From positions 1 through 64,000 of the IMG/VR virus record IMGVR_UViG_3300017917_004503: a stretch of 64,000 bases of DNA; one strand, given 5' to 3'. Position 1 is the stretch's first letter; each line of letters begins with the position of its first letter. The notes below the pieces were generated by a model. The model was not told where the DNA came from, ran no database searches, and worked only from the letters and a program-made list of their open reading frames with translations. Positions 1 to 64,000 of this stretch are shown here, piece by piece. Position numbers and translations under genes: made by a program. The stretch is from a virus.

Positions 1-18
1 AAAAATTAATAGATTATT

Positions 19-609
19 ATGAGAATAGATATAAATTCACATTCTTTAGAAGCTGATAATGGCTGGGGATCGATGTATTACGACGTCATTCCTTCTCTAA
101 TAAACAAATTTGGGTTTACGAGTTTAGTTGAGGTTGGTGTAGCTTTCGGTGGACACCTAGATTCAATATTAGAAAAAACTAAAATAGAGAAAGTATATGG
201 GGTAGATTCATATTTTTTACAGAATACCAGCACCGATAGTTTTTCTTATGATTCAAAAAATTATATTCAATCGGATTATGATAATCTTTACATTTTTACT
301 AAACAGAGATTATCTAAATATGGAAAAAGAGTAGATTTAATTAGAAAATCGAGTATTGATGCAGCTAAAGAATTTGAAAAAGAAAGTCTCGATATTGTTT
401 TTATAGACGCAGAGCACACATATAATGGGGTTAAACAAGATCTTGAAACATGGGAAGAAAAAATAAGAATTTCTGGTGTAATTTCAGGACATGATTACAA
501 TCATCCAAATTTTCCTGGGGTTAAAGAAGCTGTGGACGAATGGTGTAATTTACACAGCTATAAACTGAATGTAGAAAGAGGATATGTTTGGTGGATATGT
601 AAAATTTGA
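19..609 (+). CDS. Class I SAM-dependent methyltransferase (Methyltransf_24-like), probable sugar/glycan methylase
   Basis: VEVGVAFG motif I, VYGVD, DIVFIDAEHTY, GVISGHDY and PGVKEAVDE are typical of this family. Confidence 0.8.
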   Translation: MRIDINSHSLEADNGWGSMYYDVIPSLINKFGFTSLVEVGVAFGGHLDSILEKTKIEKVYGVDSYFLQNTSTDSFSYDSKNYIQSDYDNLYIFTKQRLSKYGKRVDLIRKSSIDAAKEFEKESLDIVFIDAEHTYNGVKQDLETWEEKIRISGVISGHDYNHPNFPGVKEAVDEWCNLHSYKLNVERGYVWWICKI

Positions 610-637
610 AACAAACCCCAAGAAATCCCTATATAAT
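608..637 (+). promoter_or_regulatory. Middle-type promoter
   Basis: GAAAC-N19-TATAAT before ATG 653. Confidence 0.6.
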
Positions 638-652
638 CTAAAAAAATTAAGT

Positions 653-3211
653 ATGAAGATAGTAATAACCGGGGGATTGGGATACATCGGAACGGAAATC
701 TGCAAAATATATTCAGGAGAATCAAGATACAAAGATATTACAGTTATCGACTCTAGATTTATCTCAGAGAGGGTAAAACAATTAAGGGATTGGGGCATTT
801 CTTTTAAACAGTGTAGTCTTTTCGATGAAGATATTTTAAAAGAACTGTTAAAGGATGCCGACATCATAATCCACTTAGCAGGTATAACTGATGTTGCATA
901 CACAAAGACAGAATCAAACACTGAAAAAGATTTAGAAATTACAAAGGTTGGTGTAGATGGAACTAGAAATGTTTTAAGATTCTGTCCTCCTAATTGTAAA
1001 ATAATATTTCCATCAACACATGTCGTCTACGAGGGGTTCGATTCAACAAGATTTGATATAGACGAATCTGTTCCGCCGTGTCCTGTGTTAACCTATGCTA
1101 AAGGTAAAGTTCAATCTGAAAAAGACATTGTCGAATCAGGAAAAAATTATGTTATACTTAGACTTGCTTCTGTGTATGGGTATTCTACAGATACTATGAG
1201 AATTGGAATTATGCCAAATCTCTTTTCAAAGATTGCTTCACAAAACGGAACTATCAAACTGTTTTCAGGAGGAGTTCAGCTTAAAAGCTTGGTCCCACTT
1301 ATCGACGTTGCTAGGTGTTTTAAATTTATGGCGGAGAGTAGTTTGAAAAATGAGATTTTTCATCTTTCGAAAGAAAATCTGACAGTCAAGGATGTTGCTC
1401 TGATTTGTAAAGATATTAATCCTAAACTTGAAATTATAGAGACAGACGATGAAATTCCAAACTTAGGGTATACCATATCCAACAAAAAATTACTCGAAAC
1501 TGGATTTACCTTTAGATATAATTTGAAGGATTGTATAAAGGAAATGATCGAAAATTGGTCCGAGAAAAATATCAATGAAGATCTGGAATATGTCATAAGA
1601 GGAACAAAAGATTTTGTAGATGAAAGAGGAAAAATTAGCAACTATGAACTTACTGAACCAATAAATCTCATTGGATATATCGAATCCAAAGCAGGAAGTG
1701 TTAGAGCTAATCACTATCATCCAATACAAGAACAAAAGTGCTTATTGATAAAAGGAAAATACATTAGCGTAATTAAGGATCTTTCGGATCCCAAATCAGT
1801 TATAGAAACTAGAATAATCAAAGAGGGTGATGTAGCAGTGATCAAACCTAATGTGGCTCACGCGATGGTCTTTCTGGAAGATTCTATATTTTTGAACTTA
1901 GTTAGGGGTGAGAGAGAACACGAAAATTTCGGGATCACACATACTATACCTTCGGTAATCGTTGATGAGGATTTTAGGGTAAAACTTTTAAACGGATATA
2001 AAGAAACATGTAGGGTTTGCGGAGAAAAAAATCTGAGTAAAGTAATATCTCTAGGTAAATCACCTCTAGCAAACAATCTTCTTAATAATTCAAGTGAAAT
2101 ACCTGAAACATATCCGCTTGAATTGGATTATTGTTCAGCATGTCACAATTGTCAATTGAATTATGTTGTTCCTCCAAGTAAAATGTTTGATGATTACTTA
2201 TATAAATCTTCTACCGCAGCTTCTTTTAGAAATCATTTCGAAGTGGCAGCAGAGGATTATATTAAAAGATTTAATTTGGATGAAAAATCAACAGTCCTCG
2301 ATATAGGATCTAACGACGGTATTTTTCTAAAACCAATTAAGGATAAAGGAATTAATGTCATTGGTATAGAACCAGCGAAAAATATATCAGAAATTGCTAA
2401 TTCAAACGGTATCCATACTATAAATTCATATTTTGATGAAAGCGTGGTTAGACTTATAGGCACAAATAAAATAGATCTAATCACAGCATCTAACGTTTTT
2501 GCACACTCGGACGATCTTAAGGGTATAGCTTTAAGATCTTTCGAACTGTTAAAAGAAGATGGAGCATTAATTATAGAAGTCCAATATATTTTAGATACAA
2601 TAAGAGACTTAACGTTTGATAACATTTATCACGAGCACACCAATTATTGGTCTGTGATATCCCTTAAAAAATTCTTCGAAAGACTTGGACTTAAAATAAT
2701 AGATGTCGAACACATTGAAACCCACGGTGGATCTATTAGAGTTTTTATTAAAAGAAGCGGACAAGAAACTGAAAATGTTAGGTCCTTTATAGAAAATGAA
2801 ATTAACTTCGGTTTAAAAGAATATAAAACCTACCAGGATTTCGCAAAAAGAATAATCGAAACAAAAAATAATGTTGTTAAGAATTTCGATATGCTGAAAT
2901 CTGTTAAAGGATACAGATTAGTTGGATACGGATCCCCAGCAAAAGCAACGACAGCTTTAAATTACTATGGGATAGATGGAAATTATTTGGACTACACGAT
3001 AGAAGACAATGATCTAAAGATTGATAAAATAATACCAGGTGTAAATATTCCTATAAAAAATAAGGAATACTGTCTAAAAAATCTACCAGATTTAATAATC
3101 GTATTAGCCTGGAATTTCTTTGATGAAATTAAAAAGAATAACTCAGACTTAATATCAAAAGGGGTTAGATTCATATCAATAAAGGATTTACAAAATCCAG
3201 ATTTCATCTAG
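653..3211 (+). CDS. Three-domain NDP-sugar enzyme: SDR epimerase/reductase + cupin (3,5-epimerase/isomerase-like) + C-methyltransferase
   Basis: Start moved to ATG 653 (MKIVITGGLGYIG, GxxGxxG; YAKGK = YxxxK). Cupin: DERG, RANHYH, PNVAHA. C-methyltransferase: CRVC...CSAC Zn site, LDIGSNDG, FDNIYHEH, HGGSIR, GYGSPAK, LAWNF as in TcaB9/NovU-type enzymes. Confidence 0.85.
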   Translation: MKIVITGGLGYIGTEICKIYSGESRYKDITVIDSRFISERVKQLRDWGISFKQCSLFDEDILKELLKDADIIIHLAGITDVAYTKTESNTEKDLEITKVGVDGTRNVLRFCPPNCKIIFPSTHVVYEGFDSTRFDIDESVPPCPVLTYAKGKVQSEKDIVESGKNYVILRLASVYGYSTDTMRIGIMPNLFSKIASQNGTIKLFSGGVQLKSLVPLIDVARCFKFMAESSLKNEIFHLSKENLTVKDVALICKDINPKLEIIETDDEIPNLGYTISNKKLLETGFTFRYNLKDCIKEMIENWSEKNINEDLEYVIRGTKDFVDERGKISNYELTEPINLIGYIESKAGSVRANHYHPIQEQKCLLIKGKYISVIKDLSDPKSVIETRIIKEGDVAVIKPNVAHAMVFLEDSIFLNLVRGEREHENFGITHTIPSVIVDEDFRVKLLNGYKETCRVCGEKNLSKVISLGKSPLANNLLNNSSEIPETYPLELDYCSACHNCQLNYVVPPSKMFDDYLYKSSTAASFRNHFEVAAEDYIKRFNLDEKSTVLDIGSNDGIFLKPIKDKGINVIGIEPAKNISEIANSNGIHTINSYFDESVVRLIGTNKIDLITASNVFAHSDDLKGIALRSFELLKEDGALIIEVQYILDTIRDLTFDNIYHEHTNYWSVISLKKFFERLGLKIIDVEHIETHGGSIRVFIKRSGQETENVRSFIENEINFGLKEYKTYQDFAKRIIETKNNVVKNFDMLKSVKGYRLVGYGSPAKATTALNYYGIDGNYLDYTIEDNDLKIDKIIPGVNIPIKNKEYCLKNLPDLIIVLAWNFFDEIKKNNSDLISKGVRFISIKDLQNPDFI

Positions 3212-3223
3212 CAAAAATACTTA

Positions 3224-3252
3224 GAAACGAACAACTAGATTTATTTTATAAT
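3224..3252 (+). promoter_or_regulatory. Middle-type promoter
   Basis: GAAAC-N18-TATAAT. Confidence 0.7.
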
Positions 3253-3273
3253 AATTTTACTTGAGTTTTAATT

Positions 3274-4080
3274 ATGGAAAATTTTAAAATATCCTTTGGG
3301 ATAATAACCTCTCAGGGTACCCAACAGCATCTTAACGATTGCATCAACAGTATTATATCACAGGGAATCAACAAGGACTCTTTTGAAATCATTATAGTAG
3401 GTAATTGTAATCTAGAATCAGATTCGAATTTGAAGGTTATACCGTTCGACGAATCACAGAAACCATTGTGGATAACAAGAAAGAAAAACATCATAACACA
3501 AAATTCTTCGTTCGATACGATTTGCTTCATGCATGATTATGTTTCTTTAGAAGAAAACTGGTATAAAGGTATGTCTGAATTTGGTTTTGATTGGGATATT
3601 TGTATGAACCCGATACTAAACACGGACGGAACTAGATGTGTTGACTGGATGGGTCTACCTGACGACCCAGTACACGGAAATGTGATGCTTCCCTATGAGT
3701 ATAAAGGATCTGAAGGCATGTACGTACCTGGATATTATTGGGTTGCAAAAAAATCACTAATGGTAGAATTTCCACTTAATGAAGATTTCATTTGGAATGA
3801 GGGTGAAGATATAGAATGGAGCAAAAGAGTTCTTGGTGGATACCCTCAGAGATGGTTAAAAAATTTATCGGATTTTGAAAACGATAAGATAAAAATTAGA
3901 AAACACAGGTACGTATTGAATCCTCATTCTAGAGTTAGGTTCTTAAAACAGAAACACTTTCCAGATGATTTTTATGAAGAATATGATTTGCACAGTGGAA
4001 ACGAAGCAAGGCCTATGCTATCTACACCTGAAAACTATTATTATCTGAAATTCAATAAAAAATCCTACAGAGGAGTATGA
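3274..4080 (+). CDS. GT-A fold (GT2-like) glycosyltransferase
   Basis: ISFGIIT, CINSI, FEIIIVG, RKKNII, FMHDY, GEDIEWS pattern. Confidence 0.65.
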   Translation: MENFKISFGIITSQGTQQHLNDCINSIISQGINKDSFEIIIVGNCNLESDSNLKVIPFDESQKPLWITRKKNIITQNSSFDTICFMHDYVSLEENWYKGMSEFGFDWDICMNPILNTDGTRCVDWMGLPDDPVHGNVMLPYEYKGSEGMYVPGYYWVAKKSLMVEFPLNEDFIWNEGEDIEWSKRVLGGYPQRWLKNLSDFENDKIKIRKHRYVLNPHSRVRFLKQKHFPDDFYEEYDLHSGNEARPMLSTPENYYYLKFNKKSYRGV

Positions 4081-5432
4081 AATTAATAATTTTCGATTTG
4101 GATGGGGTTTTAATAGAGGCTAAAGACATTCATTTTTTAGCTTTGAATCGTGCTCTAGGTGAATATGCTATAGATTGGGACGAACACATTTCAGTTTACG
4201 ACGGTTTAAAAACCGAACAAAAACTAGAAATGTTAAATAAAAGGAAAGGTTTACCCAAAGAAGAATTTAACCAGATTTGGAAAGATAAACAAAAATTCAC
4301 TTTAGAAGAATTACAAAAGTTACCTTTTAATAAAGATCTATATGAAACTATAAAGCTGCTCAAAGAAGAAGGGTTTAAGTTAGCTGTTTGCAGTAATAGT
4401 ATCAGAAGAACTGTTTATTCTGTTCTTTGTAAACTATCTCTGATGGATCTATTTGATCTGGTGTTATCTAATGAAGATGTTTTGAATAGTAAGCCGCATC
4501 CAGAAATATACTGGAAGGCTATGTCTAAGTTAAAATGCCTACCTGAAGAAACACTCATAGTCGAAGATTCACCATACGGGCTATTGGCAGCTTCTAGAAG
4601 TAATGCAAACATATTAAGAGTCAGATCACCAAAAGACGTTACATACGTTAACATAAAAGATTCCATTAATAAAACCAATCAAGAAAATAATATGAGAACA
4701 CCGGCTTGGAAAGATGAAAAAATGAACATATTAATACCTATGGCGGGAGCTGGTTCTAGATTTGAGCAGGCAGGATATAGCTTTCCTAAACCTCTTATCG
4801 AAGTTAAAGGCAAACCTATGATTCAAGTCGTGGTTGAAAATCTTAACATAGAAGCTAATTTCATATATGTCGTTCAAAAATCACATAGGAAAAAGTATAA
4901 TCTAGATGCTCTTTTGAATCTAATAACTCCAGGATGTAAGATAGTGGAAGTGGATGGTATAACGGAAGGAGCAGCTTGCACAGCTTTAAAAGCCAAGGAG
5001 TTCATAGATAACGAGTATCCTTTATTTTTTGCTAACTCAGATCAATATGTAGAATGGGATTCGAACGAGTTTATGTACAAAATGAACGAATCGAACTCAG
5101 ACGGGGGAATAGTTACTTTTGAAGCAACTCATCCCAAATGGTCTTTTGCTAAAGTGAACGAAAATGGGTTGGTGGTCGAGGTAGCAGAGAAGAATCCGAT
5201 ATCTAATATTGCAACGGTTGGTTACTATTATTGGAAGAAAGGATCAGATTTTGTAAAGTATTCGGAGATGATGATTGAAAGAAATATAAGAGTTAATAAT
5301 GAATTTTATGTTTGTCCTGTATTCAATCTTGCAATAGAAGAAAACAAACAGATTAGGACATATCAAGCAAATAAAATGTGGGGATTAGGAACTCCAGAAG
5401 ATCTTAATTATTTTCTAGAAAAATACAAATGA
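4077..5432 (+). CDS. Fusion: HAD-family phosphatase + sugar-phosphate nucleotidyltransferase-like domain
   Basis: FDLDGVL, CSNS, KPHPE, VEDS (HAD); IPMAGAGSRF...PKPLI, TEGAACT, NSD, AEK, GLGTPEDL (NTP transferase fold). Confidence 0.85.
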   Translation: MKLIIFDLDGVLIEAKDIHFLALNRALGEYAIDWDEHISVYDGLKTEQKLEMLNKRKGLPKEEFNQIWKDKQKFTLEELQKLPFNKDLYETIKLLKEEGFKLAVCSNSIRRTVYSVLCKLSLMDLFDLVLSNEDVLNSKPHPEIYWKAMSKLKCLPEETLIVEDSPYGLLAASRSNANILRVRSPKDVTYVNIKDSINKTNQENNMRTPAWKDEKMNILIPMAGAGSRFEQAGYSFPKPLIEVKGKPMIQVVVENLNIEANFIYVVQKSHRKKYNLDALLNLITPGCKIVEVDGITEGAACTALKAKEFIDNEYPLFFANSDQYVEWDSNEFMYKMNESNSDGGIVTFEATHPKWSFAKVNENGLVVEVAEKNPISNIATVGYYYWKKGSDFVKYSEMMIERNIRVNNEFYVCPVFNLAIEENKQIRTYQANKMWGLGTPEDLNYFLEKYK

Positions 5433-5884
5433 TTTTAATTTCACATAGAGGGAATATAAATGGACGTTTCGAGTCATGTGAAAATGAGCCTACGTATGTC
5501 GATGAAGCCATTAAAGATGGATATGATGTAGAAGTTGACGTTTGGGTTATAGATGGTGTATTATACCTTGGGCACGATAAGCATCAATATGATGTTGATT
5601 TGAGATGGTTTAGAGACAGGTTAGAAAAACTTTGGATCCATTGTAAAAATGTTGATGCCATTAATTTTTTCAGAGATTCTAAATACAGGTTTAATTATTT
5701 TTGGCATGAAACAGACACGATAACATTAACATCTTTAAATTATATTTGGGCTTATCCAGGTAAACAACCAATAGAAAAAAGCATAGCAGTTTTACCAGAG
5801 ATCTTTTCAGACACATTGGATAAATGCTCTGGGGTCTGTAGCGATTATGTTTCGAAATATAAAAAATCCGAAAATATTTTATAA
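5429..5884 (+). CDS. Small GDPD/PLC-like phosphodiesterase
   Basis: ISHRGN, EN, DVEVDV, LGHD, WIHCKN, GVCSD. Confidence 0.7.
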   Translation: MILISHRGNINGRFESCENEPTYVDEAIKDGYDVEVDVWVIDGVLYLGHDKHQYDVDLRWFRDRLEKLWIHCKNVDAINFFRDSKYRFNYFWHETDTITLTSLNYIWAYPGKQPIEKSIAVLPEIFSDTLDKCSGVCSDYVSKYKKSENIL

Positions 5885-5897
5885 TTGTGCAATATAA

Positions 5898-6638
5898 ATG
5901 AAAGTGGTTAAAAAAATATTATTACATATAATTGCAACGGGGAAATATGACAGGTACATCCAAGGAATCTTGGATTCGGCCAAAAATCATTTTCTGAAGG
6001 ATCAAAAAATAGAGTTTGTAATTTATACTGATTCTGATTTTTTTCTAGAATCGGATGATATCACTATACACAAATTGCATATAGAGCATGAACCATGGCC
6101 AGCTCCGACCCTAAAAAGATTCGAATACTTTAGCCTAGCTGAATCACTGATAAGGGAATCTGATTTTTCTTTCTATATTGACGTTGACAGTCTTTTCATA
6201 AGAGATATAGAACTATCGAATCTGGGAATAAATGAGGATTTTAAAGGAATGATAGGTACACTGCACCCCGGTTATTACGGAAGATGTGGTACTCCAGAGA
6301 GAAGACCGATTTCTCTAGCTTATATACCGAAGGAAGCAAATAATAGTTATTACTGTGGAGGATTTTTTGGAGGGTCTTCTGAAAGCTTTCTTGATTTTAT
6401 TTTTCTCATGAAATCAAATATACAGAATGATTTAGAGAAAGGAATTATAGCTATATGGCACGACGAATCTCATCTGAACAAATATTTTTACACGAATCCC
6501 CCAAAATCAGTTCTGGGTGTTGGATTCACGTGTCCCGAAGAAAGAAGATTTAAGGAAGATTATTTCATGGAGCCATATATTATTTTTCTTAACAAAGAAG
6601 ATCACATAAAAATTGAAAAAGGACAAGATGTTAATTAA
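5898..6638 (+). CDS. GT6 family (ABO-type alpha-1,3-Gal/GalNAc) glycosyltransferase
   Basis: IATGKY, WP..TLKRF, DVD, TLHPG, YYCGGFFGG, IWHDESHLNKY. Confidence 0.88.
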   Translation: MKVVKKILLHIIATGKYDRYIQGILDSAKNHFLKDQKIEFVIYTDSDFFLESDDITIHKLHIEHEPWPAPTLKRFEYFSLAESLIRESDFSFYIDVDSLFIRDIELSNLGINEDFKGMIGTLHPGYYGRCGTPERRPISLAYIPKEANNSYYCGGFFGGSSESFLDFIFLMKSNIQNDLEKGIIAIWHDESHLNKYFYTNPPKSVLGVGFTCPEERRFKEDYFMEPYIIFLNKEDHIKIEKGQDVN

Positions 6639-7464
6639 AGATCTAAAAAATACAACATTTATAATACCCCTGATGGTAGAACATTCTGATAGATACAGAA
6701 ACTCCAGGGTGACACTAGGGTTTCTGAATCATCATTTCGAAACCAATGTATTCATCTATGAAATATCAGAATCGGGTGAAACCAAATTAGATTTTTTAGA
6801 TTCTTTAGAAAATCTGAAAATAAAACATTGGGTCGAAAAAGGTGAAACCCCTATTCCCAACTCAGATGCTTTAGTTTTCCACAGAACAAAGTATCTTAAC
6901 ATAATGCTTGATCAGGTACAAACACCAGTTGTTGTCAATTATGATATTGATGTGATATTGTATCCAGAGTTTTATACTCAATGTCAAGACGATATTATTC
7001 AGGGTGGATCAGATGTCATTTATCCATTTAGATTTGGAAGTAGAGGGCAAATTAGGGTTCTCGATGGATTCGACTACGATAGATTCATCAAGGAGGATTA
7101 TAATTTTCACTATATTAATTCATTTGGTCCAATGGATTACTATGATAGCGAATATGGACATTGTATTTTTTTCAACACGGAGCTATATAAAAAATACGGA
7201 GGTGAAAATGAAAATTTTATTTCATACGGTCCAGAGGACAAAGAGAGAGGATTAAGATTCCAAAAAATAGGGTTGAAAGTTTCTTGGGTCAGCGAGTCGA
7301 TTGTTTATCACTTCGAGCATCACAGAGGAGCAGATAGTGGCCACACGAATCCATTTTTCGGACACAATTGGGAGGTTTTCAATAACCTGAACAGAATGAA
7401 CGGTCAAGAACTCATAGACTATTATAATTCTCAGTCTTATCAACACAAATACCAAAATTTTTAA
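6628..7464 (+). CDS. GT7-like (beta-1,4-galactosyltransferase C-terminal motif) glycosyltransferase
   Basis: TFIIPL, FHRTKYLN, YDIDV (DXD), GGENENFISYGPEDKE, YHFEH. ATG 6628 preferred over TTG 6613. Confidence 0.7.
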   Translation: MLIKDLKNTTFIIPLMVEHSDRYRNSRVTLGFLNHHFETNVFIYEISESGETKLDFLDSLENLKIKHWVEKGETPIPNSDALVFHRTKYLNIMLDQVQTPVVVNYDIDVILYPEFYTQCQDDIIQGGSDVIYPFRFGSRGQIRVLDGFDYDRFIKEDYNFHYINSFGPMDYYDSEYGHCIFFNTELYKKYGGENENFISYGPEDKERGLRFQKIGLKVSWVSESIVYHFEHHRGADSGHTNPFFGHNWEVFNNLNRMNGQELIDYYNSQSYQHKYQNF

Positions 7465-7469
7465 AATAA

Positions 7470-8444
7470 ATGAAAAGAGCTCTAATCACAGGAATAAACG
7501 GACAAGATGGAAGTTATTTAGCAGAATTTCTGATCGAAAAGGGATACCAAGTTTTTGGTACAATTAAGAGGAATTCGGTTTCAGAAAACCAAACTTCCCG
7601 ATTAAATTCAGTCTACGATGTCATAAAGGGCAATCTGATTTATGCTGATTTATTAGACGTTCCTTCTTTAATTCATGCTTTAAAAGTTTCAGATCCTCAC
7701 GAGGTCTATAATTTGGCTGCACAGTCTCATGTTAGAATTTCTTTCGATCAACCCATATACACTGCTCAATCGACAGGTTTAGGTACTTTGAATCTATTGG
7801 AGTCTATTAGAATACACAATCCCAAAATTAAAATGTATCAAGCATCATCTTCTGAGATGTTTGGTAATTCTATAGATAAAGATGGATTTCAAAGAGAAAC
7901 TACTCCAATGAATCCAGTGTCTCCTTATGGATGTTCTAAGGTATTCTCATACAATATTTGCAGAAACTACAGAAATTCATACAATATGTTTATTAGTAAC
8001 GGTATTCTGTTCAATCACGAATCACCCCGTAGGGGTGTTAATTTTGTCACTAATAAGGTTGTTAAGGGTGCGGTAGAGATTATGATGGGTAAAAAGAAAA
8101 AACTCGAATTAGGCAATCTAAAAGCGACTAGAGATTGGGGACATGCTAAAGATTACGTTAAAGCAATGTGGATGATTCTCCAATTGGAAACTCCGGACGA
8201 TTTTGTTTGTTCTACTGGAATTTCACATAGTGTAGGTGATCTTGTCGAATACGTTTTTACAAAATTGGGTTTGGATTGGGGTGAACACATCGAAATAGAT
8301 TCTAAGTTTTTTAGACCAGAAGAATTAGAGGATCTCAGAGGGGATTCGAGTAAACTAAGAAAAATGACCGGTTGGGAGCCAAGTTACTCTTTCGAGACGA
8401 TGCTAGACGAAATGATAGATTATTGGGTAGAACATTATAACTAA
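7470..8444 (+). CDS. gmd: GDP-mannose 4,6-dehydratase
   Basis: ALITGINGQDGSYLAE, YNLAAQSHVRISF, YQASSSEMFG, PVSPYG, GILFNHESPRRG, RDWGHAKDYV. Confidence 0.97.
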   Translation: MKRALITGINGQDGSYLAEFLIEKGYQVFGTIKRNSVSENQTSRLNSVYDVIKGNLIYADLLDVPSLIHALKVSDPHEVYNLAAQSHVRISFDQPIYTAQSTGLGTLNLLESIRIHNPKIKMYQASSSEMFGNSIDKDGFQRETTPMNPVSPYGCSKVFSYNICRNYRNSYNMFISNGILFNHESPRRGVNFVTNKVVKGAVEIMMGKKKKLELGNLKATRDWGHAKDYVKAMWMILQLETPDDFVCSTGISHSVGDLVEYVFTKLGLDWGEHIEIDSKFFRPEELEDLRGDSSKLRKMTGWEPSYSFETMLDEMIDYWVEHYN

Positions 8445-8466
8445 TTCGAACAAATCACTATAATTT

Positions 8467-8500
8467 AAAAATCCCGGGCTTATTAAGCTTGGGATTTTTT
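8467..8500 (+). terminator. Intrinsic terminator ending the glycan cluster
   Basis: AAAATCCCGGGCT...AGCTTGGGATTTTTT hairpin with T tail after gmd. Confidence 0.75.
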
Positions 8501-8502
8501 GT

Positions 8503-8510
8503 GATATATA
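8503..8510 (+). promoter_or_regulatory. Late promoter motif RATATATA
   Basis: GATATATA between terminator and ATG 8532. Confidence 0.65.
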
Positions 8511-8531
8511 CTACCAAATAATATACACTTT

Positions 8532-9806
8532 ATGAAAATTGGAAAAGTTGTGGATTTTAGAACATTTCACAAATTAAACGAAGCTGAAGGATCCGGCGTA
8601 ATTAGTGCGGTGGATCAAATTGTTAATATATTCTTTTCTGCATATGGTGCATTAGTTACTAAAATTGGTGGTTATAGCGGATACGAAAATGATTTAATAA
8701 AAGTAGCTGAATCTAAACCAGAAGAAAAGGGTAAAGCCATGTTAGAAGCAATTACAAAAGTTTCAAGCAAAGTAGACCCGAAGTACAAAGAAGCTGCTAA
8801 TGAAATGACTTTGGCTGGAAAGAAGATCCAGCAGGCTTATGAAATATTAATAGGAACAGACGAAGGTAAGAAACAGTTAGAAAACATAAACGACAAAATT
8901 TATAGAAAAATCATAGATCTACAGAAAACACTAAAGTCGGTAGCAGCTGACGTCAAAGACGAGAAAACTGAGATCAAAGATTTCAATAGCATTAATTATA
9001 ATGAGGAATCGGCTTTATTTGAAAAGTTTTTCGATAAAACTTTCACAAAGGAGAGGAATCAGCTAGTTTCTAATATAGCTCCTATGTTAGCACAGGCTAC
9101 AGAATTAGCCAAAAATTCTCCAACTGAAAACATGAAAACTGAATGTAAAAAGAAGGCAGAAGAATTAAACGGGTTTGTTAAAAAATTATCTAAGGATAAT
9201 GAAAAAGAGTGGGAAGAAATGAAGAGGAGAGAAAGAGTGGACGAGCTCAAGAGAATTAGCGATAGGGTTAATCTAATACCCAACGAGATTCAAGAAATTC
9301 AAACCAAAACTTTAATCCAATTAGGAATTGACAGAAAAATACAATCTGCTATAACATCAGCTTCGGAGGCTTTCACTAATGCTATGGTCATCTTAAATAA
9401 AGAGGTCGAAGAAACTATTGACGCTTCTGCTGAGAAAAAAGAGGAAGAAACTAAAAAAGATGCTGGGGGTGATGATCAGAAAAAAGAAGCTAAAGGAGAA
9501 TCTAAAGAAGAAATAGTTTCAGGAACAATCGATGTAACAAATTTAAAAAAGGCTGGAAAAAATAGGGAGGCTATTAGAGATTCTCAAAAGAAAATGAATA
9601 TTCTTCTTCCAGAAGACTCTAAAATTAAAGACGATGGTCTTTATGGCAAGAACACAGAAAAAGCTGTTAGAGATATAGCATCTCAGTATTCTTCAATAGC
9701 ACCTGAAATTAAAGGATTAGATGGTAAAAAGATGACTCCTGAATTTAGAAAATTTCTCGATAACTTCGAAAAAAATAAAGAAAAAATAGCAGAGCTATTC
9801 AAATAA
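8532..9806 (+). CDS. Putative head-internal protein with C-terminal peptidoglycan-binding-like domain
   Basis: Late motif at 8503; N-terminus VDFRTFHKLNE resembles T4-like internal-protein leaders; C-terminal AIRDSQKKMN...DDGLYGKNTEKAVR resembles PG_binding_1. Confidence 0.5.
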   Translation: MKIGKVVDFRTFHKLNEAEGSGVISAVDQIVNIFFSAYGALVTKIGGYSGYENDLIKVAESKPEEKGKAMLEAITKVSSKVDPKYKEAANEMTLAGKKIQQAYEILIGTDEGKKQLENINDKIYRKIIDLQKTLKSVAADVKDEKTEIKDFNSINYNEESALFEKFFDKTFTKERNQLVSNIAPMLAQATELAKNSPTENMKTECKKKAEELNGFVKKLSKDNEKEWEEMKRRERVDELKRISDRVNLIPNEIQEIQTKTLIQLGIDRKIQSAITSASEAFTNAMVILNKEVEETIDASAEKKEEETKKDAGGDDQKKEAKGESKEEIVSGTIDVTNLKKAGKNREAIRDSQKKMNILLPEDSKIKDDGLYGKNTEKAVRDIASQYSSIAPEIKGLDGKKMTPEFRKFLDNFEKNKEKIAELFK

Positions 9807-9808
9807 TC

Positions 9809-11512
9809 ATGATTCAAACTAGACTTCACACATATCTTACATGTAAGCTTCACAACATTTCAGAAGCAGAAGAATCTTCTAAGAAAGATAAGAATAAGGG
9901 GGAACCTACAGTTAAATATAAGGAAAATCTTTCTATAAGAGAGATACCTGGAGGGGAATCTGCTTTTAAATCTTATATGGGCATGTTTACTCAAGCAATG
10001 AATTGTTTAGATTCGATTCACGCTTTAGCCAAAGCAGCAGATCCGAAATCGAGCTCTTTGGAGAATTTCGATTCAGAAAGAAGAGATATTGGAGTCAAGG
10101 CTGGGAAAACAGAAGAAGCCGTTAACAATGCATGGAAAAAACTTGCACAGGTAGCTTCAGATTTGTTGAATGTCATACCTGAATCGATAAAGAAAAATGA
10201 TGTGATTAAAAAGTATAGGGACGAGCAAGCTAAACTAGATGCAGAATACCAGGATCAAAGTGGAAAGAAAATGAAACGTGATTACTATCTTTCCAAATCA
10301 GAGGAGATCAAAGAGAAGTATTCAGATATGATCGATCCAACTCAAGTCATGTCTTTGACTAAAATGAGTGAGGCTGCCAAACTTTACTTTTTAGCACTTA
10401 AAAACTTTTACAGGGGATCGCAAGTTGAAATTGAATTCATAAAGAATAAATCAAAGGAAAATGAAGAGGTCATCCAAGAATTTTTCGAGAGAGCGGGATC
10501 AGCAATGGAATCTTTAATTCTCAGTGAAAAATTTGCATCAAAAAATATACAAACTTACGAATCGGTAGTATTCGAAGGTATAGCACAAGGTTTAAAAAAA
10601 GTTGTAGGCAAATTAAAAGACGAACCTGTAGGAGATACCGATACCGTAACTTTAAAATATGCGGCTGATAATTTATTAGGTTCACTAATTTCTCTTGCTA
10701 ATGAAATTGATAACGTAATAGCTTATAAATCAGTTGTACAGGGTAGAGAAACGGAAGCTGGAAAAAGAGCAGCTGAGGAGGCAAAGAACTCAGCAGAGGA
10801 AATGATAAAATTCGTAAGGGATTCAGTCGAATACATAAACGGGAATCCTGATAAAGGTATACAAAGCGTTGAAGACGTCTTATCTGACTCTAAGGCTAAC
10901 GTTACACACTCCGAGATAAAGGAAAAGCTGAACGAAATAGCAAACGGTGTAACCAGAATAACTAGAAATGACGGTTTACTTCAAAAATGGAAAACACAGG
11001 TACTTGGGGAAAAAAGGGAAAAAACAGCATCAGGTTCATATCTAGAAAAAGGTAAAGAACTAATGTTTCAGGCAAATGAGATTATGAGAGAAATCTCAAA
11101 AAGAGCAAAGCTTGAGCAGGATGTGAAAAAGCTCGAGCCAGATCAGCTTATTAAAAGAGCAATTAACGCATACAAGGGGAAAGACTCTGATTCGAAAGAA
11201 TCCAAAAAACCTTCAAGAATTAAGAAAAGAAGCGACTATAAATCTTTTAGTTCTAAACCGAAGCAAGAGGACAAAGAAGCAATAAAGGATTTCCAGGAGA
11301 GATTGGTAAAGATTGGTGCTCTACCATCAGGATATAAAGAAGGAGAGTATGACGAAATTACCCAACAAGCAGCGAAAAAGGCAATGTCACACATAGGATT
11401 AGTTACGGGAAAGGTCTACGATACTACAGATGACGCATTTAAAGATTTCACCGTCGATGTTCAGTTCTACGGAGATAATTTAGATAAGATTAAGGACATT
11501 ATCAAAAAATAG
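9809..11512 (+). CDS. Putative head-internal helical protein with C-terminal peptidoglycan-binding-like domain
   Basis: Lys/Glu-rich; C-terminal AIKDFQERLVKIG...GEYDEITQQA resembles PG_binding_1 and the end of the upstream gene. Confidence 0.45.
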   Translation: MIQTRLHTYLTCKLHNISEAEESSKKDKNKGEPTVKYKENLSIREIPGGESAFKSYMGMFTQAMNCLDSIHALAKAADPKSSSLENFDSERRDIGVKAGKTEEAVNNAWKKLAQVASDLLNVIPESIKKNDVIKKYRDEQAKLDAEYQDQSGKKMKRDYYLSKSEEIKEKYSDMIDPTQVMSLTKMSEAAKLYFLALKNFYRGSQVEIEFIKNKSKENEEVIQEFFERAGSAMESLILSEKFASKNIQTYESVVFEGIAQGLKKVVGKLKDEPVGDTDTVTLKYAADNLLGSLISLANEIDNVIAYKSVVQGRETEAGKRAAEEAKNSAEEMIKFVRDSVEYINGNPDKGIQSVEDVLSDSKANVTHSEIKEKLNEIANGVTRITRNDGLLQKWKTQVLGEKREKTASGSYLEKGKELMFQANEIMREISKRAKLEQDVKKLEPDQLIKRAINAYKGKDSDSKESKKPSRIKKRSDYKSFSSKPKQEDKEAIKDFQERLVKIGALPSGYKEGEYDEITQQAAKKAMSHIGLVTGKVYDTTDDAFKDFTVDVQFYGDNLDKIKDIIKK

Positions 11513-11533
11513 AAAATTTTTACGGATTCAGCC

Positions 11534-11562
11534 GAAACTTTTTCCCAATTCTTAGCTAAAAT
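11534..11562 (+). promoter_or_regulatory. Middle-type promoter with no ORF directly downstream
   Basis: GAAAC-N18-TAAAAT. Confidence 0.6.
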
Positions 11563-11662
11563 CAATATCTATTGAGCCCCGGTTTGATATCCTATACTAT
11601 CTAAGAGGCCCTAAGGCCCAAACTTTAGTTTAACTTATACCCAAACCCAAAGCTTAAATACA

Positions 11663-11691
11663 GAAACTTCTTCACCTTTTTACAGTATGAT
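11663..11691 (+). promoter_or_regulatory. Middle-type promoter for uvsX operon
   Basis: GAAAC-N18-TATGAT. Confidence 0.7.
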
Positions 11692-11714
11692 TTATAAATA
11701 ATTTGACATAAATC

Positions 11715-12905
11715 ATGGCTAAAACTTCAGGATCATCTTTTTCATTCGCAGCTCTAGATAAAGAGCTTTCTAAAATAGCAGGATTTGAAACTGGTTCGAT
11801 TTTATCAACAAATACTTTCAGTGAGGTTGATGAATGGATTCCAACTGGTAACTATCTTCTAAATGCACAAATTTCAGGAACGCTTTTCGGAGGTGTCCCT
11901 AATAGCAGATCATTTGGTGTTATGGGAGATCCCGGCACAGGTAAATCTTTCTTTTGTTTAAATGTTGTAAGAGAAGCACAAAAAATTGGATACGACGTCA
12001 TCTATTGTGACACTGAAGGTGCTATCGATAAATCTGGGGCTTTAAAATTTGGGATAGATGCTGATAGAATACGTTATCAACCAATTCAGACAGTATCTCA
12101 ATTTCAAACATTCGTTGCGAATGTATTAGATATGGTGAAAAAAGCTAGAGCAGCTGGTGAGAAACCTAAGATTTTATTGGTATTGGATTCCTTAGGCATG
12201 CTAAGTACTGATAAAGAGTTGGCAGATGCTATGAAAGGACATAATGCTGCAGACATGGGTGCTAAAGCAAAGGAACTGAGAAAACTATTTAGAGTTATAA
12301 CACTGGATTTAACCGCTGCTAAAATACCTTTAATCTGTACAAATCACGTTTATGCTGGCGGAGGCTATGTTCCAACCAAAGAATCTTCAGGTGGTGATGG
12401 ACCAATTTTCGCAATGTCTGTTGTTTCTTTCTTGTCAAAAGCACAATTAAAAGATGGTGCTGGAACTAAAACTGGTATAGTTGTTACCTCTACACTTAAG
12501 AAAAGTAGATTCACCATACCAGAACAAGTTAAATTTCACATTTCGTTTGCTCATGGTATGAATCCTTATGTTGGGTTACAAGACTATGTTTCTTGGGATT
12601 CTTGTGGAATTGAAAGAGGAAAGTTCGAAGAGGTAAAAAATCCAGAAACCGGTAAGAAAGAATTAGTGTTTAAGCCAAGTGCATCTTCAACCCGTTGGGG
12701 TGTTAAACATTTGGGCAAAACTGTTGCATCAACCGAATTATTTACAGATAAGGTTTTCACACCTGAGGTTTTAAAGATGTTGGATGAGAATGTGATTAGA
12801 GACAAGTTCAAATTACCAGATTTAGCAGATCATACTGATATTTTAGGTGATCTTGATGAACAAGAACAGGATGATACAAACTATTCTCAAAATGAACAAG
12901 AATAA
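11715..12905 (+). CDS. uvsX: UvsX/RecA-like recombinase
   Basis: IPTGNYLLNAQISG, Walker A GDPGTGKS, YCDTEGA, LVLDSLGML, CTNHVY, SGGDG, KSRFT. Confidence 0.93.
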   Translation: MAKTSGSSFSFAALDKELSKIAGFETGSILSTNTFSEVDEWIPTGNYLLNAQISGTLFGGVPNSRSFGVMGDPGTGKSFFCLNVVREAQKIGYDVIYCDTEGAIDKSGALKFGIDADRIRYQPIQTVSQFQTFVANVLDMVKKARAAGEKPKILLVLDSLGMLSTDKELADAMKGHNAADMGAKAKELRKLFRVITLDLTAAKIPLICTNHVYAGGGYVPTKESSGGDGPIFAMSVVSFLSKAQLKDGAGTKTGIVVTSTLKKSRFTIPEQVKFHISFAHGMNPYVGLQDYVSWDSCGIERGKFEEVKNPETGKKELVFKPSASSTRWGVKHLGKTVASTELFTDKVFTPEVLKMLDENVIRDKFKLPDLADHTDILGDLDEQEQDDTNYSQNEQE

Positions 12906-13188
12906 AATTAAATTCAAATACTTGTTAAATGTCTGGAAATTTTTACCAGAGTATCCGACGAAAGAAGACTTGATCTACGAAATCTCAGTTTATCTTATTA
13001 AAGACGGTAGATCAAACGGTGAATTCTCAATTCAGACATTTAACTCGATATTTGGCTCTAGCTGGGAAAAAAACAAGCAAGGAGAAATTATCAAATGTAT
13101 GATTGAAGATGGTGATTTGATAGAATCTTCTAAATCTACTGCTGCCAAGAAATGGTACAAAATAAACCCAAAATATAATTTAAACTAA
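12892..13188 (+). CDS. Small hypothetical protein (possibly winged-helix)
   Basis: ATG 12892 overlaps uvsX end; C-terminal MIEDGDLI...KKWYKI resembles a wHTH wing (weak). Confidence 0.5.
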   Translation: MNKNKIKFKYLLNVWKFLPEYPTKEDLIYEISVYLIKDGRSNGEFSIQTFNSIFGSSWEKNKQGEIIKCMIEDGDLIESSKSTAAKKWYKINPKYNLN

Positions 13189-13817
13189 TGATTTTAGGAC
13201 TCTCTGATTATAAAGATAAGTATGACTTTTCTGGTGTAACCGGTGTAATCCACGTCGGAGGACATCACGGTCAAGAATATGAAGACTATAACAATTTTTT
13301 CCGTAAGGATCTAAATATTCATTGGTTTGAACCTATTAGCGAATCGTTTGCTACGATGATTCAAAATATAGGATTGAAGCAAAACAACATTTTCTATAAT
13401 TTTGCATTGGGATCTGAAAAAACTTGGAAAAAAATGTGGAGAGATCTTCAGAATAATGGACAGAGCTCATCTTTTCTTAAACCCTCTAGACATCTTGAAA
13501 TATTCCCACATATAACTTTCAGTGAAACCCCCGATGAAATAGAAATTTACAGACTTGATGATCTCTGCATAAGAGATTCAAATGTTCTAGTAATGGACAC
13601 ACAGGGCTATGAACTTGAAATTCTTAAAGGTGCTAGTGAAACATTGCCCTTTATTGATCATATATTTTGTGAGGTGAACATCAATAACGTTTACGAAAAC
13701 TGTCCCGATTTGCAGTCTATTAATTCTTTTCTTGAAAATTACGGATTTCATTTAAAGGAAAATTGGTGGACATCTAATGATTGGGGTGATTGCTATTGGA
13801 ATAGAAATACAAATTAA
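13188..13817 (+). CDS. FkbM-family methyltransferase
   Basis: IHVGGHHGQE, WFEP, NFALG, SSSFLKP, RLDD, MDTQGYELEILKGA, CEVN. Confidence 0.88.
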   Translation: MILGLSDYKDKYDFSGVTGVIHVGGHHGQEYEDYNNFFRKDLNIHWFEPISESFATMIQNIGLKQNNIFYNFALGSEKTWKKMWRDLQNNGQSSSFLKPSRHLEIFPHITFSETPDEIEIYRLDDLCIRDSNVLVMDTQGYELEILKGASETLPFIDHIFCEVNINNVYENCPDLQSINSFLENYGFHLKENWWTSNDWGDCYWNRNTN

Positions 13818-13827
13818 TAAAAAAATA

Positions 13828-15129
13828 ATGGATTTAAGTCATTCGGAGAACATAATTCTTAGGTATATCCTAAATAGTCCAAATTATCTAGAAACTTGTA
13901 AGGATCATTTTTTCAAAAATGATTCTTTAGGTTTAATTTTCAAATCAGCTAAAGAATTTTGGGATAAGTATCACGAGATGCCAACCTCTGATCAATTGAT
14001 TGAATCTTTTAAAATAAATGGAAAATCGGAGGAAGTAAAGGAAGCTGAAATTAGAACTATCTATGAAATTGATCTTAATAAATATGAGGATGATTGGCTA
14101 AGAGAAACGACCGAATTTTTCATCGAGTATAAAAACTTGACTAAATCTGCAATAGATGCTGTAAAATATATTCAATCAACACCGGTTACTTCAGAAAACA
14201 TTAAAACCGTTATAGATACTTTCAAGAATATTGTAATCGAAAGAAACAACATAGATTTTTCTTTCGATGAGGGATTAGATTTTTTCAACCCAAGCTCGCA
14301 TAAACAACTTACGTCTAATACTTTTTCGAGTGGTTACCCTTTTATAGATACTGTTTTAGGAGGCGGATTTTCAGCCAAAGCTTTGTATGTTTTTATGGGT
14401 ATGCCTAAGGTTGGAAAATCTCTTTGGCTGGGAAACCTCGGAGCACAAGCCGTGAAAAATGGTCATCATGTGGCTATGATTTCTTTAGAAATGGGTGATA
14501 GAAAATATGTTAAGAGGATAGGTTCGAATATTCTGGGAATTCCTATATCTGAATATGGCGATAGTGCTAATGATGATCAATTAATTAAAAAGAAATTGAA
14601 TTCTGTAACTTATGACAATTTGAAAATTCCAGGTCAGCTATACATCAAGGAGTTTCCAACTTCACAGGCATCAGTAAATGATGTTGAAAGGTACCTGAGA
14701 AAAGTTGAAGAAATAAGAGGAATAAAGTTCAAGATAGTAATCGTAGACTATATAAACATTATGAAAAATTGGAGAAATGCTAACTCCGAAAACACATACA
14801 TGAAGATTAAACAAATAGCAGAGGATTTAAGAGGTATGGCTATGACCAATAATTGGTCCATATTAACTGCAACACAAACTAAACAAGGAGATTTTGATGC
14901 TTCGGATTTGAGCATTAATTCGGCAGCGGAGTCCTCTGGTTTAGTTGCAACAGTTGACGGTATGTTTGGTATCATTCAGGATCCGATCATGTATGCAAAC
15001 AAAGAATATAAACTCAAAATTCTAGCAAACCGAGATGACGGCTATAAAAACGCATACAAGGTTTTTAATGTTGACTACCGTTTTATGAGAATAAGCGAGG
15101 ACATAAATGCGCAGATGCACGTTGAGTAA
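13828..15129 (+). CDS. gp41: DnaB-family replicative helicase (T4 gp41-like)
   Basis: Walker A GMPKVGKS, ISLEM, IKEFPT, IVDYINIM, IKQIAEDLRG, TATQT, AESSGL. Start moved to ATG 13828. Confidence 0.93.
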   Translation: MDLSHSENIILRYILNSPNYLETCKDHFFKNDSLGLIFKSAKEFWDKYHEMPTSDQLIESFKINGKSEEVKEAEIRTIYEIDLNKYEDDWLRETTEFFIEYKNLTKSAIDAVKYIQSTPVTSENIKTVIDTFKNIVIERNNIDFSFDEGLDFFNPSSHKQLTSNTFSSGYPFIDTVLGGGFSAKALYVFMGMPKVGKSLWLGNLGAQAVKNGHHVAMISLEMGDRKYVKRIGSNILGIPISEYGDSANDDQLIKKKLNSVTYDNLKIPGQLYIKEFPTSQASVNDVERYLRKVEEIRGIKFKIVIVDYINIMKNWRNANSENTYMKIKQIAEDLRGMAMTNNWSILTATQTKQGDFDASDLSINSAAESSGLVATVDGMFGIIQDPIMYANKEYKLKILANRDDGYKNAYKVFNVDYRFMRISEDINAQMHVE

Positions 15130-15144
15130 AAAAAATGACATGAA

Positions 15145-15612
15145 ATGGAGTCAGAAAATTTAGATCAAGAACAAAACAAAAAAAAATTAGGTGATAAGAT
15201 ATTTGGAGCACATAACAACCCCACTAGGGATACAGATTTCGATGAAACCTTTGAGATAGACCAGGGCCACAAATTTCTAGAAACCCATTATGACGAGGAA
15301 GACTATCTATATCAGAAAAAGTTAGAAGAAGCTGTCTATGAAGCTTTTCAAACTTCTAGATGGTTTCCTTTGAGTTATAAGAAGAAAATACCTAAGGATT
15401 TAATACCACATCTTTTTCAGGAAGTATTAGATAAGCTGGATGGCACTGAATTTACATTTTCTGAAAAATTTGTCTGTATTTGTGACTATGTACAAATACC
15501 CTATGCTAAAGCTTATGAGATCACTCCAATTAAATATAGAGAAATTATAATTAACGAGCTCGAGGTTAAGTATAAAATCCTATCTAAAAAGAAAATTAGA
15601 AGACTTTTCTAA
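15145..15612 (+). CDS. Hypothetical protein, possibly gp33-like late transcription co-activator
   Basis: C-terminal FVCICDYVQIPY...ITPIKYREIIINEL has a gp33-like hydrophobic pattern; function tentative. Confidence 0.35.
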   Translation: MESENLDQEQNKKKLGDKIFGAHNNPTRDTDFDETFEIDQGHKFLETHYDEEDYLYQKKLEEAVYEAFQTSRWFPLSYKKKIPKDLIPHLFQEVLDKLDGTEFTFSEKFVCICDYVQIPYAKAYEITPIKYREIIINELEVKYKILSKKKIRRLF

Positions 15613-15623
15613 ATAAAAAACAA

Positions 15624-16721
15624 TTGAAAAACGAAAACATTAAAAGAATATGGTTTATCACTGATACTCACTTGGGTGTCAGAAATAACTCTAACGATTG
15701 GATAGAAATTGTAAGGGATTACTTTTATAATTGGTTTTTTCCTTTAGTTAGAGAAAATTATAAACCAGGAGATGTTTTATTTCATCTTGGTGATTTCTTC
15801 GATTCTAGACAAAGTATTAATCTTAAAGTTTTAGATTTGGGAGTCAGCATAGCTGAAGAAATGTCTAAGATATTTAAGGATGGTGTTCACATAATTGTTG
15901 GTAACCATGACATATGGGGGAAAAACTCTAATGAAATAAATTCATTAAAGTCTTTGAAATGGATACCAGGGATAAACATTTATGAAGAACCCTTATCGAC
16001 AACACTTGGAAATAGAAGCATTTTTCTTATGCCTTGGAGAAAGGATTATGAAGAGGATTCTTTAACATTGGAACAGTGTGATCCACATGATATTTTGTGT
16101 TGTCACACTGATATAAGAGGACTTCAATTTAACAAGTATGTATTAAACGAAGAAGGATCTGATATTTCTAAATTTTCTAAATTTGGTAAGGTTTTTTCTG
16201 GTCATATTCATTATGCTCAGATCGTTGGTAATATAAACATGCTCGGATCCCCGTATCAACTAACCAGATCCGATGCGGATAATAAAAAGTCTATATGGTT
16301 ATTGGATTTGGAGACGATGTGTGAAGAAAGATTTATTAATGATTACTCACCAAAGTATAAACGCTTTTACTTTGATGAGATATTAAATTCTAGTCCTGAA
16401 CAATTGGAATCAGAATTTAAAAATAATTTCGTTGACATCTTTATAGATCCTGTAATGTCTCTTAGAGCTCCTTTAAGTGTAATTACCGATATTTTAAATT
16501 CACAGAAAAGTTTGAAATTTCATCCCTATGATCCAAATCAAGCTAATTCCCTTTCACAGCAAATTATAGACACAGACGGAAGGCAGTTTAACGTTTTAGA
16601 TTTTATCAAGGAATATGTTAACCATTTAAGCGAAGAACAAGAAATTAAAGACAAATTATACAATAGCCTAGTCAAACTTCACACCATAGTCATAACACAA
16701 GAGCAAGAGACAAAGAAATGA
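15624..16721 (+). CDS. gp47: Mre11/SbcD-like recombination nuclease (gp47)
   Basis: ITDTHLG, HLGDFFD, VGNHD, FSGHIH metallophosphoesterase motifs. Confidence 0.92.
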   Translation: MKNENIKRIWFITDTHLGVRNNSNDWIEIVRDYFYNWFFPLVRENYKPGDVLFHLGDFFDSRQSINLKVLDLGVSIAEEMSKIFKDGVHIIVGNHDIWGKNSNEINSLKSLKWIPGINIYEEPLSTTLGNRSIFLMPWRKDYEEDSLTLEQCDPHDILCCHTDIRGLQFNKYVLNEEGSDISKFSKFGKVFSGHIHYAQIVGNINMLGSPYQLTRSDADNKKSIWLLDLETMCEERFINDYSPKYKRFYFDEILNSSPEQLESEFKNNFVDIFIDPVMSLRAPLSVITDILNSQKSLKFHPYDPNQANSLSQQIIDTDGRQFNVLDFIKEYVNHLSEEQEIKDKLYNSLVKLHTIVITQEQETKK

Positions 16722-18382
16722 AAATTAGAAAGATAGAATGGAAGAATTTTTCTTCGTATGGTAATAAAAAACAATCTTTAGAGTTCCCTGAAACCCCGTC
16801 TTTGTTTCAGATTATTGGCGAGAATGGGGCTGGTAAAACGACAATATCTCAGGTTATAGCTTTTTGTCTTTATGGTAAAGTTGAAGGTAAAAAATTAGGA
16901 GATATCCCAAACAGAATAAACGGTAATACGTGGACTAAGATAGAATTCGAAAGTAATCAAAAATATATTTCAGTTGAAAGAGGATTAGAACCTTCTTTTT
17001 TCTCCCTGCATATAGATGGTATCAAATATGACCAAGCAGGTAATAAAAACATTCAGGATTATTTAACAGATGATCTTATAGGAATACCCTACTATGTTTT
17101 CAACAACACCATATCACTGTCCATAAACGATTTCAAGTCTTTTGTTAAAATGAGTCCTCAGGACAAAAGAGCTATCGTTGACAAGATCTTTGGATTTCAT
17201 ATTTTAAATCAAATGAGGGAAACACTTAAAAAGGAATTTAAAAGAATTACCGATGCTTTAAGTGTTTCTGTAGCCAAGGTTGAAACTATTCAATCCAGTA
17301 TAGAGAAATCTACCAACGAGATGAATTTACTTTTAGATTCGATTCAAGAAGAATCTGACGGTAAGATAGAAAAACTAAATGAGTCTTTACAGAAATTCTT
17401 AGAGATTCATTCATTGCATTCAGAAAGAGTAAAAGAATTCAAAATAGAAGAAGCATCTGTATTGAAGCTTCTAACTGATGCAAACCGAAATTTGATAGAC
17501 TCTCGCACAGAATATCAAAGTTTGGAAAGAAGGCTTAAATTATATGAAAATAAGAAGTGTCCAACTTGCGAAAGTCCATTAGATAACGAGTTTCATTCTC
17601 AGATTAAAGATAATCTAATTAAAGAGAAGGATACGGCTTTCATCAAAAAAAGTGACATTGAGACTGAACTTGAAAAGATCAGACAAGCTGAATCTGAAAT
17701 CCGAAAAAAGAAAACAAACCTTTATGAAAAGGGCTTGAAAATAGAAACAAGAGTGAAAGAAATCAAGACCGAAATAGAAAGAGAAAAGTCTTCGGATAAG
17801 AATAAACAAATCGAATCCCTGAAAAAAATAGTTCAGGATCTAGAAAAGGACAGAGATGTCATATTAAGTCAGAAATTTCAAACTGAAGAAAAAAATCTCT
17901 GGATCAAGAAACTGGATGACATTTTAAGCGAAAGGGGTGTTAAACAAATGGCAATTAAAACCATTTTACCTTCTCTTAATTCTGAGATATTTGATCTTTT
18001 AAGAGAGATGAATCTAGAATATCAAGTTATTTTTGATGAAGAATTTAAAGCTTCAATATTTCACATGGGCATAGAAATTCCAGTTCAGACTTTGAGCACT
18101 GGTGAAATGAAAAAGGTTGATTTCGTTGTACTTGTGGCAATAATGAAGCTTATGAAGCTAAAATTCAGTACAATTAATTTACTCTTTTTGGATGAGTTAT
18201 TCTCTTCAGTTGATCCAGAGGGCGTTTATGGGATACTTAAGATTCTAAAAAAGAATACCAGAGAGATGGGTCTTAATATTTTCGTAATCAATCATGCACC
18301 TATGCCACATGAAATTTTTGATTGGAAGCTAGAAGTATCTAAGTCAAATAACTTTTCGTCTGTTACAGTAAATAGATTTTAA
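16718..18382 (+). CDS. gp46: Rad50/SbcC-like ATPase (gp46)
   Basis: NFSSYGN, GENGAGKT, coiled coil with CPTC zinc hook, LSTGE signature, FLDE, INH. Confidence 0.93.
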   Translation: MKIRKIEWKNFSSYGNKKQSLEFPETPSLFQIIGENGAGKTTISQVIAFCLYGKVEGKKLGDIPNRINGNTWTKIEFESNQKYISVERGLEPSFFSLHIDGIKYDQAGNKNIQDYLTDDLIGIPYYVFNNTISLSINDFKSFVKMSPQDKRAIVDKIFGFHILNQMRETLKKEFKRITDALSVSVAKVETIQSSIEKSTNEMNLLLDSIQEESDGKIEKLNESLQKFLEIHSLHSERVKEFKIEEASVLKLLTDANRNLIDSRTEYQSLERRLKLYENKKCPTCESPLDNEFHSQIKDNLIKEKDTAFIKKSDIETELEKIRQAESEIRKKKTNLYEKGLKIETRVKEIKTEIEREKSSDKNKQIESLKKIVQDLEKDRDVILSQKFQTEEKNLWIKKLDDILSERGVKQMAIKTILPSLNSEIFDLLREMNLEYQVIFDEEFKASIFHMGIEIPVQTLSTGEMKKVDFVVLVAIMKLMKLKFSTINLLFLDELFSSVDPEGVYGILKILKKNTREMGLNIFVINHAPMPHEIFDWKLEVSKSNNFSSVTVNRF

Positions 18383-18403
18383 AATCATAGAAGATTTTTT
18401 TTG

Positions 18404-18411
18404 AATATATA
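18404..18411 (+). promoter_or_regulatory. Late promoter motif inside a 12-bp inverted repeat
   Basis: AATATATA at the replication-to-tail boundary. Confidence 0.65.
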
Positions 18412-18429
18412 GACTAAAAAAATCTTCCT

Positions 18430-19329
18430 TTGAGACAGAGACAATCCCAGAAAAGCCAAGTTAATCTGAGTCCAAATCAGAGAACTAATCAAATAAACAA
18501 ACTAAAGGCTCAGTCTAATGGTATGCAAAACATACCAGCAAACTATTTTGTCAGTGGGACTAGTGAATTAGGACTGAGCGGGGTTGGATTACTTAAACCC
18601 GTTCCAGTATTTGCCCAATCATACACCTCACAAAAAAATAATCTGGGTAAATTTGTCTATTCCACATCGGATATTCAAACCTGGATTTATTTTTTTATCG
18701 AATTTAACAATAAAAACGTTAATGTTCTAGAAGGCCTTATAAAATCATTTGCCATAGTTAAAACTTTAAGTGCTACTACGGTAAGAGAAGTCTCGTTTAT
18801 GCTTGGTTCTTCCTATAAGAATATCAAAGGAATATCACTAACTGAATATGAAACTGGATATTTTAGTCATCCGTCATACATAAGTGATGATAATCTTCCA
18901 CTTCAAATAAGATATGCAGAAATTCCTATCTACATACAAAGAACCCCTGGAAGATTAGATAATGTGCCACTTGGTTCACCTAGTTTTGACACTACACCGG
19001 ATGGTGTAACTACGAGACAAGGACCAATACCAACCCCACCTTACACAAATTTTTCGACCGCAACCGGTGCAACGATGCCTATTGGTGTTTCTGCAGGTGC
19101 AACTGTTGGATTTAAAGATATTAGTGTTAGAAATCCTTGGCAATTCGCACCAACCGGATGGTATTGGGAGTTCGGAGCAAGTGCAAGTCCAACTGGAAGC
19201 ACTTCACAATTTCCTTTGGTGACTTATGGTGTGACTGGAATTTATAGCGTAAAATTAACAGCGTCAAACTCTGCTGGATCTACAATTTTAATTAGAAATC
19301 CCTTTGTTTACGTTTCAACCCCAATTTAA
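18430..19329 (+). CDS. Virion protein with C-terminal PKD/Ig-like domain
   Basis: VGFKDIS...WYWEFG...TYGVTGIYSVKLTASNSAGS PKD pattern; late motif upstream. Confidence 0.65.
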   Translation: MRQRQSQKSQVNLSPNQRTNQINKLKAQSNGMQNIPANYFVSGTSELGLSGVGLLKPVPVFAQSYTSQKNNLGKFVYSTSDIQTWIYFFIEFNNKNVNVLEGLIKSFAIVKTLSATTVREVSFMLGSSYKNIKGISLTEYETGYFSHPSYISDDNLPLQIRYAEIPIYIQRTPGRLDNVPLGSPSFDTTPDGVTTRQGPIPTPPYTNFSTATGATMPIGVSAGATVGFKDISVRNPWQFAPTGWYWEFGASASPTGSTSQFPLVTYGVTGIYSVKLTASNSAGSTILIRNPFVYVSTPI

Positions 19330-19341
19330 AACAATAGATAT

Positions 19342-20091
19342 ATGTCAGGTTTTTTAGAAAAATATAATACAGACGATGTATTTCTTAGGAGCTTAATTAC
19401 AGCTTTTTTAAAATCGCTTAATGATAAGATTACTTACAATCAAATAAACGATCAGCAACAACTTTTACAGGTTTATATCCCATTTTTTTATTCGATGACA
19501 GGAGACGAACCATTTTTACAGGACTTTTTCATCCGATATAAAAATTGTGATACTGATCAATTGATAGCTGAAGGTAACTATGATATTATTCCTAGAGGAG
19601 TCCTTACTTTTACTGGAGCCCAGATAGACACCCAGTCTTTGACCAATAAATTTACCAGAATGTCTTATGCTACTGAGAATTTGCAAGGTGAGATGAAAAC
19701 ATTTTCATCTTATACTAATTCAATCCCTCTTGCTCTGACCTTCAACTGCACAATTAAGGTTGACACTGTTCTGGATTCTTTTAAGATTTTCCAATCTGTT
19801 ATTACAACTTTCTATAAAACGTACCAATTCAGTTTTGAGTATTCTGGATTTAGAATTCCTGTGCAGGTTGGATTCCCTGAAAATTATGAAATTAACAAAC
19901 AGTTTGAGTTTACCTACCAGAATAATCCTCAATTCATAGATTTTTCTTTTATACTTGCAATTGAAACGTATTTCCCAGAAAAAGATCTGTCTACAGAAAG
20001 ATTTAGAGGTAACCTTATGCAAGCAGGTATTATCATGCAACAGGAGTTTGCAGAAGGGATATCACAAAAGATTAACAACGAGATTCTATAA
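19342..20091 (+). CDS. Tail terminator/sheath stabiliser (T4 gp15-like)
   Basis: IPRG..F....D, IPLAL.F...I....D.FKI...F pattern as in gp15-like proteins; position in tail module. Confidence 0.55.
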   Translation: MSGFLEKYNTDDVFLRSLITAFLKSLNDKITYNQINDQQQLLQVYIPFFYSMTGDEPFLQDFFIRYKNCDTDQLIAEGNYDIIPRGVLTFTGAQIDTQSLTNKFTRMSYATENLQGEMKTFSSYTNSIPLALTFNCTIKVDTVLDSFKIFQSVITTFYKTYQFSFEYSGFRIPVQVGFPENYEINKQFEFTYQNNPQFIDFSFILAIETYFPEKDLSTERFRGNLMQAGIIMQQEFAEGISQKINNEIL

Positions 20092-20129
20092 GAGAAGTAT
20101 TTTTCTTGATTTTATCTTTTTATTGCTTG

Positions 20130-20137
20130 AATATATA
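20130..20137 (+). promoter_or_regulatory. Late promoter motif inside a 12-bp inverted repeat
   Basis: AATATATA before GTG 20157. Confidence 0.65.
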
Positions 20138-20156
20138 CAATAAAAAGATCACAAAA

Positions 20157-20453
20157 GTGGCAAATGATGTTAGTCTAAATCTTAATTTACTTAATTCTAG
20201 AATCATTGACGGTAGTAATAGCCAGACCCAAGACCAATTGTATTTCGTAGGGACTGGAAACAACTATGTTAAAAAGGTGGATTCTAGTACCTCTATCCAG
20301 GTGAAGCAGTCTGGTAATTTTTACCAAAATACAAACCCGGTTGGTAGTAAATTTTCTGATATTCTCGACGGTGGGGATTCAAGCAGAAGTGAACAACAAT
20401 TTTTGGCTCCGATTGTGGGTGGGGTTGACCCGGTAAATAAAAACGGAATTTAA
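20157..20453 (+). CDS. Small hypothetical late (virion) protein
   Basis: GTG 20157 lies just downstream of late motif 20130; ILDGGDS resembles fibre-associated motifs. Confidence 0.5.
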   Translation: MANDVSLNLNLLNSRIIDGSNSQTQDQLYFVGTGNNYVKKVDSSTSIQVKQSGNFYQNTNPVGSKFSDILDGGDSSRSEQQFLAPIVGGVDPVNKNGI

Positions 20454-20467
20454 AATAAACTGAAAAA

Positions 20468-21265
20468 ATGGCATTTAGAATTCAAATCAGAAGAGACGAA
20501 TCTGCAAAATGGGCAGTCAATAATCCAATTTTGCTAGAAGGCGAGATAGGTTATGAAACCAACACTACCTATATGAAAATAGGAGACGGTGTGACACCTT
20601 GGAATAATTTAGGATATTGGCAAGGTGGATTAACTGGTGCCGGATTAGTCGTTAAGAAAAATAACATTACTGTTCAATCCCCAACATCAAATCTTAATTT
20701 TTCTAATGATTTTGTTGTTGTTAGCGGAACTAATTACACTGCAACGGTAGGTTTAGCATCTTCACCTAGTGGTACATCTTTGAGCATATTTGAGGATGGA
20801 GTAGAAGGGTTAACCGGAGCAACTGGATTAAATTTCACAGGTAGAGCCGGAGCAGTAACTACAAACGGAAAAATTGCTAATATTAATCTTTTAGATCCTT
20901 ACAGCTCATACTTCTCAGTGACAGTTCTTCTGAGTGGTGGAAACTTTTCATCTTTTACTTCATCAAGAGGACCTGATGGTAACGCCTTAACCGGATCTCC
21001 GTGGAACTTTACATTAACAAATAGTGGTAATAATATAACGGTAACCCATAACACTGGGGGCAAACCTTTAAATCTTGTGACCTGTGCTACTAATAGTACG
21101 AATGTTTTCATTAAAAATCCTAATGGAACATCAACTGGAGCTTTCTCTTTAGCTTCGAATTTAGCATCTAGCTCTTTCACTGTTTACGGTGTAAATCAAT
21201 CTAATACGGGCGCAGATGCTGCAGGAACTGTTGAAATTGCTTGGACTTTTGGAGCCACTGCTTAA
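20468..21265 (+). CDS. Fibre/receptor-binding protein with Mtd-N (major tropism determinant N-terminal) domain
   Basis: RIQIRRD...W...NPILLEGEIGYET....KIGDGVTPWNNL. Confidence 0.8.
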   Translation: MAFRIQIRRDESAKWAVNNPILLEGEIGYETNTTYMKIGDGVTPWNNLGYWQGGLTGAGLVVKKNNITVQSPTSNLNFSNDFVVVSGTNYTATVGLASSPSGTSLSIFEDGVEGLTGATGLNFTGRAGAVTTNGKIANINLLDPYSSYFSVTVLLSGGNFSSFTSSRGPDGNALTGSPWNFTLTNSGNNITVTHNTGGKPLNLVTCATNSTNVFIKNPNGTSTGAFSLASNLASSSFTVYGVNQSNTGADAAGTVEIAWTFGATA

Positions 21266-21287
21266 TATATTTTATTGCTAAAAAATA

Positions 21288-23864
21288 ATGGATTTTGATA
21301 GATCGTTAATATTTCCTCCTAAACTTTTATACGGGTACACTGTATTCGGCACTATATCTGTTGATCAAACTTACAATGATCCTGGAAATCCTTATAACGG
21401 ATTCCCCTATAGATGGCAACTGAACATAAACGTTTCACCTCAACAACATTCGAATCCCGACACTCCTACCCCTTATATCTATGATGCAAATGACATCACT
21501 GAAGGTATGTGGATTGGCCAAATCAACGGTTACACTTACAAAATAGTTGATATAATTTCTGTAGCAGGGAATGAGAATTTAGTTGTTATAGTAGAAGATA
21601 CTGATTTTTTAAATTTAATAGCTTCTCCTGAACAAACTGGAAACAATGCTCCGTATGAGGATTTGCCTTTATTAATATTTAATTTGGATGACAACGGAAA
21701 TCCAATATTGAATCCGATCCAATCTCAAAGCAGTCAGCTTCCTGATTATTCCTACTGGATAAATGACATTGAATCTAGATTTAGATTTAGAAACTATTAT
21801 CAAAAATTTTTTTATATTCCACCTGGAGAAAATCCAACTGGATTGACAGGTGGAGACCCTGTTTACTTATCTGTGAACTCAACCTTCATTAAGGTTGATT
21901 CTACAAATCAGGACCAGGTCGATAAACTTTTTGGTTTTGTTAGTGGTGGAAATTTACCCCTACCTGGACATCTTACAGTAACTCCTTCTGGTAAATACTC
22001 AACAGATTTACCAAATCTTCCTGGTGTAACTGGTGACGTTTTATATCTAGACACTGTTTCTGGGAGCAATAATCTTACTAACGTAAAACCTGCTACAGGA
22101 CCGGTTAAACCGGTTTATATTAAAATTACGGACACTACAGGATTACTATTAACATCTGGAGGCGGAGGTGGAGGCGGAGGAAACGATATAGCGGTCTATG
22201 ACTCTTCTAATGTTGAAGTGACTCCCGGTGTAACTGGTTTCAAGTTTGATGGTGATGCAGTTGTTACAGCATCTGGTGATTTCGTAACAGTTACTGTAAA
22301 CTCTGGATCTAGTGGTTCATCAGGATCTAGTGGTTCGTCAGGATCTAGCGGTTCATCAGGAACTAGTGGTTCGTCAGGATCTAGCGGTTCATCAGGAACT
22401 AGTGGTTCGTCTGGATCGTCCGGATCTAGTGGCTCGTCCGGATCTAGTGGCTCGTCCGGGTCATCAGGATCCTCTGGAAACACTGGTCCGACCGGATCTG
22501 TTGGAGCTACCGGAGCGGGGGTTCCTACTGGAGGTGCAACTGGACAGTTTTTAGTAAAGTCATCAGGTGCAGATTATGCAACCGAATGGCAGGATTTAGT
22601 TCCTTCTGGAGCTATCTATCAGTTTGGTGCAACATCTGGATTCCCTGCAACCGGTTCAACCGCTGCTCTTTATATTTCAACAGGAACTAATGAAGGTTGG
22701 TACTGGACAGGGACAGCATATAAGGCACTTAGTCAATATGATAGCGACATAACAGTTTCTTTATCAGGAGGAAAAACTTTAGGAAGATATAGCACCGGAC
22801 AAACCATACCAGCAACGGGAAAAACCCCAAAAGACGTCATTCAATTATTGGCTGTTGAACCTATCAATCCTACAGTTTCATTAACTTCTTCGACTACCAT
22901 TGCTTTTAATCAAACCGCAATTAACAATGTACTGAATTTGAGTTATACCATTAATAGTTTGGGTGCAACGATATCAACATGTTCACTTGAGTGGAGAAGA
23001 GGTGGAGTTGGATCTTGGACTGTTTTATCAACATCAACGACAACTCCAACTACATATACCCATAGTTTAACAGATACTAATTATAACACACTAGCTTTTA
23101 ATTATAGATATATTGTCACTGACACTGTCGGTGGAACCACAACTGCAACACTTAACATTACTCCAGCTTCTTACGTTGCACCTAGTATTTCATTAACAGT
23201 TGCTGGAGTTACACTCACCTCCCCAGAGACGAATTCGACGAGAGAAAAAGGTAACGTTGATACGAATCTAAGCGGAACCGTCACTAGAAATAGTGCGAAT
23301 GTAGCCCTTACTAGTTATACCCTACAATTTCAGGTAAATGGTGGAGCTTTCAGTGATATAGGTAGTCCTGTTTCAATTGGACCTGGTACTAGCTCTATTC
23401 CTCTAACCAATCACAATCCTGTAGCTAATAACACTGCTAATACTATAGGATATAGAGTAAAAGTTATTGACGATTATCAGACCTATTTAGGATCACAGGT
23501 TTATTCTTCTACTTCAACAGTTACGTTTCTTAATCTTATTTTCTATGGTCCAAGCTCAACAGTTCCGACAACATCAGCTAACGTTAGAGCTTTAGGTAGT
23601 AGAATATTCACGACCGGAAGCAATCCTTTTAATTTAAATACAGGAAATACACTTGTTAATTTCACAGCTGCTATGCCAAATACTTTATCAATTACACAGG
23701 TGATAGATTTAGACGCTTTAAATGCTAATATTACGTCTAGTTATATTAACAATCCATTTAACGTTAATGACGCTGCAGGCAATGCTACAGCTTATAAGGT
23801 ATATACAATGACAATTGCTTCACCTTATTCAACAGACCATAGACATCAAATAACTAGAGCTTAA
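21288..23864 (+). CDS. Virion fibre protein with central (GSS/GTS)n repeat and Thr-rich beta domains
   Basis: Gly-X-Y Ser repeat at 22305-22478; Ig/FN3-like Thr-rich C-terminal half; in tail module. Confidence 0.65.
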   Translation: MDFDRSLIFPPKLLYGYTVFGTISVDQTYNDPGNPYNGFPYRWQLNINVSPQQHSNPDTPTPYIYDANDITEGMWIGQINGYTYKIVDIISVAGNENLVVIVEDTDFLNLIASPEQTGNNAPYEDLPLLIFNLDDNGNPILNPIQSQSSQLPDYSYWINDIESRFRFRNYYQKFFYIPPGENPTGLTGGDPVYLSVNSTFIKVDSTNQDQVDKLFGFVSGGNLPLPGHLTVTPSGKYSTDLPNLPGVTGDVLYLDTVSGSNNLTNVKPATGPVKPVYIKITDTTGLLLTSGGGGGGGGNDIAVYDSSNVEVTPGVTGFKFDGDAVVTASGDFVTVTVNSGSSGSSGSSGSSGSSGSSGTSGSSGSSGSSGTSGSSGSSGSSGSSGSSGSSGSSGSSGNTGPTGSVGATGAGVPTGGATGQFLVKSSGADYATEWQDLVPSGAIYQFGATSGFPATGSTAALYISTGTNEGWYWTGTAYKALSQYDSDITVSLSGGKTLGRYSTGQTIPATGKTPKDVIQLLAVEPINPTVSLTSSTTIAFNQTAINNVLNLSYTINSLGATISTCSLEWRRGGVGSWTVLSTSTTTPTTYTHSLTDTNYNTLAFNYRYIVTDTVGGTTTATLNITPASYVAPSISLTVAGVTLTSPETNSTREKGNVDTNLSGTVTRNSANVALTSYTLQFQVNGGAFSDIGSPVSIGPGTSSIPLTNHNPVANNTANTIGYRVKVIDDYQTYLGSQVYSSTSTVTFLNLIFYGPSSTVPTTSANVRALGSRIFTTGSNPFNLNTGNTLVNFTAAMPNTLSITQVIDLDALNANITSSYINNPFNVNDAAGNATAYKVYTMTIASPYSTDHRHQITRA
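22305..22478 (+). repeat. Coding tandem repeat (GSS/GTS triplets)
   Basis: 9/18/27-bp degenerate units such as GGATCTAGTGGTTCATCA. Confidence 0.9.
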
Positions 23865-23865
23865 G

Positions 23866-26800
23866 ATGCCATTAACACCAGGATTACAATTACCCTTTGG
23901 AGTACAACCAGTCAACCCTGTACCGGTTGACACATACTCTGGCCCTTATTCGGGAGTAACTGAATCAGCTGCTCTGAGCTCTGCAAATTCTTCTATACCT
24001 GGAGCTTTAAGATTTCAGTCTTTAGAAGTTAGATTAATATACGGTCCAACCGGATCTGCAGTACCCTATAAATATTGGTATTATGGTGGAACCGGGGATA
24101 GTGATTTAGTTCTTTTTTCAGCTGGTGGATCTGGTGTAACAGGACCAACTGGAGCATCTGGTAGCTCTGGATCATCTGGTAGCTCTGGATCATCTGGTAG
24201 CTCTGGATCATCTGGTAGCTCTGGATCATCTGGAACATCAGGAAGCTCCGGAACATCAGGAAGCTCTGGAACATCAGGAAGCTCTGGAACATCAGGAAGC
24301 TCTGGAACATCAGGATCTAGTGGCTCGTCCGGAACATCTGGTTCGTCAGGTTCTAGTGGTTCAGCAGGAACATCTGGTTCGTCAGGTTCTAGTGGTTCAG
24401 CAGGAACATCTGGATTGTCCGGAGCAACTGGAACCTCTGGATCTAGTGGATCTACCGGAACATCAGGATCATCAGGAACTTCTGGATCTAGTGGATCATC
24501 AGGAACCTCTGGATCATCAGGAACCTCTGGATCTAATGGATCATCAGGATCATCAGGATCATCAGGAACCTCTGGATCATCAGGATCATCAGGAACCTCT
24601 GGATCATCAGGATCATCAGGAACCTCTGGATCTTCAGGATCATCAGGAACCTCTGGATCTTCAGGAACCTCTGGATCTAATGGATCTTCAGGATCATCAG
24701 GATCATCAGGTACTTCTGGATCTTCAGGATCATCAGGTACTTCTGGATCATCAGGATCCTCTGGAACTAGCGGTGTTACTGGTCCAACCGGAGCTAATGG
24801 TATATCTGCTGGACAAGTTTATTATTTCAATGAAAGCCAAAATTCTGATGTATCTGGATATAAGGTTTTATCTATAACCCCGAGTGGGGCAGCTGAACAA
24901 ACAGTAACTACGAATTTAACAGGTCTTCAGCAGAATGTTTTGATTTCTGATTATATTACACCTCAGCTTGGATTTAACGTTATACCTGCAGGAAATCAAA
25001 GATTTCATATTCATCTTTTAAAACCAGCTTCTAACGATAATATTTCTTTGTATGTAGAGATCCAGTTGGCGAATTCGTCTGGAACCCCAATAGGTCCAAC
25101 GATAACATCTAGCGTTGCATCTGTTGGTTGGGTTAGTTCAATAGTTCCAGATACTGTTGAGACTGACATCACTTTATCTACAACTACCATAGATCCAACT
25201 AATAGAATGATAGTTAGACTCTATCTTAATAATAACGACGCAACATCTCACAGCGTTGTATATTATACGGAAGGATCATCATACTATTCTTTCGTTCAAA
25301 CGTCGGTTGGAGCTATAGCAGGAACTAGCGGAACTTCTGGCTCGTCCGGATCATCAGGAAGTTCTGGCTCGTCCGGATCATCAGGAAGTTCTGGCTCATC
25401 AGGAAGTTCTGGATCTAGTGGTCAAGATGGTATTTCTGGAGGTAGACCTTACTTTTTCAATCAGTCTGTTACGCAGACCCCGTTATCATATAAACAACTT
25501 GGACAAAATACTACTGGAGGTATTCAGCAAACAGTAGTCACTAATTTAACATCAAACCAACAAAATGTTTTAGTTGAAAGTTTCATAACTGATGTCGATG
25601 ACCCGTATCTTCTTTTAATCCCACAGGGATTATGGCATTCTTATGTTTATTGGACAAAACCAGCACAAAATGATAATATAACTTATTATTTTACTGTAAC
25701 TAAAAGAACATCAGGAGGGACAGAAACTCTATTGTTTACATCCGATAATAAACAAATTGGATGGGATACTAATAACACTACTCCGGTTGAGGTTGTTGCG
25801 AATGGTGTTGTTCCAACTAACACGTTAAACCTTACCGATAGAATTATAGTAAGTCTATATCTGAATAATAATGAAAATTCCAGTAAAACAGTTACCTTTT
25901 ATACTGAAAATGCAACTTATTCATACATTATAACAACTTTAACAACTCCTTCTGGTACTTCGGGGTCGTCCGGTACTTCAGGGTCTAGTGGCTCTTCAGG
26001 AAGCTCTGGTACTTCTGGATCTAGTGGCTCTTCTGGCACTAGAGGTTCATCTGGTTCATCAGGCACATCTGGTTCATCAGGCACATCTGGTTCATCAGGC
26101 ACATCTGGTTCATCAGGTACTTCTGGACTTGCTGGTATATCAGGGATCAATGGATCTGATGGATCCTCAGGATCCTCAGGTTCTAGTGGAGTGACCGGTG
26201 CATCAGGGTCTTCTGGAAGCAGCGGATCTAGCGGAACGTCTGGATCTTCTGGAAGCAGCGGAACGTCTGGATCTTCTGGAAGCAGCGGAACGTCTGGATC
26301 TAGTGGAACATCCGGGTCTAACGGGTCTTCTGGAAGCAGCGGATCTAGTGGAACTTCAGGATCTAGTGGAACATCTGGATCTTCTGGAAGCAGTGGAACC
26401 TCAGGCTCTTCTGGTTCTAGTGGAACCTCAGGATCTTCTGGAATTAGTGGTTCACAGGGACCAACCGGTTCTACTGGATCTGTTAGCGGACTTGTTCAAT
26501 ATGCAGGTTTAACTTTTACCAGTGGACCTGGATCAGATCTACAAACAATATATAATACCTCTTTGGATCCATCAATAACAGTAGGTACTACCGTAGGCGG
26601 TATAGCAGCTGGTACTACCGCAGGATTTTTATTTGGAAAAAATTTAGTCCAACTTTTTGATGACATATTATTTCCAACTTTATTGCCAACTTACACAATA
26701 CCAACTATAACTTTAACTTCTTCTGTTACTGGAATTTATGAAATCGGAGCTACACTATCTCCAAACCTAACAGCTTCTGGAACTAAAAATGATGCTGGAG

Positions 26801-27513
26801 CTTTTAGTTATCTTGGTATTTCTAGATTACCTAATGGAACTAGTGCGGTCCAAATTGGATCTACTGGATCACCAACGATAGCCTCTGCTACAGCAATACC
26901 GTCACAATTTGGATATGCTAGTCCTAATAACCCGAATTATTCTTATAGCTTCATAAAGGGTGATTCACTCACTGGTCCAGCTCCACTTTCAGGAAATAAT
27001 AGTACATTAGTTTATTCTGCAACTGGTAGCTATAGTGCAGGTTTAGCTAAGCAGAATAATAAAGGTGCAACAGATACACGCACTCCTTTAGTCAGAAGTA
27101 CCAGCGCTCCTCAAGATTCTTCAACGAATTTTGCTGCTTCAAATGTAACTTTGACCGGATATTATCCATATTATTACGGTAAAAGTTCAACACAGCAAAC
27201 AGCTTCTAACATCGTGTCTATCATTCAAAGCGGAACTGGATTTACTAAAGTCGTTGCATCTGGATCTGGATCTTTATCTATGGCTTTCAACGCTTCTAGT
27301 GAATGGCCTTGGTTTGCAATTTTCAGCGGATATTCAACTAAAACAGCTTGGTATGAAACACCTTTAAATAACGGAAGTATTGGATCTCCGACAGATTTGT
27401 TTGCTTCGCCAACGACACTTTCGATTATTTCGCCTGATGGTTATTGGGTTGTTACTTATAAAGTTTACCCTTCAAATAAAATAACCACATTGGGTACAGC
27501 CTCAATTTCTTAA
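23866..27513 (+). CDS. Long fibre protein with three (GSS/GTS)n blocks and an internally duplicated globular domain
   Basis: Repeat blocks at about 24151-24773, 25321-25422, 25954-26460; duplicated domain YYFNES..YKVL..EQTVTTNLT..QQNVL / YFFNQS..YKQL..QQTVVTNLT..QQNVL. Confidence 0.7.
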   Translation: MPLTPGLQLPFGVQPVNPVPVDTYSGPYSGVTESAALSSANSSIPGALRFQSLEVRLIYGPTGSAVPYKYWYYGGTGDSDLVLFSAGGSGVTGPTGASGSSGSSGSSGSSGSSGSSGSSGSSGTSGSSGTSGSSGTSGSSGTSGSSGTSGSSGSSGTSGSSGSSGSAGTSGSSGSSGSAGTSGLSGATGTSGSSGSTGTSGSSGTSGSSGSSGTSGSSGTSGSNGSSGSSGSSGTSGSSGSSGTSGSSGSSGTSGSSGSSGTSGSSGTSGSNGSSGSSGSSGTSGSSGSSGTSGSSGSSGTSGVTGPTGANGISAGQVYYFNESQNSDVSGYKVLSITPSGAAEQTVTTNLTGLQQNVLISDYITPQLGFNVIPAGNQRFHIHLLKPASNDNISLYVEIQLANSSGTPIGPTITSSVASVGWVSSIVPDTVETDITLSTTTIDPTNRMIVRLYLNNNDATSHSVVYYTEGSSYYSFVQTSVGAIAGTSGTSGSSGSSGSSGSSGSSGSSGSSGSSGSSGQDGISGGRPYFFNQSVTQTPLSYKQLGQNTTGGIQQTVVTNLTSNQQNVLVESFITDVDDPYLLLIPQGLWHSYVYWTKPAQNDNITYYFTVTKRTSGGTETLLFTSDNKQIGWDTNNTTPVEVVANGVVPTNTLNLTDRIIVSLYLNNNENSSKTVTFYTENATYSYIITTLTTPSGTSGSSGTSGSSGSSGSSGTSGSSGSSGTRGSSGSSGTSGSSGTSGSSGTSGSSGTSGLAGISGINGSDGSSGSSGSSGVTGASGSSGSSGSSGTSGSSGSSGTSGSSGSSGTSGSSGTSGSNGSSGSSGSSGTSGSSGTSGSSGSSGTSGSSGSSGTSGSSGISGSQGPTGSTGSVSGLVQYAGLTFTSGPGSDLQTIYNTSLDPSITVGTTVGGIAAGTTAGFLFGKNLVQLFDDILFPTLLPTYTIPTITLTSSVTGIYEIGATLSPNLTASGTKNDAGAFSYLGISRLPNGTSAVQIGSTGSPTIASATAIPSQFGYASPNNPNYSYSFIKGDSLTGPAPLSGNNSTLVYSATGSYSAGLAKQNNKGATDTRTPLVRSTSAPQDSSTNFAASNVTLTGYYPYYYGKSSTQQTASNIVSIIQSGTGFTKVVASGSGSLSMAFNASSEWPWFAIFSGYSTKTAWYETPLNNGSIGSPTDLFASPTTLSIISPDGYWVVTYKVYPSNKITTLGTASIS
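24151..24773 (+). repeat. Coding tandem repeat (GSS/GTS), includes 4 perfect 18-bp units
   Basis: GGTAGCTCTGGATCATCT x4 at 24160-24231, then GGAACATCAGGAAGCTCT units. Confidence 0.92.
25954..26460 (+). repeat. Coding tandem repeat (GSS/GTS)
   Basis: GGCACATCTGGTTCATCA and GGAAGCAGCGGAACGTCTGGATCTTCT units. Confidence 0.9.
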
Positions 27514-27557
27514 TTTTCTTGTTAATCTGATTATTCTATGGAAGAGTTGGAAACCTG

Positions 27558-27565
27558 AATATATA
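27558..27565 (+). promoter_or_regulatory. Late promoter motif
   Basis: AATATATA before S74 fibre gene. Confidence 0.6.
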
Positions 27566-27613
27566 GTATTGAATAAATCAACAAAACAAATAAGACCGAA
27601 CTCCCTGTAATAT

Positions 27614-29851
27614 ATGGCAATAAATTTAAGTGATAATATTTTAGCAAAAACCACTGCACCCGCAGATGCTAAATATGGACCTTACTCTGGGGGTAGTACT
27701 GCTGCTGCAATAAATGCAGCGACCGGTTATCTTATCTCATCATATAGATACGAAGGTCTGACTATAGGTTTACAAGTAGGTGCTAACCCGATTGTAGAAT
27801 ATTGGTTTTACGGAGGAATTTTAGATGCAAATTTAACTCAAAAGGTTGTTTCTGGCTCGAATGGTACCTCTGGTTCTTCAGGATCTAGCGGAACATCGGG
27901 TTCTTCAGGATCTAGTGGTACCTCTGGTTCTTCAGGTTCTAGTGGAACATCAGGTTCTTCAGGATCTAGCGGAACATCAGGATCCTCTGGTTTGGGTGGA
28001 TCCTCAGGAACTTCTGGACTTGCCGGTATATCTGGTGTTAATGGATCCGATGGAACATCAGGTTCTTCAGGATCTAGCGGGACTTCAGGTTCTTCAGGGT
28101 CTAGTGGGACTTCAGGTTCTTCAGGATCTAGTGGGACTTCAGGTTCTTCAGGATCTAGTGGGACTTCAGGTTCTTCAGGATCTAGTGGGACTTCAGGTTC
28201 TTCGGGATCTAGCGGAACATCAGGATCTAATGGTTCTTCAGGATCTAGCGGAACATCTGGTTCTAATGGTTCTTCAGGATCTAGCGGAACATCAGGTTCT
28301 TCCGGGTCTAGTGGATCTAGTGGATCGGCTGGAACAGCTGGAGCCCCTGGAGTAGATGGCGCATCTGGAACATCTGGAACAGCGGGTTCAAGCGGTTCCA
28401 CCGGTACATCTGGATCTAGTGGTTCTTCTGGTACATCTGGATCTAGTGGTTCTTCTGGTACATCTGGATCTAGTGGTTCTTCTGGAACTAGAGGATCTTC
28501 AGGCTCTTCTGGAACTAGTGGTTCTAGTGGATCCAGTGGTTCTAGTGGTTCTAGTGGAACATCGCCAACGGTATCTGGATCTAATAATCAGATATTAACA
28601 TCTGATGGTTCAGGTGGAATTGTTTCTGAAACTAATTTAGAGTTTGATGGAAATAAACTATCGGTATTATATCAATCTGGTGATGAAGGTGGTGAAATAT
28701 TTTTAAATAAAGCAGTTACAAATACAACATTAAATGGTGGTATAACAATAGATTCATATCAAAATAAATTAAGATTTTTCGAACAAGGAGGCACTGCAAG
28801 AGGAGCTTATATAGATCTAACAGCATGTGCTGCTGGAGTTGGAACCGATTTATTAAGCGGTGGTGGTGGAGGCGGATCTAATGGATCTTCCGGATCAAGC
28901 GGATCGTCTGGCACTTCCGGATCAAGCGGATCGTCTGGCACTTCCGGATCAAGTGGATCTTCTGGAACCAGAGGTTCATCAGGTTCATCAGGTTCATCAG
29001 GTTCATCAGGAACCAGTGGATTGACTTGTACCTCTTATACAGTAACAGAAACCGCTAACTCCGGTGCAAGTTTCGATTATGAACCCTGTGGATCTCCCGG
29101 AACGGTTATTGGTTATATTCTAACTGCTTTGCAATCTGTTACTTTGTGTGCGGTTAACGGAACAGTAGTTCAGACTAGCGGAACTATATCAATTACAGAT
29201 AACGGTTTATGTTCTGGATCCTCGGGATCATCTGGCTCTTCTGGATCCTCGGGATCATCTGGCTCTTCGGGGACCTCAGGATCATCTGGATCTTCTGGTA
29301 CCAGAGGATCATCAGGATCATCAGGTACATCTGGTCAGGCAGGCGCAAGCGGAACTGTTAATACTATATCTAAATTTACATCATCTACAACAGTAGGTAA
29401 TTCTAACGCCACTGACGATGGCACTACATTCGAGATATCTACATCTAATTTGAAAGTTACATCTAGCGTAGCTGTAGGATCTATTACAGCTTCGGGTGTT
29501 TCTGGTCGAATTGATGCTTCGAATGACGTCGTTGCTTTTTCTACATCTGATATTAGATTTAAAGAAAATATTAAACCGATAGAAAATGCTCTAGATAAAA
29601 TTCAAAAAATTGGAGGATACACTTTCGATTGGAAAGACGATCAAAACCTTAAGGTACTCCATGGATTTTCTGGACCTGATGTTGGTGTAATAGCTCAAGA
29701 GATTGAATCGATATTACCAGAAACTGTAAAAACTAAACCTAATGGATTTAAAGGTGTAAAATACGAAAAAATCGTACCTTTATTAATTCAAGCAATAAAA
29801 GAACTTTCTCAAGAAGTTGAAGATTTGAAAAAAATCAAAAATATACAATAA
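27614..29851 (+). CDS. Trimeric fibre with (GSS/GTS)n blocks and C-terminal peptidase S74 intramolecular chaperone
   Basis: SDIRFKENIKPIENALDKI, GVIAQEIE..LPE.V, VKYEKIVPLLIQAIKEL. Confidence 0.85.
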   Translation: MAINLSDNILAKTTAPADAKYGPYSGGSTAAAINAATGYLISSYRYEGLTIGLQVGANPIVEYWFYGGILDANLTQKVVSGSNGTSGSSGSSGTSGSSGSSGTSGSSGSSGTSGSSGSSGTSGSSGLGGSSGTSGLAGISGVNGSDGTSGSSGSSGTSGSSGSSGTSGSSGSSGTSGSSGSSGTSGSSGSSGTSGSSGSSGTSGSNGSSGSSGTSGSNGSSGSSGTSGSSGSSGSSGSAGTAGAPGVDGASGTSGTAGSSGSTGTSGSSGSSGTSGSSGSSGTSGSSGSSGTRGSSGSSGTSGSSGSSGSSGSSGTSPTVSGSNNQILTSDGSGGIVSETNLEFDGNKLSVLYQSGDEGGEIFLNKAVTNTTLNGGITIDSYQNKLRFFEQGGTARGAYIDLTACAAGVGTDLLSGGGGGGSNGSSGSSGSSGTSGSSGSSGTSGSSGSSGTRGSSGSSGSSGSSGTSGLTCTSYTVTETANSGASFDYEPCGSPGTVIGYILTALQSVTLCAVNGTVVQTSGTISITDNGLCSGSSGSSGSSGSSGSSGSSGTSGSSGSSGTRGSSGSSGTSGQAGASGTVNTISKFTSSTTVGNSNATDDGTTFEISTSNLKVTSSVAVGSITASGVSGRIDASNDVVAFSTSDIRFKENIKPIENALDKIQKIGGYTFDWKDDQNLKVLHGFSGPDVGVIAQEIESILPETVKTKPNGFKGVKYEKIVPLLIQAIKELSQEVEDLKKIKNIQ
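27853..28563 (+). repeat. Coding tandem repeat (GSS/GTS), includes near-perfect 27-bp units
   Basis: GGTTCTTCAGGATCTAGTGGGACTTCA units from 28061 to about 28200. Confidence 0.92.
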
Positions 29852-29853
29852 TT

Positions 29854-30987
29854 ATGGCAGATCCAGTTGCATATAAATATCAAGTTTCTTCGGGACAAAA
29901 TCTAATTACTACCTATTGGAGTTCAGTCTTTATAGGACTAACTGGTCCTTCTGTTCAGAATTTTTCAGAACCATATATAGATGGCAAGTTGAATTTTAGA
30001 AATGGAATTCAGGCAACAGGTGGTTTTAATTATGTTCTTTATTCTGATGAATATAATCAAGGTTTAGGTATCGAAGAAGCTGATTCGTTAGCAGTTGGCT
30101 GGACTTGTTCATCGGATCAGGGAAGTCTTTTATCACTAATCAATAAAATACCGGAAAGATTTAGACAGGCCGAATTTGGATCATATCAGGAAGCTATAGA
30201 ATGGCTAATCTCTCAAAATAAATATTTTTTGGTTAATAAAAGTTACCCGTCTATTGCTTATAACAACAAGACGATGGTTGCTGCATACGATCCAACATAT
30301 CTTGGATGCTATCCTGATGTTGGTAATTTTTTTTATGATTTATCTGGTATATCAACATCACCAGCACAACTTGAAAATGGCGCTGAAATATCGGGATTGT
30401 CTTATTTTAATTTTGATGAGGGTCTTAGTCAATATGCAAATATTCCTAGTGGGGTTTTATCCACATTAGTATCAACGAATAATTTCGAGTGTAGTATTTC
30501 TATTTGGTTTAAATCTGGAAGTATTCCTTCAGGTGGTTCTAATTATACGATATTTCAGCTATCCGCAAGTTCAGGATCTCCTAACCCTGACTGGTTTAGA
30601 CTTTTTATTAATGATGCAGGTGAACTTTATTCTACGTATACTATAAATCAAAAGGATAATTTTACAGATGATATATTAAATGTTACAGTAGGAGCTTGGT
30701 ATCATTTTGTTGTAACTATAAGTCTTAATAAAACTAGTGGTAAAACCGGCGTTACCTATTATATAAATGGCAGCTTTCTCTCTGGATCAGTTCATAATTT
30801 AGTTACTCCTCCTTTTACTTTCGATGGAGTTGAAGATTATAATCATCTTTTTGCAGCAGCCTCATCATCGGGTGCTATAGACAGCAGTAGTTATTTAAGA
30901 GGAAGTATCGGCTCTTTTTACATTTACTCAGGAATATTAGATTCTTCAGAAGTTTCAAAGTTGTATTATGAAACCAATTTTTATTAG
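29854..30987 (+). CDS. LamG/concanavalin A-like lectin domain virion protein
   Basis: YPDVG..FYDLSG, FNFD, SISIWFK, WYHFVVT, YYING, GSIGSFYIYSGIL...EV..LY. Confidence 0.75.
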   Translation: MADPVAYKYQVSSGQNLITTYWSSVFIGLTGPSVQNFSEPYIDGKLNFRNGIQATGGFNYVLYSDEYNQGLGIEEADSLAVGWTCSSDQGSLLSLINKIPERFRQAEFGSYQEAIEWLISQNKYFLVNKSYPSIAYNNKTMVAAYDPTYLGCYPDVGNFFYDLSGISTSPAQLENGAEISGLSYFNFDEGLSQYANIPSGVLSTLVSTNNFECSISIWFKSGSIPSGGSNYTIFQLSASSGSPNPDWFRLFINDAGELYSTYTINQKDNFTDDILNVTVGAWYHFVVTISLNKTSGKTGVTYYINGSFLSGSVHNLVTPPFTFDGVEDYNHLFAAASSSGAIDSSSYLRGSIGSFYIYSGILDSSEVSKLYYETNFY

Positions 30988-31015
30988 AAACACATTCCAC
31001 CTTATCTACTATAAT
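30987..31015 (+). promoter_or_regulatory. Middle-type promoter for the GT4/Aah-like operon
   Basis: GAAAC-N18-TATAAT. Confidence 0.7.
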
Positions 31016-31062
31016 GTATAATTCACTGTATTTTAATCGGTGAAATTTTTAATATTATAATT

Positions 31063-31335
31063 ATGGCAGAACAAATTAAATTACCAGAAGATCTTATTCT
31101 AGAGATCCAAAAACTAAGAGATGAGCTAACCCAAAATGTTGTTAGAATTGGAAGGCTTAATGTTCAGGCTTCTTTCTATAAAAAGGATCTACAGATTATA
31201 GAGAAAGATCTCGAATTACATTACGAAACCGCTGAAAGAATTTCAATTGATGAAGAAAGACTCCAAGCTAAGGTCATCGAAAAATATGGAACTGGAAAAT
31301 TAGATTTCGAAACTGGAATTTTCTATAAAGATTAA
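31063..31335 (+). CDS. Small coiled-coil protein
   Basis: Heptad pattern, C-terminal EKYGTGKLDFETGIF; first gene after middle promoter 30987. Confidence 0.6.
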   Translation: MAEQIKLPEDLILEIQKLRDELTQNVVRIGRLNVQASFYKKDLQIIEKDLELHYETAERISIDEERLQAKVIEKYGTGKLDFETGIFYKD

Positions 31336-31336
31336 T

Positions 31337-32344
31337 TTGAGTACATCGGACAAAATAAAAATTGTTTATGTAACACCCCATCTTTCTACCGGGGGGTTGC
31401 CGCAGTATCTCACGAAGAAAATAGAACTTTTTTCTAAAAGCTCTGACGTTTACTGTGTAGAATATAGCTTTTTAGGATCTGATTTCGTGGTTCAAAGAAA
31501 TAGAATAATAGAAATTCTTGGCGAAAGATTTTTTTCTTTAGATAACGATAAATCTCGTCTAGTTGAGATAATATCAAAGTTAGATCCACATGTAGTACAC
31601 TTTGAGGAATTACCTGAAACTTTTGTAGATTTAAATATTCTCAAAAAAATCTATCATCCTGACAGAAAATATTTCATCTGCGAAACCTGTCACAGCTCGA
31701 CATATGAGCCTTCGATTAAGACGTTCAAACCTGATAAATTCATCATGGTTAACAGGTGGATAGAAGAAAAATTCAAAATACTAGATATACCTTCTGAAAT
31801 ATTGGAATATCCAATAGAACATAAAAAGATAGATAAAAGGGCAAGTTTAGAAAAGATCGGGCTCAACCCGGAGATAAAGCACGTTGTTAATATTGGCTTA
31901 TTTACACCTGGTAAAAATCAAGGTGAACTGTTTGAATATGCTAGATCACTAGAGAAACTTCCAATAGAATTTCACTTTGTTGGTAACCAAGCTCCTAACT
32001 TTGAATCTTATTGGTCCGAATTGATGAAAGAAATTCCTACTAACTGTAGGATTTGGGGAGAAAGAAGCGATGTAGAATTATTTTATCAGGCAGCAGATCT
32101 ATTTGTTTTCACCTCTAAACTCGAATTAAATCCACTGGTAATAAAGGAATCACTATCGTTTAAATTGCCATGTATGATTTACGATCTTCACACTTACAAG
32201 GATGAGTATAAAAATAATCCACTCGTTTCTTTTTTAACACCCGATATGGAAAAAAATACCTTTAAAATTCTAGAAATTTTAGGGTTCGTGAAAAAAATTA
32301 AGAAGAATTATGATAATCCACGAATCGTCAATTTCAATTTATAA
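31337..32344 (+). CDS. GT4-family (GT-B) glycosyltransferase
   Basis: PHLSTGGLPQY, NIGLFTPGKNQ, FYQAADLFVFTSKLELNPLVIKES. Confidence 0.85.
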   Translation: MSTSDKIKIVYVTPHLSTGGLPQYLTKKIELFSKSSDVYCVEYSFLGSDFVVQRNRIIEILGERFFSLDNDKSRLVEIISKLDPHVVHFEELPETFVDLNILKKIYHPDRKYFICETCHSSTYEPSIKTFKPDKFIMVNRWIEEKFKILDIPSEILEYPIEHKKIDKRASLEKIGLNPEIKHVVNIGLFTPGKNQGELFEYARSLEKLPIEFHFVGNQAPNFESYWSELMKEIPTNCRIWGERSDVELFYQAADLFVFTSKLELNPLVIKESLSFKLPCMIYDLHTYKDEYKNNPLVSFLTPDMEKNTFKILEILGFVKKIKKNYDNPRIVNFNL

Positions 32345-33488
32345 TGACATTGAAAAGTCTGATAATCACATTTTCAGTAATAAAATAAAAATCAAAATTT
32401 GTTTTGATTATCTACCAAAAGTAACTATTGAATTTGGTGACTTTATGAGAGAACCTTATAAGGTCTATATGATCGAAAAATCTGGTCGAATTTTACACAC
32501 TGATCAAATTTCAACCGGAATTTATACTTTAGCATTTAGAAGATGGATTGAAGACCTTGATATTTTAGTTTATGATAATAAAGATGCGTTAGTAAAAAAA
32601 TTTAACCTCTTTGATAAAATAAAATCAGGAAAGGTTTTAATTGCGATTGAAAGTTCTTCATTAGGTGACACCTTAGCTTGGATCCCCTATGTCAATCAAT
32701 TTATTGAGACTCATAATTGTTCTAATGCAACTGTTACTACTTTTTGGAATGATCTTTTTGAAGATCAGTATCCTGGATTTAATTTAAAATATCCAGGATA
32801 CAGAGAAAATGACATTGATGTTCTTATCGGTGTTGGCTGGTATGATGAAGCAGATCCAAATAAGCATAAGATAGATCCTAGAACAGTCCCGCTTCAAAAG
32901 GTTGCTTCTGATATTTTAGGTGTTGAATATTTGGGTGAAATCAAGCCTAGAATAAAATCAACAGGTAAAAGACCCACAGAGAAAACTAAAAATGTTTGTA
33001 TAGCTACCGAATCAACTGCTGCAGCTAAGCATTGGAATAATCCGAATGGATGGCAGGAGCTAATTAATCTTTTGACCCAATCCGGGTATGTTGTTAATGT
33101 GATACAAAAACAACCAACTCATCTATTGGATGTTGTTGATAAAACTGGTGATATTGACATAAGCGAAAGAATAAATGATTTGATTAATTGTGATTTTTTC
33201 ATTGGAATCGGATCTGGACTTTCTTGGTTAGCATGGAGTTTAGATGTTCCTGTTGTTTTAATCTCTGGTTTTAGTAAACCTTTTTGTGAGTTTAGCGATA
33301 AAACTCTCAGAATCATAGATGAGTCTGTGTGCAATGGCTGTTTCAACAATCCCCAGTATTTTTTCGACCGTGGAGATTGGATGTGGTGTCCCGTACATAA
33401 AGATACTGATAGACACTTTGAGTGTACCAAGGTAATCACTCCTTATCAGGTGTTTCGCCAAATAAATTTCTGGAAAAATACTTTATAA
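32310..33488 (+). CDS. Aah/TibC-family (autotransporter O-heptosyltransferase-like) protein glycosyltransferase
   Basis: SLGDTLAW, ST..AKHWNNPNGW, FFIGIGSGLSWLAW...PVVLISGF, and the 4-Cys metal motif CNGC..FD..DW.WCP.HK.T.RHFECT. Confidence 0.85.
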   Translation: MIIHESSISIYNDIEKSDNHIFSNKIKIKICFDYLPKVTIEFGDFMREPYKVYMIEKSGRILHTDQISTGIYTLAFRRWIEDLDILVYDNKDALVKKFNLFDKIKSGKVLIAIESSSLGDTLAWIPYVNQFIETHNCSNATVTTFWNDLFEDQYPGFNLKYPGYRENDIDVLIGVGWYDEADPNKHKIDPRTVPLQKVASDILGVEYLGEIKPRIKSTGKRPTEKTKNVCIATESTAAAKHWNNPNGWQELINLLTQSGYVVNVIQKQPTHLLDVVDKTGDIDISERINDLINCDFFIGIGSGLSWLAWSLDVPVVLISGFSKPFCEFSDKTLRIIDESVCNGCFNNPQYFFDRGDWMWCPVHKDTDRHFECTKVITPYQVFRQINFWKNTL

Positions 33489-33508
33489 GACCTGATAAAT
33501 CGTTCAGG

Positions 33509-33520
33509 GATATATAAATA
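33509..33520 (+). promoter_or_regulatory. Late promoter motif
   Basis: GATATATA overlapping T4-type TATAAATA, before neck gene. Confidence 0.7.
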
Positions 33521-33533
33521 AAAGAAAACACTG

Positions 33534-36023
33534 ATGAGTTTTTACCCTGAAGATAAATTTCCTAAAGAAGGTAATCCTGTTTATAACGGGAATGGTGAGC
33601 AGTACAACTTGACTGATCAAAGATATGAATACCACGATGGACTGCAGAACACTGAAAAGATAAAAGAATCATCGGTTGATAATCTGTTTTCGACCATCGA
33701 TGCCGCTAAGGCTAGATCTCTTCAGATAGGTTGCGGTGGATATCACACTGTAGTTATAAAGGGAGTTACCTATTATAAACCATGTGAAACCCCCGAATAT
33801 TACGCTATAAGATTAGAACAGTTAGAAAGCGCTCTGAATTTCACATATATTGGAAATTATAGAGTTCTGAGCTGGGATTCTCCATTTGAGTATGTTACTA
33901 AATTTAATGGCTGGATAATAGATACAGGATCTAGTTTAGATTATGGATCTATTACAGATGCAAATGATATTGCAATTGATTTTAGATACAGCATTGACGG
34001 AATCACTTGGTCTTTGTGGACAAATGTTGGTACTGCTAAGGGTGGATTGACTAATGAATTTTCGGAGCTTTTTGAAATATCACTAGATCCAGAGAATAAA
34101 TTTTATCCAGAGTTTAGATTTACCTCGGTTCTTGTAAATAATGATGGAACTATAATATATCAAACTGATGAACCAATAGATCCTAATGTAACTATATTAA
34201 ATTTTGATCTAGATCTCGAGTATGCACCAACCCCCGAAAAGATTATAAAAAAACCAGTTGCTATTTGCTCTAATGAGGTTTCAAATAGACCAGTTATATT
34301 TTCAGATTGTAATTTTACTTTTAATCCATATGCTGTAAATAGAGCACTAAATTTATATCAAGATCTGAGTAAAATGGTTAACAGGGTTTTTGGATTGGAT
34401 GTAAATTATTATTCAATACAGCCTCAAGCAAGGGGCAAAGATGTAATACTCAAAGAGTATACATTATTCAATGTAGTTTCTGAAAAGTGTATTAAGGTAA
34501 TGGTACCACAGAACCAATTTCCTGATAATAAAATAAACTTTGATCCCTTTGGACTTAATTTCGATTCTCCGTTCGAAGTTCAGATTGATAAGAGATACTT
34601 TGAAACTATTTTCGGTAGGGGATCACAGCCTAGAAAACGTGATATTATTTACTTTCCACTCACTAACAGAATTTATGAAATAAACTCGACATATTTATTT
34701 AGAGATTTCATGAACTCTCCTGTTTATTTTAAAATGGAACTCCAAAAATATAATCCTAGAAGTAACACATTCTTTCAGGATCCTGCTTATAAAGAGGAAT
34801 TGGATGGTATTGCTTTAACAACTTCTGAATTGTTTGGCGAAGAAACAAGATCTGAAGAAATCCAAGTTTCTAAACCCCAACAATATGCTACGACAATAAC
34901 TCAAATGTCACAGGATCCTATTAGATCTTATATTTATGAGGATCTTCCGATAATCGAATATGATCTAAATAATAACTGGACCATAGTATTAAATAACTAT
35001 TACGATTTATCTGAAGCGTTCTATGATGTTTCGGAGTTTCAATATGATCCTAGAAGATATAAAACTGGTGTAAAATATAAATCTTTACCAAAGTTAACAT
35101 CGAGTGAGGAATTAGCTTTTACTTGTTGGTTTAGCTTAAGAGATTTTTATGACAATACTAAAATGGTAAAAAGACCATATCCCATCTTAAATGCAACGTT
35201 AGAAAGTTCAGATTCAGATTATCTTTATTTTAGCACATATCCACAAAGACACAGACTGGAAAAATGGGAGTCTTACGCTTCTAATCCTGAAGGCTACGTA
35301 GCAGTAAAAGGTGATAAATTGCATTCTGGCGGATATGAAGTCCTTGATGTTATTGATGAATATAGATTTAAGGTAAAGAATAATTCTACAAATTTCTCTC
35401 AGGGAACTATAGTATGGAAAGTTCAAAAAGCCCAAAGTAGAAATTTAATTAGTGGTTTATATGAAGACTCCGATGGTAATATTAAGGGTATTCGCGTCGA
35501 TCTTATACATTCTGGTGTAATGGACGAAAGCACAAATCCTTTCTTGGGACAAGGTTCTTTAGTGATTCGATTGAATGATACCATTATAAATTCTGGACTC
35601 CAATTTACACCAGAATTTGGAGATTGGTATGGCGTTGTTGTGAATGTTTCAAACATTTATAAACAAATAGCTGCCACTGTATGGGGCTTAACATATGATC
35701 CTGTTGATCCTAATGAGCAATCTAGTAAACTTAAAAAACTCCATGATGAGGTAAGAATGTTTACTGACCCTATTATTTTTGATGCACCTAGTGACAAAAT
35801 CACAGATAAATATAGTCCACTTTACGGAACTGAGCTGAATTCTTATAAAGTTTTCACCGGACCCATTTGGCTAAGTAATATTAGATTGTTCAAAAAAATG
35901 ATTGATGTTGATACTCAATCAACAGTTTTAAATCAAAATGTTGTTAGAGATGCTCAGCTTGCCCATATTATAGATAACGCCAAACCACTTTTAAATATTC
36001 CAAAGTTTGCTAGAAATAGATAA
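33534..36023 (+). CDS. Neck/head-closure protein (T4 gp14-like core) with large N- and C-terminal additions
   Basis: FGLDVNYY, DVILKEY, PFGL...FEVQI...F, PRKRDIIYFPLTNRIYEI; just upstream of terminase. Confidence 0.6.
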   Translation: MSFYPEDKFPKEGNPVYNGNGEQYNLTDQRYEYHDGLQNTEKIKESSVDNLFSTIDAAKARSLQIGCGGYHTVVIKGVTYYKPCETPEYYAIRLEQLESALNFTYIGNYRVLSWDSPFEYVTKFNGWIIDTGSSLDYGSITDANDIAIDFRYSIDGITWSLWTNVGTAKGGLTNEFSELFEISLDPENKFYPEFRFTSVLVNNDGTIIYQTDEPIDPNVTILNFDLDLEYAPTPEKIIKKPVAICSNEVSNRPVIFSDCNFTFNPYAVNRALNLYQDLSKMVNRVFGLDVNYYSIQPQARGKDVILKEYTLFNVVSEKCIKVMVPQNQFPDNKINFDPFGLNFDSPFEVQIDKRYFETIFGRGSQPRKRDIIYFPLTNRIYEINSTYLFRDFMNSPVYFKMELQKYNPRSNTFFQDPAYKEELDGIALTTSELFGEETRSEEIQVSKPQQYATTITQMSQDPIRSYIYEDLPIIEYDLNNNWTIVLNNYYDLSEAFYDVSEFQYDPRRYKTGVKYKSLPKLTSSEELAFTCWFSLRDFYDNTKMVKRPYPILNATLESSDSDYLYFSTYPQRHRLEKWESYASNPEGYVAVKGDKLHSGGYEVLDVIDEYRFKVKNNSTNFSQGTIVWKVQKAQSRNLISGLYEDSDGNIKGIRVDLIHSGVMDESTNPFLGQGSLVIRLNDTIINSGLQFTPEFGDWYGVVVNVSNIYKQIAATVWGLTYDPVDPNEQSSKLKKLHDEVRMFTDPIIFDAPSDKITDKYSPLYGTELNSYKVFTGPIWLSNIRLFKKMIDVDTQSTVLNQNVVRDAQLAHIIDNAKPLLNIPKFARNR

Positions 36024-36026
36024 TTT

Positions 36027-36812
36027 ATGCCAAGAAGAAAACCTAAACCGGAAAAAATAATCCAAGAAAAGATCAAGGAGAATCTAGATTCCATTATTAT
36101 GGAAGAAGCTTTAGATTCTTTGACTGTAGATGTCCAAGATTTACCTAGATTGAAAACCTCAGAATTAATGAATTTCGCTGAGGAAAAACTAACAGCTTTA
36201 ACTGATGCTAGATCTTTATTAGATAAAGTTGCTGAATTTTATGTAGATCCAGGATCACATGGAAACCCAGAAATATTAGAGCTAAAAAAGAAAGTTGATG
36301 CTACAAACATTTCTGCAATGATGTTCCAGATGAAATCTGCACAGCATGCCATCACTAAACTCTTAGAGGAAATAGAGCTGGGTAATATGCACCCTCGACT
36401 TTTTGAAGTCCTAGCTCAACTACAATCACAGATAATGCAAATGCCTAAGGATTATCAACAGTATCTGGAAAAGATGGAAGCAAACTATAAAAAAGTAAAC
36501 ACTGAACTTGAAGAAAAGAAACATCAAGGTGGGGTACTAATGCAACCTTCTCAATCAGAAGACAACTCTTATATAGCTGGAAGTCAGAATCAATCTGGAG
36601 AAGGCATAAAATCGAGAGGAACTAGAGGAATTATGGAAGGAATTCGAAGTATACTCGGAACAGAGGTCGTTGATATTAAACCAATAGAAGTTTCCGAAAA
36701 TGCCGTTGTTAACGCCAAACAAAAAAGAATCCTAGATCAGAGAAACGGAGAAGTTGAACCCGATGATCATAACGATACGAGTTTTTTTGTTGAGGATGAA
36801 ATAATAGAATAA
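36027..36812 (+). CDS. Terminase small subunit (gp16-like)
   Basis: HPRLFEVLAQL motif of T4-like gp16; directly upstream of large terminase. Confidence 0.65.
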   Translation: MPRRKPKPEKIIQEKIKENLDSIIMEEALDSLTVDVQDLPRLKTSELMNFAEEKLTALTDARSLLDKVAEFYVDPGSHGNPEILELKKKVDATNISAMMFQMKSAQHAITKLLEEIELGNMHPRLFEVLAQLQSQIMQMPKDYQQYLEKMEANYKKVNTELEEKKHQGGVLMQPSQSEDNSYIAGSQNQSGEGIKSRGTRGIMEGIRSILGTEVVDIKPIEVSENAVVNAKQKRILDQRNGEVEPDDHNDTSFFVEDEIIE

Positions 36813-36813
36813 T

Positions 36814-38658
36814 ATGTTTTCTGATAATATAAAAGACGGAAAAAAAGATGTTCTTCAGGATGAAAGTAACGTTTGGAGTACTTTAAGAGTAAATGATCTT
36901 TTAAGAAGAATTGATGAGGAGGGTCTGGATTATAAAGAAGTTGATAATCCTTTTCATGATCAGAATCCTGAATTAAAGAGAGCAAATATCTTATGGGAAT
37001 ATACTCCCGAAGAGATAATGGAGATTAAAAAATGTGCTGAGGATGTAACGTACTTTTCTAAGTATTGTCAGGTAATGACTGACGAGGGACTTTCTTATAT
37101 TAGATTGAGAGACTACCAAGTTTCTGTCCTTAGAGAATATCAAGCAAACAGGTTTAATGTTTTTTTAGCCCCACGACAGGTTGGTAAATCGATTACATCT
37201 TCAATTATCTTAGTGTGGTATTTGTTATTCAATCATGATAAAAACGCCATGATTTTAGCAAACGTCGGTGACACTGCAGAAGAATTAATGGATAAGATCA
37301 AGTCGATTATAAAGGGCTTGCCTTTCTTCCTTAAACCTGGAATGGTTGTGAATAATGTTATGTCGATGAGATTCGATAACGGATGTAGAATTTTAGCAAA
37401 AACTACTACCAAAACTTCAGGTATTGGTTTTACTATTCACTTTTTGTATATGGACGAATTTGCCCATATCAATCCAAATTTCATCGAAGCTTTTTTCAGA
37501 TCAACTTATCCAACAGTATCATCTTCTAAAGTCTCTAGAATTATTATCACATCAACACCTAACGGCCTGAATAAATTTCATGAGATTTATCAAGGTGCAC
37601 TAACAGGAGAAAATAGTTTTAATCCCATCCGGGTTGATTGGTGGCAGGTTCCGGGCAGGGATGAGGCTTGGAAACAAAAAGAAATTGGTAACTTAGGTAG
37701 CGAAGAGCTGTTCAACCAGGAGTATGGTAATCAATTTCTGAGCTCGTCTTCCCTCCTTTTAGGATCTAATGAGCTTTTGAAAATTAAAGCTAATCAGACT
37801 GATTATATTTGGAAGGAGATTGACGTCTTACACAATAATGATATAAAATATGAAAATTTATTGTGGCATCCGAAATTTAATCTCGATTTAGCAGATTCTC
37901 CTGGTAAAAAATTTGTTTTAACGATCGATATAAGTGGTGGAGTTAAGGGTGATTTTACAGTTGTTAATATTTTTAAAGTTACACCTTTACCTAAAAATAA
38001 AATTATATCTTTGACTGAATATGAAGATGAATCTGATTTTTTCGGATTGGTTCAGATTGGTATTTTTAGAGATAATGAGATTAAATTAGAAGACCTTGTT
38101 AAACTTGTAAAAGGCTTAGTCAAATCTTTGGGTATAGATAGAGTCAAAATGGCTATTGAAATGAATTTCAAGGGTGAGCTTCTTTATGATAAACTAATTT
38201 CCGATGATGACTATTACGACGAGATGTTTTTATTTACTAAACACTCAGAAGGATCTAAAGTAATGAAGCCAGGAATTAAGTATAATGAAAAGAATAAATT
38301 AAAGTATTGTGAATTGCTGAGAAGTCTGGTTAGAGAAGGAAAAATATTAATAAATGATAAAAAATGGACAATTCCTGAGCTTTTTACATTTGGACTCAAT
38401 AATAGAGGAACATATTCTAGTCAAACTGGACACGACGATGTTGCTATGACTTTGGTTAACCTCCCTGCCCTTTTTGATGGTTATGATTTCAATCAATTGG
38501 TTGGTGATGTGTTCGATGAGCTAGAAAACGAATACAAAGAATTGATTATCCAAAAATTAGAGATGAATTTAAATGGTGATCCCGAAGACCCGTATTCTTC
38601 AAGAGGACCCGTTACCAAGGATGGCAAAAATTATAGCGGATTCAGCAATTTGATGTAA
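36814..38658 (+). CDS. gp17: Terminase large subunit
   Basis: LRDYQ, APRQVGKS, LYMDEFAH, ITSTPNG, FNQEY, nuclease TIDISGG..GDF, HDDVAM. Confidence 0.96.
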   Translation: MFSDNIKDGKKDVLQDESNVWSTLRVNDLLRRIDEEGLDYKEVDNPFHDQNPELKRANILWEYTPEEIMEIKKCAEDVTYFSKYCQVMTDEGLSYIRLRDYQVSVLREYQANRFNVFLAPRQVGKSITSSIILVWYLLFNHDKNAMILANVGDTAEELMDKIKSIIKGLPFFLKPGMVVNNVMSMRFDNGCRILAKTTTKTSGIGFTIHFLYMDEFAHINPNFIEAFFRSTYPTVSSSKVSRIIITSTPNGLNKFHEIYQGALTGENSFNPIRVDWWQVPGRDEAWKQKEIGNLGSEELFNQEYGNQFLSSSSLLLGSNELLKIKANQTDYIWKEIDVLHNNDIKYENLLWHPKFNLDLADSPGKKFVLTIDISGGVKGDFTVVNIFKVTPLPKNKIISLTEYEDESDFFGLVQIGIFRDNEIKLEDLVKLVKGLVKSLGIDRVKMAIEMNFKGELLYDKLISDDDYYDEMFLFTKHSEGSKVMKPGIKYNEKNKLKYCELLRSLVREGKILINDKKWTIPELFTFGLNNRGTYSSQTGHDDVAMTLVNLPALFDGYDFNQLVGDVFDELENEYKELIIQKLEMNLNGDPEDPYSSRGPVTKDGKNYSGFSNLM

Positions 38659-38695
38659 CTACATCTTACGGATCAAATATTCAAATTTTTTTTTC

Positions 38696-38703
38696 GATAT
38701 ATA
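38696..38703 (+). promoter_or_regulatory. Late promoter motif
   Basis: GATATATA before sheath gene. Confidence 0.7.
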
Positions 38704-38733
38704 GCTATGAGCATAAAAATATCTTAAACAATA

Positions 38734-41700
38734 ATGGCAAATAAGGTTAAAATAGACTACTCACAGTTTAGAGCATCAGGGGTTTACACCCTCGAATTTG
38801 ACGCGTCACAAAACGTCATTTTAACTTCTCAAACTATCAGATTAGTTGTTGGGTTCTCTAATAAAGGACCTTTTAATACACCGGTTTATATCCCAGATCC
38901 AACTACAATGGTATCAATTTTTGGTGACATTGACCGATCTCTAGAAAACAGAGGATCTTTTTTCCAAAGATCTATTCTTACCTGTCTAAATGCTGGTCCT
39001 GTTTTCGCTTTAAATCTTTTAAAATTAAATGACGATCTAGAGTCTGCTAGTCCGGATGAAGTTGATTACAGATCATTCTCTGTTGATACTGAAGAATACA
39101 ACGGTGTGTTAACCAATGAATTATACTCTTCTTACTATAACAAAGAAAGATTTTGGTATGCCGATCCTGCATACTTCTTAGCTACTCTTAGCGTTGCTGA
39201 TACCGGAAAAATTCTTAGCTTAACCAATCTTGGTAAATCGCCATGTAGTGTTATTATTAGAAAGTCTACAGATTCATCGAAGCCCCTCAAAGGATATGAT
39301 ATTTTTGCAATAGACTGGTACGGAGCTAACAACGTTCCTACTTTCATGCACCCATATGATTATATGTCTGATTATTTCATTGACATAATCGCTGTATCTG
39401 GTAATTGGACAAATTATTCTGCTTTGTCTGTTGATCCCGAGTGGGCTCAATATTTCACACCGAATGGATTTATAAAGAGTCAAATTGATAACTTCTTATC
39501 TAACCAGAACGTAAATATTGTAATTTCAGTCACTGGATGTATTATCCCTGATTTTGTTGATCTTAATGGGGTGAATCAATACATACAGACATTAGTTAAT
39601 AATGATACACCTTCTACCGGTTTATTCTGTGCTATTGACGAACAAGCTTTTGATGATATTTGTCAAAATCCTTCTAAAATCGATTTAGTTGGTAATCACT
39701 TAATTGATGAACTTACAGGTAATAGGGATTTATCTACTCCTAGAATTAATTTCTTAAGTTATGATCAAGTTCTTGTAGCTGATTATCTCTACACCCAAAA
39801 CGTAATAGGTGTAACCGGTTCTACTGGTTTTATTGGCCCTACTGGAGTTACTGGATATAGCTCAGGGGTTAAAATCGGAACTCTATTCGCTATAGGTGCT
39901 GGACAAACAGCTGGTGTTGCATATCAATCATTTGAACCCTATGACTCTAGTGCTTATGACGCAGGATCACACTATTTGCAAACATCAGGAACTGGTGGAA
40001 CTGCAGGATATTTTGTTACCTCTACTCAGAAAAATGAGCTCAAGACTTTCTTAACTGTTAACTCATCAGATGATCAAAAATTTGTTTTAGGTATCGTTAA
40101 TGGAATGTCTGGAGCAACAGGATCTTTAGTAAGCCAATTTTCTAATTTTGATCTTGTTAAATTGAAAGTAACAGGAACTAAAGATGTGAGCGGAGAACTT
40201 AGAATTTTCTGGTCTCATCCTTTAGATACTTCTTTCTATAGATCACAAGGAATTACGGTTACCCCTGTTTATCAAGTTACTTCTTATAACACTGGTGCTT
40301 CAGGATCAAATAAACCATTCTATACAGATTCATATCAATTTGGTGATTCTGATTACATTGATATTGTGAGTGCAACAACCCCTGACGGTGTTACTGGACC
40401 TAACGCTCCACTTGGTGTTTCTAATGTTCTTCAAGGATATAATTCTTCAGATTTATTCCAAGATTCTAAATATGATGAGATTGCAGATGGCGATTTAGTT
40501 TGGTTAAACTCTTCAGGATCTAGTGTTAATTACCTAAGTTTTGAGGCAGGAGTTGATAGAGATCAGTTTGATTTCGTGAATGTTAGATCTCATACCAATG
40601 TTTCTTTATCCGAAACAACTATAAATAATATAGCAAACTTTGCTACGATGTATGCTTCTGATAATATAGGTTCACCTGTATCTTCTCAGAAATTCGACAT
40701 CATATCACAAGAAGGATCTATAAATTCTTTCATAGAATGTACTAGAATTGATACAACTTCATTTTATGTAAATGAAGATTCAAATGGAAATGTGCCTTTC
40801 TCTGTTGGAGATTTGGTAGTTTCCACTGATCTTGATATCTGCGTTCCAGCTTCAGGAAATCAGCAAAACAGATTGTCTAAAATTACTGTAGTAGCCCAAA
40901 CCACAACAGCAGGACAATATAGAGTGGTTTCTTCAAGACCTGTATTATTCTATTCAAGCGCAGGAACTGGATTCAGAGTTCAAAAATTCCAATCGATAGC
41001 TCAGTTTACTAGATCTTTTGATTTTACATATCTTTCAGGATTTACAATGAAAGAAAGTCACAGACCAAATGGAAGTGACGCTAGAATATCTGAGATATTA
41101 AATGTCATGTATGACACCAATATAGCTAAAACACTTGCTTCTAAGGATGTTATTTCATTTAGATATATTGTTGACACTTTCTCTGGACAGATTCTTCCTA
41201 ATTCGAAGTATCAGCTTTCAAGACTGGCTAAATTGAGACAACAGGCTTTGGCATTAATCAATGCTCCTTCAATGGCTCAGTTCCAGGCAAGTACAGATCC
41301 TAGATTTACTAATGCTCCTACCGCAGCTAATCCGTACCCTAGTTTGAATACTTCTTATATCGTAGACGGAGGTAATCTCTCATTAAATCCAAGCTATACA
41401 TTTAGCTTACCTTCTGAAGAAGAAGGATCTAAATTTGCAGCTTTCTATTCTCCTTATATTACGATCAGAGAAACTAACAGAAATATAAACGTTCCACCAT
41501 CAGCGATGGTTTCTAATAATTTCGTTAGAAAGTTCGCAAACGGAGAACCTTATGCTATTATAGCAGGTCAGAAAAGAGGTATATTAAGTGGAGGCGGAAA
41601 TATAGTAGGTGTAGAATATGACTTCACTGACGAAGATAGAGGAAATCTTGAACCTTTTGGTATTAATCCAATTATCAAGAGAAGAGGAGTTGGAGTGGTT

Positions 41701-42081
41701 ATTTTCGGTAATCAAACAGCTTACCAACAAGTGAATTCAGCCTTCAATCTTGTACACGTTAGAGATTTGCTTATTAGTGTAGAAACCGATGTTCAAACAA
41801 TTTTATCTAACTATCTCTTTGATTTCAACGAGGATAGTATTAGACTCGAGATCAAGACTTTGGTTGATAATTATCTTGACGGTGTAAGAGCAGGAGGAGG
41901 TATTTATCAATACCAAACAATCATGGATGCTTCTAATAACACACCAGCAATTATCGATATGAATATGGGTGTAATAGATGTTATTATTGAACCTGCAAGA
42001 GGAATACAGAAATTCATCAATAGAATTACAGTTACAAGAACTGGAGGAATCTCTTCTGGAGGATTTATCCAATTCGTGTAA
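38734..42081 (+). CDS. gp18: Contractile tail sheath protein with large insertion
   Basis: SGVYTLEFD, VGFSNKGPFNTP, PPSA, AGQKRG, INPI, FGNQT, VHVRDLL, CDA-like MDASNNTP..ID. Confidence 0.92.
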   Translation: MANKVKIDYSQFRASGVYTLEFDASQNVILTSQTIRLVVGFSNKGPFNTPVYIPDPTTMVSIFGDIDRSLENRGSFFQRSILTCLNAGPVFALNLLKLNDDLESASPDEVDYRSFSVDTEEYNGVLTNELYSSYYNKERFWYADPAYFLATLSVADTGKILSLTNLGKSPCSVIIRKSTDSSKPLKGYDIFAIDWYGANNVPTFMHPYDYMSDYFIDIIAVSGNWTNYSALSVDPEWAQYFTPNGFIKSQIDNFLSNQNVNIVISVTGCIIPDFVDLNGVNQYIQTLVNNDTPSTGLFCAIDEQAFDDICQNPSKIDLVGNHLIDELTGNRDLSTPRINFLSYDQVLVADYLYTQNVIGVTGSTGFIGPTGVTGYSSGVKIGTLFAIGAGQTAGVAYQSFEPYDSSAYDAGSHYLQTSGTGGTAGYFVTSTQKNELKTFLTVNSSDDQKFVLGIVNGMSGATGSLVSQFSNFDLVKLKVTGTKDVSGELRIFWSHPLDTSFYRSQGITVTPVYQVTSYNTGASGSNKPFYTDSYQFGDSDYIDIVSATTPDGVTGPNAPLGVSNVLQGYNSSDLFQDSKYDEIADGDLVWLNSSGSSVNYLSFEAGVDRDQFDFVNVRSHTNVSLSETTINNIANFATMYASDNIGSPVSSQKFDIISQEGSINSFIECTRIDTTSFYVNEDSNGNVPFSVGDLVVSTDLDICVPASGNQQNRLSKITVVAQTTTAGQYRVVSSRPVLFYSSAGTGFRVQKFQSIAQFTRSFDFTYLSGFTMKESHRPNGSDARISEILNVMYDTNIAKTLASKDVISFRYIVDTFSGQILPNSKYQLSRLAKLRQQALALINAPSMAQFQASTDPRFTNAPTAANPYPSLNTSYIVDGGNLSLNPSYTFSLPSEEEGSKFAAFYSPYITIRETNRNINVPPSAMVSNNFVRKFANGEPYAIIAGQKRGILSGGGNIVGVEYDFTDEDRGNLEPFGINPIIKRRGVGVVIFGNQTAYQQVNSAFNLVHVRDLLISVETDVQTILSNYLFDFNEDSIRLEIKTLVDNYLDGVRAGGGIYQYQTIMDASNNTPAIIDMNMGVIDVIIEPARGIQKFINRITVTRTGGISSGGFIQFV

Positions 42082-42122
42082 ATTTTGATCAATTTCTAGA
42101 TAAAAGATAAATATAAAAGAAT

Positions 42123-42677
42123 ATGGCAGGATTACCACATTATCAGAACTCACTCTCTGCAACCAATAGGTTTGAACCTGTTTACCTCAACCAGTTTGAG
42201 GTAACAGTTATACCACCAGCGGCTGTTTTGGGAGGAGAGATACTTTTACAGCATGTTACCAAAGTAAGTGGCTTATCTTTGGATAAGAATCCTGGATTAG
42301 TTACTCAGAAGTATAAATTCGCTAAAAGAAACTATGCAGGATCTAAACCGGATAATACTTATATGGATCTAAGCTTAAGTTTTACAGTTAACTTGAACGA
42401 TGACAATTCAATGTATGTTTTTAAGACTTTAAGACAATGGAGTGATTTGATCTATAACCCTTTAACCGGTGCAATGGGATTAAAGAACGATTATGTAGGG
42501 ACTTTAGTTGTTTCTATTTATAATAAACAGGGAGATGTTTTCAGAAGGATAACTTGCAGAGATTGTTACCCAACAAAGCCTGTTAATCCTATGAATCTAA
42601 ATTACACCTCGACTGACATTTATAAAATAGATGACATGACTTGGGCGGTTGATTACTGGGAAGATCTATTCTTATAA
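42123..42677 (+). CDS. gp19: Tail tube protein, paralog 1
   Basis: Follows sheath; NQFEV, RNYAG, LRQWSD, YP, DYW gp19-like pattern. Confidence 0.8.
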   Translation: MAGLPHYQNSLSATNRFEPVYLNQFEVTVIPPAAVLGGEILLQHVTKVSGLSLDKNPGLVTQKYKFAKRNYAGSKPDNTYMDLSLSFTVNLNDDNSMYVFKTLRQWSDLIYNPLTGAMGLKNDYVGTLVVSIYNKQGDVFRRITCRDCYPTKPVNPMNLNYTSTDIYKIDDMTWAVDYWEDLFL

Positions 42678-42694
42678 AAAAAGATTGAAACTAA

Positions 42695-43270
42695 ATGGCA
42701 GGTTTACCACATTTTACAAATTCGAGAGCTGCGATAAACAACTTTGAACCTGTTTATCTAAACCAATTTGAGGTCATTATAAACACACCACCTGGAATTC
42801 CAGATTCCAGCACAACATTTAAAGGTGAGACTATTTTAACCCAACAGGTGAAATCTATTACAGGTTTAGCCGTTGATATTCTTCCGGCTTCTAATGTTGA
42901 GCAAAACTATAAGTTTGCCACAAGGAGATATGCTGGAGGAGAACCTTCAACATCCGATATGACACTCACTATGGAATTTGAAGTTAACTTGAACGATGCA
43001 AATTCGATGACGACATACAAGATATTAAGACAATGGAGTGACTTAATATACAATCCATTAACTGGTGCAATGGGACTTAAGACAGATTATGTTGGATCTA
43101 TGGTTATATCTATTTTTAATAAAAGGGGAGACGTTTTCAGAAGAATCAGAATTCCTTCTTGTTTTTTAAGTGAGGCTATAAATCCAATGGAACTAGATTA
43201 CGAAAACCCTGCTATATACACAGTCAGTACGTCTTGGATATGTGATTACTGGGAGGATCTTTTCCTATAA
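42695..43270 (+). CDS. gp19: Tail tube protein, paralog 2
   Basis: Shares MAGLPH, FEPVYLNQFEV, LRQWSDLIYNPLTGAMGLK, DYWEDLFL with upstream gene. Confidence 0.8.
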   Translation: MAGLPHFTNSRAAINNFEPVYLNQFEVIINTPPGIPDSSTTFKGETILTQQVKSITGLAVDILPASNVEQNYKFATRRYAGGEPSTSDMTLTMEFEVNLNDANSMTTYKILRQWSDLIYNPLTGAMGLKTDYVGSMVISIFNKRGDVFRRIRIPSCFLSEAINPMELDYENPAIYTVSTSWICDYWEDLFL

Positions 43271-43291
43271 GATAGTATCTATAAAAATTAT

Positions 43292-43323
43292 AAAAAAGAG
43301 ACAAATTAATTTGTCTCTTTTTT
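43292..43323. terminator. Perfect 32-bp palindrome, bidirectional-type terminator
   Basis: AAAAAAGAGACAAATTAATTTGTCTCTTTTTT after tail tube genes. Confidence 0.75.
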
Positions 43324-43364
43324 TGTTTTCTGTTATATAATATAAAATAACAGAATTCTGTATT

Positions 43365-44507
43365 ATGGACTTTATGCAAAACTTTTCTCCTGAAGAAATA
43401 CTGAGAAAAAAAGAACTCGAGGGAGGGATTGAATATGATCCAATCCCAAATGATCAGGTATCTGATCCAATTAATAATATACCTCAAACCGAAGATCCAC
43501 CTCAATCTATAATTAAATCACTGGAGAGTAAATCAACAGGAGCTTACGTACCCAACGATCAGATTCCTTCTGAATCTGATCTAATACAACCCGAAACTGA
43601 GCCTGTACAGCAAAATTATCCAAACTCCTTTGGTAAGTCTCAGAAAGTTGCTATGAACGCGCCAGCATCAAATTTAGGATGGAAAAACATACCTATTTCT
43701 TTTTTACCTTCCATGGGAATGTTTTATCCGAATGGAACCAAAATAGCAATAAGAGCTGCGGAGGTAAAGGAAATTAGACATTACTCTACTATCGACGATG
43801 CTGACAATTTGGACATAGAGGAAAAATTATCATATGTCCTCGAAAGATGTTTCAAGATGGAATTTTTAGGAGAAGGTGTTGTTTCTTACAAAGATTTGAA
43901 ACAAGAAGATAGATTTTTTATTATTCTGGCTATTAGAGACCTAACTTTTACCAAGGGCGAGAATATGATAATTCTTAAGCCATATAAAAAATGTAAGGAA
44001 CTTCCAGATTGTCCTTTCTCTGCCGGAATAGAATTAAGAACTGGGGTACTTAACTCTTATGAGATTGACCCTAAAATCCTTCAGTATTATGACGAACAGG
44101 CAAGATGCTTTACTTTCAGTCCTAAAAAATTAGGTAAAAGCATCAACGTTTACATTCCTTCTATTGGTGTAAATCAGGAGATAACATCTTTTATCTCCGA
44201 ATGTTCTAAAAGAAAGATAGAAGTTGATGATGGGTTTATTTCTATAGCTCCTTTTTTATTTAGTGATTGGAGAGATCTTGATTTCAATAGGATATTAGGC
44301 AAGATGAGAGAAATTGATAATTTTTGGAGCAAAGAAGAATATAGTTTATATTTTGAATTGTCCGAAAGAATTAAACTAGGAACGAAATCAGAGGTTAAGT
44401 TAGAATGTCCAACTTGCGGTGAGAAGGAGGTCACCGCTAGCATTACCTTTCCCAGAGGGCTCAGATCTCTTTTCGTTATTACAGATATCTTTGGAGAACT
44501 TTTTTGA
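43365..44507 (+). CDS. gp26-like baseplate hub/tail assembly chaperone
   Basis: LPSMG.FYP, IR...VKE, DRFFIILAIR..T, C..C pairs, CPTCG...GLRSLF. Confidence 0.65.
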   Translation: MDFMQNFSPEEILRKKELEGGIEYDPIPNDQVSDPINNIPQTEDPPQSIIKSLESKSTGAYVPNDQIPSESDLIQPETEPVQQNYPNSFGKSQKVAMNAPASNLGWKNIPISFLPSMGMFYPNGTKIAIRAAEVKEIRHYSTIDDADNLDIEEKLSYVLERCFKMEFLGEGVVSYKDLKQEDRFFIILAIRDLTFTKGENMIILKPYKKCKELPDCPFSAGIELRTGVLNSYEIDPKILQYYDEQARCFTFSPKKLGKSINVYIPSIGVNQEITSFISECSKRKIEVDDGFISIAPFLFSDWRDLDFNRILGKMREIDNFWSKEEYSLYFELSERIKLGTKSEVKLECPTCGEKEVTASITFPRGLRSLFVITDIFGELF

Positions 44508-44685
44508 TGTAAAATTTAGGCTTTGGAATGAACATGGACTGGATCCAGAATGGGTTGAAAATATACCTTTCTATGAATACCAAATATGGATAGATAAACT
44601 AAATAAAGTTATCGAACAGGAAAATGCCGAGACCCAAGCAAAAAGTGGACTGAAGCAGCTTTTCAGCTTTAGTAAGGGTAATTAA
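44419..44685 (+). CDS. gp51-like protein in +1 frame overlapping the gp26-like gene; start uncertain
   Basis: SLENFF..F.L..EH......VENIPFYEYQIW...L...IEQEN resembles T4-like gp51; no ATG in frame. Confidence 0.6.
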   Translation: MRRRSPLALPFPEGSDLFSLLQISLENFFDVKFRLWNEHGLDPEWVENIPFYEYQIWIDKLNKVIEQENAETQAKSGLKQLFSFSKGN

Positions 44686-44691
44686 TTCCTG

Positions 44692-44699
44692 AATATATA
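44692..44699 (+). promoter_or_regulatory. Late promoter motif
   Basis: AATATATA before tape-measure-like gene. Confidence 0.6.
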
Positions 44700-44719
44700 A
44701 AGTAAATTTGTTTTTACAA

Positions 44720-46228
44720 ATGGACAACAACCAGAAATTAATATCACAAATAGCTGACCTTAGCAGAAATCTTAATATTGTTAATGATTCTCTGAAAGCA
44801 AATAACAAGGGTATCGAATCACTTTTAGAAACACAAAAAAAATCGGAAAAGAATAGACAAATAGGTTCCGATAAAAATGCACAATTGGATTCAATATCTA
44901 ATGATTTTTCCACGTTTTCCAAAGATATTAAAGAGATGTCTAAATCTCTTTCTAAAATGACAGAAGCCTTAGAAAATCAGAATCTTAAAAATTTTGATTT
45001 CAAAAGTCAACAAGTTAAAGGATCTTTCCAAAACGGAGGCGTGGCCAAAGAAAGTGGAAACTATATAGTAGGAGAGAACGGTAAAGAAATCGTAACACTC
45101 CCTAAAGGTGCTGGAGTTATCCCAATCAACACTAAAGATTTAATAGAAGGCTTAAAAAAAGTTCCCGAACTATCAGGATTACTTAAGGATGGAGATTCAA
45201 TAAATGTCACTGGTTCAATATCAAGTAGAGATAGGGGAATTTTATCTAACGATGGTAAAAAAATAAGCTTATATAGACTGATTGATAATTACGAAGAGGA
45301 TCTGGCTCTAGCAGATGACAAAGATCCTGAAATTAGCAAAACACTAGAAAAAATTAGTGGATATTTACAATCACTGGAAGCTTTAGATGCAGAAGCTGGA
45401 AAAAGGATTGATGCTGAATTTAATATGATTAGGGAGGAGAGAAGTAAGCTTAAGGAAAAAAGAGGTGGGGAAGAAACTTTTGAAGATTTTAAAGAAAAAC
45501 AAAGAATTTCAGAGGAGATAAAGAAAAAACTCCCTCCCCAAGAATATAATGAACTGGGAATTGCTAAGGCTGAACTTGAAGCTGAGAAAATGATCCTCTT
45601 AAAAAAGACGGAATCTGGTGAGATTAAGAAACCTCAGACTGAAGAAAAAGCTGAATTCACTTCAGCTAAAACCGATTTGAAAAAATCTGTTAAAGAACCT
45701 GAAGTAGAGAAAAAAGAATCTTCTCTATTCTCTAAGATCTCTTCTAGTGCTGGCAGGATAACAGAAGGAGTTGCCGAAAAAACTGGTTTAGGTGGGGTTT
45801 TATCTTTAGCAAAAAAAGGAATTGGTAAACTTTCAGAAAAATCTGTTGCTAAAAGCGAAGCTGAAGTACAAGGATCATCTCAAAATGCTCCTAAAGCAAA
45901 TATGGAAAAGAATATTAGTAAGCTTTCTCCTATACCATCTAAACCTGAAATTAAACCAGAATCTAGTATTTCTGAGAAAAATACACCTACTCAGACTGCA
46001 CCAAAAAGTACACCACCCCAGGCAGCACCATCTAAACAACAGGAGTCTAATCAATCTTCTAAAAAATCAGAAAAGACCTCTTCTACCCCAACAGATAATA
46101 AGGGTATAAGTTCAGATGATCTAAATGATATTAAAGGTGCTCTTATTAGAATTGCATCTTTGTTAGAAGGTCCACTTACTGTTTCTCCGTTGGATTCCCC
46201 ATTTAGACCCGACTCTAGAAGAATATAA
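44720..46228 (+). CDS. Tape-measure/gp29-like protein
   Basis: Helical, FQNGGV...IVGENGKEIV.LP...VIP motif common in tape-measure proteins; follows chaperone pair; late motif 44692. Confidence 0.5.
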   Translation: MDNNQKLISQIADLSRNLNIVNDSLKANNKGIESLLETQKKSEKNRQIGSDKNAQLDSISNDFSTFSKDIKEMSKSLSKMTEALENQNLKNFDFKSQQVKGSFQNGGVAKESGNYIVGENGKEIVTLPKGAGVIPINTKDLIEGLKKVPELSGLLKDGDSINVTGSISSRDRGILSNDGKKISLYRLIDNYEEDLALADDKDPEISKTLEKISGYLQSLEALDAEAGKRIDAEFNMIREERSKLKEKRGGEETFEDFKEKQRISEEIKKKLPPQEYNELGIAKAELEAEKMILLKKTESGEIKKPQTEEKAEFTSAKTDLKKSVKEPEVEKKESSLFSKISSSAGRITEGVAEKTGLGGVLSLAKKGIGKLSEKSVAKSEAEVQGSSQNAPKANMEKNISKLSPIPSKPEIKPESSISEKNTPTQTAPKSTPPQAAPSKQQESNQSSKKSEKTSSTPTDNKGISSDDLNDIKGALIRIASLLEGPLTVSPLDSPFRPDSRRI

Positions 46229-46291
46229 CATTGATTATCAACCCGTTTAAAAATTGTTAATGTTTGATTTTTTCTTCCCGTTTATTTTTAC

Positions 46292-46299
46292 TAGATTTG
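46292..46299 (+). promoter_or_regulatory. Bacteroidota housekeeping -7 element (TAnnTTTG), early promoter for cd/ECF sigma
   Basis: TAGATTTG 16 nt before ATG 46316; TTTG upstream at 46263 (spacing longer than canonical). Confidence 0.6.
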
Positions 46300-46315
46300 T
46301 AAAAATTCTCACAGT

Positions 46316-46921
46316 ATGGAAATCTCACTATCAACCGGAAGCTTTAGTACCTTTCTAGATTTTAACATTTTAGAATCCGGACTCATTGATGTAAACAACT
46401 GGAAGATCTCCCACAACAAAAATGATGGATTCAAAACTATCAAATGGGATAATTCTGAATATCTCAATCCTGAACTATTAACTCTACACGAAAACCAGAA
46501 ATTACTTAGGAATGATTTGATCTATTTAAAAATGGCTTCAATCTGGGGAAAAAATTCACATTGCAAAAGAATGCAAGTCGGGTGTCTTATGGTAAAAGAT
46601 AAATCTATTATATCTGACGGTTATAACGGATCACCCACAGGATTTCCTAATATTTGTGAAGATCAAGATATGACGACTTTACCGTATGTTTTACATGCAG
46701 AGGCCAATGCAATTACTAAATTAGCCAAAAGCACCCAAAGTTCAGATGGATCTACAATATATGTAACACTATCACCCTGTTACGAATGCTCTAAGTTAAT
46801 TATTCAATCAGGAATTAAAAGAGTAGTTTTTAATGAATTATATAGAAAACCTGAGTCTCTTCAATTTCTTTTTGAAGCAGGTATCGAAATTGTAAAAATA
46901 TCTAACCTTAACCAAATTTAA
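46316..46921 (+). CDS. cd: dCMP deaminase with N-terminal extension
   Basis: SHCKRMQVG, GYNGSP, HAEANAI, TLSPCYEC. Confidence 0.93.
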   Translation: MEISLSTGSFSTFLDFNILESGLIDVNNWKISHNKNDGFKTIKWDNSEYLNPELLTLHENQKLLRNDLIYLKMASIWGKNSHCKRMQVGCLMVKDKSIISDGYNGSPTGFPNICEDQDMTTLPYVLHAEANAITKLAKSTQSSDGSTIYVTLSPCYECSKLIIQSGIKRVVFNELYRKPESLQFLFEAGIEIVKISNLNQI

Positions 46922-46927
46922 GTTCAC

Positions 46928-47539
46928 ATGCAGCAATCTAAGGAAACCAACATTCAAAAATTAGCTGAAGATTTTATCAGCAAAAAAACCGACAAATCCT
47001 TTGCGGATCTTTTTAATCGTCTCAAACCCGGGGTTTCCAATCATTGTTTTCTCATTCTCAAGGACACTGAGCTTGCAGAGGATGCCTTTTTAAACACCAT
47101 GTCTAAAGTTTGGCAGAAGATAGATCAGTATAAATTAGAGAGAGGTAATTTTTCTACCTGGTGTTACAATATTGCCCGAAATGAATCTCTTTTACTAATG
47201 AAATCCAGAAAAAAACTGGTTAACCATGAAGAAATAGATTTAGAGTTTCTATCATCTAAAAACACCCTTGGGGAAATAGGCGGAGTTTACACAATAGAGG
47301 ATGATCCAGCATACGCATTCTTCAGTGAGGAGAACACCATCGACTCTGTCTATGAGTCTGTTTTGGACGAGATCAGATCATTACCCGAAACCTATAGAGA
47401 TATTATGATAGACCGTGAGATCCACGGTATGAAATATAAAGATATAGCTGATAAATATGGCATAAAGAAAAGATCGATTGCTACCAGAATCAGAAGAGCT
47501 AGAGGTAGAATAAGAAAGAAGATTGACGAGAAACAATAG
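46928..47539 (+). CDS. ECF-type RNA polymerase sigma factor
   Basis: AEDAF...KVW..I..Y, FSTWCYNIARN (region 2); LPETYR..M..R...GMKYKDIA......SIATRIRRAR (region 4). Confidence 0.92.
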   Translation: MQQSKETNIQKLAEDFISKKTDKSFADLFNRLKPGVSNHCFLILKDTELAEDAFLNTMSKVWQKIDQYKLERGNFSTWCYNIARNESLLLMKSRKKLVNHEEIDLEFLSSKNTLGEIGGVYTIEDDPAYAFFSEENTIDSVYESVLDEIRSLPETYRDIMIDREIHGMKYKDIADKYGIKKRSIATRIRRARGRIRKKIDEKQ

Positions 47540-47557
47540 CACAAAAAATCATATAAT
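47530..47557 (+). promoter_or_regulatory. Middle-type promoter in 3' end of ECF sigma gene
   Basis: GAAAC-N17-TATAAT. Confidence 0.6.
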
Positions 47558-47562
47558 CTAAT

Positions 47563-48006
47563 ATGTTAGCGATATTCAAATTTATAAAGGTCTGGAAAGA
47601 TGTAGCTATTTATAGGGATTATTTAAAGATAATAAAGAAAGAATCTCTAAATTCCCCTGTTTGGTCTAGAAAAAATCTGAGAAAGGATTGGTTCGGAAGA
47701 ATCTATACCGTCGTGAACTTACCCCCTGAAGTAATTTTTTCGGCTGATTTACCTAAAGAATCCAGACCATCGTTTGTTATGAATGAGATCAAGCCAATTA
47801 ACGACTATATGAAGTCTCTTAATCTCCAGGAGATATTAACTTTAAGTATAGAGGAGGTTGAGAGCACAAACGCTGAGTCTTATTTGGTTGTTTATCAATA
47901 TCTTTTTAGAGAGTTAAACTGGATTTGGATTTTTAGATTTGTGATCGAGTTGATTTTTATAACGACATTAATTATTAAATGGGATTGGATAATAAGCCTC
48001 TTTTAG
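47563..48006 (+). CDS. Hypothetical protein with C-terminal membrane anchor
   Basis: Hydrophobic C-terminus; follows middle promoter 47530. Confidence 0.55.
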   Translation: MLAIFKFIKVWKDVAIYRDYLKIIKKESLNSPVWSRKNLRKDWFGRIYTVVNLPPEVIFSADLPKESRPSFVMNEIKPINDYMKSLNLQEILTLSIEEVESTNAESYLVVYQYLFRELNWIWIFRFVIELIFITTLIIKWDWIISLF

Positions 48007-48818
48007 TACCTGGCCATGATCATCTCATGCAAGCTAAATCTGAAATTGAAAAAAAGCTTTTAGTCTTTAAAGATAAAAACTTTACTTTCGATGAAGATTC
48101 TCATACGTATAGGTTTAACGATATTAAATACGACTCTGTTACGACATTTCTTAAGACATTTAAAGTTCCCTTTGATCGTGAATATTGGTCGAGAAAAAAG
48201 GCTGAAGAGAGAGGCGTAGACGTTTCCGTTGTTTTGAATGAATGGCAAGAAAAAGCTAATAATGCGACTAGTTTAGGTACAAGAGTACATAAATACATTG
48301 AAGATTTTTGGAGCGGTGAAAATCCTGAATTTCCCAGTGATGAGAAATTGCTAGAGAGAATTCAGAGCTTTGTTGATATCTATAATAGAAAACTTCATGT
48401 TTTGCTTCCTCTTAAATCAGAGTTGAAAATTTTTTCAAGGAGATGGAGATTGGCTGGAACTATTGATCAGCCTTTTCTTTTTTGGTCTTTTCATCATGAA
48501 AGACCTTTTTTGATTATAGGAGATTGGAAGACTAATGGCGAATTTAGAGACGATTCCCACCCAAAGGGTAGATATAAAAAATTACTCCGACCTTTTTCAC
48601 ACCTTTACGAAAATCACCATAATGAATATTCTATACAGATTAGTCTCTATAGGTTAATTTTAGAAGAAGAAGCAAACATAGAAACTCAGGATGGATTTTT
48701 GTGTCACATAGGCCCAGAAGGACCTGCCAAAATCTATAGAACTAAAGATTTGAGAGAACCACTTAAAGTGTTTCTAGATCACAATAGAACTGAATTTGAT
48801 ATTTTTAATATTGATTAG
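47979..48818 (+). CDS. PD-(D/E)XK exonuclease
   Basis: HTY, SVTT, GTRVH..IE, SE...LAGTID, IGDWKT, YSIQISLY. Confidence 0.85.
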   Translation: MGLDNKPLLVPGHDHLMQAKSEIEKKLLVFKDKNFTFDEDSHTYRFNDIKYDSVTTFLKTFKVPFDREYWSRKKAEERGVDVSVVLNEWQEKANNATSLGTRVHKYIEDFWSGENPEFPSDEKLLERIQSFVDIYNRKLHVLLPLKSELKIFSRRWRLAGTIDQPFLFWSFHHERPFLIIGDWKTNGEFRDDSHPKGRYKKLLRPFSHLYENHHNEYSIQISLYRLILEEEANIETQDGFLCHIGPEGPAKIYRTKDLREPLKVFLDHNRTEFDIFNID

Positions 48819-48846
48819 AAACAAAAGTGGATAATTGATCTAAAAA
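48818..48846 (+). promoter_or_regulatory. Middle-type promoter
   Basis: GAAAC-N18-TAAAAA. Confidence 0.55.
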
Positions 48847-48862
48847 AAAGAAAAAGAAAAAT

Positions 48863-49387
48863 ATGGCAAATAATAAAGCATCCAAGAAAATGACAGAAAC
48901 CGGTCCTGGAGCATCATCAGAGGTAGATTTCCAAACCATGAATCCTGAATCTGATATTATGATAGATCAGGAATTAGTTAAATCACTTGAAAACAAAATC
49001 AAGGATAAAAAAGAGGAAATTAAAAACAAGGTTTATGCTATTACCTTCTCTGAAGATCTTCTACAGAAGTATGAAAAATTCATAAACGAAGAAGCTGAAT
49101 GGAATTCGACCGAGGCTATTGGAGTTAAAGAGATAGCTAAAAATATACAGAAAATAAAGAAGGATGGTGTAAAAAACGGTGTTATTTATCTAGGAGCACT
49201 GGCTTTAGAAGCTACCCATTATTTTATTTCTAAGAGTAAGGGCAAGGGCTTAAAACAAGCCGAAGCTTTCATTGATCTCTATAAACCTTTTGACCAGGCA
49301 CTATCTGATGCTAAGATGGATGCAGCAGAGGTAAAAGACCTAGATAAACAACTTGCTGCAGCAATGCAAGGCATTTCTTTAGGATAA
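48863..49387 (+). CDS. Hypothetical protein
   Basis: Clean ORF between middle promoter and terminator. Confidence 0.6.
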   Translation: MANNKASKKMTETGPGASSEVDFQTMNPESDIMIDQELVKSLENKIKDKKEEIKNKVYAITFSEDLLQKYEKFINEEAEWNSTEAIGVKEIAKNIQKIKKDGVKNGVIYLGALALEATHYFISKSKGKGLKQAEAFIDLYKPFDQALSDAKMDAAEVKDLDKQLAAAMQGISLG

Positions 49388-49406
49388 ATTACACACTAAA
49401 TAAAAC

Positions 49407-49436
49407 AAAACCAGTCATTTTTGATTGGTTTTTTTT
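49407..49436 (+). terminator. Intrinsic terminator
   Basis: AAAACCAGTCA-TTTT-TGATTGGTTTT plus T run. Confidence 0.75.
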
Positions 49437-49451
49437 GTGACTTTTAAATTT

Positions 49452-49459
49452 GATATATA
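49452..49459 (+). promoter_or_regulatory. Late promoter motif
   Basis: GATATATA after terminator. Confidence 0.65.
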
Positions 49460-49476
49460 AATGAAGTAAATTAATT

Positions 49477-49785
49477 ATGAAACAGCTACAAAAAATCAAA
49501 GAAAATTCTTGGGCAATAACTTTAGTTTTAAGTGTTTTGCTTTTCTTTAAACAATGCGGAGTTAGTAGGGATATTGATAGAATACAGAAGGATCTGAAAG
49601 TAATCTCTAAAAATGTTGATTCAACACAAAATCAACAGATGACTAAAGATGAGGTAAAACAAACTATGAATGAAGTTATGTTTGATTTCCTTATTTATGA
49701 AGACGATTTCGATAAAGGTAAATCTTCTCTATCAGATATTAAATCAAAAATTAAATCGTCGGTTGATGGAAAAGGCCAAGAATAA
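49477..49785 (+). CDS. Single-TM coiled-coil membrane protein
   Basis: WAITLVLSVLLFF segment then coiled coil; late motif 49452. Confidence 0.6.
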   Translation: MKQLQKIKENSWAITLVLSVLLFFKQCGVSRDIDRIQKDLKVISKNVDSTQNQQMTKDEVKQTMNEVMFDFLIYEDDFDKGKSSLSDIKSKIKSSVDGKGQE

Positions 49786-50449
49786 GTTAGTAAACGGTTT
49801 TATAATTAGCACCTTTGTTGGACTTTATTTAATCGTTTCAGTTATCTCTACTATCCACGTTATAGAGTTCTTCGAACTCTCTAATCCTAAGTGGCTCGCA
49901 ATCTCTTTGGCATTAGCTTTCGAAGTTGGTGCAGCAGCATCATTGTCATCACTTATAGTTCTTGATAAGATGAATAAATTTTTGGTTTGGATCTTGTTTA
50001 TAGTTTTAACATGTATGCAAGCTATGGGTAACACATATTATGCTTATACCCACATACACGATTTCCAATCATGGAGTGAGCTATTTGGTCTTGTCGATGA
50101 TGATTTAATATATCAGAAAAGATTGTTATCTATTATAAGTGGTGCAATTTTACCTTTAGTTTCATTGGGATTCATAAAATCTTTGGTTGATTACATTAGA
50201 CCAGAAGACAAAAAAGATGAAGTGCCAGAATCTGATTTAATAGAACCTTCTTTAGAGCCAGATTCTAAAGAAGATCCTTCAGAAATCTCAGATATTCTAA
50301 ATACTGAACAAATAGAAGAAGCTCAAGAAGCTCCTGTAGAAAATCCTATAATAGAACAGATAGAGCAACCGGTTGAAGTAGTGCAATCTATTAATAGAGG
50401 TAAAACTGGATACATTCCTCAGGATCTGAATCCAACAAAAATAAAATAA
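49766..50449 (+). CDS. Four-TM membrane protein with acidic tail
   Basis: ATG 49766; four hydrophobic segments then Glu/Pro-rich tail. Confidence 0.6.
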   Translation: MEKAKNKLVNGFIISTFVGLYLIVSVISTIHVIEFFELSNPKWLAISLALAFEVGAAASLSSLIVLDKMNKFLVWILFIVLTCMQAMGNTYYAYTHIHDFQSWSELFGLVDDDLIYQKRLLSIISGAILPLVSLGFIKSLVDYIRPEDKKDEVPESDLIEPSLEPDSKEDPSEISDILNTEQIEEAQEAPVENPIIEQIEQPVEVVQSINRGKTGYIPQDLNPTKIK

Positions 50450-50455
50450 GAAAAA

Positions 50456-51127
50456 GTGTCGAATAACAATCTTGATTTTGATGGGGGTTCAGCTCTATCC
50501 GTTGGAACCAATAATTTTCCTGGTGGATCTGCCGGATTTGCTCTGGATCCTATGGAAGGAACAACAGGGCCACAAACTTTCGTTACCACATATACTAACA
50601 TAGCCCAGAAAAAAGCTGATTTAACAAGAGTTAATGCAACTTTTAGGGATTTTAACGATCAGCCAGAAATTAAATTTATCAAGGAATCTTTTGATGTCAT
50701 TCAGCAAGCGGATACGCTCGATTATCTTGATGTTGCTTCTTTTTTTCATCCTCTCCAATCTTTTTCTGATTTCCAGAAGCAAACCTTTATAATTGGACCT
50801 AGAAATTCTGTTAATTTAGACCCTTCTGGATTCGAAGGAACATCTGGTGAAGCTTCAATGCTTATGGCAAGAGCTTATTACTTGCCAGAAACTGAAGAAG
50901 ATGAGAAAATATTGTTCTGGGATTATAAAGGAATGGGTAGGAATGTGATGGGTCAATTCATGGTTTTAACCGGAGCAATAAAAGAAGATTCTCATTGGAA
51001 GGGATGGGATTTAGATCCCTTTTCGACGTATGGACACACAGGACCTGCCGATTCTGCACAGGGTGGATTTATTTTCACTAATCCCACAGAACGAAATGTT
51101 AAATTAACAATAATAACAGCTAACTAA
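50456..51127 (+). CDS. Putative virion protein, paralog of downstream gene
   Basis: W.YKG...MGQFMVLTG...GW.L...GGFIFTN...VKL. Confidence 0.5.
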   Translation: MSNNNLDFDGGSALSVGTNNFPGGSAGFALDPMEGTTGPQTFVTTYTNIAQKKADLTRVNATFRDFNDQPEIKFIKESFDVIQQADTLDYLDVASFFHPLQSFSDFQKQTFIIGPRNSVNLDPSGFEGTSGEASMLMARAYYLPETEEDEKILFWDYKGMGRNVMGQFMVLTGAIKEDSHWKGWDLDPFSTYGHTGPADSAQGGFIFTNPTERNVKLTIITAN

Positions 51128-51130
51128 AAA

Positions 51131-51613
51131 ATGGCAACTCAACCGATAATTTGTCCTTATGAAGAGGGTACAGGATTTAGATTCCATAGAGGAAATCTCG
51201 TTTTAGATGAAGGTGGCATGAAACTCCCAGTTTATCTAGAATTAGGTGACATGTTCCAGGAAACACCAGCTTTTAGCAAAAGTAGGGTTTTTCTAAAAGC
51301 GGGTAAATGTTTTTTACTCAGCCAAACTAATATAGGCGATAATGACGGATATGTGTCATTCATAGCAGTTAAAGTTACATATCCTTCTTCTGTAGTTGAG
51401 TCTAAAAAATATTTGGAGTGGACATATTTAGGAAATACCTATTACATGGGTGAATTAATGGTTTTATCTGGTAAAAAGCTATCAACAACAGATTCTATAC
51501 AGGAGGGATGGTTTTTATCGAAACCTGGTGTTGAATCTCAATTAGGTGGTATAGTTTTTTGTAATACACATACTGATATAGACGTTAAAGTAGAAATACT
51601 TGTGTGTAAGTAA
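51131..51613 (+). CDS. Putative virion protein, paralog of upstream gene
   Basis: W.YLG...MGELMVLSG...GW.L...GGIVFCN...VKV. Confidence 0.5.
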   Translation: MATQPIICPYEEGTGFRFHRGNLVLDEGGMKLPVYLELGDMFQETPAFSKSRVFLKAGKCFLLSQTNIGDNDGYVSFIAVKVTYPSSVVESKKYLEWTYLGNTYYMGELMVLSGKKLSTTDSIQEGWFLSKPGVESQLGGIVFCNTHTDIDVKVEILVCK

Positions 51614-51635
51614 ACAAAAAATAAGATTTAGGTTA

Positions 51636-51676
51636 AATATATAGTAGAAAGTTTTCGTTCCCTATTGGGATATATA
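51636..51676 (+). promoter_or_regulatory. Tandem late promoter motifs
   Basis: AATATATA 51636 and GATATATA 51669. Confidence 0.65.
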
Positions 51677-51699
51677 ATAAGAATAAAAAAAACAAGACC

Positions 51700-54255
51700 A
51701 TGGATTTTATAAACCAAGTGAAAAAATTAAAAGAGCTAACTAAATCACCTGAAGTTAGACAAATCTGCGAGAAATATCTTAGCGGATCAAATGAGGTCTC
51801 AAAGGAACAGGTAGAGGCCGTTATTAATGAACAAGCTACTCCTGATGTTAAGAATCATTGGGATTCGATTGCTCAAGAGCAATTACAGGCTTCTAAAAAA
51901 GCCGCTCAAGCTCTTATGGAATCTTGGGGAGGTTTCGGAAGAGGATCTTCGAATTCTGGTTCTTATAAACCTTCGGTTAAGCAAGAAGAAAACACTTCAG
52001 CTCTTTTAGAGAATCTTAATACTATATCGATTGAAGATAACAACGCTAAATCTTTTGTTGAAGCTCAGAACTTAAAAAATCTTGGGATCTTAGAATCTAT
52101 TAACAAGATTAAAGGACTTTCTATTTCTGAATATCCTAAAGTTAAAATAGTTTGTGAGCAATACTCTAACTTAATCGTTAACAAAAACATTCCTGAGTTT
52201 TCTTTAATCAATGGATTTATCTCTGAAATGGAGTCTTTTAAATGGGACGTATCTATATTACCAGTCATAGAAAATCTAAAAGAAAAATCTTCTAGATTTT
52301 CAAGAGAAATCGAAGTTGCTAAAGTTATCGAATCTATAAAAACTAGTGGATCAGCTTCTTTTTATTCTGACTTGTCAGAATCGCTAAATTCTTGGTTAAT
52401 CTCTGAAAATAAATCCTCTGGATTATTAGCAAAAGAAATTAGTAAATGGTCTTTCAATCCTGTCGTTAGAAATCTAATCAATTTCTTAAATGCTAATGAA
52501 GCAAGTAACACATCTAAGCTGGAGTTACCTGTGAATGCTCAAAACGAGTCAAGGGTTTCTAGAATTTTTTCACCTATTTTAATCGAAGGTGAGACTACAT
52601 ATTTCACCGCAGGAAAGAGTATCTTCCAAATTAAAGATAGCTCGATAAAAAGATTAAATGAAAAAGAGATCGCTTCAGTTCCAGGAGAGTATATTTCTTT
52701 GGTTAACGCTTGTTTAAAACCTTATGTTCAAATTTCAGAAAGCGGAGTTAAAATATCTCTAGGTAAGAAATCTGTTAGCATTATCGAAGAGAAAGAAGAT
52801 GTTTCAGTTTATCTTGGTAAATCTAGATTAAACTTTAGATCAGTTGCAGAACTTGCTAAAATACTTGGTCTTGAATCTAGCAGCCATTTCGGAGTAAATG
52901 AGTCACAAGTAGTTGGAGATATTCTTAACATCTATACTAACTTCAGAAATATAGTAGAGCTTGATTTCGCTAAAAACATTTCGTCTAATATCTACGAAGG
53001 TGTTTCGGTTAATCTTATTAAATGGGATAATAATATCTTCTTACAGAGAATAAACGATGCAATGAGAGAAAATTCTGTTTATAAAGTTAATGGATCTCAA
53101 GCCGTGAAAATGGTTAAAGATTTCTTAAGATATGACATATCAGAGGGCTTAACTGAATTCTTGGATGGAGAACAGAAGATCAAGTCTATTATGGTAAATG
53201 ATAGAACTAAGGTCCTTGAAAACATCTCTCGTGTTGAATCAGAAGTTAACAAACTAGAGACATTGATGGAAAGCAATCCTCTTTATGCTGCTTCAAAGGA
53301 AATAAAATCAGCTCATGGATTATTAACCAGTGAACTTTCAGTTCTTAGAGAAAAATGGAATCAGATTAATCTTGAGATCTCTAAGATAGAATCAGAACCT
53401 AATATAGTATCAGATCTTTTTGAAGATCAAAAATTCAATATTGGCGATCTAGTTAAAATTAAAGAATCAGGTGAAACCGGAAAGATTATTTCTGTTGATG
53501 GAAGTTCTGGCAGATATACAATCCTTTTAGACAATGGAAGAACTTCGGATTACATGGTTAATGATATAGTTGATCTTGAAGAAGCATTAGCTCAAGCAGC
53601 AGAAAGAAACGAAGAAAAAGCTGGTGAAGATAGATCAGAGGAAGAAGGATCAGAAGAAATGAAGGAGTCAAACAACCTCAATAAATCTAATCTTTCAATC
53701 GAAGAACAGAAAAAACTTTTAAAAACTTTTTCAACAGGTCATTCTTTTTCTAAAGCTCCAGAAGACGAGAACGAAGAAATAGAAATGGAACTTGATAGCT
53801 TACATGGATACAATGTAACTATGAATGAAAAGAATCAAACAACAGCTAAAGCACCAGGCGATAGTAAATTAGAATCAGGTAAAGATGCTAATAAAAAGAA
53901 TCTAGCAACTGCACCAGGATCTCATAAAAAAGAAAAGGCAAAGGCTGAAGGTGAAGATTTATTAAGCGATAATGCACCTGAAACTAAAAAGAAAACCGAA
54001 TTTGATGGTAAAGATGCTGAAGGATCTAAATATGAAATCGGATATAACATCAGAGAAGGTAAAGCCGAAGACGAGGGTAATATGGTAGAAGCTCCTGAAA
54101 AGGGGAAAAATGCTAAAGAAACAACTGCTAAGGGTAACTTAGAAAAGATGATGAATTTGGCCGAGGCTCCAGGTAAAGAAGGTAATATTGATTTCGAAGT
54201 AAACGATGAAATGGGATATAACATTCAAGAATCCGACGAAGTAAAAAAAAACTAA
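51700..54255 (+). CDS. Large prohead core/scaffold-like protein with KOW/SH3-like domain and acidic repeat tail
   Basis: Coiled coils, FNIGDLVKIK..GETGKIISVD, repeated xAP and GYN[IV]xxE motifs; two late motifs upstream. Confidence 0.5.
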   Translation: MDFINQVKKLKELTKSPEVRQICEKYLSGSNEVSKEQVEAVINEQATPDVKNHWDSIAQEQLQASKKAAQALMESWGGFGRGSSNSGSYKPSVKQEENTSALLENLNTISIEDNNAKSFVEAQNLKNLGILESINKIKGLSISEYPKVKIVCEQYSNLIVNKNIPEFSLINGFISEMESFKWDVSILPVIENLKEKSSRFSREIEVAKVIESIKTSGSASFYSDLSESLNSWLISENKSSGLLAKEISKWSFNPVVRNLINFLNANEASNTSKLELPVNAQNESRVSRIFSPILIEGETTYFTAGKSIFQIKDSSIKRLNEKEIASVPGEYISLVNACLKPYVQISESGVKISLGKKSVSIIEEKEDVSVYLGKSRLNFRSVAELAKILGLESSSHFGVNESQVVGDILNIYTNFRNIVELDFAKNISSNIYEGVSVNLIKWDNNIFLQRINDAMRENSVYKVNGSQAVKMVKDFLRYDISEGLTEFLDGEQKIKSIMVNDRTKVLENISRVESEVNKLETLMESNPLYAASKEIKSAHGLLTSELSVLREKWNQINLEISKIESEPNIVSDLFEDQKFNIGDLVKIKESGETGKIISVDGSSGRYTILLDNGRTSDYMVNDIVDLEEALAQAAERNEEKAGEDRSEEEGSEEMKESNNLNKSNLSIEEQKKLLKTFSTGHSFSKAPEDENEEIEMELDSLHGYNVTMNEKNQTTAKAPGDSKLESGKDANKKNLATAPGSHKKEKAKAEGEDLLSDNAPETKKKTEFDGKDAEGSKYEIGYNIREGKAEDEGNMVEAPEKGKNAKETTAKGNLEKMMNLAEAPGKEGNIDFEVNDEMGYNIQESDEVKKN

Positions 54256-54410
54256 GTCGTAATTTTTACTTCGCACCGAAAGATAAGAATCAAAATTCAC
54301 CGGGACAAAAATTTGTAGATCCTATAGAAGGTAGAATGAGTAAAGCTCCAACAGGAAAGGAATCTGAAGAAATAGAGACTGATTCTGATTCACAGGAAGA
54401 TTCTAAATAA
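54252..54410 (+). other. -1 frame 52-codon extension of the 51700 gene behind A9C slippery run
   Basis: GTA AAA AAA AAC TAA; -1 frame reads LSRNFYFAPKDK...MSKAPTGKESEEIETDSDSQEDSK*. Confidence 0.7.
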
Positions 54411-54419
54411 TTTTAACAT

Positions 54420-54448
54420 GAAAAGAACGTAAAACCTACGTTCTTTTC
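54420..54448 (+). terminator. Intrinsic terminator
   Basis: GAAAAGAACGTA-AAACC-TACGTTCTTTTC followed by TTTT. Confidence 0.75.
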
Positions 54449-54452
54449 TTTT

Positions 54453-54481
54453 GAAATAAAATCCACCTTTAGTAGTATAAT
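54453..54481 (+). promoter_or_regulatory. Middle-type promoter for gp55
   Basis: GAAAT-N18-TATAAT right after terminator. Confidence 0.7.
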
Positions 54482-54503
54482 TATTTAAAATTATTGAATT
54501 TTA

Positions 54504-54863
54504 ATGGCTAAGGATTACGTAAAAAATAGCGATCTAATGGTTGCTATAATAGAATCAAAAAAAGCAGGCAAGCTAACACCCGATGCCATTGCTATGTTTG
54601 GACTTATGATACAGGGAATATCAAAGAAAATGGCATATAAGGATCCAGAAGATAAAGAGGACTGTATGGCTTTTGCTATGGAGGATCTTTGCAAATATTG
54701 GGATAGATTTAATCCTGAAAAATCAAATAACCCTTTTGCTTATTTCACACAAATTGCAAAAAATGGATTTGCAAAGGGATGGAAAAAAATACATCCACCA
54801 AAAAGTCCAAAAACTATACCGTTTAGTCATATTACAGGAGAAGATAACACATATAACATCTAA
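54504..54863 (+). CDS. gp55: Late transcription sigma factor (gp55-like, very short)
   Basis: YVKN..L, Y....KED, RFNPEKSNNPFAYFTQIAKNGF. Confidence 0.85.
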   Translation: MAKDYVKNSDLMVAIIESKKAGKLTPDAIAMFGLMIQGISKKMAYKDPEDKEDCMAFAMEDLCKYWDRFNPEKSNNPFAYFTQIAKNGFAKGWKKIHPPKSPKTIPFSHITGEDNTYNI

Positions 54864-54865
54864 AG

Positions 54866-55351
54866 ATGACCGATATTAAAAAGGTAAAACCTAATGGAGA
54901 GTATAAGTCTGGTTTATATGAACCACAAAATCCAGAAAAGTACATAGGAGATATTCACAATATCATATTTAGATCGTCTTGGGAATATAGATTTTGTGTA
55001 TACTGTGATACTAATGAATCAATATTAAAATGGAGTTCAGAACCTCTTAAAATACCGTATTACAATCCTCTGGATAAAAAGGAACATGAATATAATGTTG
55101 ACTTTTATGTCAGAGTTTTAAAAGAATCTGGTGAAGAACAAGAGTGGATCTTAGAGATTAAGCCCGAAAGACAAACAAAAAAACCGGTATTTGAAGGAAT
55201 AACTACTTTACAGAAACTGAAATCGTATAATCATAATATGCAGATCTGGATTACGAACCAATCTAAGTTTAAAGCTGCAAAACACTGGGCTGAGAAAAGA
55301 GGTTTTAGATTTGGTGTCGTTGATGAAAATTTCTTATTTAAGAGTAAATGA
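54866..55351 (+). CDS. gp4: Head completion nuclease (gp4, TnsA-like fold)
   Basis: PQNPEKYIGD, FRSSWE, CD.N..I.KWSSE..IPY, EIKP, NQSKFKAA. Confidence 0.88.
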   Translation: MTDIKKVKPNGEYKSGLYEPQNPEKYIGDIHNIIFRSSWEYRFCVYCDTNESILKWSSEPLKIPYYNPLDKKEHEYNVDFYVRVLKESGEEQEWILEIKPERQTKKPVFEGITTLQKLKSYNHNMQIWITNQSKFKAAKHWAEKRGFRFGVVDENFLFKSK

Positions 55352-55947
55352 TTCCATATTCACAGGAGGTGCTTCAGTATAAGAATTCGTATAAAAATTT
55401 ATCTGAGGTTGTTAGTAAAACTAACTCTAAATTTTCAGAAAAGTATTATAGAGATGCTAAACCCGAGAAACCCTTCTCTCTACCGTTTATACCTGGTCAA
55501 ATTTATAGCTTTTTCTATAAGACAACAAGCAAAATAACTCCGGAAAGAACTTTTATAAACAGAAATCCTGTTGTTCTTTGTACTGAATCTTTTCAAAACA
55601 AAGAAGGTGAGCTTATACTCAAGGGTATAGATTTAATAACAGTTCCTCCTGATTTGAGAATGATTATTCTTGAAAGAATTTATAACAGTTTCTATTATAA
55701 TATAAACCCAGGTTCCTACGAGAACCCAAAACCTATATTGCTTAATCACGAAACATTAAAGAAAATACTTACAGACACTGGATACTCGAGTTCATTATTT
55801 GGTTTTAGAACCAAATTTTTTGGTGAAATCTTTACCGTCGATGTTAAAGATTGGATCATGTTACCCTATCTAACAGAATCACTCATAGAAGGCACGAATT
55901 TACAAGGGATATATACGACATATAAATCGAAATTAATCCGAGAATAA
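55348..55947 (+). CDS. DNA end-protector-like protein (gp2-like)
   Basis: PGQIYSFFY...P.V...GIDL..VPP..R pattern; adjacent to gp4. Confidence 0.5.
   Translation: MIPYSQEVLQYKNSYKNLSEVVSKTNSKFSEKYYRDAKPEKPFSLPFIPGQIYSFFYKTTSKITPERTFINRNPVVLCTESFQNKEGELILKGIDLITVPPDLRMIILERIYNSFYYNINPGSYENPKPILLNHETLKKILTDTGYSSSLFGFRTKFFGEIFTVDVKDWIMLPYLTESLIEGTNLQGIYTTYKSKLIRE
55908..55915 (+). promoter_or_regulatory. Late promoter motif for portals (within gp2-like gene)
   Basis: GATATATA about 50 nt before portal 1 start. Confidence 0.55.
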
Positions 55948-55962
55948 ACACTAAAAAGAAGA

Positions 55963-57561
55963 ATGGCCGGTTTTGTAAATAATAACGATCCCCAACAGTC
56001 ACCAGTAATTACCAGAATTAGAGATTCTGTGAGAAAGCTGAGCACTTTCGGGATGAAGTATGATGATATGGTCATACGAAACTCTCAGGCAGTTGGTGTT
56101 ACTGAAGCAGCATTCTTAAACAAGAATAAATCCAATGTTGAGGATGAAAGTATGCTATGGACTCTTGCGAAGCAAGATATTACATCAAAGCAGTATGTTT
56201 CATATTTCGATAAAGATTATAAGGGTAAAAGAGATTACCTAAGAAAATTCTCTCTTAATCCTGAAATAGAATGGGTTTTAGACACTGTGTGTGATGAGAC
56301 TATTTCTTACGATCCTGCCAATTTTTTTGCTTATCCTGATTTTTTAGACCTGTCAGACATCAACGAAAAACTAAAGGATTCTCTTTATGAGACGTATCGA
56401 AAACTATATGATGTTTGGGGATTCTCTGATGATATAACTGCATGGCAGTATTTTAGACAATTCCTCGTTGATGGATTTCTTTGTTTCGAAATTATCTATG
56501 ATAATGAGGGAAAGAATATAATAGGATTTAAAGAATTAGATCCTGTTACTATAGTACCTAGCGTAGAAAAGCAAGTAGACGGAAGTTTTTTAAATACCTG
56601 GACCCAATTTCCACAGGATCCAAGAAGAAGACGTGTTCTATATGATCCCCAGATTATTTATATCTCGTATGCTAAGGGCAATTCAATTTCCAGAATAAGT
56701 TATATCGAAAGATTAATTCGTCCTTATAATATCCTTAGAATCATCGAATACACCAGAATTATCTGGTCTGTTATGAATGCTTCTTTTAAATTGAAGATGA
56801 CTGTTCCTATTGGTACTAAATCCCAACAAAAAGGAATGCAAACTCTAGGAGAATTAATGAGCATCTATAAGGAAGACGTTCAATTGAATGATGAAAGTGG
56901 TGAATTGTTTATAGACGGAAGACCTAAAATTCAGTTTTACAAGAATTACCTAATGCCTTCTGGAGTAAACGGAACGCCAACAATTGAACCTTTAACAACA
57001 GAGGGTCCAAACTTAAATGACCCTGCTCCTTTATCATATTTCTTTGATAAGTTTGTACAAGAATCTAAGGTACCTCCATCAAGATTCACTGGTCCAGATG
57101 GAACTAATGCTTCGACCTACACAAATGCTGCTGAGGGATTGGATAAAGAGGAGATTAGATTTGCTAAATTTGTAGAAAGACTTAGATCTATATTCCAGGA
57201 GATATTAACTAAACCTCTGTGGATACAAATGGCTAAAAAATATCCTGAGTTAGAGAAGGACTTTATGTTTAAGAGCCAGCTAGGTCTCGATTATTTTTCA
57301 GATAACCCGTTTAAAATAAACCAAGAAATTGAAGTAATTAATAAAAGAAAAGAATCAGTAACAGCTATGTCAGGTTTACTTGATGATGAGGATAAACCCT
57401 TTTTCTCAGTTCCTTTCCTAATTGAAAATTTCTTAGGAATTTCTAGACAGGATATTGTAGCAAATAAAGAAGCCAAAGAAAGGAAAGAGAAGGAGAAAAA
57501 GAAAGATAGTAAAAAAGATGAAGGCGAAAAAGAGGGTGGAGAGGAAAGCATAACTTTATAA
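55963..57561 (+). CDS. gp20: Portal protein, paralog 1
   Basis: FRQFLVDG, GFKELDP, SYIERL, YF..K..VPPSRF, EEIRFAKFVERLRSIF. Confidence 0.88.
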   Translation: MAGFVNNNDPQQSPVITRIRDSVRKLSTFGMKYDDMVIRNSQAVGVTEAAFLNKNKSNVEDESMLWTLAKQDITSKQYVSYFDKDYKGKRDYLRKFSLNPEIEWVLDTVCDETISYDPANFFAYPDFLDLSDINEKLKDSLYETYRKLYDVWGFSDDITAWQYFRQFLVDGFLCFEIIYDNEGKNIIGFKELDPVTIVPSVEKQVDGSFLNTWTQFPQDPRRRRVLYDPQIIYISYAKGNSISRISYIERLIRPYNILRIIEYTRIIWSVMNASFKLKMTVPIGTKSQQKGMQTLGELMSIYKEDVQLNDESGELFIDGRPKIQFYKNYLMPSGVNGTPTIEPLTTEGPNLNDPAPLSYFFDKFVQESKVPPSRFTGPDGTNASTYTNAAEGLDKEEIRFAKFVERLRSIFQEILTKPLWIQMAKKYPELEKDFMFKSQLGLDYFSDNPFKINQEIEVINKRKESVTAMSGLLDDEDKPFFSVPFLIENFLGISRQDIVANKEAKERKEKEKKKDSKKDEGEKEGGEESITL

Positions 57562-57562
57562 G

Positions 57563-59215
57563 ATGGCAGGATTTTTAGATCTATTTAAACCAAACGAATC
57601 TGCTTTAGGTAACATTCTTAGAAACCTAGGCAAAGTCTCCAAATTTGGGATGGAGTACGATGATATGGTTGTTCGTAATTCTCAAGCAATAGGTAAAAGC
57701 GAAGGATCCTTTTTTAATCAGCAGGGGACTGGGTTTACTCAGGATGATGCTTTTTATTGGACTCTTTCTTATCAGGATACGAAGGTAAGAAAATACATAG
57801 CTTATTTTGATAAGGATTATATTGAAAAAAGAAACTTTCTGAGAAAATTTTCACTCAATGGTGAGATAGAATTTATTTTAGATACTATCACTGACGAATG
57901 TATAACCTATGACGATAGAAATTTTTTCGCAAATCCTTCTTTCATAAATCTTGATTTGAAAGAGAAAATTCTAAATAAAATAACTTCACATTACAATCGC
58001 CTTTATAACATTTTTGGATTTCAGAATTCTATTTTGGCTTGGCAATTATTTAGACAGTTTCTTATTGATGGATTTTTAGCTTTTGAAATAATATACGACA
58101 ACAAAGGAAAAGAAATTATTGGATTTAAAGAATTGGATGCAACCTCTTTGCAGCCAGCAGTAGAAAGAGTTGGTGAAAATGAGTACAAACAATTTTGGAT
58201 TCAATACCCAAAGAATCCTCAGATGACTAGAAAACTCACTAATGAACAGGTTATCTATATTTCTTATGCCAAGGGTAATAGTATTTCCAGAGTTAGCTAT
58301 ATAGAAAGATTAGTAAGATCATATAATATTTTGAGAATCATGGAGAATTCCAGGGTAATCTGGAATGTTATGAATGCTTCTTATAGATTAAAGTTTGTAA
58401 TACCAACTGGAAGCCAGTCTCCTCAAAAAGCTATGCAAACATTAGGACAGTTAATGTCAAATTATAAAGAGGAGATAAGCATAAATGATGCTTCTGGTGA
58501 ATTGACTGTAAACGGAAGACCTAAAGTCCAATTTTACAAAAATTATTTATTTCCTGAAATGAATGGACAATCTCCACAAATTTCATCACTAAATCCTTCC
58601 GGTCCTGATTTTAACGTTATGGAAAATGTTGTTTACTTCTATAATAAGTTAAAAATGGACTCTAAACTTCCTTATGCTAGATTTGCAGCTAGAAGTGCAG
58701 GTCCTTCTAATTATAAGGTAAGTATTGATGCTCTTGAAAGAGATGAGATACGTTTTGAAAAGTTTCTCCGTAGATTGAGATCTATATTTCAAGAAATTTT
58801 GGTTAAACCTCTTTATATACAAATGTGTTTAGATTTTCCTGAATTATCTAGAGATAGAAGCTTTAAGGTTAATCTTGGATTAGATTTTCACAGAGAAAGT
58901 GAATTTGAAGAAATGGTTCAGCTTTCGAATTACACTAAAAGAAGTGAATTTATCAAAGGACTCTATGAATTTAAAATTAAGGCTGGTGATGAGGAAAAGC
59001 CATATTTTGATAATGACTTTCTAATTCAGAGATTTCTAGGTCTGACTCCAGATCAGATTAAAATGAATGAAGAATATAAGAAGAAAGAGGAAAAACAAGC
59101 ACCACAAGCTAAACCTGCCAGTGGAGAAGGCGAATCACCAGAAGGAGAAACGTCAACCCCTCCAGAGGGAGAAGCTCCAGAGGGAGAAGCTCCGGAACCA
59201 GAAGTAACACTTTAA
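57563..59215 (+). CDS. gp20: Portal protein, paralog 2
   Basis: FRQFLIDG, GFKELDA, SYIERL, YFYNKL...LPYARF, RDEIRFEKFLRRLRSIF. Confidence 0.88.
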   Translation: MAGFLDLFKPNESALGNILRNLGKVSKFGMEYDDMVVRNSQAIGKSEGSFFNQQGTGFTQDDAFYWTLSYQDTKVRKYIAYFDKDYIEKRNFLRKFSLNGEIEFILDTITDECITYDDRNFFANPSFINLDLKEKILNKITSHYNRLYNIFGFQNSILAWQLFRQFLIDGFLAFEIIYDNKGKEIIGFKELDATSLQPAVERVGENEYKQFWIQYPKNPQMTRKLTNEQVIYISYAKGNSISRVSYIERLVRSYNILRIMENSRVIWNVMNASYRLKFVIPTGSQSPQKAMQTLGQLMSNYKEEISINDASGELTVNGRPKVQFYKNYLFPEMNGQSPQISSLNPSGPDFNVMENVVYFYNKLKMDSKLPYARFAARSAGPSNYKVSIDALERDEIRFEKFLRRLRSIFQEILVKPLYIQMCLDFPELSRDRSFKVNLGLDFHRESEFEEMVQLSNYTKRSEFIKGLYEFKIKAGDEEKPYFDNDFLIQRFLGLTPDQIKMNEEYKKKEEKQAPQAKPASGEGESPEGETSTPPEGEAPEGEAPEPEVTL

Positions 59216-59261
59216 TTTTTTATGTCCATTTAATCAATTTTTTTTTCGCGAAAAATTCATT

Positions 59262-59269
59262 TACTTTTG
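59262..59269 (+). promoter_or_regulatory. Bacteroidota housekeeping -7 element, early promoter for DNA ligase
   Basis: TACTTTTG 19 nt before ATG 59289. Confidence 0.6.
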
Positions 59270-59288
59270 CTTAAAATAAATTGAAAAA

Positions 59289-60638
59289 ATGATAAACGAA
59301 ATTAAAACTCTCACTCTTTTAGAAGGTCTAACTGGTGAAGGCTCACAGAAAGCCAAACAGGAACTAATAAAAACCAGAATCAATCCCAGACTTTCTTTCA
59401 TCTTGGATGTCTGTTTCAATCCTTTCGTAACAACAAAACTTCACAAATTAAAATTTATTGATTCACCCATCGATTCTCCTTACAGAGAATTTTCTGACGA
59501 TGAACTTTGGAATGAGTTTAAATCGTTAATTGATGATTTGAAAAAAGCACCAGCAGCAAACGATAATCTTCGATCAAGAGCACAGCAACTGATATCTTAT
59601 CGTTTATCTGATGTTGAACAAGAAGATTCAGAGGTAAGAAAAAACCTCATGAAGATTCTAACCAAGAGAATGAATATTGGTATTGGAGCTAAACTTATCA
59701 ATAAAGCTGTTGGTAAGGAATTGATTCCTGATCCTTCATTAATGCTTGCGACCGATGATCATGAGACTATAGAAAAATGGAATTCAATTTATTGTGAAGA
59801 AAAATATGATGGTGTTAGAGTAATAGCTATCTATAAAAATGGTGAATTCTCTTATTTTACTAGAGCTTTTAATGAACTAGATTCGTCTTGTTTCCCTAAG
59901 ATTACTTTCGATCTTAAATTATGTATGATAAATTCTGGCCTTTCTGGCAATTGGTTTTTTGATGGTGAATTAACAGATTTAAATCGTAAATCTGTAAGTG
60001 GAAAGGTAACACAGATTCTTAAAGGAACGGTAGATCATAAAATAGAAGAAGGAATGCTTTTTAATGTTTTTGATTTTGAAGAGCTTTCGACACTAGATAA
60101 AGGTCACGGTGTTATAAACTATGAAACCAGACGTCACACTCTGGAAAAAGTACTTCAAAGTTTAGATTCTTCTTCACCTGTAAAGTTAGCCCAGATGTGG
60201 AAATTAAATGATGCTTCTGAGGTATCTTCCATTTATAAAAAAATAGTAGAACTTGGCGGCGAAGGAGTTATTTGTAAAGATAACGGTATCTATGAATGCA
60301 AGAGATCTAAATCTTGGGTGAAATTTAAAGAAGTTAATGATTGTGATCTTGAAATAGTTGGTTGGTATCCGGGTGAGGGAAAAAGAGAAGGTTTTATCGG
60401 TGGATTCTTTATGACAGATAGTTCTAAAACTCTTCAAGTAAAAGTTGGATCTGGCTTTACTGAAAGCGATCTTAAAAATCTAAGTACAGATCCGGATTCT
60501 TATATTGGTAAAATCGCAGCCGTTCAGTATAATGTTACGATTACTGATAAACATAACAATAGATCTCTTTTCTTACCTCGTTTTATTGAAATTAGAAGTG
60601 ATAAATCAATAGCCGACGATCTTTCAACGAAATTCTAA
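59289..60638 (+). CDS. lig: ATP-dependent DNA ligase
   Basis: EEKYDGVR, FDGEL, FNVFD, EGVICK, KRSKSWVKFK, VGSGF, LFLPRF..IRSDK. Confidence 0.95.
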   Translation: MINEIKTLTLLEGLTGEGSQKAKQELIKTRINPRLSFILDVCFNPFVTTKLHKLKFIDSPIDSPYREFSDDELWNEFKSLIDDLKKAPAANDNLRSRAQQLISYRLSDVEQEDSEVRKNLMKILTKRMNIGIGAKLINKAVGKELIPDPSLMLATDDHETIEKWNSIYCEEKYDGVRVIAIYKNGEFSYFTRAFNELDSSCFPKITFDLKLCMINSGLSGNWFFDGELTDLNRKSVSGKVTQILKGTVDHKIEEGMLFNVFDFEELSTLDKGHGVINYETRRHTLEKVLQSLDSSSPVKLAQMWKLNDASEVSSIYKKIVELGGEGVICKDNGIYECKRSKSWVKFKEVNDCDLEIVGWYPGEGKREGFIGGFFMTDSSKTLQVKVGSGFTESDLKNLSTDPDSYIGKIAAVQYNVTITDKHNNRSLFLPRFIEIRSDKSIADDLSTKF

Positions 60639-60667
60639 GAAACAAGAATTAAAAATTCTACTAAAAA
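60639..60667 (+). promoter_or_regulatory. Middle-type promoter for gp44
   Basis: GAAAC-N18-TAAAAA. Confidence 0.6.
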
Positions 60668-60673
60668 TCCAAT

Positions 60674-61618
60674 ATGATACAAGATTTATTAACAGAAAAA
60701 CTAAGACCCAAGGAGCTAAAACATATGATTTTACCTCCTAGAATTTATAAACAATTTGAATCGGGACTTAATCAAAACGTGCTTTTAAGCGGTCCTCCAG
60801 GATGCGGTAAAACAACTCTAGCCAAGATACTTGCTTCACAACTTCCTTATCTTTTTATTAACGTTTCTGATGAAAGCTCTGTGGAAACGATTAGAGTTAA
60901 AATTAATGATTTTTGCTCAACTATATCTGTACTTGATGGCAAATCTTCTAAAAAAATTGTAATCCTCGATGAGTTTGATGGTGCATCGGATCAGTTTTAT
61001 AAAGCTCTAAGAGGAACTATTGAAAAATTTGCTTCTAATGCCAGATTTGTAGCAACTTGTAACTATATAAACAAAGTTCCTGATGCGATTCAAAGCCGAT
61101 TTGAAGTTATCGATTTTAATCCTGTAAGTTCAGAAGAAGAAGATTTGTTAAAAATGGAGTGGAATAAAAGAGTTAAACTGATCCTGTCTAAACTTGGTAT
61201 TTCCATTGAAGATGTATCCCTTGAAGAATTTAGAAGAAATTATTATCCAGATTTCAGATCTGCACTTAATAAAATTCAATCCTGGATGATAGAAGGAGTG
61301 AAAGTTGTAGATTCTGCTAAAATCAACGAACTTGGTTGGTCCTACGAAGATCTTTACATGATGATAGCCACGTCTAAAGATCCCGTTCAAAATTATCAAA
61401 GTATCGTAGGAGAATATCAAGGCAAAGTTGATGAGGTTATGTCAGCTTTGGGCGGCGAGTTTATAGATTGGATAATCAAAAATCATCCAGATTTAAAGAA
61501 GATCATTCCTGGAGTAATTGTTTTAGTTGCAGACCATCAGGCTCAAAGAACCCAGGTTATCGATCCTATGGTTTCTCTTCTTTCTTTAGTTTTTCAAATC
61601 CAAAAACTTATTTCTTAA
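60674..61618 (+). CDS. gp44: Clamp loader AAA+ subunit (gp44/RFC-like)
   Basis: EKLRP, GPPGCGKTT, ILDEFD, LRG.IE, TCNY, IQSR. Confidence 0.92.
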   Translation: MIQDLLTEKLRPKELKHMILPPRIYKQFESGLNQNVLLSGPPGCGKTTLAKILASQLPYLFINVSDESSVETIRVKINDFCSTISVLDGKSSKKIVILDEFDGASDQFYKALRGTIEKFASNARFVATCNYINKVPDAIQSRFEVIDFNPVSSEEEDLLKMEWNKRVKLILSKLGISIEDVSLEEFRRNYYPDFRSALNKIQSWMIEGVKVVDSAKINELGWSYEDLYMMIATSKDPVQNYQSIVGEYQGKVDEVMSALGGEFIDWIIKNHPDLKKIIPGVIVLVADHQAQRTQVIDPMVSLLSLVFQIQKLIS

Positions 61619-62152
61619 ATGATTCCTCTTTATAAAAGATTGATAGTTGTTGGTAAAGGTGGTTCTGGAAAGGATTATCTTGTAAAACTTCTTAAGGATA
61701 ATGGATATACTTATTCTGTTTCTCATACCTCTAGACCTCCAAGAGAAAATGAAATTGATGGGGTTGATTATTACTTCATAGAAAAAAACATTGCTTTAGA
61801 AATGGCTAAAAAATCTCTTTTCTACGAGTGTGTTGAATTTAACGATTGGTTCTATGGTACATCTCTTGAAGAATTCAATAGAGCGAATCTTTTTATTATG
61901 ACACCATCAGGAATATCCAAATTAAAAGAGGAGGATAGAAAAGAATCTTTTATTATTTTTTTAGACATTGATGAAAAAATACTAACCTCTAGACTGATGA
62001 ACAGAAGAGATGCTGATAGTACAAATAGAAGGATACAAGCCGATAAAATAGATTTTGCTAGCTTTAATGATTTTGATTTGAGAATAACTAACCCAAATTT
62101 CACCATTAAAGATGTTTTAGAAGGCATAGATTCAGTTCATTTTGGAGTTTAA
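61619..62152 (+). CDS. gmk: Guanylate kinase
   Basis: GKGGSGKD, SHTSRPPRENEIDGVDYYF, WFYGT. Confidence 0.88.
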   Translation: MIPLYKRLIVVGKGGSGKDYLVKLLKDNGYTYSVSHTSRPPRENEIDGVDYYFIEKNIALEMAKKSLFYECVEFNDWFYGTSLEEFNRANLFIMTPSGISKLKEEDRKESFIIFLDIDEKILTSRLMNRRDADSTNRRIQADKIDFASFNDFDLRITNPNFTIKDVLEGIDSVHFGV

Positions 62153-62170
62153 TGATAAGTATTGAATTTA

Positions 62171-62199
62171 GAAATTTTTTTCAATAGAAGCACTATAAA
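62171..62199 (+). promoter_or_regulatory. Middle-type promoter for rnh
   Basis: GAAAT-N18-TATAAA. Confidence 0.6.
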
Positions 62200-62213
62200 A
62201 TTGAAATACGATT

Positions 62214-63362
62214 ATGATTAATATTTTGGTTGATGGAAATTATATTTTCCATAAAACTTTCGGGGTTTTTGCAGGATATGGAAGTGTAGATCCAGGAAAG
62301 GTGTTAAAAAATAAATCAGATCAAGCAATGTTTATTAGAAAAGTTGCAACTGATCTTACATCTTCACTTCGTCTTTTACCTGGAGGCGGACGTTTAGTTT
62401 TTACATCTGACAGTAAAAGCTGGAGAAAGGATATAGAAATTGAGGACGGAGGATATAAATCAGGAAGAGTTAAAGATGAGAATGTAGACTGGAGCATTTT
62501 CTTCGATCTTATGCAATCATTCGGAACACATTTAGAAAAGATGGGATTTATTTTTTCTAAAGTTGAAGGTGCGGAAGGTGATGATTTGTTACTTTTTTGG
62601 TCTAATAAATTTGTAAGCATGGGTGAAAGCTGTATTATTATCAGCGGTGACAAAGACCTACATCAACTAGTTAAGATGTCTGGACCTGATGCTTGGACTT
62701 GTGTTTGGAATAACAATTCTAAGAAAAACACGCTCTCTGTACCTATGGGGTGGAAGGACAATTGGCTTAATGAAGCGAATCATTCTGAAGTTACTATTTT
62801 CAATATGGGATCTACTATATCCCCGGAGAAAGAGAGATTAAAGGATTTCATTAAAAAGGTTGAAGTTGAGGAGTTAGATTGTTTCCCTTTTGTCTTCAAT
62901 AAAATTTTGATAGGAGACAAAGGAGATTCAGTTCCAAGTGTTTGGGAGTATGAACAATCAGATAAGACTTACAGGTTTACACAATCTAAAGCAGATAAGA
63001 TTTTCGAACTTTTTAAAGAATCTGAGTTTAAATCTCTTGGGATCACTGAACTCTATGAAGATGATGATTTTCTTAATTGGATTTCTCCTTTGATATTAAA
63101 ACTTTCTAAAGGCGTAGATAGTACAGACAATCGCATCAAAGTGAAAAACAACTGGATCCGAAACCTTAAGCTGATGTGGTTAGATTCATCTATAATACCC
63201 GAAAGAGTATCTCTTTCTACAGAAATCGACATTGAAAGAGGCCTGAAGATGCCCAAAAAATCAGTAACCCTTGATAGAATTAAAATTCTGGAGGGGACAG
63301 ATTGGGTTAATAGTAATTATCAACCTAAAGGATTTGATCCTTTTGAAAATTTTTTAAAGTAA
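62214..63362 (+). CDS. rnh: T4-type RNase H / 5'-3' flap exonuclease
   Basis: LVDGN, SWRK..YKSGR, AEGDD, ISGDKDLHQL, GDKGDSVP, RNLKL. Confidence 0.88.
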   Translation: MINILVDGNYIFHKTFGVFAGYGSVDPGKVLKNKSDQAMFIRKVATDLTSSLRLLPGGGRLVFTSDSKSWRKDIEIEDGGYKSGRVKDENVDWSIFFDLMQSFGTHLEKMGFIFSKVEGAEGDDLLLFWSNKFVSMGESCIIISGDKDLHQLVKMSGPDAWTCVWNNNSKKNTLSVPMGWKDNWLNEANHSEVTIFNMGSTISPEKERLKDFIKKVEVEELDCFPFVFNKILIGDKGDSVPSVWEYEQSDKTYRFTQSKADKIFELFKESEFKSLGITELYEDDDFLNWISPLILKLSKGVDSTDNRIKVKNNWIRNLKLMWLDSSIIPERVSLSTEIDIERGLKMPKKSVTLDRIKILEGTDWVNSNYQPKGFDPFENFLK

Positions 63363-63368
63363 AAGAAA

Positions 63369-63800
63369 ATGCAACTTTTTGATATAGTCAAGCTTATTTT
63401 CACTAACAAAGAATCCGAATGGAAAACTGTTGGAAAAAACGATAAAACCCGAAATTTCTTTATGATTAATCGGATTATGTCAATAAACTTTCCAGTTCAG
63501 GCAAACCAATTTAATAAACTGAAAGTAATACCCTTTCCTGTAGTTGATTGGTGGCACGATACACTCCACACCAGATACACGAGATCACCTCAGTGGATTT
63601 ATACGCAAACTAAAAAATCTAATGATTCTTCAAAATCTGACGATAAGAAAAATTTCGAAGCAACAGAAGATTTTATTAGATCTAAGTACAATATCTCAAA
63701 AAAAGATTTACAGCAAATAAAGAAATTCTATCCAAAGAAGTATGAAAAATGGTTAAACGATGTTTCTGAACAGGTTGGACTACAAACAAAGAATATATAA
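63369..63800 (+). CDS. Clamp loader small subunit (gp62-like)
   Basis: FFMINRIMS....ANQFN resembles gp62; near gp44. Confidence 0.5.
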   Translation: MQLFDIVKLIFTNKESEWKTVGKNDKTRNFFMINRIMSINFPVQANQFNKLKVIPFPVVDWWHDTLHTRYTRSPQWIYTQTKKSNDSSKSDDKKNFEATEDFIRSKYNISKKDLQQIKKFYPKKYEKWLNDVSEQVGLQTKNI

Positions 63801-63803
63801 AAC

Positions 63804-64000
63804 ATGAAAAAGAATTCAACAGAGAATAAGTTAGTAGATAAGATTATATCCAGCTTGGATTGGGACTCTATACTCGAAGTTAATAAGTGCTTCAAGTTAG
63901 GTGTTGGTGAGGGTAGCTCTGTGATACCTGGTATTAAAAGAAAGGTTTTTAGTCCTTCATTGAATAAAAATGACATTAAATCTGAGCTTAAAACGCTTCT
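63804..64000 (+). CDS. Partial hypothetical protein running off the window
   Basis: ATG 63804 after late motif 63792; open to the end (MKKNSTENKLVDKIISSLDWDS...). Confidence 0.55.
   Translation, partial: MKKNSTENKLVDKIISSLDWDSILEVNKCFKLGVGEGSSVIPGIKRKVFSPSLNKNDIKSELKTL

Follow-up and report, generated by a model that had tools for sequence, protein, structure and literature searches.

The window, the whole 64,000-nucleotide stretch of viral DNA that was analysed, carries two portal genes of the gp20 type in tandem on the plus strand, where all the other features given here also lie. ORF A (55963..57561) encodes a protein of 532 amino acids and ORF B (57563..59215) one of 550, and only a single nucleotide separates the stop codon of A from the start codon of B (TAA-g-ATG, 57559..57565), a junction at which translation could be coupled. 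Both reading frames are open, with no internal stop. The Portal_T4 profile (PF07230, cut-off 22.9 bits) was matched by A at 1e-54 (186.4 bits, model positions 7-430 of 433) and by B at 9e-65 (219.5 bits, positions 6-433), and both proteins matched the portal family phrog_213 (3e-54 and 1.8e-63, respectively). By BLASTP the two are identical at 261 of 534 positions (49%) over their whole length, with 8 gap positions. Each starts with MAGF and finishes in a low-complexity tail that is charged and K/E-rich in A, ending in ITL (57466..57558), and acidic with P, E, G and A in B, ending in VTL (59069..59212). An earlier note on this DNA had described two intact portal genes 1 nt apart, colinear from MAGF to ITL/VTL and clearly diverged, a description that the reading frames, the alignment and the two profile families bear out. 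No further portal match was found in the 151,373-bp contig as a whole.

Structure prediction agreed with the profile matches. AlphaFold2 monomer models were of moderate quality (pLDDT 68.6 for A and 67.3 for B), with the clip and tunnel loop the weakest parts, and the top Foldseek matches of both were chains of T4 gp20 (E 7.8e-17 for A, 2.5e-20 for B; probability 1.00 and TM ~0.5 for both), with other phage portals ranking next. The best structural matches of the A model were the gp20 entries 9MKB, 9LU7, 6UZC and 3JA7. A and B are thus predicted to have the portal fold of the gp20 type, with wing, stem, clip, tunnel loop and crown.

The pair sits in the head and packaging module of a tailed phage. 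Immediately upstream lie genes for a gp55-like late sigma factor (54504-54863), a gp4-like head completion protein (54866-55351) and a gp2-like DNA end protector (55348-55947), matching PHROG 234, 218 and 429 in that order and tightly packed, with a 2-nt gap, a 4-nt overlap and then 15 nt before portal A. The terminase large subunit (TerL, 36814-38658), the tail sheath (38734-42081) and two tail-tube genes that form a tandem paralog pair of their own (42123..43270; 184 and 191 amino acids, 55% identical) are found 13-19 kb upstream of the portals, so that the gene order is T4-like (17-18-19...20). Scans of the DNA flanking the pair for sigma-70-type promoters and terminators yielded sites at no higher number than in shuffled controls, and the T4 late-promoter motif TATAAATA showed no enrichment, with 8 occurrences in the window where 9.6 would be expected; as all these scans were at background, no transcription signals are claimed for the pair. 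A and B are probably co-expressed, given that they share a strand, a fixed order and a spacing of 1-23 nt throughout their relatives.

This arrangement was conserved without exception. A was followed by B on one strand at all 187 related IMG/VR loci able to show the pair, and the spacing stayed within 1-23 nt in all 86 distinct protein pairs that these loci represent. Exactly two portals were present in three complete genomes with direct terminal repeats (DTR), exactly one was present in near-complete relatives outside the clade, and complete pair-bearing genomes measure 373-434 kb. A chance or assembly artefact can be excluded because the same A-then-B pair recurs at 187 related loci, including the three complete genomes with terminal repeats. 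Every sampled member of the clade keeps two diverged, equally well-preserved portal copies side by side. Decay of one copy in relatives, which the earlier note had named, beside absence of one copy from virions, as an observation that would count against its interpretation, was confined to a single in-frame TAG in one contig. The portal gene is normally single: gp20-type matches in GenBank phages amounted to one full-length copy per record (2,089 records), with second matches limited to a 101-aa fragment in the LR756501 and LR756503 records, and full-text literature searches turned up no account of a portal that is duplicated or heteromeric in a phage.

Phylogenetic analysis placed the first and second copies in two sister clades (SH-aLRT 99 for A, 97 for B and 90 for their grouping) that mirror each other in internal topology and are nested among the single-copy portals of huge phages. 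Both copies evolve under strong purifying selection (dN/dS 0.014-0.027, about 0.02) and at equal rates (dN_B/dN_A slope 1.03, r 0.98). The two stable clades and the low dN/dS, which the earlier note had proposed as checks, were therefore both found. Synonymous sites are saturated between most members of the clade, and the duplication is older than lineages whose orthologs are only 51-55% identical to the copies in the window. Sliding windows over the 86 genomes revealed no converted window between A and B in the folded body, and within-genome A-B identity was 0.47-0.54 in all of them. In the best tree the nearest single-copy lineages (L210, L212 and L213) fall outside A+B (SH-aLRT 90); an AU test did not reject their grouping with A (p = 0.215), but an earlier date for the duplication, with B later lost in this small lineage, is unlikely as the best tree opposes it and the signature sites of these lineages carry mostly ancestral states. 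Taken with the near absence of decay, the sister clades and dN/dS values show that both copies are functional and non-redundant. That they share one ring is a further step, which we infer from the evidence discussed below.

The two copies differ mainly where the protein would line the DNA channel, according to a domain map transferred from T4 gp20 through an alignment of only ~20% identity. The segment comprising inner clip, channel loop, helix alpha7 and tunnel loop (A residues 328-395, 56944..57147; B residues 327-393, 58541..58741) is 0.30-0.41 identical between A and B, as against 0.62-0.72 within each clade. The corresponding ratio of A-B to within-clade identity is 0.44-0.58 in this segment, 0.73 overall and 0.80-0.83 in the wing, clip and stem helix alpha5; the clip strands are the part most alike in the two copies, and alpha5 is also among the most similar. 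Divergence peaks in the channel loop, alpha7 and the tunnel loop; in these elements A and B carry distinct signatures, each conserved in its paralog. In T4, alpha7 and the tunnel loop make contact with adjacent subunits. A and B have 133 conserved columns in common and only 9 fixed differences, 6 of which lie in the stem and tunnel loop (Fisher p = 1.4e-4). In B the tunnel loop has a charge of +3 to +4 and contains no acidic residue in any of the 56 B representatives; the charge of the A loop is 0 to +2, and single-copy relatives range from -2 to +2. Helix alpha7 is acidic in A (mean charge -1.8) and neutral in B (0). In composition, the charge shifts of the two copies are thus of opposite sign, -1.8 in alpha7 of A and +3.1 in the tunnel loop of B. 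Polarised derived states are nearly symmetric (10 in A, 8 in B): those of A affect stem alpha5 and clip positions as well as the acidic alpha7, and those of B (8 of 8) all fall in the channel segment, with its basic tunnel loop. Both retain the N-terminal motif and the C-terminal tail, together with wing, crown and clip strands. Such patterns in the alignments point to a complementary specialisation of A and B.

We explain these observations by a single ancient duplication in tandem, through which the gp20-type portal gene of an ancestral phage gave rise to two paralogs in what is now an uncultured clade of huge phages; both have since been retained as functional portal subunits, probably made together. 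As to how they are used, we lean, with modest confidence, towards a model where A and B join in one mixed dodecamer, because a fresh duplicate of a homo-oligomer should co-assemble by default, because the two genes are probably co-expressed and because their clip strands remain so alike. In T4, the clip beta-sheet provides the main bond between subunits, and the tunnel loops of adjacent subunits touch and affect the number of subunits (PMC4493910). The mixed ring may be ordered, with the two kinds of tunnel loop alternating around the DNA channel. An obligate A6B6 hetero-dodecamer of C6 rather than C12 symmetry, in which basic B loops alternate with acid-containing A loops, is a possibility that we raise only tentatively; the earlier note had likewise suggested a heteromeric portal, for example with alternating 6+6 subunits. 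It would shift into the portal the 12-to-6 symmetry step that T4 makes in its neck, where the dodecamer of gp13 is followed by the hexamer of gp14 (PMC12929587). The "C6" structures of the T4 portal and neck are no sign of alternating gp20, since the step they reflect is this one from gp13 to gp14.

A and B could instead build separate homo-dodecamers, giving either two types of particle or a true portal and a second structural ring that is, for example, stacked on it or placed internally to nucleate the core. All known portals are homo-oligomers (PMC4493910), the strict conservation of a channel signature in each paralog is what uniform rings would lead one to expect, and the comparative evidence as a whole fits this arrangement as well as it fits a mixed ring. 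We still regard it as rather unlikely. With the genes 1-23 nt apart in every genome the proteins would be made together, so that sorting into separate rings would require interfaces that do not fit one another. The contacts in T4, however, are formed by the clip strands and stem alpha5, which are among the regions most alike in A and B. A ring of twelve B subunits would also place a charge of at least +36, with no acidic residue, at one constriction, and two types of ring would mean two virion populations without evident benefit, since each T4 head is nucleated by a single portal. The earlier note had also offered two specialised vertices as an alternative, which gained no support of its own.

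It is quite improbable that only one copy is the virion portal and the other an assembly chaperone, a regulator or competitor in the docking of terminase or neck, or a decoy that engages a host sensor of portal proteins. Against the Portal_T4 profile, A scores about 35-40 bits lower than B, and than single-copy relatives, in all the genomes checked, which would fit such a division of labour, and phage portals are established triggers of some bacterial immune sensors, as the decoy variant would require. A decoy or regulator, however, would be expected to have shed parts or to evolve faster, and neither copy has lost a domain, the MAGF start or the motif of the C-terminal tail. The two evolve equally slowly and with the same dN/dS, and derived changes are divided symmetrically between them. 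A neutral origin is common for tandem duplicates, but retention of the second gene as a redundant dosage copy, or a duplication that is recent or artefactual and brought no division of function, is effectively refuted by the 49% identity, the saturated synonymous sites, orthologs as distant as 51-55%, the signatures conserved in each paralog, the lack of gene conversion and the occurrence of the pair in complete DTR genomes.

Among characterised portals the closest parallel to A and B is T4 gp20 (PF07230; 3JA7, 6UZC, 9MKB, 9LU6/9LU7), whose profile both match nearly full-length, with the same order of secondary-structure elements, gp20 as best structural match, gp55, gp4 and gp2 homologs just upstream and the TerL-sheath-tube order further upstream. 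T4 has a single portal gene, unlike the present phages, whose two copies are ~20% identical to gp20 and have paralog-specific channel loops. The closest annotated relatives, 34-46% identical, are also single-copy: LR756500.1 (462 kb), LR756502/4, LR745206, LR756501 and the Prevotella Lak phages. The MAGF start recurs in LR756500 and in most of the single-copy relatives from IMG/VR (the records of 634-735 kb start with MASY), and the single-copy relatives have the low-complexity tail, charged or rich in G, A, P and E, seen in A and B. They differ in having one portal per genome, with an unsplit ancestral channel segment of which A and B inherited different parts. A precedent for duplicated head genes whose products share one assembly is found in T4 gp23 and gp24, the major capsid protein and its pentameric vertex paralog, which occupy complementary places; there the sites, hexamers and vertices, are geometrically distinct, whereas in known phages no position of the portal ring differs from the others, and a split between A and B would create C6 symmetry rather than fill an existing asymmetry. 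The proteasome alpha and beta subunits, CCT, MCM2-7, Lsm and the V-ATPase c-ring are hetero-oligomeric rings that arose from duplicated homo-oligomers, and by analogy alone a similar route is proposed for A and B, in which a ring subunit duplicates, its paralogs go on co-assembling and they become mutually dependent. In those systems co-assembly has been demonstrated. We know of no heteromeric portal in any tailed phage and, to our knowledge, no viral portal has become heteromeric by duplication; the pair could be a viral case of a homomeric ring turning heteromeric.

Few features of tailed phages and herpesviruses vary as little as the homo-dodecameric portal, and models of DNA packaging, of tunnel-loop gating and of the symmetry mismatches with capsid, motor and neck assume twelve identical subunits. 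Strong selection has maintained both specialised portal subunits while the clade diverged deeply, with orthologs down to about 50% identity, and this suggests two kinds of subunit in the DNA-entry ring of this clade. As the split between A and B falls exactly in the channel-lining elements, the clade offers a natural experiment on loop function. An A6B6 portal, if real, would be without precedent in having C6 symmetry instead of C12. It may be connected with the doubling of the tail-tube gene in the paired clade, where three complete genomes have two tail-tube copies; four single-portal genomes have one each.

The window comes from a linear IMG/VR viral contig of 151,373 bp, estimated by CheckV to be ~52% complete, of which it is the first 64 kb. 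Two open frames on its plus strand, portal paralog A (55963-57561, 532 aa) and portal paralog B (57563-59215, 550 aa), meet at a TAA g ATG junction with a single-base spacer and are 49% identical along their entire length (261/534; 8 gap positions). The earlier note's description of the pair as intact, 1 base apart, colinear and diverged was right throughout. Both proteins matched Pfam Portal_T4 (PF07230) over nearly the full model, A at 186 bits and B at 220 bits (cut-off 22.9), as well as PHROG 213, and no further portal match was found anywhere in the 151,373-bp contig. AF2 modelling of the monomers from an alignment of 58 sequences gave moderate results (pLDDT 68.6 for A and 67.3 for B, pTM ~0.58), the wing being confident and the clip and tunnel loop weak. 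The two models have an identical order of secondary-structure elements; their top structural matches were the T4 gp20 chains 9MKB, 9LU7, 6UZC and 3JA7 (E 1e-12 to 1e-20), with portals of other phages ranking next. The Portal_T4 score of A lies 35-40 bits below that of B and of the single-copy relatives in all genomes checked (the window, G006, G007 and G008), despite near-symmetric tree stem lengths (0.23 vs 0.17) and derived-site counts. The region upstream of the B start is A/T-rich (…ataaaaATG), without a well-placed Shine-Dalgarno motif, in the window (57540-57562) and in 86 relatives, a context that would be compatible with a host of Bacteroidota type, such as the related Lak phages have.

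To define how widespread the pair is, IMG/VR was scanned for portal homologs. Among the 246 loci recovered, 187 hold two full portal ORFs, invariably A-type then B-type on one strand (187/187). They represent 86 distinct protein pairs, with 1-23 nt between the A stop and the B start in every one; at the single-copy loci, either the lineage is a different one or the portal sits at a contig edge. Three complete paired-clade genomes, of 373, 430 and 434 kb and flanked by direct terminal repeats, each gave exactly two portal matches. Exactly one was present in near-complete genomes from the clade next to it (294 and 429 kb), and likewise in LR756500, LR756502, LR745206 and Lak-C1. LR756501 carries one full portal and a 101-aa fragment, beyond which no second gp20-type place was found in the 2,089 phage records of GenBank that have a gp20-type match. 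Searches of full-text literature turned up no description of a phage portal that is duplicated or heteromeric. The fragment, an open frame of a 735-kb huge phage (L169; LR756501.1 15166-15351) remote from the portal gene, matches Portal_T4 at 22 bits and only at the C-terminus of the model (positions 374-431).

Clustering at 85% identity left 63 representatives, and the portal tree computed from them (quick search in IQ-TREE under LG+C20) contains the two stable clades that the earlier note had looked for: one holds every first copy (SH-aLRT 99), the other every second copy (SH-aLRT 97). The two clades are sisters (SH-aLRT 90), nested among single-copy portals, and their internal topologies mirror each other, including a deep paired lineage of L225/L238 type, in which the copies share only 51-55% identity with those of the window. 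Sister clades, nesting and mirrored topologies together indicate a single ancient duplication followed by co-divergence of both copies. The three nearest single-copy lineages group with A and B (SH-aLRT 97), and the better reading is that they split off before the duplication. The duplication could instead be older, with one loss in these lineages, and joining them to clade A was not rejected in an AU test (p = 0.215). Their states at 31 A/B-discriminating sites are nonetheless mostly ancestral (3/10 A-derived, 1-2/8 B-derived), which favors the split before duplication.

Both copies have been maintained. Median dN/dS (Nei-Gojobori; 99 genome pairs with unsaturated synonymous distance) was low, 0.014-0.027, for A and B alike in each dS bin. 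Across all 3,655 genome pairs, which are phylogenetically non-independent, dN of B followed dN of A with a slope of 1.03 (r = 0.98); here dS is saturated whenever copy A of the window is compared and close to saturation for its copy B. Identity between A and B inside each of the 86 genomes was 0.47-0.54, and windows of raised identity were found in none of the 86, so the folded body has not been homogenised by gene conversion. Decay of one copy in relatives, which the earlier note had set against its own reading, was nearly absent: in ~190 loci, the sole interrupted portal is the A copy of a 5-kb contig of the deep paired lineage (L245, 1527-3161), with one in-frame TAG (…ATG CCC TAG TCT…) where its near relative L244 has TCA (Ser). 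This codon may be an error, a recent nonsense mutation or a case of TAG recoding like that of Lak phages; their portal contains 6 in-frame TAG codons.

Domain limits of T4 gp20 (PMC4493910) were carried onto A and B by alignment. Across both clades 133 columns are conserved and identical and only 9 show fixed A/B differences, which are concentrated in the stem and tunnel loop (6/66 columns vs 3/489 elsewhere; Fisher p = 1.4e-4). Residues 328-395 of A, comprising the inner clip/channel loop, helix alpha7 and the tunnel loop, have a within-clade identity of 0.62-0.78, equal to the protein average, and an A-B identity of only 0.30-0.41. The ratio of A-B to within-clade identity is 0.44-0.58 in this channel segment vs 0.73 overall and 0.80-0.83 in wing, clip and alpha5. 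When derived states were polarised with the single-copy clade, the 10 of A were scattered over the N-terminus, alpha5, clip, channel loop and alpha8, and all 8 of B lay in the channel loop, alpha7 and tunnel loop. The B tunnel loop has a net charge of +3 to +4 without any acidic residue in 56/56 representatives, compared with 0 to +2 in A and -2 to +2 in single-copy relatives; in A, helix alpha7 is acidic (mean charge -1.8), and in B and single-copy portals it is near neutral (~0). Proteins of both clades start with MAGF and have a C-terminal tail that is charged and of low complexity and mostly ends in (V/I/F)T(L/I) (57466-57558 in A and 59069-59212 in B of the window). In some genomes (L053 and L082) the last 10-20 residues of the two tails are near-identical, both ending …GETPAVTI in L053, which, with no gene conversion in the folded bodies, may reflect local concerted evolution or a partner that binds the tip of either tail. 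These data show A and B to be functional, non-redundant, co-located portal paralogs, specialised in complementary fashion.

Duplicated homo-oligomers co-assemble by default, and continued co-expression favors keeping co-assembly. We lean slightly towards A and B sharing one mixed ring. T4 gp20 subunits are bonded chiefly through the clip beta-sheet, and neighbouring tunnel loops touch and influence subunit number (PMC4493910). The strands corresponding to this sheet are among the parts most alike between A and B, giving no sign of insulation, and the charge characters of A and B are opposite exactly where neighbouring loops touch in T4; both points would argue for one ring. Two separate homo-dodecamers, one of A and one of B, would nevertheless fit the comparative data equally well. 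Taken by itself, the strictly alternating 6+6 arrangement raised in the earlier note seems less likely than not. In T4 the 12-to-6 symmetry step occurs where the gp13 dodecamer meets the gp14 hexamer (PMC12929587), whereas an A6B6 portal in the paired clade, if true, would shift this step into the portal itself.

Apart from the portals, the contig contains only one clean tandem pair of paralogs, the tail-tube genes (42123-42677, 184 aa, and 42695-43270, 191 aa; 55% identical, 17 nt apart), just 3' of the sheath gene. Two tube genes were found in 3/3 complete paired-clade genomes and one in 4/4 single-portal genomes, and both duplicated proteins form rings lining the DNA conduit. This association may be due to one branch common to both, the deep paired lineage being known from short contigs.

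The nearest annotated phages are metagenomic huge phages and Lak phages, among them LR756500.1 (462 kb), whose portal is 45-46% identical to A and to B alike, and LR records of 634-735 kb. Tightly packed 5' of the portals are three genes whose products resemble gp55 (late sigma factor), gp4 (head completion) and gp2 (DNA end protector); a DNA ligase, a gp44-like clamp loader, a guanylate kinase and an RNase H-like exonuclease lie 3' of the pair. The T4 gene order TerL-sheath-tube is preserved farther upstream, and the remaining genes of the window encode T4-like replication and recombination functions and collagen-like tail fibres. The gp55-like factor is short (54504-54863, 119 aa) and directly precedes the head-completion/portal cluster, and a second sigma-factor-like gene, for a sigma-70-family protein of 203 aa (46928-47539), lies 8 kb upstream. 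A block richer in GC (0.41 vs ~0.33) at 21288-29851 corresponds to three large genes for collagen-like tail fibres (858, 1215 and 745 aa), and this shift in composition is probably caused by Gly/Pro-rich repeats and not by foreign origin.
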